NCBI GenBank assembly: GCA_943355005.1
Contig: CALRDV010000006.1
Location: forward strand, 1-62,455
From: Patescibacteria group bacterium
Lineage (GTDB): Bacteria; Patescibacteriota; Microgenomatia; UBA1400; MFAQ01
DNA length: 62,455 bases
Direction of reading: 5' to 3'
Shown here: positions 1 to 62,455 of the stretch, in pieces
Layout: each line of letters begins with the position of its first letter
Numbering within the stretch: the first letter of the stretch is position 1
The notes under the pieces: model-generated
What the model was told of the DNA's origin: nothing
Seen by the model: only the letters and a program-made list of their open reading frames with translations
The model's database searches: none
Program-made: the position numbers and the translations under genes

Positions 1-16
1 GACCTGATCGGGAATC
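1..16 (+). repeat. 3' part of a GTCATTCC-type hairpin repeat (truncated by window edge)
   Basis: Positions 1-25 are identical to 47712-47736 (gacctgatcgggaatctataaaaat). Confidence 0.8.
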
Positions 17-23
17 TATAAAA

Positions 24-1085
24 ATGAATTCCAATAAAAAATCACCATTTGTCTCCATAATCATCGTCGATTACAAAAAGAATAATCCCTATCTGGTGGA
101 ATGTCTGGATGCCATCCAAAAACAAACATACAAAAATTTTGAAACAATCTTAGTTTGCGATTATCCAGTCACTTTGTCATCCTCGAGAATGCGGGGATCC
201 ATCCCCTTAATTCGTCAAAAATCCTTTGGTTACTACGTCGGGCCTGCCGAAAAAAGAGACAATGGTGCCAAAATGGCGAAAGGGGAGATCTTAGCTTTTA
301 TCGATGACGACGCATTCCCATCAACTGACTGGCTCAAAAATATAATTCCACACTTCAAAGATCCAATGATTGCAGGTGTCGGAGGACCGGGAGTTACTCC
401 TCCAGATATATCCTGGCAGGAACAGGCTTCCGGCTGGGCTTCTGCTTCTCCTGTTGGTGCCGGCAACTATACTTATCGCTTCCTTCCCGGCAAAAGACGC
501 TTTGTTGATGATTATCCTTCCATGAATCTTGCAGTCCGTAAATCTGATTTTGAAAAAGTAGGAGGCTACGATTCAAATTTTTGGCCGGGAGAAGACACAA
601 AGCTGTGTATGGACTTAACGCATAAATTAGGAAAAAAAATAGTCTACGAACCAAAAGCCATTGTCTACCATCACCGTCGACCCATTTGGCTAGGCCATTT
701 AAAGCAGAATGGTAGTTTTGGACTTCACCGAGGTTTTTTTGCCAAGATACTTCCCAAGACTTCTTTCAAACCCATCTACTTTGCCCCCTCACTTTTGGTC
801 TTAGGGCTTTTTTACCTTCTATTTTTGGCCCGCCTAAATCAGCCACCACTAAATTATTTTCATACTTACGGTTGGCTGGCCCTAAAAATCTATTTCATAC
901 TTCTATTCCTCAATTCCCTCTGGGTCTATTCCGTCATTGCGAGGAGTGAAACGACGTGGCAATCCAGGCTATCAAAAGGCCTTCTCCAATCCCTCCTCTC
1001 CATCCCGGTCATCTTCACCACTCATCTTTGGTATGGCATCTGTTTCATCCAAGGATTCCTATTTACTGATAAACTAGTACGTTAA
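24..1085 (+). CDS. GT2-family glycosyltransferase with C-terminal membrane segment
   Basis: GT-A N-terminus FVSIIIVDYKKNN..LDAIQKQTY, DxD-like FIDDDAFP, WPGEDTKL; hydrophobic C-terminal third; in-frame GTCATTGCGAG repeat copy at 933-968. Confidence 0.8.
   Translation: MNSNKKSPFVSIIIVDYKKNNPYLVECLDAIQKQTYKNFETILVCDYPVTLSSSRMRGSIPLIRQKSFGYYVGPAEKRDNGAKMAKGEILAFIDDDAFPSTDWLKNIIPHFKDPMIAGVGGPGVTPPDISWQEQASGWASASPVGAGNYTYRFLPGKRRFVDDYPSMNLAVRKSDFEKVGGYDSNFWPGEDTKLCMDLTHKLGKKIVYEPKAIVYHHRRPIWLGHLKQNGSFGLHRGFFAKILPKTSFKPIYFAPSLLVLGLFYLLFLARLNQPPLNYFHTYGWLALKIYFILLFLNSLWVYSVIARSETTWQSRLSKGLLQSLLSIPVIFTTHLWYGICFIQGFLFTDKLVR
933..968 (+). repeat. GTCATTGCGAG..TGGCAATCCAGG hairpin repeat, inside a CDS
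   Basis: gtcattgcgaggagtgaaacgacgtggcaatccagg; same head and tail as the copies at 1354 and 59380. Confidence 0.8.
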
Positions 1086-1351
1086 TGACTAAAGTAACCA
1101 CCACAGATAGTACTAGTGAAGCTACTCGCAGCGATGGCTTCAAAATTACAGTTGACCTAGACCAGTGCATCTCCGCCGGTCCTTGCTCAATCGCCGCGCC
1201 TCTTACATTTATGCTTCGTGATTCAGACGGTAAAGCCATTATTTCGGATCCGGACGGTGACGACATAGAAAAAGTGATGGAAGCTGCGCGCTGCTGCCCC
1301 GTTCTTGCTATCATGATAAAAGACCAAAACGGAAAGAAACTCTTTCCCTAA
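1085..1351 (+). CDS. Small single-cluster ferredoxin (3Fe-4S/4Fe-4S type)
   Basis: 88 aa; DQCISAGPCSIAAPLTF matches the CxxxGxCxxxAPxxF pattern of small actinobacterial-type ferredoxins, plus distal CCPVLAI (CP..AI); ATGA-type overlap with upstream stop. Confidence 0.65.
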   Translation: MTKVTTTDSTSEATRSDGFKITVDLDQCISAGPCSIAAPLTFMLRDSDGKAIISDPDGDDIEKVMEAARCCPVLAIMIKDQNGKKLFP

Positions 1352-1353
1352 TT

Positions 1354-1392
1354 GTCATTGCGAATCTCGTACTCGAGCTGTGGCAATCCAGG
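1354..1392 (+). repeat. GTCATTGCGA..TGGCAATCCAGG hairpin repeat
   Basis: gtcattgcgaatctcgtactcgagctgtggcaatccagg, 2 nt after the stop of the ferredoxin gene; first 27 nt identical to 34969-34995. Confidence 0.85.
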
Positions 1393-1410
1393 AATAATTA
1401 AAATACATAA

Positions 1411-2985
1411 ATGCCCAAAAAACTCAAATCCAAAATATCTCCCTTACGTCTAGTAGTCGGCTACCCCCCCATGCCTTCGGATCTAGGTGTAATGCTTCTC
1501 TCTCAAAACCGCCAATTCCAGTACTTCAACGCCAAGACCTACATCTATCCAATGGTCCCGGCTTATGCAGCCAGTAATGCCAAAGATAAAGGCTATTCGG
1601 TCAAATGGATGGATGGTATCGCAGAAGAACAAACATTTGAAGATTGGCTTAGCGAGCTGAAGAAATTCAAACCTGATGTCTTGATGGTGGAAACGAAATC
1701 CCCAATTGTTAAGAAGCACTGGGCTCTCACAAAAATTCTTAAAAAAGAATTACCAAATTTACTTTTAGTCTGGGTAGGGGATCATGTTACTTTTATTCCA
1801 GAAGAAATGATGGACAATAGTAAAGTTGACTATTTAATTACTGGTGGTGACTACGATTTTGGTATCGTAAATCTCCTTGATCATTTATCTAAAGGAACAG
1901 AGCTCGAAGGTGGTATTTGGTGGAGAGAAGGAGACAAAAGAATCAAGCAAAAACCCGCAGAAACATTTAAGCGCAAAGGAAAAGTTGCTTTCGCCAATTC
2001 CGGCAAACCCAGTATTGCCCACGATTTAAACGAACTTCCATTTGTAGATCGAGAACTTACTAGATGGGAGCTCTACTCTGTTTATAACGGCAACTACAAA
2101 TACACCCCTGCTACCTATATGTACTCTGGTAGAGACTGTTGGTGGAATCGCTGCACCTTCTGTGTCTGGGACCACACAATCAACCCTATTGGCTCGTACA
2201 GAAGATTTACGGCTCAGCGTCTATTCGACGAAGTTAAACATGTCGTAGACAATTACCACGTCAAAGAAATTTTTGATGACGCTGGTACTTTTATGATTGG
2301 CAAACCTCTCGTCGATTTTTGTAATCTGATGATAAATTCCGGATACAACAAAAAAGTTGTCTTTGGCTGCAATATGCGTCTAAATGCCCTTAAGCAAGAG
2401 CATTATGATCTCATGGGTAAGGCCAACTTCCGTTTCATTCTTTACGGTATGGAATCGGCCAATCAATACACTCTCGATCATCTGGATAAAGGTCTAAAAG
2501 TAGAACAAATCGAAGAAGGAGTCCGAATGGCCAAAAAGGGTGGACTGGATCCTCACCTTACCATCATGATGGGCTACCCTTGGGAAACTTACGAAGATGC
2601 GAGAAATACTGTGGAGCTAGCCAAGAAATGTTTTGACAAAGGTTATGTCGACACACTCCAAGCTACTGTCGTCATCCCTTACCCGGGTACACCTCTCTGG
2701 AAAGAATGCAAAAAAGAAGGCTGGCTATTATCGGAAGATTATGACGACTACGACATGAGAAAACCGGTGATGAAATCCACTCTTTCCGAGAAACAAGTTC
2801 TGGAACTAACACAAGATCTCTACAAGGCTTTCTTAAGTCCCAAGTTCATGCTGAGAAAGGTTAGAGAAATCAGGAGTCTTGACGATATTAAATTCCTTTT
2901 TATGGCCGGCTGGCGCTTCCTTGGCCACATGATGGACTTCTCTCCCAAACAACTAGGCCAACACGGCGATGTTCAGAGCAGTTAA
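1411..2985 (+). CDS. B12-binding-domain radical SAM enzyme (class B rSAM)
   Basis: N-terminal Rossmann-like B12-binding region (PDVLMVETKSP..LLLVWVGDHVTF..DYLITGGDYD), Cys cluster DCWWNRCTFC (Cys243/248/251), FILYGMESAN and MMGYPWET TIM-barrel-like segments. Confidence 0.8.
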   Translation: MPKKLKSKISPLRLVVGYPPMPSDLGVMLLSQNRQFQYFNAKTYIYPMVPAYAASNAKDKGYSVKWMDGIAEEQTFEDWLSELKKFKPDVLMVETKSPIVKKHWALTKILKKELPNLLLVWVGDHVTFIPEEMMDNSKVDYLITGGDYDFGIVNLLDHLSKGTELEGGIWWREGDKRIKQKPAETFKRKGKVAFANSGKPSIAHDLNELPFVDRELTRWELYSVYNGNYKYTPATYMYSGRDCWWNRCTFCVWDHTINPIGSYRRFTAQRLFDEVKHVVDNYHVKEIFDDAGTFMIGKPLVDFCNLMINSGYNKKVVFGCNMRLNALKQEHYDLMGKANFRFILYGMESANQYTLDHLDKGLKVEQIEEGVRMAKKGGLDPHLTIMMGYPWETYEDARNTVELAKKCFDKGYVDTLQATVVIPYPGTPLWKECKKEGWLLSEDYDDYDMRKPVMKSTLSEKQVLELTQDLYKAFLSPKFMLRKVREIRSLDDIKFLFMAGWRFLGHMMDFSPKQLGQHGDVQSS

Positions 2986-2991
2986 ACGTCT

Positions 2992-3017
2992 GTCATTCCG
3001 GGCTCCGACCCGGAATC
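2992..3017 (+). repeat. GTCATTCCGGG..CCCGGAATC hairpin repeat
   Basis: gtcattccgggctccgacccggaatc; 8-bp perfect stem ATTCCGGG/CCCGGAAT; 6 nt after the rSAM stop. Confidence 0.85.
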
Positions 3018-3025
3018 CAGTTCTC

Positions 3026-3062
3026 GTCATTGCGAGTTTCAGTACTCCGAACCGTGGCAATC
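3026..3062 (+). repeat. GTCATTGCGAG..TGGCAATC hairpin repeat
   Basis: gtcattgcgagtttcagtactccgaaccgtggcaatc, in tandem with the 2992 copy. Confidence 0.85.
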
Positions 3063-3091
3063 TCACTCCATCTACCTGATAAACTATAGAA

Positions 3092-4108
3092 ATGCCGCCG
3101 TCCATATCTGTCGTTATTCCAACTTTGAATTCTGGCTCGGTCTTGGAAAAATGTCTCAAATCTATTTCAATTCAAAAGTATCCCAAATCAAAAGTGGAAA
3201 TTTTGATAGGAGACGGAGGGTCCACGGATGATACTCTTTCGATAGCCAAAAAATACGGTGTCAAGATAATCTCAAACAAACTAAAAACAGGTGAGTCGGG
3301 GAAAGCGGTAGCTGTCAAGGAAGCCAAAGGGGATTTAATTGCCCTTATCGACTCGGATAATATCCTACCAAATAATCATTGGTTTGCGGACATGGTAAAG
3401 CCATTTGAGGATCAAGAAATAATTCTTTCCGAGCCCATCAAATATAGTTATCGAAAATCTGACCCATATCTAACTAGATACTTTTCATTACTTGGTATGA
3501 ACGATCCAATCTGCCTATTCATCGGTAATTACGACCGCCATTCATACATCACCGAGCGCTGGACAGATTTAAAATTTTTGGAAGTGAAAAAAGGTGGTTA
3601 CATAAAAGTTACATTAGACCACAAACCCATTCCTACTATTGGGGCCAACGGTACGATTTTCAGAAAAGATATTCTGCAAAAGGCAGTAAAGAACTCAGAT
3701 TATCTTTTTGATATCGATATTTTACTCAAGATCATCAGGTCAGACAAAAAAGTAAAAATCGCCAAAGTCTATACGGGGATCGTTCACACCTTTGTCGAAA
3801 ATGATGCAAGAAAATTTTTCCGAAAACAACTTAGAAGGATGAACGACATGTCATTTCACAGAGCCAAGAAAAACAGGGAGGTTGATTGGGAAAGTTCATT
3901 CATGCCGGGAATCCTCAAGTTTGTCTTATCCTGTGCACTAATATTGCCAATCTTATTTCAGACTTTAGTAGGATATTTCCGAAAACCGGATTCAGCCTGG
4001 CTCTTCCACCCCATTGCTTGCTACTCGACATTGATAATATACATTTACGGCTGGATAAGAGGTAAAATCTTACCGGCAGAGTCTAATCGGGTTAACTGGA
4101 AGCAATGA
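3092..4108 (+). CDS. GT2-family glycosyltransferase
   Basis: ISVVIPTLNSGSVLEKCLKSISIQKYP..VEILIGDGGSTDDT, LIDSDN DxD motif, C-terminal TM helices. Confidence 0.8.
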   Translation: MPPSISVVIPTLNSGSVLEKCLKSISIQKYPKSKVEILIGDGGSTDDTLSIAKKYGVKIISNKLKTGESGKAVAVKEAKGDLIALIDSDNILPNNHWFADMVKPFEDQEIILSEPIKYSYRKSDPYLTRYFSLLGMNDPICLFIGNYDRHSYITERWTDLKFLEVKKGGYIKVTLDHKPIPTIGANGTIFRKDILQKAVKNSDYLFDIDILLKIIRSDKKVKIAKVYTGIVHTFVENDARKFFRKQLRRMNDMSFHRAKKNREVDWESSFMPGILKFVLSCALILPILFQTLVGYFRKPDSAWLFHPIACYSTLIIYIYGWIRGKILPAESNRVNWKQ

Positions 4109-5034
4109 CAAAAACAAAAAAAGATGGTTATTGGTTAAATAAAAAAGTGGCGGTTACCGGGGCAGGTGGTTTTTTGGGTTCTCATTTTGTAACTGAACTT
4201 GAATCTCTCGGGGCAGAAGTTAGCTCATTTTCTAGAGAGAAAGTGGATCTATTGAGTTCCGAAAAAACGACTATTGCACTAAGTAATATTGATGTAATCG
4301 TCAATTGTGCGGCAATCGATGGAAATGCAGAATTCAAGAAAAATCACGCCGCTGAAATTCTTGATGCTAATATGAGGATTTCTTCCAACGTTTTAAATGC
4401 TGCCAAAAATAATCAAATAAAGGAGGTTGTATTAATCAGCTCTTCTGAAATTTACTCAGGTTTCGCTCCAAATCCAGTTAAAGAGACGGATGATTATCGT
4501 ACATTTGGTGGTCACACAGAAAGTGGGTACATTTTATCCAAAAGATATAGTGAAATATTGGCCACTCTTTATCAAGAGCAGTATGGATTTAATGTTTATC
4601 TGCCTAGACCATCAAATATATTTGGACCCGGAGACCATTTTGGTGAACAGTCAACCAGGGTAATACCCAGTTTTATCAGTAAAATCGTAACAAAGATGCC
4701 AATAGAAATTTGGGGGGATGGTTCGCAGGTTAAACAATTTATTTATGTAAAAAATGTTGTCGATGCAGTTCTGTCTACGGTTGAAAATAAGAATAATGGT
4801 GTCATCAACATATCCACTAACGAATACATATCAATTCTGGAATTAGCTAAAAAAATATCTTCATTATTAGATATTGAAGCAGATATCAGATTAGATAATA
4901 CAAAGTCCATTGGGTCGAAAAGCCGTATTCTGGACACCACAAAAATGTATCAATTGACCCATACAAATCCTATGTCACTGGAAGAAGGTCTTGTTGAGAC
5001 GATAAAATGGTATAAGAATAAATTTTACAAATAA
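4105..5034 (+). CDS. NAD(P)-dependent sugar epimerase/reductase (extended SDR, GDP-fucose-synthase-like layout)
   Basis: VAVTGAGGFLGSH Rossmann motif, YILSK (YxxxK), IWGDGSQVKQFIYV; ATGA overlap with upstream gene. Confidence 0.65.
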   Translation: MTKTKKDGYWLNKKVAVTGAGGFLGSHFVTELESLGAEVSSFSREKVDLLSSEKTTIALSNIDVIVNCAAIDGNAEFKKNHAAEILDANMRISSNVLNAAKNNQIKEVVLISSSEIYSGFAPNPVKETDDYRTFGGHTESGYILSKRYSEILATLYQEQYGFNVYLPRPSNIFGPGDHFGEQSTRVIPSFISKIVTKMPIEIWGDGSQVKQFIYVKNVVDAVLSTVENKNNGVINISTNEYISILELAKKISSLLDIEADIRLDNTKSIGSKSRILDTTKMYQLTHTNPMSLEEGLVETIKWYKNKFYK

Positions 5035-7206
5035 ATGGACTTAAATCTAAAACTGATTCGGTTGATGCTTTATCCGTTTTTGATTTTCTCGCTTGCAATT
5101 TATGTATGTTTATATCTCTTGACACCGCTGAAGTTCGCCTATCAGGCATCAATAGTCTCAGGCTTTATTTGTACATTAATCGTATACATTCTTGAAAAGC
5201 CTAATTGGGCAAACATTTTTGGTAAATTTTTTAGTTGGAAAACCGTTCTTCTATGCATCCCAATTGTCTTTTTAATTCTAGTGTATGGTTTTGTGCTCTC
5301 TCCGTTAGTCAAAATTAGAATTTCGGATGGTCATGAGTTTCTGGGCTTAACGGCTCTTGGTGACTATTACAAACATCTATATATCCTTTCGGCAGTAAAA
5401 ACTGAAGGACTCCCGCCTCATCATCCATTTTTCCCGGCTGCCAATCTCTCGTACTATTATGGCTATTATTTAATTCCAAGTGCAGTTTCTTCGGTTTTTA
5501 ATCTAGATCTATCCCGCGTCTTTCTCATTTATCTGTTATTTACGACGTTCATCATTTTGTTTGTTGTCGTTCAGGTCTCAGTCTCTCTGTTTAAGACTTG
5601 GTATCAAAGATTACTAACCCTTTTCCTTTTTATCCTGGGGACAGGTCTTGATATTGTCCCCACCTTAATTCAAGCAAAGAAAGGTATTCTTACAGCCAAC
5701 CATATTGAATTTTGGTCACAGGTACTAAGTCTTAATAACTATATTGTTAACAATCTTTATACCGTACTGTTTTGGGTCCCGCAGCACAGCTTCACTAGTC
5801 TATTTGTTTTGGTTACAGGGATGATGTTAATAAAGGATAAAAAAATACCCATACTATGGCTGGTGCTTACAGTCTGGTTCTGTATCATTTCCAGTACATT
5901 TGTTTCTGTGGCTCTTTTAATCTGGCTGATTTTAGCCATCTTGTTTTTGCCTCATTTCAGGTTAGGTTTGTTTGTTTCTGGTGTGCTATCAATATTATTA
6001 CTTCTTCCGTACATAATAGAGCTCGGCAGTAGAGGTTCAATACTTTCTTTTGGGTTCTACATGACACCTTTTGTGTATCTATCTTTTTTACCCAAATGGA
6101 TTAATTATTTTTTAACTTTCTTTACTGAATACGGTATTATTCTTGTCTCTATACCAATATTCTTTATTATTCAAAGCAAAATTAATAAAAAAATTGCATG
6201 GCTTGTTACGCTCGGAGTTTTATTGCCTATTATTCTTGGCTTATTTGTAAAATCTTCCGGGTTTAATGATTATTCTATGAGGTCTGTATTGCCTTCTCAA
6301 ATGGCTTTGCCATTTGTAACAGCATATATTATTGGGAGCGTGGAATCGGGGTGGTGGAAAAAAACTCTTTTTGTTCTATTAGTTTTAAATTTAATTCCTG
6401 CCATGATTGGGCTTTTTTACGAAATCCATTTCAGATTGATAGATAAGGGGGAAATAGATTCACAAACCTCTGAGCTTTTAGTTGCACTTCGTAAAAATCC
6501 AGTACAAAATCTGGCTGTATTATCAAATGAGGACTGGGTGTTTCTGATACCCTCTTATGGCTATCAATCAGTTACTTCTCCGCGCTTGTTTGATTCGGAA
6601 AGCTATCTATCGAATTCAGAAATTAAATATCAGAAAGAATACGCCGACTTAGTAAATAATATTTTTATTAATGAAGATCTTGGTGGTAATTTCATAGATG
6701 TATTGAACGGTAGGGAGCAAAGACTGCAAAAAATGGGCTTGTTCTTTAATTCCAATAGAGCCTTCAACTTTGTTGTTTCCAGGTTTAGAGGCGTAAAAAC
6801 CGACATTAATCCCCTTGAGAGAATGTTGAACTACTCGGGGGCCGGTGTAAGCAGTCTTACAGACACCTATCTTTTGTACTCAGGGTCTTCCCTTGATGAT
6901 GCCTTTAGGCATCTAAAAATTGAATTGAGGCCAGAATTACTAAAGAAAGAATTTATTGATTCAAACAATAAAATATATTTACAGAGCGGTTTTCAGTTCG
7001 TTATTGGCTGTTCTAAAGATAAAGCTTCGAATTTAATTCTCGAACTAAATGATTCTGTCTCACTCTTTAATAAAAAACTTGAGTCAGGCAAGCATCTCTG
7101 TGCAGGAGCAATTTATTATCAGCCCAAAGATGGAAAGGTATATGTTTCCCAAAAAAGCGAAGTAGGGGAAATCTATGTAGCTCCGATAATTTTGCGTAAG
7201 ATTTAG
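5035..7206 (+). CDS. Large polytopic membrane protein with C-terminal soluble domain (function unknown; candidate glycan polymerase/GT-C-like)
   Basis: 723 aa; at least 12 hydrophobic segments over about 480 aa, then a ~240-aa hydrophilic tail; starts immediately after the upstream stop. Confidence 0.55.
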   Translation: MDLNLKLIRLMLYPFLIFSLAIYVCLYLLTPLKFAYQASIVSGFICTLIVYILEKPNWANIFGKFFSWKTVLLCIPIVFLILVYGFVLSPLVKIRISDGHEFLGLTALGDYYKHLYILSAVKTEGLPPHHPFFPAANLSYYYGYYLIPSAVSSVFNLDLSRVFLIYLLFTTFIILFVVVQVSVSLFKTWYQRLLTLFLFILGTGLDIVPTLIQAKKGILTANHIEFWSQVLSLNNYIVNNLYTVLFWVPQHSFTSLFVLVTGMMLIKDKKIPILWLVLTVWFCIISSTFVSVALLIWLILAILFLPHFRLGLFVSGVLSILLLLPYIIELGSRGSILSFGFYMTPFVYLSFLPKWINYFLTFFTEYGIILVSIPIFFIIQSKINKKIAWLVTLGVLLPIILGLFVKSSGFNDYSMRSVLPSQMALPFVTAYIIGSVESGWWKKTLFVLLVLNLIPAMIGLFYEIHFRLIDKGEIDSQTSELLVALRKNPVQNLAVLSNEDWVFLIPSYGYQSVTSPRLFDSESYLSNSEIKYQKEYADLVNNIFINEDLGGNFIDVLNGREQRLQKMGLFFNSNRAFNFVVSRFRGVKTDINPLERMLNYSGAGVSSLTDTYLLYSGSSLDDAFRHLKIELRPELLKKEFIDSNNKIYLQSGFQFVIGCSKDKASNLILELNDSVSLFNKKLESGKHLCAGAIYYQPKDGKVYVSQKSEVGEIYVAPIILRKI

Positions 7207-7215
7207 TCAAAATTC

Positions 7216-7938
7216 TCACTTTGAGCACACAAAGACGTTAAATGCGGTAAATAAGTTGATTACCGGAATTTTATTTAATACCGCATTAATTTTCAAAAAC
7301 AAGGGGGAATAGTTTGTAAATGATGTGGGAAGCCAGCTCCAGCGTACATGTTGATCAGCTTTGAAACCATTCTTATCGAATATATATTTTAGGGAAAACT
7401 CGTTACTTCTAAGATACTGAAATGTTAGGTGACTTTTTATTTGACCATTCATCGTTAAGAATGGTATAAAAAGCAAATTTAAGGGATTCATCTCAAAAAC
7501 AATTAATTTCCCATTTTTTTTGAGAGACAATCTTATGTGCTCTAGAATTGCATCCAGGTCATCAGTGTGGTGAATTAAGTTAACTGCTAATACTACATCA
7601 AAACAATTTGTATAACCTTGATTTTTGAAATCACCAACTATTCCCTCAAAATTATTAAGCTTGTAGTATTTTGCCGTCTTATTTGCTATTCCAATTGAAT
7701 TCTTAGAGATATCGATTCCTGTAACCTTATTTGCATATTTGGCTAGTTTTAATCCCAATTTCCCGGTACCACAGCCCAAATCTAATACAGTTTTACCTTT
7801 GAGGGGTCCAATAATATTTTTAAAAAAACTTAGTTCGTTAATTTCAGCGACAGGAACATTTTCAAGGTCAAGTCTATTTATTCCCTTAGTATAACTATCC
7901 CAATATTTTGCCTGTTTTTTAGAAAATTTAGTCTTCAC
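7216..7938 (-). CDS. Class I SAM-dependent methyltransferase
   Basis: Motif I VLDLGCGTGKLGLKLA, motif II FDVVLAVNLIHH, post-II KKNGKLIVFE. Confidence 0.8.
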   Translation of the reverse strand: MKTKFSKKQAKYWDSYTKGINRLDLENVPVAEINELSFFKNIIGPLKGKTVLDLGCGTGKLGLKLAKYANKVTGIDISKNSIGIANKTAKYYKLNNFEGIVGDFKNQGYTNCFDVVLAVNLIHHTDDLDAILEHIRLSLKKNGKLIVFEMNPLNLLFIPFLTMNGQIKSHLTFQYLRSNEFSLKYIFDKNGFKADQHVRWSWLPTSFTNYSPLFLKINAVLNKIPVINLFTAFNVFVCSK

Positions 7939-9094
7939 CCGCTAATAATAACATTTTTAATCTCTCGTTTACTTGTTTATCGATATCAAATTGTTTAGCA
8001 ATATTCAGACAAGTTCTACTTTGGCTTGCTAAATTATCCTCTGACAAGAAAAGTCTTAAACTGTCAAAATCAGTAAGATTATTTTTGGGTGCTAATCTGT
8101 ATACAACTCCACTATTCAGTATAGGTTTTGACAGAGAAGGTTCTTTTGAAACAATAAATGGTAGACCACACAATAGAAAGTCCCAAATTTTCATGGGTTC
8201 GATAAATTCGGTAGAGCCGAATTTCTCATCATACAGGGCAATTCCTACATCACATTTTGCGGCGACTTTCTGAAATTCCAGCCTTCCATTCAATCTAAGT
8301 ATGTCCGTATTCCTAAGCATATATTTTTTTGAATATAATTCAAATTTTTCGTGATCTTTGGTAGGGACAATTACGTATTTGATATCTTTTCTGATCTCTT
8401 TTTGTATGGTCGAAAGAAATCCGAATAAAATATCAAATTGTCTGTCTGTCAATAAGCTCCCGGTCCATATCATTTTGTCGCCCTTGCGCTCTCGGTGACC
8501 AGAGCTGTAAATAGTTGGATTAAAAACCACTGAATTGGGTACATAAAATGATTCAATTCCATAAGTTTTTCTTTTGTAATCTCGCAAAGCTTCGCATATG
8601 ACCCACGTCTGATCGCTATATTTAGACGACCATTTATCTGCAGTTTCGTAGAGGAGCTGCAAATATTTGTTTTCAAACCTATTCTTGTTGAAATCTACAC
8701 AATGAAAAACTAATGTGTATCCCAATAAGGGTCTAAAAAGTAATAGTGGTAGACAGGAGAGTGGGTCGACTCCAATTACTAGTTTTTTCTTATGTTTGTT
8801 TTTTAGCGACCATTGAAGAATAAATTGTGTCGTGATAAGGATATCTATAACAAACTTTACGGGCAATGAATTGCCCAAAAAAGAAGGTAGAGTTTTTTTT
8901 TGTGGTTTCTTCCATTTGCCATAAATTATTTCGTTCTTATAGCCCTCTAGCGGTAGTCCTAATATATCTACATTTTTTATGTTCTTAATTAGTGCTGAAG
9001 ACAAAGAGCTATAAGGTCCCTCTATTGGTGCAAGAGGTTCTGTTTTGCGATAAGCAATATGGGATACAACAAGTACATTTTCAAATTTTTTCAT
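7928..9094 (-). CDS. GT-B fold glycosyltransferase (GT1/GT4-like)
   Basis: C-terminal FGSTEFIEPMKIWDFLLCGLPFIVS resembles the GT-B E-x7-E/donor-binding region. Start moved to the internal ATG at 9094 (MKKFENVLVV) because the longer ORF overlaps the divergent gene. Confidence 0.5.
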   Translation of the reverse strand: MKKFENVLVVSHIAYRKTEPLAPIEGPYSSLSSALIKNIKNVDILGLPLEGYKNEIIYGKWKKPQKKTLPSFLGNSLPVKFVIDILITTQFILQWSLKNKHKKKLVIGVDPLSCLPLLLFRPLLGYTLVFHCVDFNKNRFENKYLQLLYETADKWSSKYSDQTWVICEALRDYKRKTYGIESFYVPNSVVFNPTIYSSGHRERKGDKMIWTGSLLTDRQFDILFGFLSTIQKEIRKDIKYVIVPTKDHEKFELYSKKYMLRNTDILRLNGRLEFQKVAAKCDVGIALYDEKFGSTEFIEPMKIWDFLLCGLPFIVSKEPSLSKPILNSGVVYRLAPKNNLTDFDSLRLFLSEDNLASQSRTCLNIAKQFDIDKQVNERLKMLLLAGED

Positions 9095-9152
9095 AATCTC
9101 ATCTATTCTACCCCGAATCGTGGTATATTCTGATAATAACTTGCTTGCGCTT

Positions 9153-10193
9153 ATGGAAGAAATAAACAATTTTGAATTAAACAAAACTCCCGTTTCATTA
9201 GTCACGGGTGGTGCCGGATTTATAGGGTCGCATGTTGCAGACCATCTAATATCCATGGGTCACATGGTTGTTGTATTAGACGACCTGAGTGGAGGCTTTA
9301 TGAGAAATGTTAATACTAAAGCCATATTTGTTAAAGGGTCTGTCACAAATGAGAAAATTCTAGATGATTTGTTCCGTAATTATAATTTTGATTATGTATT
9401 TCACTTGGCCGCATATGCAGCAGAGGGATTGAGTCATTTTATTCGACAATTTAATTATAAAAACAATCTCATTGGTTCAATAAATCTAATAAACAGATCT
9501 GTAAAATTTGGTGTCAAACAGTTTGTGTTTACCTCTAGTATTGCTGTTTATGGTAAGAACCAAACACCAATGCTGGAAACGACTACCCCTTCTCCTGAAG
9601 ACCCATATGGTATATCTAAGTATGCTATTGAGCTAGATTTGAAGGCTGCTCATGAAATGTTTGGATTAAACTATACTATATTTAGGCCACACAATGTATA
9701 CGGAGAGCGACAAAATCATGGAGATCCATACAGAAACGTTTTAGGTATTTTTATTAACAATATTATGAAGGGTAAACCAATGACCATTTTTGGTGACGGT
9801 TCCCAGACCAGAGCTTTTAGTTATATCGACGATGTAGCTCCTTATATAGCAAGGTCGATTGAAACCCCAGACGCACTTAACCAGATAATTAATATCGGAG
9901 CCGATAAACCCTACTCCATAAATGAGTTAACCTCAGAAATCGCTAAGGCCATGAACGCAGAAGTAAATATTGAAAAGCTTCCCGCACGCAATGAAGTCGT
10001 AAATGCATATTCTGATCATTCAAAAGCAAGGACGATATTTAAAATTATATCAACAACTAATTTGGAGGATGGTATTAAAAAAATGGTAAAGTGGTCAAAA
10101 GAATTAGGACCAATGACTTCCAAAAAATTTAAAAATATAGAAATAAAGATCAATATGCCTCCTTCGTGGAGCGCGTTAATTTCAAAAAAATGA
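9153..10193 (+). CDS. NAD-dependent nucleotide-sugar epimerase/dehydratase (extended SDR)
   Basis: VTGGAGFIGSH, YGISKYAIE (YxxxK), FGDGSQTRAFSYIDD. ATG at 9153 preferred over GTG at 9120 (extended -10-like TGGTATATT at 9121-9129). Confidence 0.75.
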   Translation: MEEINNFELNKTPVSLVTGGAGFIGSHVADHLISMGHMVVVLDDLSGGFMRNVNTKAIFVKGSVTNEKILDDLFRNYNFDYVFHLAAYAAEGLSHFIRQFNYKNNLIGSINLINRSVKFGVKQFVFTSSIAVYGKNQTPMLETTTPSPEDPYGISKYAIELDLKAAHEMFGLNYTIFRPHNVYGERQNHGDPYRNVLGIFINNIMKGKPMTIFGDGSQTRAFSYIDDVAPYIARSIETPDALNQIINIGADKPYSINELTSEIAKAMNAEVNIEKLPARNEVVNAYSDHSKARTIFKIISTTNLEDGIKKMVKWSKELGPMTSKKFKNIEIKINMPPSWSALISKK

Positions 10194-11203
10194 AAGATTC
10201 CGGAATTATTAAAGTTAGCATTATTGTTCTTAATTACAATGGAATTCAGTTTTTAAGGAAATGTCTACCCTCTATTCAAAAACAAACCTATAAAAATATT
10301 GAAACCATTGTAACTGATAATAATTCTACCGACGGAAGCCAAAAATATGTTAAAAGTCTGGGATGGGTGAAGATATTGGAAAACAAACAAAACTACGGCT
10401 ATACAACAGCAAACAATTTAGCCGCTCTAAAGACATCAGGAAAGCTACTTTTATTTCTAAATAACGACACTGAACTCTTTCCGGATGCTATCGAGTCTAT
10501 GATTAAGTGCTATAAACCAAAGACTGTAGTGGCACCTGCACAAATTATCACTGGAAATAAGAAACGGGACAAAGTGGGGTCGGCCGGTCCTGGGATGGAC
10601 ATTTTTGGCTATTCCTATGTAAATACAGATCTGCCCAAAACAAAAATGTTTTATGTAGACGGTGCAGCCATTCTAATCGGTAAAAAAGATTTCTTAAAGA
10701 TCGGAAAGTTTGATGACGAGTTATTTATTTTTCACGAAGATGTTGATTTGAGCTGGCGGGCTCAAATTTTCGGATACAAATTAATTCGATGCTGGGAATC
10801 GAAATTATTTCACTACAGTGGAGGAAATGTTACAGGAGGGAGTAGAGTAAGTGCTGGAAAATATACGGCCAGTTATAATCGACTATATCTTAATCAGAAA
10901 AATGTTATTAGGAATCTTATAAAAAACTATTCTTTACCGTTTTTATTAATTATTCTTCCTTCCTTAATAGCCATCCATTTTTTTGAAATACTAGTTTTGT
11001 GCGCACTTGGTCAATTTTTAGCCGTAAATTGTTATTTTCTAGCCTATAAATGGAATATTCAAAATTTGGAAAGTACTTTAAAGCTTAGAAGGTGGATTCA
11101 AAAAAGGAGAACTGTTTCAGATTTTAAACTTATTTCTAAAATGTACTTTGCTTATTCAAAAATAACAGCGTTATATCGACTGGGGCTTCCAAGTTTTAAG
11201 TAG
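10190..11203 (+). CDS. GT2-family glycosyltransferase
   Basis: VSIIVLNYNGIQFLRKCLPSIQKQTY..TIVTDNNSTDGS, LLFLNNDT, FHEDVDLSWR; ATG at 10190 forms an ATGA overlap with the upstream stop. Confidence 0.8.
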   Translation: MKDSGIIKVSIIVLNYNGIQFLRKCLPSIQKQTYKNIETIVTDNNSTDGSQKYVKSLGWVKILENKQNYGYTTANNLAALKTSGKLLLFLNNDTELFPDAIESMIKCYKPKTVVAPAQIITGNKKRDKVGSAGPGMDIFGYSYVNTDLPKTKMFYVDGAAILIGKKDFLKIGKFDDELFIFHEDVDLSWRAQIFGYKLIRCWESKLFHYSGGNVTGGSRVSAGKYTASYNRLYLNQKNVIRNLIKNYSLPFLLIILPSLIAIHFFEILVLCALGQFLAVNCYFLAYKWNIQNLESTLKLRRWIQKRRTVSDFKLISKMYFAYSKITALYRLGLPSFK

Positions 11204-11211
11204 ATCAGCTA

Positions 11212-12357
11212 ATGGCAAGAAAAATAAGATTATTGATTAACGGAATTACTTTTGATGATGCTAATCTCGTTCCTTTAACTCAAAAAATACGTTATTGGAA
11301 AAAAAAAGGAGCCATTGTTTCCTTGATCGGGACTGATTATTTGGTCCAGAGAATAGGTACCGGATACATAGACAGATTAATTAATATTGGAGGGAAACCT
11401 CTCTCGGGAGGCAAATTTTCCTTTATAGGATATTCACTTACGAGAAATATTTTAGCTCTAACACATTGGAGAGAGATAGCAAAAGTAGATACTGTTTACT
11501 CAATTTCGTCTGTTTTAGATTTAGTTATTTTGCCGTTCTTATTGAAAAAAACCGGCAAAGTTAAATATTGGGTTACTGTTTTAGACAATACGGTACCTTT
11601 AATCTCAGAAGGAAAAATTATTGCCGGGAATTTCCTCGTTCGATTGTTAGCATGGGTGTTTTTTCAAATAAGTATCTACATGTTAAGATCAGCTGACACC
11701 ATATTCGTAGTAAAAAATGAACTTAAAACTTACTTAATAGATAGAAAATTTAAAGCTAGTAGGATCGTTGTTACTGGAAATGGAGTTGAAAAAGAATTTA
11801 TTTTAAAAGCAAAAAAACGTGTTAAATATCGTTATGATGGGCTATTTGTTGGACGTATAAACGAAGCTAAAGGCGTCTACGATTTATTAAAAGTGTTGAA
11901 AATTGTTAAAAGAATATATCCAAACTTTAAACTGGCGCTCATGGGAAAGGGTGATGATGATATCGAAAAAAAATATAAAGCAAAAATTAAAGAATTAAGG
12001 TTAGAAAAAAGTGTAAACTTGCTAGGGTTTAAAACAGGTCAGGAAAAATATGACATAATTAAATCTTGTAAAATATTTATATTTTTAAGCCATACAGAAA
12101 GTGTGCCTGTTGCGCCAATGGAGGCTGTTTGTTCCGGAAAAATAACTTTAGTTTACGATCTAGATGCCTACAATATGTATAAAAATAATGAAATTATTAA
12201 ATTTAAGCAAGGCGACTTTGTTTCTGTTGCTAATAAGATAATTGAAGTTTTTAAAAAAAGAAACTTCATAAACGAACCCGGAAAATTGTTACTTAAAAAA
12301 TACGATTGGACTTCGATTTCCAGAAAAGAATACAGTCACCTATCTACTAAACAATAA
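11212..12357 (+). CDS. GT-B (GT4-like) glycosyltransferase
   Basis: C-terminal half has GRINEAKG.., LGFKTG, SHTESVPVAPMEAVCSGKITLV (E-x7-E-like). Confidence 0.65.
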   Translation: MARKIRLLINGITFDDANLVPLTQKIRYWKKKGAIVSLIGTDYLVQRIGTGYIDRLINIGGKPLSGGKFSFIGYSLTRNILALTHWREIAKVDTVYSISSVLDLVILPFLLKKTGKVKYWVTVLDNTVPLISEGKIIAGNFLVRLLAWVFFQISIYMLRSADTIFVVKNELKTYLIDRKFKASRIVVTGNGVEKEFILKAKKRVKYRYDGLFVGRINEAKGVYDLLKVLKIVKRIYPNFKLALMGKGDDDIEKKYKAKIKELRLEKSVNLLGFKTGQEKYDIIKSCKIFIFLSHTESVPVAPMEAVCSGKITLVYDLDAYNMYKNNEIIKFKQGDFVSVANKIIEVFKKRNFINEPGKLLLKKYDWTSISRKEYSHLSTKQ

Positions 12358-12366
12358 TTTAGCCAA

Positions 12367-13188
12367 ATGATGAATTCAGCCAATAAACAAGTCAAAACAA
12401 TAAAATATAACAAAAAATATTTTGAGAGTCTTTTTAAGTCCCACGACTATTCAAAAAAAGTTAAGTTTGCGTCATTTGGCCATATATATAGAGATCTAGC
12501 GAACTTATGTAAATTATCCCCTGGAGATAAAGTAGTCGATTTTGGTTGTGGTAACGGAGAACTTAGTTTTTGTTTGTATCAAAAATATGGTGCAGAGGTT
12601 ACAGGCATAGATTATTCAGGTGACGCAATTCAAATAGCAAAAGATAACCTGGTAAAACTATGTAAAATAGACAAAAATCCAAATATTAGATTTATAAATG
12701 TCAACAACGATGGTCTCCCCAAACTTAAGAACATTAGCTATGTATATTTTTGTGATGTACTGGAGCATATGTACGACCACGAAATTTCTCAAGTATTAAA
12801 AAGGGTTAAGCTTTGGAATAATAAAAAAATTAGAATTGTGGTACACACAGACAACAATACTTTTCTCAGGTTTGTTCGGCCATTTATAGACGGACTATCT
12901 ATTATCACCGGAACAAGTAGTGTCCATCAGGTACAAAGCAGAAATTTGTGGGAATCGGAACGACATGTAAATTTGACAAATCCAAGTAAATTTAGAAAAA
13001 ATATTTCTAAATATGGCTTCAATGAAGTGAAATTATTCTACCCAGAGGTCAATATGGATAAGATAGAAAGACAGTTGGGGGGACTCTCTCGATTACCTCT
13101 ATTAAAAAAAATTGTGTTTTTCGCTTTAAAAATGCTCAAGCCATTAAGTCCTTCTTTCTACGGAGTATATGAATATGAGTCAAGGTAG
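12367..13188 (+). CDS. Class I SAM-dependent methyltransferase
   Basis: Motif I VVDFGCGNGELSF, TGIDYS, FCDVLEHM. Confidence 0.75.
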   Translation: MMNSANKQVKTIKYNKKYFESLFKSHDYSKKVKFASFGHIYRDLANLCKLSPGDKVVDFGCGNGELSFCLYQKYGAEVTGIDYSGDAIQIAKDNLVKLCKIDKNPNIRFINVNNDGLPKLKNISYVYFCDVLEHMYDHEISQVLKRVKLWNNKKIRIVVHTDNNTFLRFVRPFIDGLSIITGTSSVHQVQSRNLWESERHVNLTNPSKFRKNISKYGFNEVKLFYPEVNMDKIERQLGGLSRLPLLKKIVFFALKMLKPLSPSFYGVYEYESR

Positions 13189-15640
13189 GTTCGTAAAGTT
13201 TACGCGCCTTATACCAATTGTCGTCATCCTAATTTTATCTTTTATCCCGGTTGTTTTAACTTGGGGAAGAGTAGTTGTTGGTGGAGATACAACAATTCCT
13301 TTTGATAGCGCAGCCATCTCTAAATTTCTCTATCAATGGATTGGAGTCCAAAATGGTTCATATTTTTCTGTTAATTTTTATCCGCTTTACTTTTTTTATA
13401 AAATTGCTGAAATCCTCGGTCTCAGTTTTTATCAAATATCCTCTCTACTCTTGTTTGTACTCAGCTTGGTCGCTGGGTTAGGTGTCTACAGATTGACGAG
13501 ATTGTATTTTAAAAGTGGAAATTATTTTGATTTCATATTTCCAATAGCTTTTTATATGATGTCTCCTGCGTTACTCAACAGCTGGCACTATTTATATATC
13601 TATTCATTTTCACCTTGGTTCATTTATTTGCTTGTCAGTTTTGTTAAAAAGAAGGAAATCAATACTGTAGGCATTATTTTTCTTAATATCATAATATTTT
13701 GCGCCTCGATGGACCTACCAAATCCAAAATATATATTTTTTCTTCTTTTGAGTGCAATTACTATTGCTATTATTAGCTACATCACAAAATTAGTTGATAT
13801 TAAATTCCTTGTCAAAGTAATCTGGGCAATTGGTATTTCATTATTATTATCTGCTTATCTAATACTTCCTTTGGCAAATTTTGCTTTAAGATATACCCCC
13901 TCAAACTATGGAGTTACTGTAAATCCAGGGAATCAGGGAACCGATAGTATGTTAGATTCTGGATCAGCCACAATAAACAAGATGTTTGCAGTCCACCACA
14001 GTGGAGTCAACATTAACAAAGACGAAAGAGATGCGTATTTAAAAAATCCCTTGATAACCCTTACTGGTTATGTTTACCTGTTTGTGATTATTGCGGATAT
14101 TTTCCGTGCTAAAAAAAACAAGGGTAACCGATTACTTACCTCGCACAAACTTATATTTCTCGCTTTAATTGTTTTGTTTCTGATTTTATCAACCGGACCG
14201 AATCCTCCATTTGGTTATTTTTACATGCTCATTGTAACTAAGGTAAAACCGCTTGCGTTTTTAAGAACGACTGCCGGAGCTGTTTTTTTCTTAGGGTTGT
14301 TTTATTCAGTTTATATTTTTATATTTTTACAGACTTTGAAAAAATATAAGAACTTAATTCAGGCTATTTTAATAATCGCGGTACTTGTCACCGGTTATCC
14401 ACTAATAAATGGAGATTTTTTTGAGAACAATACAAATATTAATCAGTTCGCAAGTAAGGATACTAAGGGCTTTAAGTTAGCGTCTGATTATTTCGGCGTA
14501 TCTCCACTTATAAATAATCAAAAGGTTGACTCAAAAACATATTATCCGGGGATGGATTCATCTTACATATATACAAACTGGGGGTATTTTGGTCCAATGT
14601 TTTACACTTTTGCGTATAACACCTCTCCAATATCAGATAATATGATTATATATAATCGTGACTATCACAATATTGGATTAACTTTCTTGGATTTAACTGC
14701 TGTTCAAAGTACAACAACCCAACGATATTTCAAGAGACAGCCTATATACGACGGAAAAATAGTTAAACTCTTTCAAACCTCACAGTCAAACTTTCTACCC
14801 CATTTTTATACTCCTAAAATAGTAAGTTCAAATTACCTGGGTCCTAAACAGAATGAAGAATCTAGCCCAAGTCTGCCGTTTAATGTAAGGTCAGCAGTTT
14901 ACCCTAATAAAACAAATCTAAGAACTGTTGAGATACAAGATCTTCCTCACCTTGAATTTAAAAAAATTAATCCTACAAAATATAGAATTGTTGTTCATGA
15001 TGCATTCACAAGTTTCCCCTTAATATTTTCCGAATCTTTTAATTCCGGATGGAATATATTCGTTACCGATATGGAGAAACTTGGTAGACCAAAAGAAGAG
15101 GGGTTGCAGACGATCTTGCAGAAAGTTCCATATAAAATTTTAGTCGGCAACGAAACAAATCAAGCCACCAAAGAGGAACTTATTAGTTTTGTAAAAAACG
15201 GCTTAGTAACTGATTTGGGGGATGGGAGAATAAAAAAAAACAATTATTATAAGTGGGAAAATGCAAAAAAAATCTTGGACTATACAGAAGATTTCAGTGT
15301 TGATTTCATTTCCAAAAACTTTCAGGATACCATACAAAACGATAATTTAAGAAATGGTCATTTCTATGAAACTTGGTTCTCAAAACCAATACAAGCTGAT
15401 CATCAAGTCGTAAATGGCTACGCCAATTCATGGATCATTGACCCATCCAGCATATGTAGTTTCAATAAATCTTGTATCAAAAATGAAGATGGTTCCTTTG
15501 ACTTTGAAATCACTGTTGAATTTTGGCCACAAAAACTCTTTTACATTGGAGTCGGAATTTCAACGATCACGGTCTCAACTATTCTTATCTTACTTGCTTT
15601 CGGCTTTCTAAGAAAAAGAAAAATATCCTTTGTTGATTAA
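13169..15640 (+). CDS. Very large polytopic membrane protein, AftD/DUF3367-like GT-C candidate
   Basis: 823 aa; first loop GGDTTIPFDSAAISKFLYQW resembles the DT..d....f...W loop of DUF3367/arabinofuranosyltransferase-like proteins (recalled, not searched); many TM helices, ~300-aa extracytoplasmic region, C-terminal TM anchor. Confidence 0.45.
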   Translation: MNMSQGRFVKFTRLIPIVVILILSFIPVVLTWGRVVVGGDTTIPFDSAAISKFLYQWIGVQNGSYFSVNFYPLYFFYKIAEILGLSFYQISSLLLFVLSLVAGLGVYRLTRLYFKSGNYFDFIFPIAFYMMSPALLNSWHYLYIYSFSPWFIYLLVSFVKKKEINTVGIIFLNIIIFCASMDLPNPKYIFFLLLSAITIAIISYITKLVDIKFLVKVIWAIGISLLLSAYLILPLANFALRYTPSNYGVTVNPGNQGTDSMLDSGSATINKMFAVHHSGVNINKDERDAYLKNPLITLTGYVYLFVIIADIFRAKKNKGNRLLTSHKLIFLALIVLFLILSTGPNPPFGYFYMLIVTKVKPLAFLRTTAGAVFFLGLFYSVYIFIFLQTLKKYKNLIQAILIIAVLVTGYPLINGDFFENNTNINQFASKDTKGFKLASDYFGVSPLINNQKVDSKTYYPGMDSSYIYTNWGYFGPMFYTFAYNTSPISDNMIIYNRDYHNIGLTFLDLTAVQSTTTQRYFKRQPIYDGKIVKLFQTSQSNFLPHFYTPKIVSSNYLGPKQNEESSPSLPFNVRSAVYPNKTNLRTVEIQDLPHLEFKKINPTKYRIVVHDAFTSFPLIFSESFNSGWNIFVTDMEKLGRPKEEGLQTILQKVPYKILVGNETNQATKEELISFVKNGLVTDLGDGRIKKNNYYKWENAKKILDYTEDFSVDFISKNFQDTIQNDNLRNGHFYETWFSKPIQADHQVVNGYANSWIIDPSSICSFNKSCIKNEDGSFDFEITVEFWPQKLFYIGVGISTITVSTILILLAFGFLRKRKISFVD

Positions 15641-15646
15641 TTAATT

Positions 15647-17239
15647 ATGACAAAAAAACATCTTAGCTATATTTCACTATCGATTTTTCTTTTGATATTA
15701 GGAGTCTACAACCTTTTTAATCTTTTAAATAATCAAGAATTCGGGATACTAAACTTGGATGTTCGAGGAAACACAGAGCAACTTATCGCTACAAAATCCG
15801 GAGAGTTACTTAAAGGTGATAAGGTCTGGGGTGCTTTTCATTCTGACTATTCAAATTTAGGCATATTGTCGATGCGGTTTTATAACGGTGATAGAGATAG
15901 TAAAGATACTTTGATTTTCAGATTTAAAGAAGAAGGTAATGATAAATGGCTTTATGAGGCTAAGTATGAAACGGATCAATTTGTTCCTCATCAATTATTT
16001 CCATTTGGTTTTCCCATAATTTATAACTCTGCGGATAGGAATTATGTATTTGAATTGGAATCGGCCAGAGGAGCCACGGGCAGTGGAATATACATTGACA
16101 ATTCACAACCTGTTTTTGTTGCAAAATCAACCTATGCCAGGTCAGATTTGATGAACAATAACAATCTGCTAATTTATTTTATTAAAAATAAAATTTTAAA
16201 CATCTTTGGAGATCAATACATTTTGGCAAATATTTTTGTATGTTTCTTGCCTCTTATTATCTTTTTGGCCTTTATCGCGACTAGTGGTTTGATTTACCAG
16301 TATTTATCTATTTTTGCTTTTACTCTTATCTTGCTGGACATATTTCTATTAAATAATCACAACGATTATTATTATGTGTATTTCCTGTTTTTATGGTCCT
16401 TAATTTCACAGAGATATCGATTTGAAACCAAGATATCCACACTTATATCCTTCATTCTTTACATTGTCACTAGTATCATTTTTGTATTAGGAAGCAGAGA
16501 TGTATCTGAAAAAACAGGGGTGTGGGCGCTTGTTTTTTTACTTTTCTCGACCATACAAACCATCTTTGAACTTAACAACTCTAAGATAAGATCAATGACA
16601 TTGAGGTATTTTGTAAAAAACTTGTTTCGTTTTGAACCAATATCCGATCAAAAGGTAATTAAAATTCCGGAAAAATTTCTAAAAGTTTTATATGCAATAT
16701 TTTTAGTTTATGTGTTCTATTCAACATCATTCCATATCTATCAAGCTATAGAAAAATACAAGCAATTTTATCCAACTTCTTATCTTGGCAAGTTTAGTTT
16801 TTCTTTTTTGCTGCCAGAATTTATACTGGTGTTGACACTGTCTTTATTATATTTATATAAAAGAGTAGTAATAGTTAAATCAAAAATTCTTTTGGTTGTA
16901 ATATTTACGGTTTTCTATTTTTCAACCAGGCAGATAATTTACCAGTCGCTCTCTTTTGAAAGCTTACCCACCATTTTTTCCGTCTCACCTGAGCACACTA
17001 ATGAGGCGTGGGTTGATGTGGTGGTAAAAGGTAAAAACTTTAGAAATATACCATTTATCGGTAAGGTATATATTAGCGATATCGAACAGGGTGAATATCT
17101 AGTTTTATGGTCTGATGAAAAGATTGTTTTTAGAACCAGCCCGACATTGACAACGACGGGAGAAATTAAAGTTGTTCCCTTGGACCGGAAACCTTCAAAC
17201 AGTGTACCTTTTATGTATAATTTTAAATATATAAAATGA
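15647..17239 (+). CDS. Polytopic membrane protein with C-terminal IPT/TIG-like beta-sandwich domain
   Basis: C-terminus IFSVSPEHTNEAWVDVVVKGKNFRN..VYISD..LVLWSDEKIVFRTSP..TGEIKVVP matches the IPT/TIG pattern; central multi-TM block. Confidence 0.55.
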   Translation: MTKKHLSYISLSIFLLILGVYNLFNLLNNQEFGILNLDVRGNTEQLIATKSGELLKGDKVWGAFHSDYSNLGILSMRFYNGDRDSKDTLIFRFKEEGNDKWLYEAKYETDQFVPHQLFPFGFPIIYNSADRNYVFELESARGATGSGIYIDNSQPVFVAKSTYARSDLMNNNNLLIYFIKNKILNIFGDQYILANIFVCFLPLIIFLAFIATSGLIYQYLSIFAFTLILLDIFLLNNHNDYYYVYFLFLWSLISQRYRFETKISTLISFILYIVTSIIFVLGSRDVSEKTGVWALVFLLFSTIQTIFELNNSKIRSMTLRYFVKNLFRFEPISDQKVIKIPEKFLKVLYAIFLVYVFYSTSFHIYQAIEKYKQFYPTSYLGKFSFSFLLPEFILVLTLSLLYLYKRVVIVKSKILLVVIFTVFYFSTRQIIYQSLSFESLPTIFSVSPEHTNEAWVDVVVKGKNFRNIPFIGKVYISDIEQGEYLVLWSDEKIVFRTSPTLTTTGEIKVVPLDRKPSNSVPFMYNFKYIK

Positions 17240-18636
17240 TTAAGAAAATCAACCAAATTGGTCCATTAATCCTTTTTTTGTGTTTATTTTTTCTTCCTTC
17301 CCTGTTTACTTTCTTCTCCGGTGACGACTGGTTTCACCTTCGAATCACCCAAATAAGTTCAATAAGTGAGTTTTTAAACTTCTTTTCTTTTTCACACACG
17401 GCGCAATCTGCCGCCTTCTGGAGACCCCTTCCCACCCAAGTCTTTTTCTTCGTATTCCAAAAACTTTTCGAGTTGACTGTCTGGCCATATCACTTATTCG
17501 TTCTAATCTGCTTTGGATATTCTCTTTATTTAGTCAAGAAGTTCAGTTCTCTATATCTAAAATCCGAAATTCAGCAACTGTTATCAGTACTAATCTATGG
17601 TCTTTCGGTTTCCAACTTCACCAGACTCTATTTCCTATCCTCATTCCAAGAGATCTCTTTGGTTATTTTTTCACTTCTTTGTCTGCTAAATTTTCCAAAA
17701 TCTAAATACAAGGCTACTTTTTTCTTTGTCTTGGCTCTGATGTCGAAAGAGACCGCTGTGGTAATACCTCTGCTTATACTTCTGTTTAATTTTAGAGAGA
17801 TCAAAAAGACAGTTGTCTCCATTTTGCCTTTGGCCGGAATACTTCTCGCTTATCTTTATTTTCGCTTTGTCGTTTTTGGTTCGCCGGTAGGGGATAGCTA
17901 CACTTGGAACTTCTCTCCCGCGAAGGCTGCCAATACTCTTCTGTGGTACGTCCTCTGGAGTTTTGGTGCCCCCGAACTTTTAGTTGATTATGTCGGTAGT
18001 GGGTTTAGATTGATGCCCAAGTTTTTCACAGATTATGCCGTTTGGTGGAAAGTGATCATTCTCTTACTCATGGGTACTATTGGGACAACCGGTTTGTTAT
18101 TCATCCAAAAAATTAAGAAAGTAGACTTTATGTTTTTGAAGTTAGACTTGTTCTTCTTGATTACTATTTTTCCCGTTCTATTTCTTCCTTCGCACAAGTT
18201 TGCGCTGGAGTTGGGTCTACCACTGGTTGGCTTCTCGATGGCTATTGCCTGGCTCATTCCCAAGAAACTCAACATTTTGAGTTTTAGTTTTTTTGCTTTT
18301 TTTGTATTTTTGAATTTGTCTATGAACTACTTAACTTACATAAGACATTACTCTGTCAGTAGGGGAGAAATCTCGCAAAAAGTTTATCAACATATCTCAA
18401 AGAATTACGCGGTCTACCCAAGTGGTAAATATTTCGAATTTATTAATGATTCTGGAGACTACGGTGCGGAGTGGGGGCAATCCAAGCAAATATCCCAATC
18501 TTTATCGGGTTCGGACTTTTTCAAGGTTTACTACAAGAACCCAGACATAAAGGTATATTATCAAGATATACAGGAAGCTATTCCTGCCGGTCAAACCCCA
18601 ATATTTTTAAGCACTAAACAATTTTTATCCCGGTGA
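17236..18636 (+). CDS. GT-C fold membrane glycosyltransferase (PMT_2/ArnT-like)
   Basis: First-loop acidic motif FFSGDDWFHLR right after TM1, at least 10 TM helices, soluble C-terminal tail; ATGA overlap upstream. Confidence 0.55.
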   Translation: MIKKINQIGPLILFLCLFFLPSLFTFFSGDDWFHLRITQISSISEFLNFFSFSHTAQSAAFWRPLPTQVFFFVFQKLFELTVWPYHLFVLICFGYSLYLVKKFSSLYLKSEIQQLLSVLIYGLSVSNFTRLYFLSSFQEISLVIFSLLCLLNFPKSKYKATFFFVLALMSKETAVVIPLLILLFNFREIKKTVVSILPLAGILLAYLYFRFVVFGSPVGDSYTWNFSPAKAANTLLWYVLWSFGAPELLVDYVGSGFRLMPKFFTDYAVWWKVIILLLMGTIGTTGLLFIQKIKKVDFMFLKLDLFFLITIFPVLFLPSHKFALELGLPLVGFSMAIAWLIPKKLNILSFSFFAFFVFLNLSMNYLTYIRHYSVSRGEISQKVYQHISKNYAVYPSGKYFEFINDSGDYGAEWGQSKQISQSLSGSDFFKVYYKNPDIKVYYQDIQEAIPAGQTPIFLSTKQFLSR

Positions 18637-20297
18637 AAAAAAATAAATACTATCCCTTAATCATTCTGTCAGCCATTTTCTTAATTGGCTTGTTTCTTAG
18701 GCTTTATCGAATAAATCTTAACAGCCCTGCTTTGTATGCCGACGAAACCGGGCAATACTTTGTTTTTAAATCAATACTCGAAGGCACATCATCCTTTATA
18801 GAGCACCTCATCAAGCTTTCCTTTTCTTTTACTTGGTTTTTGGGTTTAAAACCTTTGGGTGTGCGCTTACCTGCAGCAATATATGGTTCTTTGTTAATTC
18901 CATTGGTATATTTTCTAGGTTTATCTTTTTCTGGAGGAAAAAAGAACGAGTCCCTAGTCTTCGCGGGTATGACTGCGATAATCCCGTGGGACTTTATGAT
19001 CAGTCGTATCGGCCATTCCCACATTCCAATCATGATCTTTATGGTCTGCCTACATGTATTGCTTTATCACAGAGCCAAGACAATTAAAACCTATATATTG
19101 AGTTTCCTCCCATTAGGAGTAGCAATGGTATATTACCCTTCGGTTATTTTTATCGTTCCCTTTATTGTTATTCATTTTCTTTTGGAGATAAATAAGCTAT
19201 TTGACAGAAAATTTCGTCTACCGTTCTTTGCTGGTTTGGTCTCCTTAACTCTTGTATTCGGAGCTTTTTTGTCATTTCGTTTTCACTTATTTAGTGCGGG
19301 AGGCAGAGGTTTGGATTTAGTTATTTGGAACGATGTAAACACACCTTGGCAGACGGATAAGTATCGCGCTCTTTCCTGGAACTCGGAACCTACCGTGTTT
19401 TCTTTTGGGCTACCACCAGAGAAGTTGGCCAATAAGCTGGTTTACAACCGGGCTATGGCGAACCTTTCTACTTTTGCTCATAACTATTTCACTTTCTTCT
19501 CGCCTGACTGGCTATTCTTCAAAGGGGACGCTATCTTACGTCACTCTACTGGCCAAGTGGGGGCATTTTATCCTTTCCTGATTCCCTTTATGCTCTATGG
19601 AGCCTTTGTTTTCTTCAAAGTGGCAGATAAGAAAACAAAGCAGATATTTCTTATTTGGATTCTTGCTTCTCCGATACCTGCAGCCATCACCAAAGACGGC
19701 GCAGGTTACCTTCTCAGAGTTGTCACCGTGCTACCCTTCCTGACATATTTCTGTGCCTTAGGGATAGTGGAATCATTTAATCTGATTAAGAAGAATTTAA
19801 GGATTCCCTACGGAATCATTGTCGGACTTATTGGCCTTTACTCCGCCTACTATTTCTTTTTTGGCTACTTTCATGTTTACCCTTCGCTATCCGCCCGTAG
19901 TTACGAGTATGGCTTCAAAGAGCTGTCGGACTTTCAGGTGGCTAATAATAATGCTCCGATGCTTGTAATCTGGGACGGGTATTATCACAATAATGATTTT
20001 CGTTTTTGGCAGGCCACTCCATTTAGTGAATACAGCTCCTTCAAAATCAAAGAAACTGTAATAGGGGAGTCACACTTCAATCAAACCTTCACCAATCTGT
20101 ATTTTGTAAACCCCAAATCCCTCAACGATCTTCAACGATTCTTAAGTGTTTTTCCGATCAAATACATCGTACTCCCTGACCGATACTTCATAAATTATCC
20201 AACTGAGATAGACGCAGAGTTTGCCACACCATCTGCCGTCATTAAATATCCAGACCAAACTCCTGCCCTAAGAGTCTATAATCTAGAACCAAAATAG
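18633..20297 (+). CDS. GT-C fold membrane glycosyltransferase (GT39/GT83, ArnT/PMT-like)
   Basis: TM1 followed by NSPALYADETGQYF (loop-1 DE motif), multi-TM core, ~150-aa C-terminal soluble domain. Confidence 0.65.
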   Translation: MKKNKYYPLIILSAIFLIGLFLRLYRINLNSPALYADETGQYFVFKSILEGTSSFIEHLIKLSFSFTWFLGLKPLGVRLPAAIYGSLLIPLVYFLGLSFSGGKKNESLVFAGMTAIIPWDFMISRIGHSHIPIMIFMVCLHVLLYHRAKTIKTYILSFLPLGVAMVYYPSVIFIVPFIVIHFLLEINKLFDRKFRLPFFAGLVSLTLVFGAFLSFRFHLFSAGGRGLDLVIWNDVNTPWQTDKYRALSWNSEPTVFSFGLPPEKLANKLVYNRAMANLSTFAHNYFTFFSPDWLFFKGDAILRHSTGQVGAFYPFLIPFMLYGAFVFFKVADKKTKQIFLIWILASPIPAAITKDGAGYLLRVVTVLPFLTYFCALGIVESFNLIKKNLRIPYGIIVGLIGLYSAYYFFFGYFHVYPSLSARSYEYGFKELSDFQVANNNAPMLVIWDGYYHNNDFRFWQATPFSEYSSFKIKETVIGESHFNQTFTNLYFVNPKSLNDLQRFLSVFPIKYIVLPDRYFINYPTEIDAEFATPSAVIKYPDQTPALRVYNLEPK

Positions 20298-20341
20298 GCA
20301 TAAATGCACGAAAACAGCTAAAAAAGGCAAAATTTAGGCAC

Positions 20342-20377
20342 GAACTGTTAATACTTCACTATGAACTGTTAACACTT
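20342..20377 (+). promoter_or_regulatory. Direct repeat GAACTGTTAA(T/C)ACTT x2, candidate operator upstream of the wHTH-ComF-like gene
   Basis: gaactgttaatactt (20342-20356) and gaactgttaacactt (20363-20377), 21-bp register, just upstream of TATAAT at 20389-20394. Confidence 0.4.
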
Positions 20378-20400
20378 AACAAATAAGCTATAATATACCT

Positions 20401-21399
20401 ATGTCCGACCCAAGTTACACTCAAAGGATTCTAAATTTCATTCAGGCACGAGGTCAAACTCGTGTAGAGGATTTGTGGCGTGAATTTAAGATAAGTAAGG
20501 TCCTGATTCATCGATATCTCAAGAAACTACTTCACCTAGGTCAAATAGCTAGAGTCGGGAAACCACCGTTGGTTTTTTATGTCTATATGAATGGCGATCT
20601 TGTCAATCCGCCTCAAAAATTGGAAATTTCTAAAAAAATCAAAGACATCATAGAAAATGATTATCTATATGTTTCTCCTTTGGGTGAAATTATTCCGGGA
20701 GTCAATGGCTTTATGCGCTGGGTAAAAGATATTAAAGAGGAAAAACACGCTGTAAATCTGGCAATTGAATATGTCAAAACAAGAACAGAGGCCAATGCCT
20801 ACATTAACCGTTTTGGATACATCAATGCCATCAAAAGAATAAAAAGTGTGTTCCCGGATACAAAGCTTTACAGAATGTATTATCTCGATTTTTATAGTCT
20901 TCCAAAATTTGGAAAAACAAAGATGGGACAACTAGTACTCTACGCCAAACAAGCACAAAAAATCTCCCTGATTGAAGAAATAGTTCCTCAGTTTCATAGA
21001 GTGGTCGAAGACCTTATCAAGAGGTACAAGGTTGACGCGGTTGGTTTTATTCCTCCTACTGTACCTAGAAAATTTCAGTTTCAAAAAGAAATGGAAAAAA
21101 TCATGAAGATCAAACTTCACAAAGTGGAACTGGTTAAAGCATACGTGGGAGATATTCCTGTGGCACAAAAATCGTTGTCCAAACTTGAAGACAGAATCAC
21201 AAACGCCAGAGGATCTATTTTTCTAAAAGATGAAACTAATAAGCACAAAACAATTCTTCTTATTGATGATGCAGTTGGGTCCGGTGCAACACTAAACGAA
21301 ACAGCTGCCAAAATTATTCAAACAGGCATGGCTAAAAAGGTCATCGGCCTTGCGGTAGTCGGAAGCTATAAAGGCTTTGAAGTTATCAGAGAAATTTAA
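20401..21399 (+). CDS. wHTH-fused ComF-like phosphoribosyltransferase-domain protein
   Basis: N-terminal wHTH-like RILNFIQARGQTRVEDLWREFKISKVLIHRYLKKLLHLGQIARVG. C-terminal ComF pattern: PVAQKSLSKLEDRITNARGSIF then the PRTase loop ILLIDDAVGSGATLNE. Confidence 0.7.
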   Translation: MSDPSYTQRILNFIQARGQTRVEDLWREFKISKVLIHRYLKKLLHLGQIARVGKPPLVFYVYMNGDLVNPPQKLEISKKIKDIIENDYLYVSPLGEIIPGVNGFMRWVKDIKEEKHAVNLAIEYVKTRTEANAYINRFGYINAIKRIKSVFPDTKLYRMYYLDFYSLPKFGKTKMGQLVLYAKQAQKISLIEEIVPQFHRVVEDLIKRYKVDAVGFIPPTVPRKFQFQKEMEKIMKIKLHKVELVKAYVGDIPVAQKSLSKLEDRITNARGSIFLKDETNKHKTILLIDDAVGSGATLNETAAKIIQTGMAKKVIGLAVVGSYKGFEVIREI

Positions 21400-22084
21400 G
21401 TTCAAAACTGAGTTTTATAAGGTCTGAAAGACAAGCAAATAGCTGAAGAACGCTTACCTTGTCATTTCGATTATTCTTATTCTGCTGAATATCAACAGTT
21501 ATAAGCTTGGCGCCTTTTTTGACGGACCGGACGAGTCTCTCTGCTTCGGCAAAGACTGACTTAGACTTGGTCTCGTCTACATTGTATTTAGAAATCTTTA
21601 CCAGTTTTACTGTTCCCGCGTCATACACTTTGACTCCGGTCAAAATCCATACTAAATTATTGTAGAGGTTCGAAACAATATTTCTCTTTAGCGTATAGTT
21701 TTTAAACTTTCGGTTCCCGACAACAATGTCGGCTTTTTCTTGCTTCATGGCCTTGTAGAATTCTTGTAGTACTTGCATATCGATGTCACCATCTGCGCCA
21801 TTGAAGAATACCAGCTCATTCTTTGCCAGCTTATACAAATCGCGCAGGCTTTGTTCGATACCCAAATTCTCCTTGTGGTGGAAAACTTTAAGCTCGGGCA
21901 TATTCAATTTTTCTAGAATATCTATGGTGTTATCTGTACTAAAGTCATCCATCACAAGTATTTCGAAATCCTTAGTGATGCTTTTGACTGCGTCTCTGGC
22001 ATCCAATACCACTTTTTTTATAGTCTTAGCTTCGTCCAGAGCGGGGATTACGATGGAAATAGCGGGGTGTTTCTCGATTTTCAT
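21386..22084 (-). CDS. GT2 polyprenyl-phosphate glycosyltransferase (DPM1/GtrB/ArnC-like)
   Basis: ISIVIPALDEAKTI..FEILVMDDFSTDNT, FFNGADGDID. Start set at the ATG at 22084 (MKIEKH), leaving a 33-bp divergent spacer to 22118. Confidence 0.75.
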   Translation of the reverse strand: MKIEKHPAISIVIPALDEAKTIKKVVLDARDAVKSITKDFEILVMDDFSTDNTIDILEKLNMPELKVFHHKENLGIEQSLRDLYKLAKNELVFFNGADGDIDMQVLQEFYKAMKQEKADIVVGNRKFKNYTLKRNIVSNLYNNLVWILTGVKVYDAGTVKLVKISKYNVDETKSKSVFAEAERLVRSVKKGAKLITVDIQQNKNNRNDKVSVLQLFACLSDLIKLSFELKFL

Positions 22085-22117
22085 GTATAGATAAGAATTA
22101 TATAATGAGCTAATCAA

Positions 22118-23881
22118 ATGAAAAAAATAATAAATCTCTGGCCTTATATCCTGATAATAATATTGGCTATTTTTATTCGTTTTGTAAATCTAGACAAAGT
22201 TCCTTCCTCTCTCTACTACGACGAGCTTGATGTCGGCTACCAGGCTAGATCTTTTTTGGAAACCGGAAAAGATTACAGGGGTGGCTTTTCTCCTTTTTAC
22301 TTTCGATCGTTCAACGCAGATGGAACCCCTCTCCCTGTCTTGATTACAGCCTTAACTTCTTTATTTTTTACTTCTCCGGAATATCAAATCCGGTCTGGGG
22401 CTGCCACGGTCGGAGTTCTAGTTGTCTTGGTTGCCATGATTCTGGTATTCCAGGTGACGAGGTCAAAATGGGCCGCCGTCATCGCCGGACTGGTTTTCAC
22501 TTTTTCACCTTGGAATCTGCACTTTAGTCGATTAGCTTTTCAGGCCGAGCACGCCCTACTCTTTCTTCTTGCTTTTATTGCCATTTTTTATCACTGGCTA
22601 AAAATCAAGTCCAATACCGCTTTTTTCGCGTCGGCTATTGTCCTGGGGCTCTCAATCTATACCTACCGCACCATGAGTTTCTTGTCTCCGGTACTCATGG
22701 TTTTCACTCTTCTTTATTTTTACAAAGACTTTATCGCCTTTGGTATTCGGAAATCTTTGGCTTGGATTTTCCTAGTCTTACTCTTTATTATTCCTTTTCT
22801 CTATGCCACTACTATTGCTTCCAAAGATCAGACCAGGATAAGCCAAATCTCCATCTTCTCTGACCCCATGACTCCGATAGAGGTGCAGCGAAGCCGTGAG
22901 CTGGTCTCAGGTAATTTCCAAGATCCGACCCTGGGGCAGACAGCCACTCTCCAGTCCAAAGTCTTTCATAACAAGCTCTTGAGCTATATCGAGAAACTTC
23001 GAAATAATACTTTCAATAATTTTTCTCCGGATTTTCTTTTTCTTTCCGGTGATCCGAACGGCCGCCACTCACCCAAAAATACCGGGGAGCTTCTCTTCCT
23101 GGATATTCTTCCACTGATTGCCGGGCTTTACTTTGTATTCCAAAACATCAAAGACAAGCGGTATTCATATTTACTTATTTTGCTTTTCCTTGGAGCCGCT
23201 CCCTCAAACCTAACATTGGATGGTTCCAATCACGCTTCTCGTCTCATTACTTTCTCCGGACCTCTACTAATAATTGTTTCACTCGGCTATTTCTCACTTA
23301 TTTCTTTTCTTTCGCGTCAGAAATGGGGACGTATAACTTCCGGTATCTTGATAGGCTTCTGGCTCTTTGCTGTAGCTCAGTTTCTTAGTAAATATTTTTA
23401 TGAATTCCCGATAGTAAACTCTAGGGAGTTCGGATATGGCTACAAAGAAGCCATTCAAAAAATCAATATTCTCGCGGGGGACTACGACCAAATTTATTTG
23501 AGCGATATCAATGATCCACCTATGCTCTATTACTTTTACTGGGCCAATATTCCACCGGCTGAAGTTCAGAATTATGGCACCGACTTTAGTATTGAAGTCA
23601 TTAAAGGTTTGCCATTGGACAAGGTCAAACCTTATCACACAGAAATTCCCCTGTGCTACGAAAGTGTGATTGAAGGTTTGAAGCCCAATATTCTATACAT
23701 GGTCTCTCATAAAAATTTACCCATGGACTTCCGCTCTGTGGACAAAGACAAAGTCCCGACCGGACTCAAGCTTATAGATGTAATCAAATATCCGGACAAC
23801 GAAGTCGCATATTACCTAGTTACTAGAGACAGTATTGGTGCTAAGCTAGTAAATCCTATCAAAGGTCAAAAATGTCCATAA
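22118..23881 (+). CDS. GT-C fold membrane glycosyltransferase (ArnT/PMT_2-like)
   Basis: TM1 then VPSSLYYDELDVGYQARSF (loop-1 DE motif), at least 10 TM helices, ~170-aa soluble C-terminus. Confidence 0.7.
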   Translation: MKKIINLWPYILIIILAIFIRFVNLDKVPSSLYYDELDVGYQARSFLETGKDYRGGFSPFYFRSFNADGTPLPVLITALTSLFFTSPEYQIRSGAATVGVLVVLVAMILVFQVTRSKWAAVIAGLVFTFSPWNLHFSRLAFQAEHALLFLLAFIAIFYHWLKIKSNTAFFASAIVLGLSIYTYRTMSFLSPVLMVFTLLYFYKDFIAFGIRKSLAWIFLVLLFIIPFLYATTIASKDQTRISQISIFSDPMTPIEVQRSRELVSGNFQDPTLGQTATLQSKVFHNKLLSYIEKLRNNTFNNFSPDFLFLSGDPNGRHSPKNTGELLFLDILPLIAGLYFVFQNIKDKRYSYLLILLFLGAAPSNLTLDGSNHASRLITFSGPLLIIVSLGYFSLISFLSRQKWGRITSGILIGFWLFAVAQFLSKYFYEFPIVNSREFGYGYKEAIQKINILAGDYDQIYLSDINDPPMLYYFYWANIPPAEVQNYGTDFSIEVIKGLPLDKVKPYHTEIPLCYESVIEGLKPNILYMVSHKNLPMDFRSVDKDKVPTGLKLIDVIKYPDNEVAYYLVTRDSIGAKLVNPIKGQKCP

Positions 23882-23882
23882 T

Positions 23883-24818
23883 ATGAAAATACTTGTCACT
23901 GGAGGAGCAGGGTTTGTTGGTTCCCATCTTTGTACTCGTCTAATTGAGGATTGTCACAAGGTAATTTGTTTAGACAATCTTTACACCGGAAGAGTAGAGA
24001 ACATAGAACCCCTGATGGAGAATGATAACTTTACTTTTGTCCAGCAAGACATCCTAGAGCACCTAGATATTTCAAACCTTGACCGTATTTACAATCTTGC
24101 TTGTCCTGCTTCACCGCCGGCTTATCAAAGTGACCCCATCTATACTTTCAAGACTTCGGTGCTCGGCATTATGAATATGATTGACCTCAGTATTGCCAAT
24201 GGAAATATTCCACTTCTTCAAGCTTCAACTTCTGAGATTTACGGCGATCCCGCAGTCAATCCTCAGCCGGAAAGTTACTGGGGCAATGTCAACCCTATTG
24301 GTATTCGCTCTTGTTATGACGAAGGCAAGCGGGCTGCTGAAACTATATTGATGGATTATTATCGAGGCAAGAAACTTCCCATTAGAATTGTCAGAATATT
24401 TAACACCTACGGACCAAACATGGATCCTCAAGATGGTCGCGTAGTAAGCAACTTCATCACTCAAGCCCTGAATAATCACAAACTTACAATGTACGGTGAT
24501 GGAGAACAGACCAGGAGTTTCCAGTATGTCTCAGATCTCATTGAGGGGATGATTCGCATGATGGAAAACGAGAAAGATTTTATTGGTCCGGTAAATCTAG
24601 GTAATCCCGAAGAATACACCATGAAAGAATTGGCAAAATTGATTCTCGAACTTATTCCGGAATCCAAAAGCAAAATAGTACACAAGAAATTACCTTCCGA
24701 TGACCCCAAAGTCCGGAAACCTGATATCGCACTCGCCAAGGAAAAACTTGGCTGGGAGCCGACAGTGCCTGTCCGAGAAGGTCTTCTGAAAACCATCGAC
24801 TACTTCCGAAGTTTGTAG
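23883..24818 (+). CDS. uxs: UDP-glucuronate decarboxylase (UDP-xylose synthase)
   Basis: MKILVTGGAGFVGSHLC..LDNLYTG, SCYDEGKRAAE (YxxxK), RIFNTYGPNM..DGRVVSNFI, all typical of UXS/ArnA-decarboxylase-type SDRs. Confidence 0.88.
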   Translation: MKILVTGGAGFVGSHLCTRLIEDCHKVICLDNLYTGRVENIEPLMENDNFTFVQQDILEHLDISNLDRIYNLACPASPPAYQSDPIYTFKTSVLGIMNMIDLSIANGNIPLLQASTSEIYGDPAVNPQPESYWGNVNPIGIRSCYDEGKRAAETILMDYYRGKKLPIRIVRIFNTYGPNMDPQDGRVVSNFITQALNNHKLTMYGDGEQTRSFQYVSDLIEGMIRMMENEKDFIGPVNLGNPEEYTMKELAKLILELIPESKSKIVHKKLPSDDPKVRKPDIALAKEKLGWEPTVPVREGLLKTIDYFRSL

Positions 24819-24840
24819 ATTAATCTGTAAACCCATAGTT

Positions 24841-24865
24841 GTCATTCCGGGCTTGACCCGGAATC
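24841..24865 (+). repeat. GTCATTCCGGG..CCCGGAATC hairpin repeat
   Basis: gtcattccgggcttgacccggaatc followed by TATA as in the 47703 copy; 22 nt after the uxs stop. Confidence 0.85.
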
Positions 24866-24963
24866 TATACAGAGTTTCAATTGTTAACAAAAATAAACAA
24901 GTAAACCTTGCTTTCGGGTAATGTTTGGTATTAAATAGTGTTAGTTAACATTTATATTGAGCT

Positions 24964-25797
24964 ATGGAAAACGATAGAGAAGTGGCTTTATTTGAGAGGA
25001 AGCATGTTAGGAGAGTTTGGTATAAAAAAGAATGGTGGTTCTCGGTTATTGATGTAATTTCAATTTTAAGCGAAAGCAGTATTCCAAGGAGGTATTGGTC
25101 CGACCTAAAACAAAAAATCGTCATAGAGGGTCATGCTCAACTGTACGAAAATATCGTACAGTTGAGAGTAAGATCTGCAGATTTAAAAAGAAGGATTACT
25201 GATTGTGCAAATACCTCAACCATGTTGAGAATCATACAGTCAATTCCATCTCCCAAAGCCGAACCGTTTAAGCAATGGTTAGCAAGAATCGGAAAAGACA
25301 GAATTGATGAAATAAACGATCCTGAACTTGCTATGGCAAGAATGAAGGATCTGTATGAAAAGAAGGGTTATTCCAAGGAATGGATAGAAAAAAGATCTCG
25401 TGGAATTGCGGTGCGGCAAGAATTTACAACGGAGTGGAAAGATCGAGGAATTAAAAACAGTCAAGAATTTGCCATCCTTACCAACGAAATTATGCAAGGA
25501 ACTTTTGAAATGAAAGTTAAAGAGTACAAGGGCTTTAAGGGTTTGGAAAAAGAGAATCTCAGAGACCACATGAACGATCTCGAGTTAATCTTAACCATGC
25601 TTGCGGAGGCTACGACTACGAAACTCCATCAGGAAAGGGATTCTCATGGCTTTCATCCCATCAAAACTGATGCTAAAGAGGGTGGTGAAATTGCCGGAAA
25701 TACCAGAAAGCAGATCGAGAAAGCTAGTAATTCAAAAGTAAGTTCAAAACAAAATTATCTAAAATCACAGCAAAAAATAAAAACCAAGATTGGCTAA
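24964..25797 (+). CDS. Bro-N/DinD-like DNA-binding (antirepressor-family) protein
   Basis: N-terminus VRRVWYKKEWWFSVIDVISIL (Bro-N-like), central SPKAEPFKQWLARIG..DPELA, LRDHMNDLELI. Confidence 0.6.
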   Translation: MENDREVALFERKHVRRVWYKKEWWFSVIDVISILSESSIPRRYWSDLKQKIVIEGHAQLYENIVQLRVRSADLKRRITDCANTSTMLRIIQSIPSPKAEPFKQWLARIGKDRIDEINDPELAMARMKDLYEKKGYSKEWIEKRSRGIAVRQEFTTEWKDRGIKNSQEFAILTNEIMQGTFEMKVKEYKGFKGLEKENLRDHMNDLELILTMLAEATTTKLHQERDSHGFHPIKTDAKEGGEIAGNTRKQIEKASNSKVSSKQNYLKSQQKIKTKIG

Positions 25798-25850
25798 TAT
25801 CTACTAATATCTCCTAACATTAACTAATATATACTAATATTAACTAATGA
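25794..25850 (+). repeat. Six CTAATAT-like heptamers at an exact 10-bp period
   Basis: CTAATAT at 25794, 25804, 25824 and 25834; CTAACAT at 25814; CTAATGA at 25844. The array spans the Bro-N stop to the Fic ATG (25847). Confidence 0.75.
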
Positions 25851-26785
25851 AATACCAATGGCAGATATCTTCGGAAATAAATCAGTTGCTCATCAAGCTG
25901 GAAGCGCAAAAGATTTCCCTAGATAATATTAAACAGTTGCCTCATATCGAGCTAGCTATCCGAGCTAGGTCTATTTTGAGAAGTGCGGTATACTCCGCGA
26001 GAATAGAAGGGTTCCCTGACGAAGAGTCCTATCCAAAAAAGGAAAGCCAAAATCTACTGGTGGCATACAACCATATCCACTCTACTTCTCTGAAAGTGCT
26101 GAGTCTGGCCGAAATAAAATCACTTCATAAGCAGGTAATGTTTAACTTGTCCAATTCTGCCGGTACGTATCGTTCTGAACCTTGGGCTATTTTTGATAAG
26201 GCAGGAAACGCGGTGTATCTGGCACCTATGCATTTCGATGTTCCAAAACTTATGGATGAATACATGGTGGATATTGTTGGACTAAAAGATCACCCTGCTG
26301 TGGTCGCCGGAGTAGCTCAGTTTATATTCGAAAAGATTCACCCCTTTGCCGATGGCAATGGGCGCGTGGGCAGATTGATTTCCGCCTATATCTTGACCCA
26401 AAAGGGATATGGCTTAAGAGGACTCATACCTTTTGAAAAGTATATTGAGTCTCACAGAGAACAATATTATGTTGCCTTGGAAAGTAGTAGAGAGATATCT
26501 GAATTTATTAAATTTTTCTTGGAAGCTCTCACTTCAGAAATTACTGAGATTATTGGCGCACTCAGTATTCGGGAAGAGAAAAGAGAAGATTTGTTGCTCC
26601 CCAGGCGAAGAGAAATCTTTAATATAATTTCCGACCATCCTCTGTGTGGATTTGATTTAATACGTAGAAGATTCTTGGTGGTAAATGAAAAAACCTTAAA
26701 ATACGACATCTCTCAGCTTCTTAAAAAAGGCTTCATTGAAAAAATTGGAGCCACCAAAGGAGTTCTCTACAAAAAATCCGTGTAA
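25847..26785 (+). CDS. fic: Fic-domain protein (class II, auto-inhibited AMPylator type) with C-terminal wHTH
   Basis: Canonical Fic motif HPFADGNGRVGRLI. An upstream SARIEG fits the (S/T)xxxE(G/N) inhibitory helix. C-terminal RREIFNIISDH..LKKGFIEKIG is wHTH-like. Confidence 0.9.
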   Translation: MKYQWQISSEINQLLIKLEAQKISLDNIKQLPHIELAIRARSILRSAVYSARIEGFPDEESYPKKESQNLLVAYNHIHSTSLKVLSLAEIKSLHKQVMFNLSNSAGTYRSEPWAIFDKAGNAVYLAPMHFDVPKLMDEYMVDIVGLKDHPAVVAGVAQFIFEKIHPFADGNGRVGRLISAYILTQKGYGLRGLIPFEKYIESHREQYYVALESSREISEFIKFFLEALTSEITEIIGALSIREEKREDLLLPRRREIFNIISDHPLCGFDLIRRRFLVVNEKTLKYDISQLLKKGFIEKIGATKGVLYKKSV

Positions 26786-26797
26786 AATGTACGCACT

Positions 26798-27826
26798 ATG
26801 CCAGAACAAAAAACAGCAGTCATTGTCGGTGTTACTTCTCAAGACGGTTCGTATCTGGCAGAGCTTCTACTAAGTAAGGGCTACAAAGTAGTCGGTACCA
26901 TTCGCAGAACCACATCACTTGTTCACGAAAATATTGAACATTTGAAAGGCAAAATTACTTTAGTCGCCGCCGATTTAATTGATCAAGAATCTATTAATCA
27001 AGTAATGATCAAGTATCAGCCGGATGAAGTTTACAATATTGCTTCTCAGTCTGTACCGGGAGATGCTTGGACTCACCCTTTCTATACAGGAGAAGTTACT
27101 GCTCTTGGTCCGGTCCGTGTATTTGAAGCAGTTCGTCACTTTTGTCCCAAGGCCCGCGTCTATCAAGCCACTTCCCGCGAAATTCTCGGCGGTGTCAAAG
27201 GAGTTGATAGAGCCAATGAATCCACTCCGCTATTTGCCAACAATCCTTATGGAATTGCCAAGGCCTATGCTCATATGATGGTGAACTGCTATCGCGAATC
27301 ATATGGCATGTTTGTTTGTGCTGGCATTCTTTTTAATCACGAATCACCTCGTCGATCTCTTCACTTTGTCACCCGAAAAATTTCTATGGGAGTTGCCTGT
27401 ATTAAACTCGGCATTAAGAATCCTCCCGTCAACGAGCTGGGTGAACCCATGGTGGATACAGCAGGGAAAATTCATCTGGGGGACCTCAATGCTATGAGAG
27501 ACTGGGGCTATTCCAAAGATTATGTCGAAGCCATGTGGCTAATGCTACAGTCTGACAAGCCGAAAGATTATGTCATTGGTACGGATACGAATTATTCGAT
27601 CAAAGATGCCTGCAAAGCCGCTTTCGACCATGTGGGTATGAATTGGGAAGACCATATCATTTCTAATGAAAGATTACTTCGACCTACTGAAATTACCGAC
27701 ATGAAAGGGGACTACTCACTGGCCAAAAAAGAACTTGGCTGGGAGCCAAAAGTCTTTATGAAAGAGCTGATGGAAATCATGGTCGATTCGGATATCAAAT
27801 GGCTCAAAGCTCATAATGTAAAATAA
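26798..27826 (+). CDS. gmd: GDP-mannose 4,6-dehydratase
   Basis: VGVTSQDGSYLAELLLSKGY, NPYGIAKAYAH, GILFNHESPRR, GDLNAMRDWGY are all hallmark Gmd segments. Confidence 0.92.
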   Translation: MPEQKTAVIVGVTSQDGSYLAELLLSKGYKVVGTIRRTTSLVHENIEHLKGKITLVAADLIDQESINQVMIKYQPDEVYNIASQSVPGDAWTHPFYTGEVTALGPVRVFEAVRHFCPKARVYQATSREILGGVKGVDRANESTPLFANNPYGIAKAYAHMMVNCYRESYGMFVCAGILFNHESPRRSLHFVTRKISMGVACIKLGIKNPPVNELGEPMVDTAGKIHLGDLNAMRDWGYSKDYVEAMWLMLQSDKPKDYVIGTDTNYSIKDACKAAFDHVGMNWEDHIISNERLLRPTEITDMKGDYSLAKKELGWEPKVFMKELMEIMVDSDIKWLKAHNVK

Positions 27827-27829
27827 ACC

Positions 27830-28765
27830 ATGTCAAAAGAAGTTTTTATCACCGGTAGTGAGGGATTTGCCGGTACCAAGCTTAAACAAGAGCTAATAAA
27901 TAATGGTTACGATGTCACCGGGACCTCATTGTCCGAAGTCGTGGGCGAAGAAGAAAACATATTTCAATGTGACATCACCGACAAGGAAAGGGTTAATAGG
28001 CTTGTATTTGATTGCCGGCCTGCGGCCATTGTTCATCTAGCAGCACTTGTCAAACCAAGTGATGCTATAAAAAATCCGGCTCTGGCGCAAAAAATTAACG
28101 TTGACGGCACTAGAAATATTTTTGATGCTGTCAGATTGATCCCGAATTACCGACCTAGAATTGTCATCATCGGATCCTCAGAAGAGTTTGGGGTTATCAA
28201 TTCTGGTGAGGTTGTTACGGAGGAAACACCTTTGGCTCCAGTAAATCCGTATGGTGTAAGCAAGGTTGAGGCTTGGAAGCTGGCACTAGAATATATTGAG
28301 AAATTCGATCTGGATATAGTTTCTACCATTCCCTTTAATCACACCGGTCCAGGTCAAGCACTTGGTTTTATTGCTCCCGACGTTGCTTCTCAAATTGTAG
28401 AGATAGAAAGAGGTCTAAAAGACCCAATACTAATTACAGGAAACATTTCTCATCGCAGAAATTTTTCTGATGTCCGAGATGTGGTCAGAGCTTACAGGTT
28501 ATTAATAGAGTTGGGTAAAACCGGTGAGAGATATATCATCTGTGCCGACAACAGTATTCCTCTCTCGTATATTATTGATAACATGCTCAGTCAGTCACTA
28601 GTCAAGATAGAACATAGAATCGACCCTAATAGAGCCAGACCTGCTGACATCGCCGACATCTCCGCAAGTCACGACAAAATTACTAGTGCTACCGGTTGGC
28701 AACCGGAAATCCCCATTGAACAAACCCTCAAAGATCTTTTGAATTGGTATCGGAATAGAGGGTAA
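27830..28765 (+). CDS. rmd: GDP-4-dehydro-6-deoxy-D-mannose reductase (Rmd-like)
   Basis: ITGSEGFAGTKL, NPYGVSKVEA, FNHTGPGQ, RNFSDVRDVVRAY and ATGWQPEIPIEQTL parallel Pseudomonas Rmd (recalled); directly follows gmd. Confidence 0.72.
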   Translation: MSKEVFITGSEGFAGTKLKQELINNGYDVTGTSLSEVVGEEENIFQCDITDKERVNRLVFDCRPAAIVHLAALVKPSDAIKNPALAQKINVDGTRNIFDAVRLIPNYRPRIVIIGSSEEFGVINSGEVVTEETPLAPVNPYGVSKVEAWKLALEYIEKFDLDIVSTIPFNHTGPGQALGFIAPDVASQIVEIERGLKDPILITGNISHRRNFSDVRDVVRAYRLLIELGKTGERYIICADNSIPLSYIIDNMLSQSLVKIEHRIDPNRARPADIADISASHDKITSATGWQPEIPIEQTLKDLLNWYRNRG

Positions 28766-28774
28766 GATAGAGAA

Positions 28775-30025
28775 GTGAAGAAAATAATTGGCTTACTCAA
28801 GACGCAGACTCTCAAGGATTCTTTTGTCATCTTTATTGGTTTGGGTATCACCGCTGTCATTGGACTTATTTACACCATTGTTTTGGCCCGTGCCATTGGT
28901 CCGGTAAATTTTGGCATCTACTCCGCCATTACCGCTCTGGCGACGATTGTATACAGTTTGGGGGACCTAGGTATCTCACCGGCCATCATTTATTTGATTC
29001 CCAAGCAAAAACTAGATAGATACATTTTGGTCGCCACTGGCTTTTGGATGCAATTTGGAGTAACGGTTACGGCATTCCTTTTTATGGCTGTGTTTGCTTT
29101 ATTCTTAAATTTTATTATTCCAGGATCATCTCAAACAGACTTGCTTCTGGCAGGAGGCATAACCATTAATTATCTTTTAATCGGCTACGCCCAAGGCATA
29201 TTTACGGCGGAAAAGAAATTTTGGTCCTATTCTTTTAGCCAAATCATCGATTCTTCGGTGAAAATTATCATTGTCTTCTTTTTGTTTCGTCTAAACAGAT
29301 TGACAGTTGGCTCAGCCCTTACCGCCAATCTTATTTCCACCCTTTTTGCTCTTCTACTTACATTTGGGAAGGAGCTTTACAAAATCGAGTTTGATTTTAG
29401 TCACAAAATATTTCTAGATATTGTCAAGTTCGCCAAATGGATTGCCGTTTCCAGAATCTTCAATGTCCTTATCTCCAAAATAGACGTCATACTTCTAAAT
29501 CTCATGGTGGGTAGCTTCCAAGCAGGTATCTATGCCGCCGCAGCTAGAGTATCTCTCTTATTTATGCTGATAGTTTCCGGTCTTGGCTCGGTGGTCAATT
29601 CCCGCTTTTCTTCTTTTACAAGCGGGCACCAAGTAAAAGCTTATCTAAAGAAACTTGTAATTCTCACTTTAGGAATCTTGCTTCTCATGGTTCTTTGTGC
29701 AGGGCTGGCTGAGCCAATCGTCAGGTTTGCGTACGGTGAAAAATATCTAGATGCCATTTCTGTCTTTAGATATCTTACCTTGGCCATGATTCCGTTTATT
29801 TTTTCCGTTCTCACTACACCCCCGCTTCTCTATACTTACAATCAGCCAAAGTTTTACGCAACAGTTTCCGCTATTCAAGTTACTCTTTTGATAGTTCTTG
29901 AAGTCCTCTTAATTCCTTCTCTCGGCTATTTTGCCCCTGTCGTCGCGCTTGGTGTTAGTAATGTTTTTGTCCTTCTTGTTTCTTCTGTAAAGCTTCACTT
30001 TCTAATCAAGAATCACATCAGTTGA
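28775..30025 (+). CDS. Wzx-like polysaccharide flippase (MOP superfamily)
   Basis: 416 aa, about 12 TM helices with the two-halves layout typical of Wzx; position after gmd-rmd; GTG start. Confidence 0.6.
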
Positions 30026-30734
30026 AGAGATTGTATTTAAGGATACACCAGAGTGCTTGTACACCATCTTTCCAGCCTATCTTTTTTCCTTGCTCGTAAT
30101 TTCTACCGTGATAGCTTATGCCTACCTCATAAACCCTGCTTCCCATCTTGGCAATTTTAGCTGTGAATTCCGGCTCCATGCCAAATCTATTTTCTACTAA
30201 TATCAATTTCTTAGCCACCTTTCCGGTAAACATTTTGTACCCTGTCTCCATATCGGTAAGATTTAAATTTGTACACATGTTGGAAACTAGGGTTAGAAGA
30301 TTGTTCGCCACCATATGCCAAAAGAAAAGTACCCGGTGAGGTCTATCTCCCATAAATCGGGAACCAAATACCACGTCAGCGTCCCCATCCAATATTGGCT
30401 TAAGTAGAAACTTCATTTCGTTCGGGTCGTATTCCAAGTCGGCATCGTGAATCATTATGACATCTCCGGTCGCTTCCTTCAGTCCCCGGCGAATTGCAGA
30501 TCCTTTTCCTCTATTCCTCTTCGATTCAATCAGCAATATCTTTACATCCTTTTTCTTTATCTTTAGAATTTTTGATGCTTTAATTTTCTGTCTTGTACCA
30601 TCCCAACTGCCATCGTCCACCACGATAATTTCTTTCTTTAGACCTTCAGACTGTGCAGAAATTACCCGCTTAATCGCCTTTATCACAAACTTCTCCTCAT
30701 TAAACACCGGCATAATTATGGATATCTTACGCAT
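30018..30734 (-). CDS. GT2 polyprenyl-phosphate glycosyltransferase (DPM1/GtrB-like)
   Basis: [41 protein letters not shown]; short soluble GT-A of the lipid-phosphate-sugar synthase type. Confidence 0.75.
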
Positions 30735-30774
30735 GCGAATATCTTAACACTTGTAAGGAGGCTATAATCAATTC

Positions 30775-32097
30775 ATGGCTTCCGCACAAAAATTCTGGAC
30801 TAACAAATTTAGAATTCTCTTGTTGCCATCTGTTCTAATTCTTCATACCCTTTTGATTTTTTTGAGGGGCTATTTCTTATCCATCGAATTTACCCTTTAT
30901 CCTTTTTTAAGAATCCATGGGTTTTTACCTTACCAAGATATTATCGACCATCATTTTCCCTCGCTTCTGTTTGGACCTTTTGCTCTACCTGCACTTCTTA
31001 CCTCAAATCCATGGCCACTTCTCGCAGTGTTCTTGACCGTTCTCTGTATTACTGACATCCTTCTTTATGGTGTATTAATCAAGTTCCGTGTCCGACTACC
31101 TCTAGTGTGGACCATTCTTTATGTGGTGACATCAGTTTACTTTTCCGGCAATGTCTTGTGGATAGAAACTTTCGTAAATCTATTAATTACTCTCTGGCTT
31201 TTTCTTTCATTTTCAGATCGTCCGATATCCAAATTCACTTCCGGTCTGCTTATTTCTCAGATAATATTGCTTCGTCCCACTCTTTTTCCGGCTTTAATTT
31301 TTATGTTTTTTGGACTCTCTCTTCCGGTGTCGGTTTTCTTGTTTATCGGATTTATTGTCGGTTTATTAATCCCAGGCATTTATCTATATCACTTCAATTT
31401 AATTGATGCTTTTTATCGTCTGGCCATAGTTTTTAACAGTCAGATATATCCTGCAGCGGCTAAACTACTTCCCGCCAAGCGGCAAGTCTTACTACTTTTA
31501 CTTTGGCTGGCTCCTACTGTTTATAGTCTTTTTAGAAATAAGAAATACCTTCTACTGGCATCGCTATTTTTTACTTTACTTCTAGTCGTCCCGCGATTTG
31601 GCTTTGAGCATTTACAGCCATTATTCCTTATTGCCACTATTTACTGGTCTCTCAATTGGAAAGGCTCGGGTCGCATGGTCTTGGCTTTTATAATTATTCT
31701 TTTTTCCCTCAATCTCATTTCTTCCGTTCGCCATCCATATGGCAACTATTTCTTTACTCCTCAAGTCCAAAAGGTGTCACAATTTGTAAAGCAGCTCCCT
31801 GGCAACACCATCTATCTTCTGGGAGCCTCTGACTTGATTTATCCACTCTCTGGAAAATACCCACCAAACTTTACCTATCTTCCCTCGCTTCCTTGGTACT
31901 TTAGTCAAAAAGATTTTGGTAAAAAAGTGATAAGTTCATTAGCTGGCGGCTATACTCCGGTGGTAATCGACTTCAGCGCTACTGTGGACGGCTATAATGT
32001 GGTGGAGAAGAGTGGTCCCATTCTTGAATATATTAAAATGAACTACAACCAGGGAGAAACTATAGAGAATTACGTTATTTATTATCCTAAACCATGA
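30775..32097 (+). CDS. Polytopic membrane protein, candidate GT-C-type transferase (unknown family)
   Basis: 440 aa; acidic first loop LPYQDIIDHHFPS; about 10 TM helices plus ~110-aa soluble C-terminus; divergent from the GT2 at 30018-30734. Confidence 0.45.
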   Translation: MASAQKFWTNKFRILLLPSVLILHTLLIFLRGYFLSIEFTLYPFLRIHGFLPYQDIIDHHFPSLLFGPFALPALLTSNPWPLLAVFLTVLCITDILLYGVLIKFRVRLPLVWTILYVVTSVYFSGNVLWIETFVNLLITLWLFLSFSDRPISKFTSGLLISQIILLRPTLFPALIFMFFGLSLPVSVFLFIGFIVGLLIPGIYLYHFNLIDAFYRLAIVFNSQIYPAAAKLLPAKRQVLLLLLWLAPTVYSLFRNKKYLLLASLFFTLLLVVPRFGFEHLQPLFLIATIYWSLNWKGSGRMVLAFIIILFSLNLISSVRHPYGNYFFTPQVQKVSQFVKQLPGNTIYLLGASDLIYPLSGKYPPNFTYLPSLPWYFSQKDFGKKVISSLAGGYTPVVIDFSATVDGYNVVEKSGPILEYIKMNYNQGETIENYVIYYPKP

Positions 32098-33188
32098 AAA
32101 TAGCTATTGATATTTCTCAAGCCATTTATGGCACCGGAGTTTCCGTCTACACCAAGGAAATTGCCAAAAATCTCATCAAGCTTTTTCCGGATGATGATTA
32201 TGTTCTCTTTGGAGGCTCTCTTCGCCGTCGGAATGAATTGGTTGCACTAGCAAGAAAACTAAAGGGTACGCCAAAGATATATCCTTTCCCTCCCACATTA
32301 ATGGATTTTATCTGGAACTCGTTACACTTGATTCCTATTGAAAGATTTACCGGTCATGTAGACCTTATTCACACCTCAGACTGGACAGAACCTCCCTCCA
32401 AATACCCAAAAATTACAACTGTTCACGATTTAGTCCCATTTTTGTATCCACAAACCACTACTGACTCAATTCGTAACGCCCACAAGAAGAAACTTGCTTG
32501 GGTGATGAGAGAATCAGATAAAATAATCGCGGTTAGTGAAGCCACCAAGAAGGATCTGATTACTATCCTGAGAATTCCGGAAGAAAAAATTGTCGTTATC
32601 CCTGAAGGTGTGGAAGAAAGAAACGAACCTCAGCCTTTAGACATTCAGGAAATGGCACAGAAACATTACAAAACCGGGGATGAATATATTTTTTCACTTT
32701 CTACCTTGGAGCCAAGAAAAAACCAGGAAACTTTAATTAAAGCCTTTAAGATAGTCAAGAAAACTTTTCCCAACTTAAAGCTATTGATAAGTGGTAAGAC
32801 GGGCTGGGGAGACAAAATCGCCCCGGTAGAAGACGTAATTATGCCCGGCTACATCCCTTACGCAGACTTACCCGCCCTATATTCCGGCTGTTTGGCTTTC
32901 GTCCATCCGGCCCTCTATGAGGGTTTTGGCCTTTCACCACTCCAAGCTATGGCTTGTGGCGCCGCTGTGGCTGTTTCGAACGCTTCCAGCTTGCCTGAAG
33001 TGGTAGGCGAAGCAGGAGTCCTTTTTGACCCTACGGACGTCGAAGATATGGCCGCTGGTATAATAGAAGCAATCAACAACCGCTCAAAATTAAGACGGTT
33101 GGGCTTGGAACAAGCATCAAAATTCACCTGGAAGAAAGCCGCAGAACGCACCCACAAGGTTTATGAAGATGTCTTGGCAAGCCAATAA
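32094..33188 (+). CDS. GT4-family (GT-B) glycosyltransferase
   Basis: EPRKN, HPALYEGFGLSPLQAMACGAAVAVSNASSLPEVVG (E-x7-E). Confidence 0.85.
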   Translation: MKIAIDISQAIYGTGVSVYTKEIAKNLIKLFPDDDYVLFGGSLRRRNELVALARKLKGTPKIYPFPPTLMDFIWNSLHLIPIERFTGHVDLIHTSDWTEPPSKYPKITTVHDLVPFLYPQTTTDSIRNAHKKKLAWVMRESDKIIAVSEATKKDLITILRIPEEKIVVIPEGVEERNEPQPLDIQEMAQKHYKTGDEYIFSLSTLEPRKNQETLIKAFKIVKKTFPNLKLLISGKTGWGDKIAPVEDVIMPGYIPYADLPALYSGCLAFVHPALYEGFGLSPLQAMACGAAVAVSNASSLPEVVGEAGVLFDPTDVEDMAAGIIEAINNRSKLRRLGLEQASKFTWKKAAERTHKVYEDVLASQ

Positions 33189-33191
33189 TCT

Positions 33192-34307
33192 ATGAATATC
33201 GGATTCGACATAAATGAAGCTAATATCCCTCAGCGCGTAGGCGTCAATCAGGTGGCTTATAACATCTTCGTTCATATGGTGAAGAATTTGCCTGAAGGAG
33301 ACAAGATTATCGCTTTAGGGAAAGAAAGACCTCTTCCGGACATGCCACCAGCCTCAGATAAACTCATATATGAAATTTTTGGTCCGAAAAAAGCTTGGGT
33401 GCTTACCGGGCTTACCAAAAGACTTTGGATCAACAAGCCAAAGATAGATGTTCTATTTTCTCCCAGTCACTACTCGCCATTTATTTCCCGAGTCAAAAGC
33501 GCCATTTATCTTATGGATATGTCCTTCGAGCTCTTCGGTACAGAGTATTTTACAAGCTACGATATCAATCAGCTTAAGAAATGGACTCCAATCTCAGTCA
33601 AAAAAGCCAAGAAAGTATTTACCATTTCACAGTTTAGTAAAGATGAAATAATGCGGCTCTATAGCACTCCTTCCGAAAAAATAGATGTCATCTACCCTGC
33701 CTACGACAAAAATATTTACAATGGCAAAATTCCCAAGACCAAGCAGATTTCGGTAAGGAAAAAATACGGTATCAATGGTAGCTTTCTCCTATATTGGGGT
33801 ACTCTGCAACCCAGAAAAAATATCAGCAAATTAATCGAAGCCTTTTCTCTATTAAAAGAATCCAGACTTAAGCTGGTAATAGTAGGGAAAAAGGGATGGT
33901 TGTACGAACAAATTCTCGAACAATCTCAAAAATTGGGGATCACCAATCGTGTAATTTTTGCCGGTTTTGTTCCCGATGAAGATCTTACTTCACTAATCAA
34001 ATCCAGCCGAGCATACGTCCTTCCTAGTTTGTACGAGGGCTTTGGTATGCCCGTCATCGAAGCGCAGGCCGTCGGCGCCCCAGTGGTCGTTTCCAGAGTA
34101 AGTTCTCTTCCGGAAGTCACAGGTGAATCCGGTATATATATAGAAGACCCAAATTCCATCGAGAGTATCAAGGAAGCTCTGGTAAAAGTAATGGCTTTAA
34201 CTCCCAAAGAGAGACTCAGGATAGTTAAAGAAGGAAAAGAAAATGCTAAAAGATTCGATTGGGATGCGTCTGCCCAAAAAATTATCTCTATACTAAAGAA
34301 TATATGA
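33192..34307 (+). CDS. GT4-family (GT-B) glycosyltransferase
   Basis: [40 protein letters not shown]; tandem paralog of 32094-33188. Confidence 0.85.
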
Positions 34308-34939
34308 ACATCTCCAGCTTAAATATCTCCGGTCAGGGAATTTTCTTCGTCGACAAAGAAGGTAATCGGCTGCCTCTTTCCACCTCCTTCAAGAAAATCT
34401 TCGTCCGATTTTACAATTACGCTTTGGATCTGGAACTTTTCCTGCTTTGGATGGTTGGCTATATTCCCAGCCACATGATTCGTAAAATATTTTATTTTCT
34501 AGCGGGCATCAAGCTCGGTAGGGGAGCTACTCTTCATATGGGTGCCCGTTTCTACATGCCCAAAAATATTTCTATTGGAGAGGGAACCATTATTGGAGAC
34601 CACGCATTTATAGATGGTAGAGCTAAGGTAAAGATCGGCAAACACTCCGACATAGCTTCCCAAATCATGATTTACAATTCGGAGCACGATCTTTCAAATC
34701 CGACTTTTGTCGCCACCGAAGAGCCTGTCACTATTGGAGATTATTGCTTTATCGGGCCCCGAGTCATAATTATGCCTGGTGTCACAGTCGGAGATGGTGC
34801 GGTGATTGCGGGTGGTGCTGTCGTCACCAAAGATGTTCCTGCCGGAGTCATCGTTGGGGGAGTTCCCGCCAAGATAATCGGCGATAGACCTCTAAAACAA
34901 TATCATTATAAATTGGGAAGACCCCGTCTCTTTCAATGA
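34304..34939 (+). CDS. Left-handed beta-helix (hexapeptide) O-acetyltransferase with N-terminal TM helix
   Basis: Hexapeptide repeats [46 protein letters not shown]; ATG at 34304 gives an ATGA overlap with the upstream stop. Confidence 0.8.
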
Positions 34940-35559
34940 AACATACTTCCGTCATTGCGAGTCCTTCCGTCATTGCGAATCTCGTACTCGAGCTGAAGCA
35001 ATCTCTGAGCCCGGGCTTAAGAATATTTATTTCTTTAGTCTATTTGCTTGGAGTAATTTATTTAGCTCTCCCTTCCCCCGCCTACCCTGAGCTTTCCCGT
35101 TCCGGACGTTCTGATGAGCCGGGTGACACTTGGCAAAACCCTGACCAGAAGGGTTATTATTCCAACCTCAGTCGATCTGAGGTTTTAGCCGATATAGAGT
35201 CTCAATTCAATATTAAATTTTTGGGAATTACACTTCCCACCTTTCGACTTAATTATCGACCGGAGGATGCAAGCGATCTAGTTCGTGGCCAATTACAAAG
35301 CTACTACTTGGAGGAAATCATTATTCCATTTAGAGAATCTATTTTTGTCAATGGTTGGGAACCAAAGAAATCACCTCAATATGCCCTGCTTCCCGATAAA
35401 TCAAAATCAGATCTTTTTCTTCACGGAGTTCCTTACGATGCCAAAATTACTTTGCGCCCGGCAAACTCTCCTGTGTGGGCAAGACTTCTGGTCTGGACAC
35501 TCCTGTTTCCCTCTATTTATTTAGTCTACCTATCATTTAAAAAGACTTTTGATAAGTAA
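34936..35559 (+). CDS. Hypothetical membrane-anchored protein (N- and C-terminal TM helices)
   Basis: ATGA overlap with the upstream stop; the first ~23 codons are 1.5 copies of the GTCATTGCGA repeat ([18 protein letters not shown]); no recognisable domain. Confidence 0.5.
34951..35005 (+). repeat. Partial + full GTCATTGCGA repeat, inside the 5' end of a CDS
   Basis: gtcattgcgagtccttcc + gtcattgcgaatctcgtactcgagctgaagcaatctc. Confidence 0.8.
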
Positions 35560-36468
35560 ATGACCGACATCGACCTTTCAATCATCACCATTTCCTACAA
35601 CACCAAGCAGATAATGTTCAACTGCCTTGAATCGGTACTGAAAAATACCGAGGACTTAAATTACGAAGTCATTGTTGTAGAGAACGGCTCAAAAGATGGT
35701 TCTCTGGAGATGATCAAAAAATATTGCAAGCGACACCCAAGGGTAAGAATTGTGAATGCTAAAGAAAATATTGGCTTTGGACGAGGAAATAATCTGGGTG
35801 CAAGCAAAGCAAAAGGGGAGTATTTGCTATTCCTTAACTCTGATACTCTAATTATCGACAATGCTTTGAGTGAGGTTGTTGAAAAAGTCAGGAAACATCG
35901 CAATATCGGTGCTTATTCTTGTCGATTACTGAACGCCGACTATACTTTTCAATCTTCAGGTGGACACTTTCCTACGTTTTTTAATGTCTTTGCTTGGCAA
36001 CTATTTGTAGATGATCTTCCGTATATCAGTCAGCATATAAATTCTTTCCACCCCAAACAAAGTCAGTACGATAAAGGCCAAAAAATGGACTGGGTCACAG
36101 GTGCCTTCATGGTCATCAAAAAAGATTTATTCGAAAAAGTCGGCGGTTTTGACAAAAAGATTTTCATGTACACCGAAGAGATGGAACTTTGTTATCGTCT
36201 AGACAAAGAAGGTCATGAAACTTTCTATACGAATTCACCATCTATCATCCATTTGGGCGGTGCTTCAAGTGGCTCCTATCTGGCTTTCACGGCAGAGATA
36301 AAAAATATGATTTACTTTTGGCAGAAACATATGCCTCGCTGGCAGCTACCATTTGTCAAAATGTTCTTTTGGATTGGTTCATTGCTTAGACTGTTAATAT
36401 TTGGGATAATAAAAGGTGATGCTAAAGCTCGACGGGCGTATTTCCACGCTCTTGGATTCATTTTATAA
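35560..36468 (+). CDS. GT2-family glycosyltransferase
   Basis: [49 protein letters not shown]. Confidence 0.8.
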   Translation: MTDIDLSIITISYNTKQIMFNCLESVLKNTEDLNYEVIVVENGSKDGSLEMIKKYCKRHPRVRIVNAKENIGFGRGNNLGASKAKGEYLLFLNSDTLIIDNALSEVVEKVRKHRNIGAYSCRLLNADYTFQSSGGHFPTFFNVFAWQLFVDDLPYISQHINSFHPKQSQYDKGQKMDWVTGAFMVIKKDLFEKVGGFDKKIFMYTEEMELCYRLDKEGHETFYTNSPSIIHLGGASSGSYLAFTAEIKNMIYFWQKHMPRWQLPFVKMFFWIGSLLRLLIFGIIKGDAKARRAYFHALGFIL

Positions 36469-37741
36469 ATATTTGTTGGCCGCGGTTTTGATCTTTATTC
36501 CGTTGTACCCAAAATTTCCTTTGTTCACAGTTCCCTTTACTTACGTTGCAATTCGAGCCGAAGATTTTCTTATTGCTTTGGTTTGGCTATTTTTTATCGC
36601 CAAGGTGTTTCTTCAACGGAAAATTACCTTTCCCAAAGTCACACTGCAATTTGCCGTCTTTTTCTTTATCTCTTTAGTCTCATCGCTTTCGGCTATTCTC
36701 ATCACCAAAAACGTCCAACCTCTGATAACCATTCTTCACTATTTTCGTAGAATCGAATACATGTCGGTCTTTTTCCTGATTTATTGGGCAGGTAGGGATG
36801 TAGGTACTCGCCGATATTTTGTGGAGCTGGCTCTTCTTCCTGCACTTGGGGTTTTTGCTTATGGCATTGCCGAGATTTATTTCGGCGCTCCGGTGATTTC
36901 CACCATGGACTCCGAATCCAGCAAAGGCATTGCTCTGGTACTGCGCCCAGGTGTCACCTTAAACAGTACCTTTGCCGGTCATTACGATCTCGCTGTCTAT
37001 CTCAGTATGATGCTTACCTTCTTAATGTCCTTTACTTCAGAAGCAAAATCTTGGCTTAAGCGACTGCCCTTTATTGGCTTATTTTTATTGATGCTGTGGC
37101 TCTTTATGCAAGCAGGCTCCAGGATTTCTCTTATTGGTATTTTTCTTTCCGTCGGTATTACCGCCTATTATTACCGACAATATCTTCTTGGTTTTATTTT
37201 CTGTTGTTTAATTACCCTTTTTGTCGTCACGTCTCCCCAGTATGTCAGTCGTTTCAAAAGTATTTTCAATGCAATTATCCACACATCACAGCTCATTGTC
37301 CGCCCTGTCTATGCTGCTGTTGCCACCCCTGCTGCTGCCATAGTGAAGACTACCCCGGACGCTCCTCAAGACATATCTACCAATATCCGCCTAAAGGTTG
37401 AGTGGCCAAGAGCCATGAGGGCTTTTTACAAAAGTCCATTCTTCGGAACCGGCTATTCTTCCATTACTTTGGCCACTGACAATGATTATCTCAGGGCTTT
37501 AGGGGAGACTGGACTATTTGGATTACTCTCTTTTCTTGCTCTGCTTTTCGCTATTGCCAAATTTCTGCTTCAGACGGTCAGGAAAGTTTCCGGCATTGAT
37601 AAGGTAATTATTGTCTCCGCCATAGGTATCTTCGTGGCTTTTCTTACTACGGCCACCTTTATAGATGTCTTCGAATCAAGTAAGATTTCTATTCTCTTCT
37701 GGGCATATATGGGATTAGCATTTAGCACACAATCAAAATGA
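36419..37741 (+). CDS. O-antigen ligase/polymerase-like (Wzy_C family) membrane protein
   Basis: About 10 TM helices, QAGSRISLIG, large loop, then PFFGTGYSS. Start uncertain: GTG at 36416 or ATG at 36419, about 50-nt overlap upstream. Confidence 0.6.
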   Translation: MLKLDGRISTLLDSFYKYLLAAVLIFIPLYPKFPLFTVPFTYVAIRAEDFLIALVWLFFIAKVFLQRKITFPKVTLQFAVFFFISLVSSLSAILITKNVQPLITILHYFRRIEYMSVFFLIYWAGRDVGTRRYFVELALLPALGVFAYGIAEIYFGAPVISTMDSESSKGIALVLRPGVTLNSTFAGHYDLAVYLSMMLTFLMSFTSEAKSWLKRLPFIGLFLLMLWLFMQAGSRISLIGIFLSVGITAYYYRQYLLGFIFCCLITLFVVTSPQYVSRFKSIFNAIIHTSQLIVRPVYAAVATPAAAIVKTTPDAPQDISTNIRLKVEWPRAMRAFYKSPFFGTGYSSITLATDNDYLRALGETGLFGLLSFLALLFAIAKFLLQTVRKVSGIDKVIIVSAIGIFVAFLTTATFIDVFESSKISILFWAYMGLAFSTQSK

Positions 37742-39159
37742 TGAAAAAATTTCTAATTCTCGGTATTCTGGTTTTGGCTCTCTTTCTCCGCCTCTACAAA
37801 ATTGATAATCCTATTGCAGATTGGCATTCTTTTCGTCAAGCCGATACAGCCTCAGTAAGTCGGAATTTTATTGAAAAGGGGATAAACATGCTTGCCCCTA
37901 CATATCACGATAATTCCAATATTCAGTCAGGCAAAGATAATCCCAATGGTTATCGAATGGTCGAATTTCCCATCTACAATGCCCTACACGCCTTCGTTTA
38001 TCGTCTTCATCCGGCGTGGGGTGTAGATATGTCCGGACGCCTAACTTCCGTGTTCTTATCCCTCATTTCCATCTATCTTGTTTTTCTGATTGGTGAAAAG
38101 CTCTCCGGAACTTTCGTGGGCTTTCTCGCGGCAATATTTATGGCTGTCCTACCTTTCAATATTTATTATTCGCGGGTGATTTTGCCTGAGCCTTTGATGA
38201 TTACTGCTGTGCTGGCTTCTTATTGGTATCTGATAAAAATGTCTGAATCATTGGGGGTTCAAAAAAGATTTTACTTGCTGATTAGCACTCTTTTATTTGC
38301 TGTCGCTATTCTAGTCAAACCATTTGCCCTCTTTTTTGCCTTGCCTCATTTAGCCATTGTCTTCCGATCCTGGGCGAAGGGTGAGCTGCACACTTTTGAC
38401 ATTATTGTTTTTAGTATTCTTGGAGTTGCCCCATTTATCTGGTGGAGAAATCATATCCTACTTTATCCCACCGGTATCCCGGCCAGCGATTGGCTATTGA
38501 ATTCTACAGGTATTAGATTTCGACCCGCCTGGTTCCGTTGGCTCTTTAGTGAGCGCATTGGCAAATTAATTCTTGGTGTTTATGGTACCACTTTCTTGAT
38601 GCTAGGTCTGATAGCCAAGCCAAAAGATGAAGGTCTTGCTTACTGGCTTTGGGCCATTGGTATTGTTTTGTATTTCAGTGTCGTCGCCGGAGGCAATGTC
38701 CAGCATGACTACTACCAGGCTATCATTATTCCTTTTATTTGCTTTATGCTAGCCAAAGGAGCCCATCTGATGTTAAGTTTGTCGAAGACTACTTATTCCC
38801 GTTTCTTAACTATTATGATGACATTGGTCATCTTTGTTTCTATGATTTCACTTTCTTGGTACGAGATCAAGGGATATTATCAAGTAAACAACTGGCCTAT
38901 TGTCGAAGCCGGCATGCAGGTAGACAAAATAGTTCCGAAGGACGCCAAAGTAATCGCTCCATACAATGGTGATACTGCCTTCTTATATCAGACCCATCGC
39001 GCCGGCTGGCCCCTTGGCTATGACATAGAAGACAAGGTGGCTAAAGGCGCCACTTACTATGTCTCTGTTTCATATGACGACGAAGCCAGAGCTCTAGAGA
39101 AAAAATATACTTTGGTCGAAAAAACGGACAAGTTTATTATCATCAAGCTTTCTAAATAA
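37738..39159 (+). CDS. GT-C fold membrane glycosyltransferase (GT39/ArnT-like)
   Basis: TM1 then NPIADWHSFRQADTASVSRNF (loop-1 motif), multi-TM core, ~100-aa soluble C-terminus. Confidence 0.68.
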   Translation: MMKKFLILGILVLALFLRLYKIDNPIADWHSFRQADTASVSRNFIEKGINMLAPTYHDNSNIQSGKDNPNGYRMVEFPIYNALHAFVYRLHPAWGVDMSGRLTSVFLSLISIYLVFLIGEKLSGTFVGFLAAIFMAVLPFNIYYSRVILPEPLMITAVLASYWYLIKMSESLGVQKRFYLLISTLLFAVAILVKPFALFFALPHLAIVFRSWAKGELHTFDIIVFSILGVAPFIWWRNHILLYPTGIPASDWLLNSTGIRFRPAWFRWLFSERIGKLILGVYGTTFLMLGLIAKPKDEGLAYWLWAIGIVLYFSVVAGGNVQHDYYQAIIIPFICFMLAKGAHLMLSLSKTTYSRFLTIMMTLVIFVSMISLSWYEIKGYYQVNNWPIVEAGMQVDKIVPKDAKVIAPYNGDTAFLYQTHRAGWPLGYDIEDKVAKGATYYVSVSYDDEARALEKKYTLVEKTDKFIIIKLSK

Positions 39160-39162
39160 TTT

Positions 39163-40371
39163 ATGAAGATCTTGATGCTTACTCCTTACCTGCCGTATCC
39201 GGATAGTTCCGGTGGTCAAATAAGAACCCAAAATCTCTTGAAGCATCTTTGTAAACATCATGAGATAACTTTGATTTCATTAATCAAAGATCCAAAAGAG
39301 AACGACAATGTAAAGCATTTATTAAAATACTGCAAAAAAGTTTTAACTTTTGAAAGAAGCCGCACGCCTTGGACGATAAAAAATATTCTCAAGACGGGTT
39401 TTTCTTTTGATCCATTCCTGATCGTCCGCAATCATGCCCCGGGTGTCAAAGAAGCCGTTACGAAAGAATTAGAAACCGGTAAATATGACCTTGTCCACGC
39501 GGAAACTTTCTATGTGATGCCAAGTATCCCCAAAACCGATTTACCTATTATTCTAGTGGACCAAACAATAGAATATCTGGTCTACCAGCATTATGTAAAC
39601 GAAACTGCTCTTTGGTTTCTTAGACCTCTCTTGCAGATTGATGTGGAAAAGACCAAATATGCCGAGAGATATTATTGGCGTCAGGCGAATCAGGTGGTCG
39701 CAGTGTCCGAGGCAGATCGCAAAGAGATGCTAAGGTTAGAACCGGAAATAGATGTAAGAGTTGTTCAAAACGGTGTAAATTTGGATTTATTTAAAAAAAA
39801 GACAAGATGGGATACAAAAGAAAAAGTGATAATGCAGCTTAGCAACTTCCGTTGGCTTCAAAACATAGAAGCAGCGGAGGTGCTCATCAAAGAAGTTTTT
39901 CCTCTAGTCCAGGAAAAGATCAAAAATGTAAAGCTGTGGATTGTCGGGCAACATATTCCGACTGCTATATCGGAAATGGCAACAAAGGGGGTAATCATCA
40001 AAGACTTCCCGCCGGAAGACGCAGACTCTTTAACAGTATGTCTTCAAAACGCCTCAGTTTTTGCATCCACCATAAAGGGTCCGGGTGGTTCTAGGCTAAA
40101 GAATCTTGCCGCTATGGCCAGTCAGCTACCAATCGTTTCGACCAGGGTTGGTGTCGAGGGTCTAGATGTAGAAAACCGTAAACATGTTCTCATTGGCAAC
40201 TCTTCAAAAAAAATAGCTGATTTGATTGTCAAAGTGATAAAATCACCCGCGTTGGCAAAGCGGTTGGCGGTTACCACTAGAAAACATGTCGAAGAAAACT
40301 TCGATTGGCGGATAATGGCTGACAGGCTCGATACACTATATAAAAAATTAGGAAAAAATGAAAAAGAATAA
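39163..40371 (+). CDS. GT4-family (GT-B) glycosyltransferase
   Basis: [26 protein letters not shown]-terminus; C-terminal [22 protein letters not shown]. Confidence 0.75.
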
Positions 40372-41284
40372 ATTTGAACTTGGCGTCATCATAGTCAATT
40401 ACAATACTGAGAAATTAACCGAAGATTGTTTAAACTCTGTCTTCAAAGCCGATGCTCCCAAAGGCGGGCTTCAGGTAGTGGTTGTCGATAACGGTTCCAA
40501 GGATGGAAGCTTGGAGATGCTTAAAAAAATGGCCAAGAAGCATGAAAATCTGATATTGGTGGAAAACTCCAAAAACTTAGGTTTTTCAAAAGGCAACAAC
40601 GTTGGTGTCGAAGCCGGCGACGCAAAACATCTGCTATTTTTAAATTCGGATACTGTCATCAAGCGGTATAGTCTAGTTAAACCACTTAAGTATTTGAAGA
40701 TGCATCCCAAAGTCGGTGCGATTACAATAAGGCTTTATTTGAAAGACGGCTCGATTGATTATGACAATCACCGAGGTTTCCCCACTCCATGGACTGCCAT
40801 TACCAAGTTTTCAGGATTTGCGTCACTTTTTCCTAAATCCACTTTCTTTAATAACTATCACTTGGGTTTTAGAAAGCTGGATAAGATTCACCAAATCCCT
40901 GTCGCCGCCGGATCTTGGCTGATGATACCCAACAAACTATTCCATCAAGTGGGTATGTGGGACACAAATTATTTTCACGGAGGCGAAGATATAGATCTTT
41001 GTTATCGCATCAATGAAGCCGGATACAAAATTATTTATTACCCCAAAGTAAGCACTCTGCACCTACGGGGAGCGACCTCAGGTATCCGAAAAGAAAATGC
41101 CATGGCAGCTGCTTCAAATAAGGCCAATCGCATGAAAGTCGCCAAAGCCTCAACCGATGCTTGGAGAATTTTTTACAACAAGTACTACACAAAAAAGTAT
41201 CCTTTTTTTGTTACTGCTCTGGTAATTGGGGGGATAGCATTACTCGGTAACATTAGATTTTTAAAATACAAATTATCCAAATGA
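40358..41284 (+). CDS. GT2-family glycosyltransferase
   Basis: [49 protein letters not shown]; paralog of 35560-36468. Confidence 0.8.
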
Positions 41285-42417
41285 GAATTGGCATTGATTG
41301 TCGGCTTTATGGGTTGGAGCATACCGGACTCGGTCGTTATGTCATGGAATTGGTCAAATTTGTTTTGAAGAATGATAAGAAGAATAAATTTGTTCTTTTC
41401 TTAAATAGCCGGCATGCGGCTGAATTCCAAAACCGTAAGCGTGTAAAGGTGGTTGTCACCAATGTCCCTATTTATGGTTTTGCTGAGCAGATCGTCATGC
41501 CTTTTGTCTTTGGAAGAGAAAAGCTGGATTTACTTCATGTCCCCCATTTCAATGCACCCTTGCTTTACCCCGGTAAATTAGTTTTGACGATTCATGATTT
41601 GATTAAGCATTATTCCACCGGCATGGCTACCACCACCAGAAAACCATGGCTCTATGCCATCAAGAGGATGGGATATTTACTGGAGCTTTCACTGATTTCC
41701 CGCAAAGCTGCCCATATCATCGTTCCTTCAAATTTTGTGAAGCAGGATGTGTCTAGTCGACTGCGTGTACCTTTGGAAAACATCTCAGTAACTTACGAAG
41801 CTGTTTCGGGCACTATAAATGACATAGTTTTGGATAATAAAGATAAAAAGGAAGTATTAGAAAAATATCACTTAAATCAACCATTCTTAATCTATACCGG
41901 CAATATCTATCCTCATAAAAACGTGGAGATCCTAATAGATGCAGTCGCCGGTCACAATCGAGAAAAAGAGCTGGACTTGGAATTGGCTATTATTTGTTCT
42001 CGGTCGGTTTTCTGGGACAGGCTAAACGAAAAAATACGTAGTAGGGGATTGGAAAGTGTAGTAAAACTCTTGGGCTATGTCGACGACGAGGGTGTCTCCA
42101 AACTTTATAGTTTGGCCTTGATGCTGGTCCACCCCAGTAAGATGGAGGGTTTTGGTCTTACCGGTTTGGAAGCTATGAATGTGGGTCTACCTGTGATTGC
42201 CGCTCACGCCAGCTGTCTTCCTGAAGTCTATGGGGACGCAGCCCTCTTTTTCGATCCGGAGAACGTTGAAGATTTGGAAATGAAAATAAATCAATTGATA
42301 AAGGATCCTGATTTGAGAGAACAGTTGATAGAGAAAGGTTATCTTCAATCTAGAAAATATTCCTGGAACCGTATGGGTAAGGAAACCGTCTCCATTTACA
42401 ACTCCCTCACTAAATGA
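41281..42417 (+). CDS. GT4-family (GT-B) glycosyltransferase
   Basis: [40 protein letters not shown]. Confidence 0.85.
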
Positions 42418-43508
42418 AAATCGCCCTCGTCTACGACCGAATCAATAAGTTCGGCGGTGCCGAAAGACTTCTCTTGTCTCTTCACAAACTCTATCCGGAT
42501 GCTCCTGTGTATACTTTGGTCCACAATCCAAAAACTTCTGCTTGGGCAAAAGATCTCAAAATAATTCCTACTTTCTTAAACAAAATCCCCTTCCTAAGGA
42601 CACATCACGAATGGCTGTCTCCTCTTGCTCCTTTAGCTTTTGAAACTTTAGATTTCTCCAGTTACGATATTATTATTAGTCTTACCAGTAGTGACGCTAA
42701 AGCAGTTATCACCAAACCAAATCAACTTCATATTTGTTACTGCTTAACACCCACTAGATATTTCTGGAGTGGATCGACAGAATACTCGCAAGATACTAAA
42801 TTAAAAATCCTTCCTGATTTCCTAAAAAAGTATTTCAAAAGTGTTGATTTATCAATCTCAGAAAGACCGGATGAATACATATCTATTTCAAAAGAGGTAC
42901 AAGACCGAGTAAATAAATACTACAAAAGGATGTCTTCCGTCGTCTATCCCCCAATAGAGGATAAATTTTATACAAAACAACCAGTTCCTCTTGAAAATAG
43001 GCAGTTTTATCTAATTGCAGGGCGACTTATTCCCTACAAAAGAGTAGACCTTGCCATCTCAGTCTTTAATAAATTAAACTTGCCTTTGATAATCATCGGG
43101 AAGGGGAGTGAGGGATTAAGGCTGAAACGTATGGCAGGTAAAAACATTAAGTTTCTCGGTTTGGTAGATGACAAAAAATTGATCGAGTGTTACCGCCACG
43201 CCAAAGCTTTGATATTCCCTGCTGACGAAGATTTTGGTCTTGTTCCTGTAGAAGCCCAAGCTTCCGGCACCCCAGTAATAGCTTTCAATGGGGGAGGTGC
43301 GAAAGAAACAGTCATTCACAGAAAGACGGGACTCTTATTTGATGAGCAAACGGAATTTTTCATGATGTCTTCTGTAAAGGAATTCGAAAAGATCAAGATA
43401 GACCCCAAGGACTGCATCGCCAACGCCCGCAAATTCAATCAAGCCAAGTTCAGCTTGGATTTCTCCTCCGAAATCGATAGACTTTGGGTTAAATATCGCC
43501 GGCGTTAA
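42414..43508 (+). CDS. GT4-family (GT-B) glycosyltransferase
   Basis: [20 protein letters not shown]; PADEDFGLVPVEAQASGTPVIAFNGGGAKETV. Confidence 0.8.
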   Translation: MKIALVYDRINKFGGAERLLLSLHKLYPDAPVYTLVHNPKTSAWAKDLKIIPTFLNKIPFLRTHHEWLSPLAPLAFETLDFSSYDIIISLTSSDAKAVITKPNQLHICYCLTPTRYFWSGSTEYSQDTKLKILPDFLKKYFKSVDLSISERPDEYISISKEVQDRVNKYYKRMSSVVYPPIEDKFYTKQPVPLENRQFYLIAGRLIPYKRVDLAISVFNKLNLPLIIIGKGSEGLRLKRMAGKNIKFLGLVDDKKLIECYRHAKALIFPADEDFGLVPVEAQASGTPVIAFNGGGAKETVIHRKTGLLFDEQTEFFMMSSVKEFEKIKIDPKDCIANARKFNQAKFSLDFSSEIDRLWVKYRRR

Positions 43509-44535
43509 TTCTTTCTACGACTTGTCCCACATTTCCGCTTTCTGTTTTTTTTGAAATCAAGATTCCTTCTTCGGATTCAATGACTACGATATCGCTCATC
43601 CCGATAGTAGCCACAATTTTTCCGGAATCACTCCATAAAAAATTATTTTCACCATCTAATTGAACTTGACCTCCATTTTTTGCAAAATAGTTGTTCTCTC
43701 TAAAAAACTTATCCACAAATTCCCAGGTACCAAAATCTGTCCATTTAAATGGTTGAAGTATCACTAGCGACTCATTTGCAAAATGTGAAAGTTTGGACAC
43801 TTCTTCCAGAGTTCCTCTGTTCATTTTTGAGTATTCGATATCCAAATCTTCTCCATTTATAATTGCCAACAAAGGATTGTACCAATCAGGTCTGAATTTT
43901 TGATACATTGCTAGAAGATTGTTCGGTGTCATGGCTGTATGGTTCGTATGAACTAGTAGCGAGCCAGAGCCAATTAATTCTTGAATTTTGGCACTTTCTG
44001 ATCTGTCCAAGTAATCGGCAATCTCATAGACTTGAATTCTGTCGTCCCCACTTATCAATTTTCCCTTAACCAAATAATCTACCCCCAGGACTATTCTGTC
44101 AGGGACAAATCCTGCTGTAACATATTTATTGGTCGTCTTAGCCAGATTCTCTGCCACATCAATAAATTTAATAAATTCCTCCTCCGGCTGACGTAAGTCA
44201 TCCACTTGAACTAACATAAATGGCTCATCTCCTCTTCCGGCTTTTTTAAGAAACGCAGCGGCTAGTCCGGTCGCCGGTCCCTGATTTCTGGTTTCCGGTT
44301 CAATAAAAATATTTTCCTTGCGTAATTCACTTACTTGTGAATGAGCTACTTTTGCTTGAGACGAGTTGGTTTGTAGATATATTTCTTCAGGAGAAAATTT
44401 CTTCCTAAGTGTCTCCCAGTTAGCTTGAAATAAAGATTTACCATCAACAAAAGGTAAAAAGTGTTTTGGCAGAGTAGGGGTACTTAACGGCCACATTTTG
44501 GCTCCCACGCCCCCACAGATTATTACTGGTATCAT
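43489..44535 (-). CDS. Mannose-1-phosphate guanylyltransferase-like nucleotidyltransferase
   Basis: MIPVIICGGVGAKMWPLS..PKHFLP N-terminus typical of ManC/CpsB; no C-terminal isomerase domain. Confidence 0.72.
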   Translation of the reverse strand: MIPVIICGGVGAKMWPLSTPTLPKHFLPFVDGKSLFQANWETLRKKFSPEEIYLQTNSSQAKVAHSQVSELRKENIFIEPETRNQGPATGLAAAFLKKAGRGDEPFMLVQVDDLRQPEEEFIKFIDVAENLAKTTNKYVTAGFVPDRIVLGVDYLVKGKLISGDDRIQVYEIADYLDRSESAKIQELIGSGSLLVHTNHTAMTPNNLLAMYQKFRPDWYNPLLAIINGEDLDIEYSKMNRGTLEEVSKLSHFANESLVILQPFKWTDFGTWEFVDKFFRENNYFAKNGGQVQLDGENNFLWSDSGKIVATIGMSDIVVIESEEGILISKKTESGNVGQVVERINAGDI

Positions 44536-44596
44536 ATTTGGCCATTATAACTCAGACAACTATTCCGGTAAACCTGATAAAATACATTTACCTTTT

Positions 44597-45247
44597 ATGT
44601 TTTACGATATTGAAAAACGGCTTATAGACATTGTCGGGGCACTAATTATGGGAATTCTTTTCCTTCCGATATGGATAATAATTCCAATTTTATTGAAGCT
44701 GGATTCCAACGGTCCTATCTTTTATAAGCCTGAGAGGGTAGGTAAAGACGGCAATATTTTTGGAATGTACAAATTCCGCTCCATGAAGATGTTCGAAGTT
44801 GACGGTAAAGTCGTGCATGCAGTAGAGTTCTGGAACCACAATCCCAAACTTTTCGAAAAATACAAGAAAGCTGGTTGGAAGCTAGAGCTCGATGAAGATC
44901 CCCGTATTACAAAACTAGGCAAAATTCTAAGGCAAACAAGTATTGACGAAATGCCCCAAGTGATAAACGTTTTAAGAGGAGAGATGAGTCTGGTGGGACC
45001 CAGAGCTTATGTGGAGCCGGAACTTAAGGATGCAGAAAAACGATACGGTAAAACAATAAGCAAAGTTATAAAGGAAAGTCTCAGTGTGAAGCCAGGCATC
45101 ACCGGGCCATGGCAAGTATCAGGGCGGAATGAAATCCCATGGAATCAGAGAGTGGCTATCGACGCCGACTACGCGAAGAGAAAGTCCCTCCTTTATGATA
45201 TCTACATCATACTCAAGACTCCTTTTGCTATGATTAGTAAGTGGTAA
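44597..45247 (+). CDS. Polyprenyl-phosphate sugar-1-phosphate transferase (monotopic PglC/WbaP-type initiating enzyme)
   Basis: KRLIDIVGALIMGILFLP re-entrant helix, YKFRSM, DPRITKLGKILRQTSIDEMPQVINVLRGEMSLVGPRA. ATG at 44597 chosen because the longer ORF overlaps the divergent gene. Confidence 0.85.
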   Translation: MFYDIEKRLIDIVGALIMGILFLPIWIIIPILLKLDSNGPIFYKPERVGKDGNIFGMYKFRSMKMFEVDGKVVHAVEFWNHNPKLFEKYKKAGWKLELDEDPRITKLGKILRQTSIDEMPQVINVLRGEMSLVGPRAYVEPELKDAEKRYGKTISKVIKESLSVKPGITGPWQVSGRNEIPWNQRVAIDADYAKRKSLLYDIYIILKTPFAMISKW

Positions 45248-45262
45248 CAATTAACTTTTTCT

Positions 45263-47134
45263 ATGAAAATAAATTTTAAGTTCAACAAAAAAATTCTGTA
45301 TGTCCTAATTCCATTATTGGTAATCATCTTGTTACTCGGAGGATTTGGTTTGTATGGTTACACCACAGCCAAAACATTTACACCAAACATTCAAGCGCTC
45401 CAAGAAACAGGCGCCAAACTTTCGGCAGCTTTTCAAGGTCAGGACTTAGTGATGGCAAAAGTTGAAGCCGGAAATTTATCCAAACAAGTCGAAGAACTCA
45501 ATACCAAGTATCAGAAAGTCGCTTGGATTGGATCACTTCCCTTCATTGGTGCTTATCAGAAAGATGGTCAGCACGGTATCAATGCCGGCAAGTCTCTAAC
45601 GAAGTCTGTAGAAACTTTAATCTCTTCAGTCGAACCCTACGCCGATTTGCTTGGTTTCAAAACCGGTGCCGCAACTCCTTCAGGAATGCCAAAAGCTCAG
45701 TCTATCGAAGACAAAATTGTTTTTATGGCTCAGACCTTGGACAAGATCAGTCCTGAGTTAGACAAAGTTGAGGTGGACATGGCCGCCGCCCAAAAAGAAC
45801 TTGATCAAATCGATGCCAATCGCTATCCGGAATCATTCGCGGGTAAGAACATCCGTAACAAAATTGTCGAGGTAAAAGCCACAGTTGCCGATTCTACAAA
45901 GCTTCTTACTCAATCCAAACCTCTTATCAAACTTCTTCCGGAGTTATTGGGCAATCAAGCCCCCAAAACTTATATGGTCCTTTTTCAGAACGATGCCGAG
46001 CTGCGTCCTACCGGTGGATTCATGACCGCTTATGCGTTCTTGAGAGTTAGTAAGGGTAAGATTGAGCCACTTTCTTCTTTTGACATTTATGATTTGGACG
46101 CCAGATTTAATAAAAAAGTTCCGGCTCACGAAGCTATCAAGAAATATTTAAATGAAACTTATCTTAATCTTCGAAATTCAAACATGTCACCGGATTACAA
46201 AGTTTCCATGGATCTTTTCTACAAATATTATCGCGATATTCCGGGGTTCCCTAAGCCGGATGCTATCGTCGCTATCGATACTCGTTTTCCGGTCGAAATC
46301 TTGAAAGTAATTGGCAAAATTGGTGTAGGTGGCTGGGGCAACTTTGGTCCGGAGAACGACCCTGCGTGCGACTGTCCTCAAGTAGTGTACCAATTGGAGT
46401 TGATTGCTGACAAACCGGTTGCCGGTACTAGAGTTGCACGCAAAGCAGTTCTTGGACCTCTTATGCACTCCATGATGGCCAATGCTATGGGAAGTCCCAA
46501 GCACATCTGGCCCAAACTCATCAATGTAGTTCTCGACGCTATTAAGCAAAAGCATCTCATGTTCTACTTCATGGAAGATAAGAATCAGATATTAGCTGAG
46601 GACTTCAATGCTGCCGGTCGAATTCGGCCATACGCCTATGATTATTTACATATCAATGATGCCAATCTTGGTGGAGCCAAGTCCGATATGTATATCACTC
46701 GTGAAGTGGAGCAAGATATTGAAAAAGTTGGCGACGCAGTCACCAAAACAGTTTCTATCAGCTATAACAATCCCCGAAAAGGCAGTAATTGTAATCTGGA
46801 AGCAGGTCAACTTTGTTTAAACGGAGTCTATCGGGATTATGTAAGACTTCTCGTCCCCAAAGGTTCCAAGCTTATATCTGTCGTCGGTTCCGAAGTGAAA
46901 GAGCAAGTTTCAGAGGACTTGGATAAGACAGTTTTTGAAGCCTTCTTTACCATGAGACCTCAGTCTTCAAGCAAGATAGTGTTCAAGTATCAACTTCCCC
47001 CCTTGGATCTCACTACTTACAAGATGATGATTCAGAAACAGCCGGGTACCACTTCTATTAAACACACGATTATTTTCAATAGTAGCCAGACTGTCGTAGA
47101 TGTGAATGAGGATAAAGAAATCGTTCTTAACTAA
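45263..47134 (+). CDS. DUF4012-domain membrane-anchored protein
   Basis: N-terminal TM; LFQNDAELRPTGGFMTAYAF matches the DUF4012 core (N.aElR.tGG) as recalled. Confidence 0.62.
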   Translation: MKINFKFNKKILYVLIPLLVIILLLGGFGLYGYTTAKTFTPNIQALQETGAKLSAAFQGQDLVMAKVEAGNLSKQVEELNTKYQKVAWIGSLPFIGAYQKDGQHGINAGKSLTKSVETLISSVEPYADLLGFKTGAATPSGMPKAQSIEDKIVFMAQTLDKISPELDKVEVDMAAAQKELDQIDANRYPESFAGKNIRNKIVEVKATVADSTKLLTQSKPLIKLLPELLGNQAPKTYMVLFQNDAELRPTGGFMTAYAFLRVSKGKIEPLSSFDIYDLDARFNKKVPAHEAIKKYLNETYLNLRNSNMSPDYKVSMDLFYKYYRDIPGFPKPDAIVAIDTRFPVEILKVIGKIGVGGWGNFGPENDPACDCPQVVYQLELIADKPVAGTRVARKAVLGPLMHSMMANAMGSPKHIWPKLINVVLDAIKQKHLMFYFMEDKNQILAEDFNAAGRIRPYAYDYLHINDANLGGAKSDMYITREVEQDIEKVGDAVTKTVSISYNNPRKGSNCNLEAGQLCLNGVYRDYVRLLVPKGSKLISVVGSEVKEQVSEDLDKTVFEAFFTMRPQSSSKIVFKYQLPPLDLTTYKMMIQKQPGTTSIKHTIIFNSSQTVVDVNEDKEIVLN

Positions 47135-47137
47135 TAA

Positions 47138-47677
47138 GTGAAGGAATCTTATTCCGACATAGGAATTGTTGTCCGAGTTGTTGACTCCGGAGAAGCGGAC
47201 AAATACGTGGGTATAATTTCCGAAAATCACGGTTTAGTTCAGCTCATGGCAAGGGGTGTGCGCAGACCAGCTTCCAAAAAATCTCCACATCTGGATCTCT
47301 TTAATCTAATCAGATTTAGTGTTGGTAGGGGAGATGTTACCCGATATTTAAATCAGGTTGAATCGGTTTTATTTTTTCCAAATATTAAATCCGATTATTC
47401 GAAGGTTGGAGTGGTTATGACTATCGCTGAGATATTGACCAATACCTTACCAGTCGATGTGGAGGATAGAGAAATATATTTATCTTTAAAGTCCTTCCTT
47501 GAGGGTTTAGAAAAAGCCGAAAATAAAAAAGAGATCAATGGTCTCGGTAGAAGGTTCGGCTTGTTTCTGTTAAGGCATTTGGGCTACCCACCACCCAAAT
47601 CTCCGGATACGGACAATCTTTCTTCGTACTTTGAAACAATTATGAACCGCAAAATTATCAGTAAAGATATAAAATGA
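47138..47677 (+). CDS. recO: RecO-like DNA repair protein (short form)
   Basis: N-terminal OB-fold pattern GIVVRVVDSGEADKYVGIISENHGLVQLMARGVRRPASKK; only 179 aa, no Zn-finger region; GTG start. Confidence 0.5.
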   Translation: MKESYSDIGIVVRVVDSGEADKYVGIISENHGLVQLMARGVRRPASKKSPHLDLFNLIRFSVGRGDVTRYLNQVESVLFFPNIKSDYSKVGVVMTIAEILTNTLPVDVEDREIYLSLKSFLEGLEKAENKKEINGLGRRFGLFLLRHLGYPPPKSPDTDNLSSYFETIMNRKIISKDIK

Positions 47678-47702
47678 TTACAGTCGTCATTTATAAATAC
47701 TT

Positions 47703-47727
47703 GTCATTCCCGACCTGATCGGGAATC
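47703..47727 (+). repeat. GTCATTCCCGA..TCGGGAATC hairpin repeat
   Basis: gtcattcccgacctgatcgggaatc; 8-bp perfect stem; 25 nt after the recO-like stop. Confidence 0.85.
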
Positions 47728-47744
47728 TATAAAAATTATTCCAT

Positions 47745-48581
47745 ATGAAACTCACACACATTCTTCCGGTAATCGCCTTTGCTATTTTATTGGCCGGCTG
47801 TGGACCCTCCAAGACAACCATTGTTAATTCCAAGAATCCATCTCTCAGCACCAAATTACTCATGAATGAGCTACCTTTGGCCCAGCGTCCATTTACAGTT
47901 TTAGTTCCTCACTCCACCAATAGACTTTTTACTTTTGTGACTATTGGCGCGGACAAAGCCCAAGCCGCCGCTCTGGATCTAGAATACCAGTCGGGAGATC
48001 TTCTCAAAGCTGCCCGAGCCTCTATCGATTCTCCCATCGCAAATCCTTTTATCAAAGCCATCATCCTTGGTAGCTGCTCTACCGGTGGCAAGTGTTCTTT
48101 TGATACTGATTTGAAGTCCGGCACCATGAAATTTAAATTAAACTTTGCCGGTCAGGATGTAACCCACGTCTTGAAGGGGGACTTCGTATTCGTCATGGGC
48201 CAAAATAATTTACCCGATGGCAAGGTTGTCTTTACTCCCGGCAAGCCCTCAGCCAAAGAAAATTTAATTCTCTTAAATTCCTTTGGTCTCCCCAAGCCGG
48301 CCGAAAAAGAAACCTTACTTTACCCCGTGGTTATTTCTTCTACCAGCGACAAGTTAATCAATGGCACGATGACCTTCAACCAAGCCGGGGTCACTTCAGC
48401 CGCTATTTACGACGGTACTTCATATCAGCCTCTCAAAATCTCTCAGAAGGACAATACAGTGACTGTCGCTCTAAATCAGAAACCCTGGTCCATGAATGCC
48501 GAAATCGTTCGAGACGACAATAAGGGCGCCAAAGAATCCGTTGCCCTTTACCTCCTCGGTCCCATCGTACTGTACAAATAA
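47745..48581 (+). CDS. Lipoprotein, unknown function
   Basis: Signal peptide plus lipobox ILLAGCG; no recognisable domain. Confidence 0.65.
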   Translation: MKLTHILPVIAFAILLAGCGPSKTTIVNSKNPSLSTKLLMNELPLAQRPFTVLVPHSTNRLFTFVTIGADKAQAAALDLEYQSGDLLKAARASIDSPIANPFIKAIILGSCSTGGKCSFDTDLKSGTMKFKLNFAGQDVTHVLKGDFVFVMGQNNLPDGKVVFTPGKPSAKENLILLNSFGLPKPAEKETLLYPVVISSTSDKLINGTMTFNQAGVTSAAIYDGTSYQPLKISQKDNTVTVALNQKPWSMNAEIVRDDNKGAKESVALYLLGPIVLYK

Positions 48582-48605
48582 TTTACTGAATGACTTTTTT
48601 AATAT

Positions 48606-48639
48606 GTCATTCCGGGCAAACGTAGTGCGACCCGGAATC
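48606..48639 (+). repeat. GTCATTCCGGG..CCCGGAATC hairpin repeat (long loop)
   Basis: gtcattccgggcaaacgtagtgcgacccggaatc. Confidence 0.8.
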
Positions 48640-48650
48640 CAGAAAAGCCT

Positions 48651-48676
48651 GGATGCCGGATCAGGTCCGGCATGAC
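48651..48676 (-). repeat. Inverted copy of a related hairpin repeat (GTCATGCCGGA..TCCGGCATCC)
   Basis: The reverse complement of ggatgccggatcaggtccggcatgac is gtcatgccggacctgatccggcatcc, which has the same loop CCTGA as the 47703 copy. Confidence 0.7.
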
Positions 48677-48695
48677 AATTCAGAAAATATAAATA

Positions 48696-48727
48696 AAAAG
48701 ACCGCTCCATTTGAAGCGGTCTTTTTT
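48696..48727. terminator. Bidirectional intrinsic terminator
   Basis: aaaaAGACCGCTccatttgaAGCGGTCTtttttt: 8-9 bp GC-rich stem flanked by an A-run and a T-run, between convergent genes ending at 48581 (+) and 48729 (-). Confidence 0.8.
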
Positions 48728-48728
48728 C

Positions 48729-48953
48729 TTATTTCATTAAATCAGACACCGTCACCTTGCAATCTTTGAGGATGTAGGTAACTCCTCCAATCGAGGTGCT
48801 TCCGTCGCAGACTCTGCCCGCACCTTGCACTGTGTGTCCGCAATCTGTGCCAGAGGGAAGGCAATAACTACCAACCCAAATGGTGTTGGATGGTCCGCAT
48901 GCAGCCAGAATCATTGCAAAAACAATTAACAGAACTAAAATTTTAAATTTCAC
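48729..48953 (-). CDS. Small Cys-containing lipoprotein (74 aa)
   Basis: GTG at 48953 lies 5 nt downstream of a GAGGAGG SD (48959-48965). VKFKILVLLIVFAMILAACG signal/lipobox; five more Cys in the ~55-aa mature part. Confidence 0.55.
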   Translation of the reverse strand: MKFKILVLLIVFAMILAACGPSNTIWVGSYCLPSGTDCGHTVQGAGRVCDGSTSIGGVTYILKDCKVTVSDLMK

Positions 48954-49147
48954 TTCAGCCTCCTCGGCCATTTGAATTTTTTATACCTGGGTATTCTAAC
49001 ACTACTGGGCTCAAAAGTCAAGTGTTATGGGTTAAAGCATTGTACTTTGGTGAGGCCGGGGTGAGGGTAAAGACAGCAGTCTTTAATCCCGAACACAATA
49101 TTTTTCACACCCTGTTCACACATCCCAATTTGGCCTTGAAATAGCCC

Positions 49148-49176
49148 TTGACATGCTTTATATTGTGTATCATACT
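49148..49176 (+). promoter_or_regulatory. Sigma70-type dcw (mraZ) promoter
   Basis: TTGACA (49148-49153), 17-bp spacer, CATACT (49171-49176). Confidence 0.6.
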
Positions 49177-49180
49177 GAAA

Positions 49181-49198
49181 AGTGGTGACAAGTGGTGA
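49181..49198 (+). promoter_or_regulatory. Candidate MraZ operator: AGTGGTGA direct repeats
   Basis: agtggtga at 49181 and 49191, an exact 10-bp register immediately downstream of the -10. An inverted GTGGTG lies at about 49215-49220 (caccac). Confidence 0.55.
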
Positions 49199-49238
49199 AG
49201 TACCCTATAAACACCACAAACCCGCCTGCCTATGAATT

Positions 49239-49667
49239 ATGTTTACTGGACTCTACTACCATCGACTAGAAGCAAAAGGACGCTTGGCCATACCGAACTC
49301 GTTTCGGGAAGAACTAGCATCCGGTGGAGTCATCACCTGGGGTCTGGATGGATGTCTATTTCTTTTCCCCAACTCATACTGGCAGAAGTTCTCCGAAAAG
49401 CTGGCCTCGCTTCCATTAACCAATCAAGCAGCCCGAAATTTGACACGTCTCTTGGTTCAATCGGCGGTCGATCTAAATTTAGACAGTCAAGGAAGAACTC
49501 TCATACCCGAATATCTAAGGAATCAAGCCAAACTAAAAAAGCAGGTGGTCGTCGCCGGCTCCCTGACCAGAATTGAAATCTGGGACCAGGAGGCGTACCA
49601 TCAGCACCTTGACTTAATAGCACAAACAATAAATGAAGGGGACACTCTAAGTTCCCTAGACATATGA
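49239..49667 (+). CDS. mraZ: Transcriptional regulator MraZ
   Basis: MFTGLYYHRLEAKGRLAIPNSFR and a second SpoVT/AbrB-like half DSQGRTLIPEYLR; first gene of the dcw cluster. Confidence 0.9.
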   Translation: MFTGLYYHRLEAKGRLAIPNSFREELASGGVITWGLDGCLFLFPNSYWQKFSEKLASLPLTNQAARNLTRLLVQSAVDLNLDSQGRTLIPEYLRNQAKLKKQVVVAGSLTRIEIWDQEAYHQHLDLIAQTINEGDTLSSLDI

Positions 49668-50599
49668 TGAAAATTATCGACAGACATTTTCCGGCTTACA
49701 AAGGCGAGCTAAAAGATCTCTACGGTTTTAAACCGGGATTTCTTTTTTTGGATCTTACTTTAGGTGATGGTGGACATACCCAAGAGGCTTTGGAGGCAGG
49801 TTGCCGAGTTGTATCCTTTGATATAGATTCTGAAGCCATCAAAAGAGCTACCGGTTTTATAAAAGAATTTACTCCGGCTATCTATGATGAGGACAATCTA
49901 TCTATCGATATTCCTTCTGACTTTCACTGGCTCATAATCCGCAGTAACTTTACCGGTATTGACGATATTTCTAAAAAACTTTCACTTCCTAAATTTGACG
50001 GCATCATGGCCGACCTTGGACCTTCACAATTCCAAGTCCTTTCGGAAGGGCGGGGCTTTAGTTTTTCTTCAGATGAACCCTTGGACATGAGATTAAATCA
50101 AAAGCTTGGTGTCACCGCTGCCGATCTCTTGGCTGTTTTGAATGAAGGTGAGCTTCGAGATCTTTTCTCTCTTTCGGACGAACCTTTTGCCAGACCCATC
50201 GCCAGAATTATCGCCAAACAAAGACTAATTTCTCCAATCAAGACTACCAAACAGCTCAGCGATATCATCTCCAAAATTAAAGGCTTCCGGACCGAAGGAC
50301 GCATCCATCCCGCTACCAAAGTTTTTATGGCCCTCCGTATGGCAGTCAATCTGGAAAGAGAAAATATTCGTGTTTTGTTGCCTCAGCTCCCGGGACTTTT
50401 GAATGACGGTGGCATTTTGGGGGTCATCAGTTTCCACTCCGGTGAAGACAAACTTGTCAAAGATTTTATTGTAGATTTCGAAACTCAAGGAATCTTAAGT
50501 GCTATTAACCAAAAACCAATCGAACCATCGATTAAAGAATTAACAATCAGTCAACGAACCAGAAGTGCCAAACTACGACTTGCAAAAAAAATTATTTAA
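49664..50599 (+). CDS. rsmH: 16S rRNA (cytosine1402-N4)-methyltransferase RsmH
   Basis: DLTLGDGGHT, MADLGPSQFQ, RGFSF, ISFHSGEDKLVK. Confidence 0.92.
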   Translation: MMKIIDRHFPAYKGELKDLYGFKPGFLFLDLTLGDGGHTQEALEAGCRVVSFDIDSEAIKRATGFIKEFTPAIYDEDNLSIDIPSDFHWLIIRSNFTGIDDISKKLSLPKFDGIMADLGPSQFQVLSEGRGFSFSSDEPLDMRLNQKLGVTAADLLAVLNEGELRDLFSLSDEPFARPIARIIAKQRLISPIKTTKQLSDIISKIKGFRTEGRIHPATKVFMALRMAVNLERENIRVLLPQLPGLLNDGGILGVISFHSGEDKLVKDFIVDFETQGILSAINQKPIEPSIKELTISQRTRSAKLRLAKKII

Positions 50600-50873
50600 C
50601 ACCAAAACCGCTCTTACTCTCACGGCTGTAACTCTGGTGTCTCTCGCAATCATAAATTTAATAGGCACAAACATACTTTCTACGCAAGGTTTCGCCGTCA
50701 GTGAAGTAGAAACAAAAACCTTGGCCATGGAAAAAGAGAATCAACAGCTTTCTGTTAAGATTGAGGAAGCCACGACGCTCGGGGCTTTACAAGATTTGGC
50801 AATGCAGAGGGGTTATGTAAGATCAAAAAGTATCGTATTCATACCCGCTACCTCTACTTTCGCCTCCAGATAA
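50565..50873 (+). CDS. ftsL: FtsL-like cell division protein
   Basis: Single TM (ALTLTAVTLVSLAIINLIG) followed by a coiled coil (LAMEKENQQLSVKIEE) and LQDLAMQRGYV; position between rsmH and ftsI; start uncertain. Confidence 0.6.
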   Translation: MPNYDLQKKLFNTKTALTLTAVTLVSLAIINLIGTNILSTQGFAVSEVETKTLAMEKENQQLSVKIEEATTLGALQDLAMQRGYVRSKSIVFIPATSTFASR

Positions 50874-50876
50874 TTC

Positions 50877-52550
50877 ATGCTAAACAAGTTCGGTACTACA
50901 TACAACCGGCTTAGGGTCATAACCTTCGTGATTCCCATTGTCTTCTTCGTTTTAATTTGCCGCTTGTTTTATTGGCAGATTATCCGTGGTCCAGAACTTC
51001 AAACCAAATCAGAAAAACAACATCAGACAGTTACTGTTCTTACCGCCAAAAGAGGGGACATCTTAGATAGTGAAGGTGGCGTCCTCGCCGGAACGAAGAA
51101 TCTTTATCATCTTTACGTTTACAAACCTCAGATGAAAATTTCTAACAATGATTTGGTGGAATTGCTGATGACCTCACTTACTCCAGACCAAGAAGCCAGT
51201 ACTGCGGCTGATCTCCGTAAATATTTACAAGACAGACTTGCTCTAAGCTCCAACTGGATTTCTCTCAAACATTATCTAAGTTCGGACGAAAAGGAAAAAG
51301 TAGAAAAACAAAAGATTGTTGGTCTTGGTTTTGAAGACGAATATGTTCGATATTATCCTGAAGCCAGTATGGGAGCTCACATTCTTGGATTTGTGGGTCA
51401 GGATGCCGCAGGACAAGAGCAAGGATATTTTGGATTGGAGGGTTATTTTGACCGGATGCTTAAAGGACGCGAGGGAAAAGTCCGCACTGAGAAGGATGGC
51501 CAAGGGAATCCTATCTTAATAGGTAACTACCAATTCCTACACGCTATTGAAGGTAAAGCAATTCAAACAACAATCGATAAGAAAATTCAGTTTGTCGCCG
51601 AAAGCTATTTAAAAGAAGGTATTCAAAAGTACCAGGCTTTGGCCGGTAATGTAATCATTATGGAGTCAAAGACCGGAAAGATTAAAGCGATGGCCAGCTA
51701 TCCCAATTACGACCCGGGTAAATTTTCAGAGTTTGATAAAAGCTCATACAAAAGTCCGCTGATGGCAGATCTTTTTGAGCCGGGATCTATTTTTAAGCCA
51801 TTAGTAATGGCTGCCGCTCTAAACGAGAAGCTTGTCACTCCGGAAACCAAGTGTGATATCTGTTCCGGTCCTATAAATATCGGCAAATATACAATCAAAA
51901 CTTGGAATGAAGAGTATCATTCTCAGACTACCATGACCGATGTCATCGTTAATTCGGATAATACCGGCATGGTTTTCGCTGCCAGGAAGCTGGGACCGGA
52001 TAAATTTTCCGATTACTTAAGCAAATATGGTTTAGGTAAGAAAACCAAAATTGAAATTCAGGAAGAGGTATCGGGTACTCTTAGAGAAGGTAAAAAATAT
52101 GGAGAAATTGATTTGGCCACAAACTCTTTTGGTCAAGGTATTGCTGTCACCCCTATTCAAATCATTACGGCCATAAATACCATTGCCAATGGTGGTAAAT
52201 ATATTAGTCCATCTCTAATAGAAGGCACTACGCCCATTCAGAGGTCAGTTCTAAACCCCGAAGCCGCGTCAGACATGACACAGATTATGGTTGAAGCTGT
52301 GGATAGGGGAGAGGCTAAGCACGCGAAACCTGCCGGGCTCTCTGTCGCCGGGAAAACCGGTACGGCTCAAATTCCCATTGATGGCCGTTACGATCCCAAA
52401 AAAACTATTGCCAGTTTCATTGGCTTTTTCCCTTCCCAAAATCCAAAATACACTATGCTGGTGACCTTTAGGGAGCCTCAAACTTCAATCTGGGGCTCCG
52501 AAACTGCCGCACCACTCTGGTTTGCCATTGCCAAACAACTTTTGCTATAA
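50877..52550 (+). CDS. ftsI: Class B penicillin-binding protein / peptidoglycan D,D-transpeptidase FtsI
   Basis: N-terminal TM; SIFK (SxxK), SDN (SxN), KTGTA. Confidence 0.88.
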   Translation: MLNKFGTTYNRLRVITFVIPIVFFVLICRLFYWQIIRGPELQTKSEKQHQTVTVLTAKRGDILDSEGGVLAGTKNLYHLYVYKPQMKISNNDLVELLMTSLTPDQEASTAADLRKYLQDRLALSSNWISLKHYLSSDEKEKVEKQKIVGLGFEDEYVRYYPEASMGAHILGFVGQDAAGQEQGYFGLEGYFDRMLKGREGKVRTEKDGQGNPILIGNYQFLHAIEGKAIQTTIDKKIQFVAESYLKEGIQKYQALAGNVIIMESKTGKIKAMASYPNYDPGKFSEFDKSSYKSPLMADLFEPGSIFKPLVMAAALNEKLVTPETKCDICSGPINIGKYTIKTWNEEYHSQTTMTDVIVNSDNTGMVFAARKLGPDKFSDYLSKYGLGKKTKIEIQEEVSGTLREGKKYGEIDLATNSFGQGIAVTPIQIITAINTIANGGKYISPSLIEGTTPIQRSVLNPEAASDMTQIMVEAVDRGEAKHAKPAGLSVAGKTGTAQIPIDGRYDPKKTIASFIGFFPSQNPKYTMLVTFREPQTSIWGSETAAPLWFAIAKQLLL

Positions 52551-52577
52551 AACCTCAAAGCGATTAAAATAGATTAC

Positions 52578-52946
52578 ATGCTAAACAGATTAAGAGCCCA
52601 TAAAGTTTCTTTCGAGCACGCATTTGACGGTTTTATTCACAACGTCAGAACTCAGCCAAATTTTCGTTTTCACCTGATTGCCACCATTTGTGTCGTCTTG
52701 ATGGGTATTTATTTTTCAATTTCTACCATGGAATGGCTGGTTTTAGTCTTTACGGTGAACATGGTTCTGGTGGCGGAAATGTTAAACACCGCAATCGAGT
52801 CCATAGTCGATCTGATTACTTTAGAGCGTCGAGAGGACGCCCGAGTCGCCAAAGATGTTTCCTCCGCCATGGTACTGGTATCCGCTTTTATGGCCACTAT
52901 CGTTGGCTTAATCGTGTTCTTACCAAAATTACTTAGCGTATTGTAA
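52578..52946 (+). CDS. dgkA: DgkA-family lipid kinase (diacylglycerol/undecaprenol kinase)
   Basis: 122 aa, 3 TM helices, EHAFDGFIH.., AEMLNTAIESIVD. Confidence 0.8.
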   Translation: MLNRLRAHKVSFEHAFDGFIHNVRTQPNFRFHLIATICVVLMGIYFSISTMEWLVLVFTVNMVLVAEMLNTAIESIVDLITLERREDARVAKDVSSAMVLVSAFMATIVGLIVFLPKLLSVL

Positions 52947-52948
52947 TT

Positions 52949-53974
52949 ATGGATATACTACTTGGCATCCTCATTTTCTCCTTCATTGTCCATGCGTTTC
53001 TGATTGTCCCGTTTGTAAATTTTCTTTATCACCTAAAATTTTTTAAGAATAAGACTGCCATATCGAAGGAAAAAACAGACGAAGCTTCTGTTCATATCCG
53101 TTCCAAATCTCGCACTCCTGAAGGTGGTGGTCTTCTAATTCTTGTCGTTACCAGTCTTATTTTTGCCTTTATTTTACCCTTGTTAAGAAGGCTTGGTTTC
53201 GAAATCACTCATGTCTATGCCATCAACGATGAAATAAACATTATCTTTTTCACTTTTATCGCTTTTGGACTTCTTGGTTTGTACGACGACGTTGTCAAAT
53301 TTTTTGAACTGGATAGAGAAGAAGGTTATACCGGCATCCCCTCCAGATATAAATTTATGATTCAGGGGGTTCTCGGTTTTATTATTGGCGCCATGATGTA
53401 TATCAATCTTGGCATCGACATTATTCATATTCCTTTTGTGGGAGTCATTCATTTTGGTGTTTGGTTCATCCCCGTAGCCGCTTTCTTGGTGGTCACCTTT
53501 GCCAATGCTGTAAATATCACGGATGGTATGGACGGTCTGGCTTCGGGTCTTCTCATGATTAGTCTTTTTGGTTTCTTGATACTCTCAACATCAATATTGG
53601 ATACTCCGCTCTCTATCTTTATTGCTCTTTGGCTCGGAGGTCTCATCGCCTTTCTTTATTTCAATGTTTTTCCCGCCCGTATTTTTATGGGTGATGTTGG
53701 AGCTTTGGCTTTTGGTGCCACCTTTGCAACAGTTGGGCTTTTGACGGGGAAAGTCGTCGCCCTCATGATTGTTGGTTTGCCATTTTTGATCGATGGTTTT
53801 AGTAGTTTAATTCAAATCTTGTGGGTCAAAATTTTTCACCGTCGGATACTTCCCATAGCTCCACTACATTACTATTTGCTTAAGATAGGTTGGTCGGAAC
53901 CTAAGATTGTCCAGAGAGCCTGGCTGGTAGGTATCATGTTAGTTGTCTTTGGTATTTGGCTATCTATCATCTAG
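52949..53974 (+). CDS. mraY: Phospho-N-acetylmuramoyl-pentapeptide transferase MraY
   Basis: YDDVVKF, NAVNITDGMDGLASG, FMGDVGALAFG, 10-TM layout. Confidence 0.93.
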   Translation: MDILLGILIFSFIVHAFLIVPFVNFLYHLKFFKNKTAISKEKTDEASVHIRSKSRTPEGGGLLILVVTSLIFAFILPLLRRLGFEITHVYAINDEINIIFFTFIAFGLLGLYDDVVKFFELDREEGYTGIPSRYKFMIQGVLGFIIGAMMYINLGIDIIHIPFVGVIHFGVWFIPVAAFLVVTFANAVNITDGMDGLASGLLMISLFGFLILSTSILDTPLSIFIALWLGGLIAFLYFNVFPARIFMGDVGALAFGATFATVGLLTGKVVALMIVGLPFLIDGFSSLIQILWVKIFHRRILPIAPLHYYLLKIGWSEPKIVQRAWLVGIMLVVFGIWLSII

Positions 53975-53977
53975 TCC

Positions 53978-55054
53978 ATGAGACACAAGGATTCAAAAAG
54001 CCGTTTGCCACTGGCCATCCTTTTTACGGGAATAATTCTTGCTTGTTTTGGTTTAATTGCTATTTTTGACGCTTCGGTTATCGACGCTTATCGTACTTTT
54101 GGAGATAAATTTCATTACGTAAAGCAACAATCGCTTTGGCTGTTAGTTGGAGTTGTAGCTGCATTAATCACTTCAGCCATCCCTATCGCCTGGATAAAAA
54201 AATACGCCTACATTCTGTATGGAATCACCCTTTTCTTGATGGTCTTGGTTCTGATCCCTGGGGTTGGGTCCAAATTCTTGGGAGCCAGAAGGTGGCTAGT
54301 GCTCGGTCCAATTGTTTTCCAGCCATCTGAGCTTTTAAAAATTACCTTTGCCATTTATCTTGCCAAGTGGCTAGAAGTGGATAGGGAAATTAAACATTTT
54401 TTAACCCTAATCGGCATCAATGCTCTTTTGATTATGCTTCAGCCCGACCTGGGAACCGCCATAATTATTATTGGAGTTTCTTTTTTGATTTTCTACCTTT
54501 CAGGAGCCAAGCTAAAAGAAATTATTGTTTTTTGTGCTATTCTTCTTTTTGCGATTTCCGGATTGATACTTTCCTCTCCATACAGGATGAATAGAGTCAA
54601 AACATTTATGGATCCTACCTCTGACCCCTTAGGGACTTCTTATCACATAAATCAAGTGCTTTATGGTCTCGGCTCAGGTGGTTTTAGTGGGGTTGGTCTT
54701 GGTCGCTCCCGCCAAAAATACGCTTTTCTCCCTGAAGCCACCACAGATTCAATTTTTGTGATCATAGCAGAAGAATTTGGTTTTGTTGGAAGTACTATTC
54801 TAATTTTGGTTCTGGTTGGTATCCTAATCACTTCTCTAAAAGTTTCCATGAATGTTACCGATAAATTTGATAAACTACTGGCCAGTGGCATCTCTCTTTT
54901 ATTTTTAATACAAATATTTGTAAACTTAAGTTCTATGGTCGCCTTGATTCCTCTTACAGGTGTTCCACTACCCTTTATCTCTTACGGGGGGTCTTCTTTG
55001 GTTACGAATTTTATCGCCCTTGGTCTTTTAATTAATATATCCAAAAGAGCATGA
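53978..55054 (+). CDS. ftsW: SEDS-family peptidoglycan polymerase FtsW
   Basis: FQPSELLKI, QPDLGTAII, LPEATTDSIF, PFISYGGSS. Confidence 0.9.
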   Translation: MRHKDSKSRLPLAILFTGIILACFGLIAIFDASVIDAYRTFGDKFHYVKQQSLWLLVGVVAALITSAIPIAWIKKYAYILYGITLFLMVLVLIPGVGSKFLGARRWLVLGPIVFQPSELLKITFAIYLAKWLEVDREIKHFLTLIGINALLIMLQPDLGTAIIIIGVSFLIFYLSGAKLKEIIVFCAILLFAISGLILSSPYRMNRVKTFMDPTSDPLGTSYHINQVLYGLGSGGFSGVGLGRSRQKYAFLPEATTDSIFVIIAEEFGFVGSTILILVLVGILITSLKVSMNVTDKFDKLLASGISLLFLIQIFVNLSSMVALIPLTGVPLPFISYGGSSLVTNFIALGLLINISKRA

Positions 55055-56121
55055 AGAAATTAATTGCATTTACCGGAGGTCATCATAATAGTGCTTTGGA
55101 AGTAGCTAAGATTCTTGAGAAGGAAGGTTTTGACATCATCTGGATTGGTCATAAGTTTACGGCCAGAGGAGAAAAAAGCTTATCGGCCGAATATCAAGAA
55201 ATCACCAAAGCCGGTTTCAAGTTTCTGGAGCTAAAAACGGGCAAGTTCTACCACAAGTGGGATATTTTGGAATGGATCAAGATAGTCTTTGGCTTCCTGC
55301 AATCGTTTGTTTATCTTCTTACTTATCGACCCTCGCTAATATTTTCCTCCGGTGGATATTTATCCGTGCCCATAGTAATCGTTGGCTGGTGTCTAAGGAT
55401 ACCCTCCATTACTCACGAACAAACCGTCGTCTCCGGGTGGGCAAATAAAGCTATAGCCCCGTTTGTAAAAAAAATCTTGCTGACTCACGAAACCTCTTTA
55501 CCTAATTTCCCCAAAGAAAAATCGATAGTGGTAGGTCTACCTATCAGGAAAGAGCTGCTGGATACAAATTACTCCAAAAAATTCGATCCGAAGTTGCTTT
55601 ACATTACTTGTGGCAAGCAGGGTTCTCACGTCATCAATTCCGCCTTCTTCCCCATTATTCCCAAGCTGGTTAAACATTTTACCGTCGTACATCAGACCGG
55701 TTCCAGTACCTTAACCAAGGATTTGGAAAGAGCCAGAAGAACCAAGGAAAAGCTCGGAGATGATAAAGACCGATATATTTATGCACCTTACTTCTTTACC
55801 GAAGATGCGTCTACTTACATTCGTTCGTCTTCCGTTATTGTCAGTCGTTCCGGAGCTCATACTGTCTACGAGCTCATGATTCTAAGAAAGAAGGCGGTTC
55901 TAATTCCTATCCCTTGGGTATCTCACAACGAACAATTTTTAAACTCCAAGATGGCCGAGGAGCAAATCGGTAGCGTTATCTTGGAAGAAAAAGATCTTTC
56001 CCCGGAAAAACTTTATCAGTCTATTATGGAATTAGTTAAGAAACCTGCTGTAAAACCAACCATCAAACTGGAAACTAATGCTGTCGACGAGATTGCCTCC
56101 ATCATCCGCCAAGCAGTCTAA
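55051..56121 (+). CDS. murG: UDP-GlcNAc:lipid I GlcNAc transferase MurG
   Basis: FTGGHHNSALEVA N-terminal loop (variant of GGTGGH), GSHVIN, VSRSGAHTVYEL. Confidence 0.85.
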   Translation: MKKLIAFTGGHHNSALEVAKILEKEGFDIIWIGHKFTARGEKSLSAEYQEITKAGFKFLELKTGKFYHKWDILEWIKIVFGFLQSFVYLLTYRPSLIFSSGGYLSVPIVIVGWCLRIPSITHEQTVVSGWANKAIAPFVKKILLTHETSLPNFPKEKSIVVGLPIRKELLDTNYSKKFDPKLLYITCGKQGSHVINSAFFPIIPKLVKHFTVVHQTGSSTLTKDLERARRTKEKLGDDKDRYIYAPYFFTEDASTYIRSSSVIVSRSGAHTVYELMILRKKAVLIPIPWVSHNEQFLNSKMAEEQIGSVILEEKDLSPEKLYQSIMELVKKPAVKPTIKLETNAVDEIASIIRQAV

Positions 56122-56935
56122 GCGATTCAGAAGACGACTTAGAACTGTATTTGACAAGATAACGACTGTTCCTGAATTCAGGGGAGGGTTCACTTCCCAC
56201 GTTTTTACCGTATTTCTTTTTATTCTTTTTATCTTTTTAATCAACAATCTTTTTTCCATCAGAACTGTCATTTGCACTTTGGATAATCAGCCATGTCCAC
56301 CGGAGGTTATGGAAAGATTTGTGAAGTTTGAAGGCTCAAACGTCTTGTTACTAAACCAAAAACAGCTGGCTCAATCTCTAAAATCATCCTTTCCTATTCA
56401 GAAAGTCTCAATCGGTTTCAAAATCTTTAACAAGTTAAACTTGGAGCTCGAGGGTGGAAATCCTCCCATCAACGCTGCTGTCTTTCTGGTAAAAGATTTT
56501 CCCATTCTGTCAATAGACACTGCCCCCGGGTCATCTGAGTCGGCAGGTTGGCCAAAACCTTCTCTGGAACTTAGTAAATTTATCGAAGTTGCTAGCTCTA
56601 GTGCCTTTAGTCTTTGGGATACCGGGCTAATGACACCTATTGCTACGGACGAATCAAAAATTAAGTACATAATTTCCGAAAAGCCGAGCGATGAAACCGT
56701 CAAATCCATTTACAGTCTCGTAAAATTGGTCAATAAATATCTAGATATTCAATCAATTCAGATAATTGGTCAACGAGTTTTCTTGAGCCAATCGAATCAA
56801 CCTGATATTATTGTTAGTGTACCCTTCAATGAGGGTCAGGTTAGCGAGGCTATTAAGTCTTTCACCTATCTGACTTCTATCAAGAAGGATGCCAAAGTAA
56901 TTGATTTACGATTTAAAAACCCTATCATAAGATAA
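56078..56935 (+). CDS. ftsQ: FtsQ-like cell division protein
   Basis: Basic N-terminus, one TM (VFTVFLFILFIFLINNLF), POTRA-like region; position between murG and ftsA; 44-nt overlap makes the start uncertain. Confidence 0.55.
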   Translation: MLSTRLPPSSAKQSKRFRRRLRTVFDKITTVPEFRGGFTSHVFTVFLFILFIFLINNLFSIRTVICTLDNQPCPPEVMERFVKFEGSNVLLLNQKQLAQSLKSSFPIQKVSIGFKIFNKLNLELEGGNPPINAAVFLVKDFPILSIDTAPGSSESAGWPKPSLELSKFIEVASSSAFSLWDTGLMTPIATDESKIKYIISEKPSDETVKSIYSLVKLVNKYLDIQSIQIIGQRVFLSQSNQPDIIVSVPFNEGQVSEAIKSFTYLTSIKKDAKVIDLRFKNPIIR

Positions 56936-56936
56936 T

Positions 56937-58211
56937 ATGGCAAAAATTCAGGGTCTCAACGCAATTGATATAGGGTCGAGCAAAATAACTTGTTTGATCA
57001 CTGTACCTTCGCAAGACAGTTCCAAAATAAATGTTATTGGAGTTGCCACCGTCCCCAGTAAGGGAGTACGAAAGGGACAAATTGTAAATATCGAAGATTG
57101 TGTTGGTTCTATTACAGACTGTGTCGAATCCGCCGAGCGCATGGCCGGTATTGGCGTCGACTCTGCTTATGTTTCCATTTCCGGTGAACATATAGAATCT
57201 CAAAACTCTCATGGTTTGGTCGCCATCCGCGAAGCCGAAGAAGAAATTTCTGGCGAAGATGTCTTTAGGGTTATTGAAGCCGCCAGAGCCGTTTCTCTTC
57301 CCACCTCTCGTGAGATTATTCATGTATTACCAATAGAGTTCGTGGTGGACAGTCAGCGTGGGATTAAAGACCCTACAGGTATGTCCGGTGTTCGTTTGGA
57401 AACAGAAGCTCATTTGATTACAGGACTTTCTCCCGCCATCAAGAACGTTACTCGCTGTGTGAGTGAATTGGGTGTAAACGTTTCCGGATTGGTCTTTACA
57501 GGTCTGGCTTCTTCCGAGGCAGTTCTTTCCGACACAGATAAAGAGTTGGGTGTAATACTCATAGATATCGGTGGTGGCACCACTAGTGTTTGTATTTATC
57601 TGGAAGGGTCCTGTGTCTATTCTGCAGTCTTGCCGGTCGGTGCCAAGAAAATTACGGACGATGTCGCCATCGGTCTTCAAATAAGTGTCGATAGCGCAGA
57701 GAAAATAAAACATTTTGTTAGTCGCCCCAAACACGAGAGAGAAGAAGCCGATGAAAAACTCACGGATGAGATAGATTTACTCAAGCTTGGAATTAGTGAG
57801 GATGTCAAGAAAGTTTCTCGCAAAACAATTGTCGAGGGTATCATTCGTCCTCGTTTAAATGAAATATTTTCCATGGTCAACAGTGTGGTAAAGAAGTCCG
57901 GCTATGAAGGTCAGACTCCTGCCGGGGTAGTACTTACCGGTGGTGGCGCTATGACTGTAAACATCAATGAAAGCTGTCGAAGAGTTATGCAGCTCCCCGC
58001 GAAGATAGGTATTCCTACCGGACTTTCCGGCATGATAGAAGAAATCACCACCCCCATTTCATCTGCCGTCGTCGGATTAATTCTTTATGGTTACCGGAGA
58101 AAGGATGAAGCACCCACCGGAGGATTAAAACTATCTGGTATGATAAAGGGAATTCCCGGAAAACAAGCTCTCGGGAAGGCAATAGAATTTATAAAATCTT
58201 TCTTACCATAA
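56937..58211 (+). CDS. ftsA: Cell division protein FtsA
   Basis: Actin-fold motifs [33 protein letters not shown]; C-terminal amphipathic helix [11 protein letters not shown]. Confidence 0.92.
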
Positions 58212-58212
58212 A

Positions 58213-59373
58213 GTGGGTCTAGTCAAACCGGATACAAACACATTCGCCAAGATAAAAGTTCTTGGAGTCGGGGGCGGTGGAAACAACGCCATAAATTCCA
58301 TGATAGCGTCGGGAAAAATAAAAGGAGTCGAATTTATTGCCGTCAATACGGACATGCAAGCCTTGCTCGCCAGTAATGCCGATATCAAATTACAAATAGG
58401 TGAAAAAGGTACCAAGGGTTTAGGGTCTGGCTCAAATCCGGAGGTTGGCCAAATGGCCGCCGAAGAATCCAGAGAAAAAATAAAAGAAGTTCTTGCCGGT
58501 GCCGATATGATTTTTATTACTGCCGGTGAAGGGGGAGGAACAGGTACCGGAGCTGCTCCCGTAATTGCCGAGATAGCCAAAAAAGAAGTTGGAGCTCTCA
58601 CTGTCGCTGTTGTTACCAAGCCATTCTTATTTGAAGGGGCTCGTCGTAGAGTTCAAGCCGAAGAGGGTATAGAAAAACTCAAAGAAAATGTTGACACTCT
58701 AATTATTATTCCAAATCAGCGCTTAATGGATGTAGTCAAGAAAGATCAAACTCTCCTGGATGCATTCAAGACTGCTGACTCTGTTCTGGGCCAAGGTGTC
58801 CAAAGTATTTCCGACCTTATTACCATCCCCGGTTTAGTCAATGTGGATTTCGCCGATGTAAAATCGGTAATGACGAATGCCGGCTCTGCCCTTATGGGTG
58901 TTGGTAGAGCGACTGGGGACAAGAGAGCCATTATCGCTGCGAATGCCGCCATCAGTTCGCCTCTATTAGAAGTAAGTATCGATGGCGCCAAAGGAATTCT
59001 CTTTAACATTGCCGGTGGCGAAGATCTTACCCTTACAGAAATCAATGACGCTTCTTCCATCATTACCCAATCCGCCGATCCGGATGCCAATATTATCTTT
59101 GGAACCACTATTAGAAAAGACCTTGGTTCGGATATCCAAGTCTCCGTCATCGCCGCCGGCTTCGATAGTGTCCGCCGGTTCAATCCAAATCCGATACCAA
59201 ATCCCTACTTCAAATCCTCCTCATCAGAAGATAAAATTCCGCTACCTGAGCCTATGACGGTTCGAGAAGAGCCACCCAAAACCGCTCCTGCAAGTAAGTA
59301 CAAACTCCAGCACGACGAGGTCAATATCGAAGACGATCTAGACATCCCCACCTTCCTCCGCAACAAATTTTAA
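58213..59373 (+). CDS. ftsZ: Cell division GTPase FtsZ
   Basis: [11 protein letters not shown], tubulin signature [25 protein letters not shown]-terminal peptide [10 protein letters not shown]; GTG start. Confidence 0.97.
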
Positions 59374-59379
59374 AACATC

Positions 59380-59410
59380 GTCATTGCGAGGTACTCCGTG
59401 GCAATCCAGG
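59380..59410 (+). repeat. GTCATTGCGAG..TGGCAATCCAGG hairpin repeat
   Basis: gtcattgcgaggtactccgtggcaatccagg, 6 nt after the ftsZ stop. Confidence 0.85.
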
Positions 59411-59430
59411 CACGCATATATCCCATAGCC

Positions 59431-59459
59431 TTGCTTATCCCAGCCTAATGTGCTATTAT
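59431..59459 (+). promoter_or_regulatory. Candidate sigma70-type promoter for the 59545 lipoprotein gene
   Basis: TTGCTT (59431-59436), 17-bp spacer, TATTAT (59454-59459). Confidence 0.4.
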
Positions 59460-59544
59460 TGCCACAATATCGATCAAGTACGTTAAATATATCTGGCCCG
59501 CCCCTGGGACCAGTAAACCATCATCAATTGGCAAGGAGGCCAAA

Positions 59545-60006
59545 ATGAATAAGTTTTTTAATTTTGTTCTGGCAGCTTCATTGCTGCTGATCTTTGTTTC
59601 GGCATGTGCGCCTCAAACTGCAGCCGCACAGCCTGCAGACACCGCAACCGCAATCGCTGTGGCTGAGACTGCTACGATACTCGCATCTACACCGATCCCC
59701 GCCACTTGGTTGGGAGAGTTGCAGGCTCAGCTTGGACCGAACTATTCAGTTCAAAACGGTGTTCTATATTTCACGAAGCCATCCAATGCACAGCGCGTGG
59801 TGGTGATGGTTAAGTGGGATGAAAATACCGCGACTTTCAACGCGGGACCTGATGGTCTTGCCGGTCGGGAATCTGTTGAGTGGGCTGCAGTTAAAGACAT
59901 AACTGTTGTAGATGGGTTCATTGAGGCCATCGACAATCAAGGGGTAACCTTGAAGTTTGATGAATTGTCGGGCTTCTGGGGTTTTTTACCCGCATTGGAT
60001 TTATAA
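59545..60006 (+). CDS. Lipoprotein with conserved ~95-aa C-terminal domain (paralog of 60293-61222)
   Basis: AAGGAGG SD 5 nt upstream; signal peptide plus lipobox FVSAC; the C-terminal domain aligns by eye with the C-terminus of the next protein. Confidence 0.65.
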   Translation: MNKFFNFVLAASLLLIFVSACAPQTAAAQPADTATAIAVAETATILASTPIPATWLGELQAQLGPNYSVQNGVLYFTKPSNAQRVVVMVKWDENTATFNAGPDGLAGRESVEWAAVKDITVVDGFIEAIDNQGVTLKFDELSGFWGFLPALDL

Positions 60007-60019
60007 GCGAAATTCGAAT

Positions 60020-60050
60020 AAAACTCTCTCCCCTTAGGAGAGAGTTTTTT
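60020..60050 (+). terminator. Intrinsic terminator
   Basis: AACTCTCTCC-cctta-GGAGAGAGTT, a 10-bp perfect stem followed by TTTT; 14 nt after the stop at 60006. Confidence 0.8.
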
Positions 60051-60292
60051 GTGGTTAAGTGGTTAAAATAGGGTTTTCTATAGGAGGTGATATGATAAAT
60101 CTATATTGGTTAAGAAACTTGCCTGGACAAATAAGGTTAGTTTTGGTCGCCAGGTAGAAGGCGAGAGTGATTTTATCGGGAAATTTTTCAAGAAAGTTAG
60201 AGTTGGTTTATATAATTTGAGCTCAATTTGGGCATTATTTTTTGTATCTAGAAATTTAGTAATCAATAGAAAGCTATTCTAGAAACAAAAAA

Positions 60293-61222
60293 ATGAGCAA
60301 AGAAAATAATGGGCTTGAAAAAGAAAAGTGGTCTGGTTTTGAGAATTACGTGTCGCTCCTAATGATGGAGACAGAGGTGGAAGGCCTCGGTGAGCCGGTC
60401 GAAGAATTTAATAAATATTCGGAGAGTATTGAACCTTGGTTAAAATCATATGTGAAGGTTGATGTGGGTAACCTGCCAAAAACTTGCTTAAAAACAAGAA
60501 AAGGTAGTTTTATTGAAATTGATCCAGCTAATATTCAGATACAAAAAACTATTTCCGAAGAAGTTTCTCCTGAGACAGCTTTGTTTGAAATTGCACTTAT
60601 TACTGCAGAGATTAGAAAAATCAGAGAGATTGCTGAAGAAGTTTTTCCTGAACTGGAAAACGAGTTTGACGATACTCTCAAATCTCTTGAAGGTTCAAAA
60701 AATGAGATTCTTGATCCCAAATTGGAAGAAAAAAACGGGGTGATTTTGGTTTCTCTTCTAGATACGAGTTTTAAATTGCCCTCAATTTCAAGAAAACGTG
60801 CAATTACAGGAGCGGTACTATTGGGTTTACTTGTGGCTGGGTGCACCGTAGTTGCTATATCAACTCCGGAAATATCTCCAGCTATACCAACGGTCACTGC
60901 TATCGCCACAGAACAAGAAAAATCTTGGATGGAAAACATTCAAAATCAGCTTGGTGATAAATATTATTTGGAAAATGATGTGCTTTATTATCGAAGTGAG
61001 GGGAGCGGTGTATCTTCATTGGTATTCTTGAAATGGAATGATGATATAGCTACTTTTAATCTAGGACCTGATAGTCAGGCAGGTCGTGATTCGGTTGAGT
61101 GGGTTAATAAATTAGATATTTCTGTTGAAAATGGAATATTGGTTGCTGTTGATAACGTAAATAAGGTGGTTTTCTATGATGAAGAATCTGGGTTTTGGAG
61201 GTTGTCTCCAGGTAAACAATAA
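60293..61222 (+). CDS. Membrane-anchored protein: acidic N-terminal region + TM + same ~95-aa domain
   Basis: ~165-aa Glu-rich N-terminus, TM/lipobox-like LLGLLVAGCTVV, then WMENIQNQLGDKYYLENDVLYY..KWNDDIATFNLGPDSQAGRDSVEW..ESGFW. Confidence 0.6.
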   Translation: MSKENNGLEKEKWSGFENYVSLLMMETEVEGLGEPVEEFNKYSESIEPWLKSYVKVDVGNLPKTCLKTRKGSFIEIDPANIQIQKTISEEVSPETALFEIALITAEIRKIREIAEEVFPELENEFDDTLKSLEGSKNEILDPKLEEKNGVILVSLLDTSFKLPSISRKRAITGAVLLGLLVAGCTVVAISTPEISPAIPTVTAIATEQEKSWMENIQNQLGDKYYLENDVLYYRSEGSGVSSLVFLKWNDDIATFNLGPDSQAGRDSVEWVNKLDISVENGILVAVDNVNKVVFYDEESGFWRLSPGKQ

Positions 61223-61264
61223 ATAGCATTGATTGTAGTAAGGTGAAATGTAATACTTAATCAA

Positions 61265-61954
61265 GTGAATAAAATTCCATCTGTTTTTTACATATTGACT
61301 ACATTAATTGTATGTACAATTATATTTTTAACAATCTACTCAGGTAGGGGTAGGTTGGTAATTTATAACGATGAAAAAAGGTTTGCTTCGGGGTTGGGTA
61401 AAAAAATAGTTGAAGTTCCTGATATGTTCATGATTAAGCGTAATAACACTGAGGACGATTTACCAGATATTAAGATGGTGACTACTATAGACATAGAAAA
61501 ATATAATCTGAAGGAATATGCTAGAACTTTTATACCTGCTCATTCCACTGTGTCATATGTCGTTGGTTATTTTAAAGGCTGGGAAAATATTCCAGGACTA
61601 GATGATAAATATTTATCTATAGATGAGGGGAATGAGGTAATTGGTAAATATAGGCTCGTGCTGGAATCCAACAAATCACTAAACTGGCTGGAGACATCCT
61701 TTGGAGTAGAAGAAATGATAAATTTTAGTGAACAAGAAACTATTCCCCTAAAGCAATTTAAACCAAGATTGTATGGATGGAATTTTGAAAAAATTAAAAA
61801 AATTATTAAACTTGGAGATGTGGTTATTATTCGTCCTCAACGAGGAGAAAGTGGGAAAGCAGTTCTTGACAGGACTGGAGTAGTTTTATCTGAAACTATA
61901 GTATTAAGAAGGACTTTTGGTAGTATAGAATTAAACCTAGAAACTCTATTTTAA
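61265..61954 (+). CDS. Hypothetical N-terminally anchored protein
   Basis: GTG start, one N-terminal TM (VFYILTTLIVCTIIFLTIY), no recognisable domain. Confidence 0.5.
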   Translation: MNKIPSVFYILTTLIVCTIIFLTIYSGRGRLVIYNDEKRFASGLGKKIVEVPDMFMIKRNNTEDDLPDIKMVTTIDIEKYNLKEYARTFIPAHSTVSYVVGYFKGWENIPGLDDKYLSIDEGNEVIGKYRLVLESNKSLNWLETSFGVEEMINFSEQETIPLKQFKPRLYGWNFEKIKKIIKLGDVVIIRPQRGESGKAVLDRTGVVLSETIVLRRTFGSIELNLETLF

Positions 61955-61957
61955 ACA

Positions 61958-62455
61958 ATGATTAAGTCGGTAAAATTTATAATTCTCATTTTGGTTTTTT
62001 TATTATTTCTTTTTAGAAATACTCATACGGTACTTGCTGGACCTTGTTCAGACTCTGTTTGGGCTTGCGGCACCGGAGGATGTGGAGCAAGTCAAACACG
62101 CGTATGTACATGCACGTTTTGTGGTACTGGACAGGGTACTACTTGCCAAGCGTGCAATGGTTGTTGTGATTACTGTATGAGTTGGAGCTGTTCATGTCAA
62201 AACGACGCCTCTTGTAATGTCTGCACCCCCTCCTGTGGCGGTAACAATTGTGGTGGTGATGGTTGTGGAGGCAGTTGTGGCACCTGTGGCAGCGGAGTCT
62301 GTAATTCCGGCACTTGCTGTGTGAATACCGCTCCTGCTGCTCCTGTTCTTACTGCTCCAGCCGATGGTGCCGAGGTAAATCTAAATCAAGCTGTAGTTCT
62401 GGACTGGAATGCCACTACCTCCTGGGGAAATGCCTGTACCACTCCGGGTAACAGC
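61958..62455 (+). CDS. Secreted cysteine-rich protein (5' partial, continues past window end)
   Basis: Own translation, not in the ORF track because it has no stop: MIKSVKFIILILVFLLFLFRNTHTVLA signal peptide. Then 23 Cys in ~95 aa including CGGNNCGGDGCGGSCGTCGSGVCNSGTCC, then PAAPVLTAPADGAEV linker. Confidence 0.6.
   Translation, partial: MIKSVKFIILILVFLLFLFRNTHTVLAGPCSDSVWACGTGGCGASQTRVCTCTFCGTGQGTTCQACNGCCDYCMSWSCSCQNDASCNVCTPSCGGNNCGGDGCGGSCGTCGSGVCNSGTCCVNTAPAAPVLTAPADGAEVNLNQAVVLDWNATTSWGNACTTPGNS

Follow-up and report, generated by a model that had tools for sequence, protein, structure and literature searches.

A conserved glycosyltransferase–ferredoxin–radical SAM unit in Patescibacteria and its candidate role in sugar modification

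Why should a ferredoxin gene and a radical SAM (rSAM) gene lie side by side among the glycosyltransferase genes of a patescibacterial genome? The pair was noticed in the window, a stretch of 62,455 nt that was analysed as a whole (contig CALRDV010000006.1, assembly GCA_943355005.1). A sequence-only reading had described a ferredoxin as suggested private electron donor to a B12-binding (class B) rSAM enzyme, and had proposed that the enzyme methylates a sugar or a polyprenyl-linked glycan. Our analysis confirmed the observation as a whole and partly supported its interpretation. We think it somewhat probable that the rSAM protein is of the cobalamin type, that it alters a sugar which a GT2 enzyme has made and which is probably bound to a lipid, and that the ferredoxin is its electron partner; the chemistry we favour is C-methylation. 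The host, for which a reduced genome had been considered, is indeed a reduced-genome CPR (Patescibacteria) bacterium and is nearest to Collierbacteria. The features of the locus are collected in Table 1.

Table 1. Features of the locus at the left edge of the window (nucleotide positions; residues refer to the rSAM protein).
Feature	Position	Strand	Remarks
GT2 glycosyltransferase, 353 aa, C-terminal membrane region	24..1085	+	Pfam Glycos_transf_2, 57 bits
Dispersed-repeat copy within the GT2 ORF	933..965	+	in-frame 12-aa insertion (VIARSETTWQSR)
Ferredoxin, single-cluster, 88 aa	1085..1351	+	Fer4_13 and Fer4_15 above cut-off
Spacer, ferredoxin to rSAM, 59 nt	1352..1410	+	one dispersed-repeat copy, GTCATTGCGA...GTGGCAATC, at 1354-1388
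rSAM protein, 524 aa, class B architecture	1411..2985	+	Pfam, NCBIfam, AlphaFold2, Foldseek
N-terminal Rossmann/B12-type domain	~residues 13-165, nt 1447-1905	+	
Radical SAM core	~residues 234-440, nt 2110-2730	+	
Cluster-binding loop C243-WWNR-C248-TF-C251-V-W253	2137..2169	+	CX4CX2C, then TokK-type C-X-W tryptophan
Spacer, rSAM to downstream GT2	2986..3091	+	two more repeat copies, 2992-3018 and 3026-3062
Downstream GT2 glycosyltransferase, 338 aa	3092..4108	+	Glycos_transf_2, 76 bits
NAD-dependent sugar epimerase/dehydratase	4105..5034	+	Epimerase, 167 bits

The ferredoxin and rSAM reading frames lie exactly where they had been placed, with GT2 genes on both sides of the pair. Sequence comparison indicates that both are real genes, as 62 conserved homologs were found for the ferredoxin and thousands for the rSAM protein. 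The stop codon of the upstream GT2 overlaps the ferredoxin start in the sequence TAATG, and the start of the epimerase gene overlaps the stop of the downstream GT2, which therefore places the epimerase in the same operon. No promoter or terminator was predicted on the plus strand across positions 24-5034, and the window yielded no matches to Rfam and no tRNA genes. Pfam scans of its ORFs up to about 44.5 kb found no genes for cobalamin uptake or salvage. A hairpin repeat had been described between ferredoxin and rSAM. A repeat copy is present there and could form a hairpin with an 8-bp stem, but the fold is weak and not significant alone (z = -1.4); the copy at 2992-3018 gave z = -3.2. The intergenic repeat was found by regex search and was missed by the general repeat search. 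A role as a regulatory element was rejected because the hairpins are weak.

Both domains ascribed to the rSAM protein were recovered. Radical_SAM (PF04055) scored 59.4 bits against a cut-off of 29.5, and B12-binding scored 30.1 bits (E 4.7e-7), just below its cut-off of 32.1; homologs of the protein pass that cut-off with 34-40 bits. An AlphaFold2 model (pLDDT 84, pTM 0.87) shows a partial TIM-barrel core that matches rSAM structures with a Foldseek probability of 1.0. The matches include the cobalamin-type enzymes and their relatives MgmA, AprD4, TsrM, OxsB, CysS and TokK (E 1e-20 to 1e-13), and the modelled N-terminal domain aligns with those of MgmA, TsrM, OxsB and TokK. By profile, cysteine loop and predicted fold, the protein is thus assigned to the radical SAM superfamily, and its N-terminal domain to the Rossmann-type B12-binding domains of class B (SFLD subgroup 5). 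A sequence search of the PDB returned only two weak partial matches, one of them AprD4.

The three cysteine codons (2137, 2152 and 2161) had been read correctly, as C-WWNR-C-TF-C, and the triad is conserved: all 120 close homologs carry CX4CX2C. In 50 aligned sequences, C243, W244, W245, R247, C248, T249, F250, C251 and W253 are invariant. The spacing is less of an oddity than had been supposed, since it is already known from OxsB and from the sugar C-methylase GenD1 (PMC4340712 for GenD1); variant spacings are recognised within the superfamily (PMC9477430), and the first spacer ranges from X3 to about X20 among the relatives of the protein. Few parts of the protein are as conserved as its N-terminal domain. 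The cobalamin-tail motifs of the class are a Gly on strand beta-4 and a Gly-Glu at helix alpha-5, together with the residue two after the Cys motif, and the C-X-W tryptophan of TokK stacks between cluster and cobalamin (PMC9204698). In the alignment of rSAM homologs, G123 and G145-G146-D147 do not vary, and H125 hardly does. Placed by predicted secondary structure, these residues would fall where the class has its Gly and Gly-Glu motifs (PMC9204698), with Asp in place of Glu; the invariant W253 is the residue two after the Cys motif.

The protein belongs to an uncharacterised orthogroup of CPR lineages in which CX4CX2C is invariant. Its members share about 64% identity over the Microgenomates lineages and WWE3; among named lineages, they were seen only in CPR. 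In some lineages the gene is targeted by inteins, as core genes are. Our literature searches found no description of this CPR rSAM family.

Its gene neighbourhood proved to be conserved as well. The recurring order is a Wzx-like flippase, a DPM1/AglJ-like GT2, a membrane GT2, a three-Cys ferredoxin and the rSAM; the left edge of the window cuts this unit, so that the flippase and the DPM1-like GT2 lie beyond it. The rSAM gene is accompanied most constantly by the upstream membrane GT2, not by the ferredoxin: an ortholog of the former stands upstream on the same strand in 58 of 60 loci, whereas the latter does so in 61 of 80 (adjacent in 47). No ferredoxin was found in 18 of the 80 loci within the DNA examined, which reached at most 6 kb upstream and in some loci far less. 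The DPM1-like GT2 lies upstream in 48/60 loci and the flippase in 42/60. The downstream GT2 is a frequent but variable neighbour, with an ortholog within four genes in 17/60 loci. Identity across loci is 64% for the rSAM protein, 42% for the ferredoxin and 39% for the GT2. A 59%-identical relative sits in a GT2-rSAM-GT2 arrangement with overlapping genes and without a ferredoxin. Relatives at 38-41% identity lie in glycan loci that hold three or four B12-domain rSAM paralogs besides GT2, GT-C and epimerase genes, and at about 26% a relative on a Lawsonia plasmid lies among GT2, GalE and SIS genes. The GT2 adjacency and the recurrence of distant relatives within glycan loci argue for a glycan substrate. 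For the partner GT2 itself, the best NCBIfam models of its ortholog, MftF and AglG, both stayed far below cut-off, and a PDB profile search matched only the generic N-terminal GT-A half.

The ferredoxin carries the motif that had been read from it (C28-ISAGP-C34 ... C70-C71-P72). It passed the Pfam cut-offs of Fer4_13 (41.5 bits, cut-off 24.5) and Fer4_15 (37.6 bits, cut-off 22.4), and with the ligand set C-x2-X-x2-C ... C-P it falls among the single-cluster ferredoxins. Across 64 orthologous sequences only C28, A31, C34, C71 and P72 are invariant, C70 being mostly Ser. The pattern thus appears to be of the three-Cys, 3Fe-4S type (C28-x2-A31-x2-C34 ... C71-P72), with Ala replacing the second Cys. 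The potential of such ferredoxins is usually less negative than reduction of an rSAM cluster needs, so the protein could be an electron acceptor instead, which counts against reading it as a donor. Of the dedicated ferredoxin that had been proposed, the same-strand linkage stood, strong but not universal; the three-Cys cluster type fits the proposal less well.

We propose the following course for the reaction. C243, C248 and C251 of the rSAM protein would hold a [4Fe-4S] cluster, and reductive cleavage of SAM would give a 5'-deoxyadenosyl radical. The Rossmann domain most likely holds a corrinoid beside the cluster. The substrate would be the sugar that the neighbouring membrane GT2 transfers to an acceptor, probably a polyprenyl-phosphate-linked or other membrane-anchored glycan, and the sugar would be modified on the cytoplasmic side, before flipping. 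As electron partner, the ferredoxin may return the cluster to its reduced state and, if the enzyme is a methylase, do likewise with cob(II)alamin. Reductive SAM cleavage needs an electron. The methylase cycle needs a further one, to convert Co(II)-cobalamin to methylcobalamin (PMC9204698), and this combined demand would fit a dedicated ferredoxin.

We favour a reaction like that of GenK, GenD1 and MoeK5, in which a methyl group is added to an unactivated carbon of the sugar (C-methylation). In its favour, CX4CX2C is common to the rSAM protein and GenD1, and methylases make up the majority of class B enzymes characterised so far (PMC9204698). The sequence-only reading had assumed methylation. 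The best NCBIfam models, HpnJ and BchE, are both non-methylases, and AprD4, a dehydratase, is the second-best fold match. Neither model gives the protein a name: HpnJ (TIGR03471) scored 168.5 bits against a cut-off of 577.6, hopanoid context being absent, and BchE (TIGR02026) 114.8 bits against 481.

The HpnJ score nevertheless raises an alternative, a rearrangement like those of HpnJ and Cds. A hexose that the GT2 has placed on a lipid carrier would lose a hydrogen to the radical and its pyranose would become a carbocyclic cyclitol, giving a hydrolysis-resistant head group with no methyl transfer. Ring contraction of lipid- or carrier-bound hexoses has been proposed for HpnJ, PtmC and Cds alike (PMC13459092, PMC9092360). 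In addition, the order GT2 to rSAM mirrors hpnI-hpnJ, and the best model aligns over nearly the full length of the protein (residues 42-504). HpnJ was the top-scoring model for nine of ten scanned representatives, but none of the ten reached its cut-off (maximum 470 bits), so it is simply the closest model available for a wide region of uncharacterised proteins. The conserved unit contains no HpnK-type deacetylase gene, and the partner GT2 appears to share with HpnI no more than the fold (E 0.12). Isomerisation would also need little reductant, so that a dedicated ferredoxin is less expected. Taken together, we regard such a rearrangement as unlikely.

A second alternative is a cobalamin-independent enzyme of the AprD4 type. 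Here the Rossmann domain would be structural only, the sugar would undergo dehydration, deoxygenation or oxidation, and the ferredoxin would supply or accept electrons. AprD4, which acts on a sugar, gave TM values of 0.66-0.77 as second-best fold match, besides being one of the only two sequence matches in the PDB. We take it to be cobalamin-free, and for this reason a Rossmann domain is no proof of a corrinoid. The B12-binding score just under threshold points the same way, and a 3Fe-4S-type ferredoxin would do well as an electron acceptor or at mid potential. A further point for this reading is that corrinoid synthesis is generally absent from CPR bacteria. Against it, the C-X-W tryptophan is invariant and, like the Gly motifs, resembles what is described for cobalamin-binding members; the N-terminal domain is highly conserved, with homologs above the B12-binding cut-off. 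We therefore consider cobalamin independence distinctly unlikely.

Finally, it is improbable that the rSAM protein has a housekeeping role in modifying RNA, protein or a scavenged lipid and merely lies near envelope genes: its unusually high conservation (64% across CPR lineages vs 39% for the GT2 and 42% for the ferredoxin) is also compatible with such a role, as are the inteins and the top fold match, the protein methylase MgmA, but the GT2 adjacency holds over distant lineages with overlapping or coupled genes, and relatives down to about 26% identity recur within glycan loci.

CPR bacteria are largely uncultured episymbionts whose surface chemistry is almost unknown. The rSAM orthogroup is among their more conserved enzymes and is linked to glycosyltransferases and a flippase. 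If it modifies a lipid-linked sugar, which is our proposal, it would define a lineage-wide envelope feature and offer a concrete case of corrinoid dependence in organisms that are not known to synthesise corrinoids. More speculatively, and as a whole rather unlikely, the GT2-ferredoxin-rSAM unit might be a CPR-wide, intein-targeted and unusually constrained module for a radically modified, lipid-linked sugar that is central to the envelope, with a corrinoid that the cells would be unable to make and would obtain externally. If so, the envelope would contain a residue, either C-branched or carbocyclic (cyclitol-type), for which bacterial envelope polymers offer no described example, and envelope synthesis would be tied to corrinoid from host or community. 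For enzymology, the locus offers a compact class B rSAM protein of 524 aa with its own candidate redox partner, which is useful because reconstitution of such enzymes is often held up by the search for their physiological reductant.

Among known systems, HpnJ is close in several respects. It shares the two-domain architecture, and the window protein aligns over nearly its full length with a genuine HpnJ at 26% identity. Its gene, in the genuine locus hpnI-hpnJ-hpnK, lies directly downstream of a GT2 gene (HpnI), like that of the window, and its proposed substrate is a lipid-bound amino sugar. Both proteins have the C-X-W Trp and a Cys in a 'CN' motif of strand beta-3. HpnJ, however, has CX3CX2C instead of CX4CX2C and no adjacent ferredoxin, while the window rSAM is without hopanoid pathway and HpnK.

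AprD4, an rSAM 1,2-diol dehydratase of aminoglycoside biosynthesis, has a similar two-domain fold and a sugar substrate, at 14% identity to the window protein, which scored 34 bits against a cut-off of 500 for AprD4 in NCBIfam. OxsB, TsrM, TokK, CysS and MgmA match the fold over both domains with a sequence identity of only 12-17%. OxsB shares CX4CX2C and TokK the C-X-W tryptophan, but the window rSAM is without the large extra domains of these two, and substrates and contexts differ. For GenD1, GenK and MoeK5, we know of no conserved ferredoxin partner. These three, likened to the window protein by description and not by sequence, are cobalamin-type rSAMs that act on sugar carbons in actinomycete antibiotic pathways (PMC9204698).

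The nearest solved relatives of the ferredoxin are the single-cluster ferredoxins of D. africanus (FdI), T. maritima and P. furiosus, along with the ferredoxin domain of a chain that also carries a cytochrome P450 51 (6mcw). The window ferredoxin matches the single-cluster proteins with CxxAxxC...CP (3Fe-4S type, Fer4_13/Fer4_15) in length class and ligand pattern, and differs from them in an 18-residue, non-conserved N-terminal extension and in its conserved position beside an rSAM gene.

ORF prediction and Pfam searches bore out the sequence-only reading of a ferredoxin gene followed by a radical SAM (rSAM) gene, with a glycosyltransferase (GT2) gene on each side (see table). Upstream GT2 and ferredoxin genes overlap in TAATG (1083-1087), where the stop codon of the one runs into the start codon of the other. 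The 59-nt spacer ahead of the rSAM gene does contain the repeat described as a hairpin separating the pair; a hairpin is possible, but its stability is non-significant (z = -1.4). Promoter and terminator prediction on the + strand found none within 24-5034, and we read the genes of this interval as a single putative operon. An 83-aa antisense ORF overlapping the ferredoxin gene (1063-1314, - strand) was judged spurious; similar antisense ORFs overlie the ferredoxin in several related loci.

Coordinates of the gene pair, its flanking genes and further features (window positions unless a related locus is named)
Feature	Position	Strand	Remarks
Ferredoxin ORF	1085-1351	+	88 aa; Pfam Fer4_13 41.5 bits, Fer4_15 37.6 bits (each over its cut-off)
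rSAM ORF	1411-2985	+	524 aa; Pfam Radical_SAM 59.4 bits, cut-off 29.5
Flanking GT2 genes (Pfam)	24-1085 and 3092-4108	+	one on either side of the pair
Dispersed repeat GTCATT[CG]CG	933, 1354, 2992, 3026, 24841, 34951, 34969, 48606, 59380	+	nine copies
Protein of ~255-336 aa, example	L019 4957-5925		directly 3' of ferredoxin

The dispersed repeat lies on the strand of most genes, and its hairpins are weak (z +0.3 to -3.2). At 933, 1354, 3026 and 59380, GTGGCAATC is found 18-28 nt beyond the start of the first motif. The copy at 933-965 falls within the upstream GT2 ORF, where it forms an in-frame 12-aa insertion (VIARSETTWQSR) between membrane helices; this is absent from most GT2 orthologs and present in L008, a locus of Woesebacteria. 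Window positions 1-44535, at least 44 kb, form one glycan-biosynthesis super-locus, in which GT2 and GT4 genes are numerous and several sugar epimerases/dehydratases are encoded, besides a flippase, a Wzy-like polymerase/ligase, a PMT_2 GT-C protein, an acetyltransferase and a nucleotidyltransferase. Judging from orthologous loci, a second, Wzx-like flippase lies beyond the left edge. At 24964-26785 two genes, one with a BRO-N domain and one Fic/DOC, break the otherwise continuous locus, perhaps as an insertion of mobile or toxin type; the repeat copy at 24841 is just upstream. Six consecutive large ORFs at 13169-23881 (823, 530, 466, 554, 332 and 587 aa) had no Pfam match at E <= 1e-5, and neither had a 723-aa ORF (5035-7206) or a 442-aa ORF (7928-9256, - strand).

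Among 8000 candidates scored, 4680 rSAM homologs were found at E <= 1e-10, the best 120 being 64-91% identical. An exhaustive search of 50%-identity representatives returned only 393 at E <= 1e-30, which points to a compact orthogroup amid more distant relatives. In the homolog search, every organism-named match was from CPR/Patescibacteria. When species-representative genomes were scanned for the rSAM, 80 loci were returned, the closest from Collierbacteria (86-91% identity) and others from Woesebacteria, Gottesmanbacteria, Roizmanbacteria, Microgenomates and WWE3, with single records labelled Moranbacteria, Parcubacteria and Saccharimonadales. About half of the locus records bear placeholder names such as 'uncultured Pseudomonadales', which we read as probably mislabelled MAGs.

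ORFs from the 80 loci were clustered and the cluster representatives annotated. A recurrent order emerged: a Wzx-like flippase (Polysacc_synt), a DPM1-like GT2 of ~264 aa, whose best models are the polyprenyl-phosphate sugar synthases PpgS, ArnC and AglJ, a GT2 of ~340 aa carrying a membrane region at its C-terminus, then ferredoxin and rSAM. The membrane GT2 is the window's upstream GT2; the window starts 23 nt before it, which puts the flippase and the DPM1-like GT2 beyond the left edge. Conserved linkage of the rSAM to ferredoxin and glycan genes, whose lack would have counted against the sequence-only reading, was confirmed among the orthologs. The ferredoxin was upstream on the same strand in 61 of the 80 loci (directly adjacent in 47). 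Upstream sequence of 4.5 kb or more was available for 60 loci; of these, 58 had the membrane GT2, 48 the DPM1-like GT2 and 42 the flippase. Genes 3' of the rSAM are variable (another GT2, epimerases, PMT/TPR-type GT-C proteins). The rSAM was by far the best conserved member: median identity was 64% for the rSAM, 44% for the DPM1-like GT2, 42% for the ferredoxin, 39% for the membrane GT2 and 25% for the flippase.

One relative, 59% identical, keeps the GT2-rSAM-GT2 order with overlapping genes and without ferredoxin. Glycan synthesis is broadly associated with this part of rSAM sequence space, because distant relatives also occur among glycan genes: those 38-41% identical in glycan loci where B12-domain rSAM paralogs number three or four, and one on a Lawsonia plasmid beside GT2, GalE, SIS and methyltransferase genes. 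In the related loci L081 (1252-11556) and L084 (3549-13123), three or four such paralogs are interleaved with GT2, GT4, GT-C (PMT, YfhO), methyltransferase and epimerase genes; L084 also has a SPASM rSAM. In eight loci (L019, L032, L034 and L037, labelled WWE3; L053, Saccharimonadales; L018, L025 and L056, with placeholder names), a protein of ~255-336 aa without match in Pfam and NCBIfam searches is encoded directly after the ferredoxin and ahead of the rSAM, from which additional genes separate it in L032 and L053. This protein may act as another component of the pathway.

The Cys triad of the rSAM (C243, C248, C251) reads C-WWNR-C-TF-C, and the positions and codons (2137, 2152, 2161) noted previously matched exactly. 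Exactly one CX4CX2C motif was present in 120/120 close homologs, and C243, W244, W245, R247, C248, T249, F250, C251 and W253 were invariant in a 50-sequence alignment. In distant representatives, the first two Cys are separated by X4, X7 or X10-20 in the nearest ones and by the canonical X3 in the farther, HpnJ-like ones. Since the close homologs have the motif and distant representatives differ in spacing, CX4CX2C is a clade character, which answers the check proposed with the sequence-only reading. The spacing is non-canonical, as originally claimed, but not unprecedented for the enzyme class: it is seen in the structure of OxsB (PMC9204698) and also in the gentamicin sugar C-methylase GenD1 and in Sis14 (PMC4340712), and many Cys-spacer variants are catalogued at RadicalSAM.org (PMC9477430).

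A few full-length paralogs are without the cysteines. In four of these (P0136, P0142, P0150 and P0158; 29-38% identical), all three are replaced, and the proteins may be catalytically dead partners or regulators. In other homologs (P0122-P0126) the cluster-binding motif is interrupted by an intein, which for P0126 was deduced from its sequence alone. P0122-P0124 additionally contain a LAGLIDADG homing endonuclease, and P0125 has a mini-intein; in P0122, P0125 and P0126 the insertion follows the third Cys (CTFC|F...). Such a position points to strong constraint on the site and to a gene of importance.

The rSAM had also been described as B12-binding. Its Radical_SAM score exceeds the cut-off, and its Pfam B12-binding score (30.1 bits, E 4.7e-7) is just under the cut-off of 32.1, with homologs reaching 34-40 bits. 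The AlphaFold2 model (50 sequences; mean pLDDT 84, pTM 0.87) matched, in order, MgmA (9ccb), AprD4 (6fd2), TsrM, OxsB, CysS and TokK in a Foldseek search of the PDB (E 1e-20 to 1e-13). Because all of these are two-domain class B-type enzymes, the predicted fold supports a class B architecture, and with it the B12-type domain, despite the sub-threshold score. W253 sits at the C-X-W position, whose tryptophan is stacked between cluster and cobalamin in TokK (PMC9204698). G123 and G145-G146-D147 are invariant at the places that a review assigns to the Gly and Gly-Glu motifs for binding the cobalamin tail. Both features count in favour of putative corrinoid binding. AprD4, which shares this fold and is not known to contain cobalamin, counts against a bound corrinoid. 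Pfam searches of ORFs in the window's first ~44.5 kb revealed no cobalamin transport or salvage function.

In 64 aligned ferredoxins, C28, A31, C34, C71 and P72 are invariant. The CCP doublet is incidental, since C70 is replaced by Ser in 55 of them. This leaves three Cys in the pattern CxxAxxC...CP, which among single-cluster ferredoxins denotes the 3Fe-4S type, the cluster predicted here. The nearest solved relatives are the single-cluster ferredoxins of D. africanus, T. maritima and P. furiosus, and a ferredoxin domain fused to a cytochrome P450 51 chain (6mcw).

The rSAM has the parts for reductive SAM cleavage, a predicted class B fold and a place in a conserved, putatively co-transcribed unit with membrane GT2 and ferredoxin that looks like a lipid-linked sugar pathway. 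The enzyme would modify the sugar installed by the membrane GT2, probably on the cytoplasmic face prior to flipping, with the ferredoxin as candidate redox partner. C-methylation is favoured, with weak support, as its chemistry, because most class B enzymes are methylases and GenD1, GenK and MoeK5 are sugar-carbon precedents. Reductive SAM cleavage requires an electron. The methylase cycle needs a further one to bring Co(II)-cobalamin back to methylcobalamin (PMC9204698). A dedicated ferredoxin thus has a rationale. The potential of a three-Cys ferredoxin may be too positive for reducing the rSAM cluster, in which case electrons might flow the other way.

One rival to C-methylation is a cobalamin-free dehydration or redox reaction of the AprD4 type; W253 and the glycine motifs speak for a corrinoid instead. 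A housekeeping role outside glycan synthesis is suggested by the high conservation of the rSAM and the inteins, and the recurrent glycan neighbourhood argues for the sugar-modifying role. A literature search found no description of the CPR rSAM orthogroup or of the GT2-ferredoxin-rSAM unit. As a compact, highly conserved class B enzyme with a candidate redox partner beside it, the rSAM is a good experimental target, in hosts about whose envelope chemistry and use of cofactors little is known.

The third rival is ring contraction of the HpnJ/Cds type. Of the NCBIfam models, HpnJ scored best with 168.5 bits (cut-off 577.6), followed by BchE with 114.8 bits (cut-off 481); methylase models, HpnR and PhpK among them, gave 61-65 bits. 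Both identities were rejected, the scores being far under the cut-offs. None of ten representatives scanned, taken from the closest clades and more distant CX3CX2C (HpnJ-like) matches, reached the HpnJ cut-off (maximum 470 bits), and HpnJ is the model that comes closest to a wide, uncharacterised stretch of sequence space rather than a statement of function. The window rSAM shares 26% identity with a genuine HpnJ encoded on a Mycetohabitans megaplasmid, which has CX3CX2C in place of CX4CX2C and lies in an hpnI-hpnJ-hpnK context. The window GT2 resembles HpnI in fold only (E 0.12). All components of the unit are of known kinds and the Cys spacing has precedent; the chemistry is a proposal.
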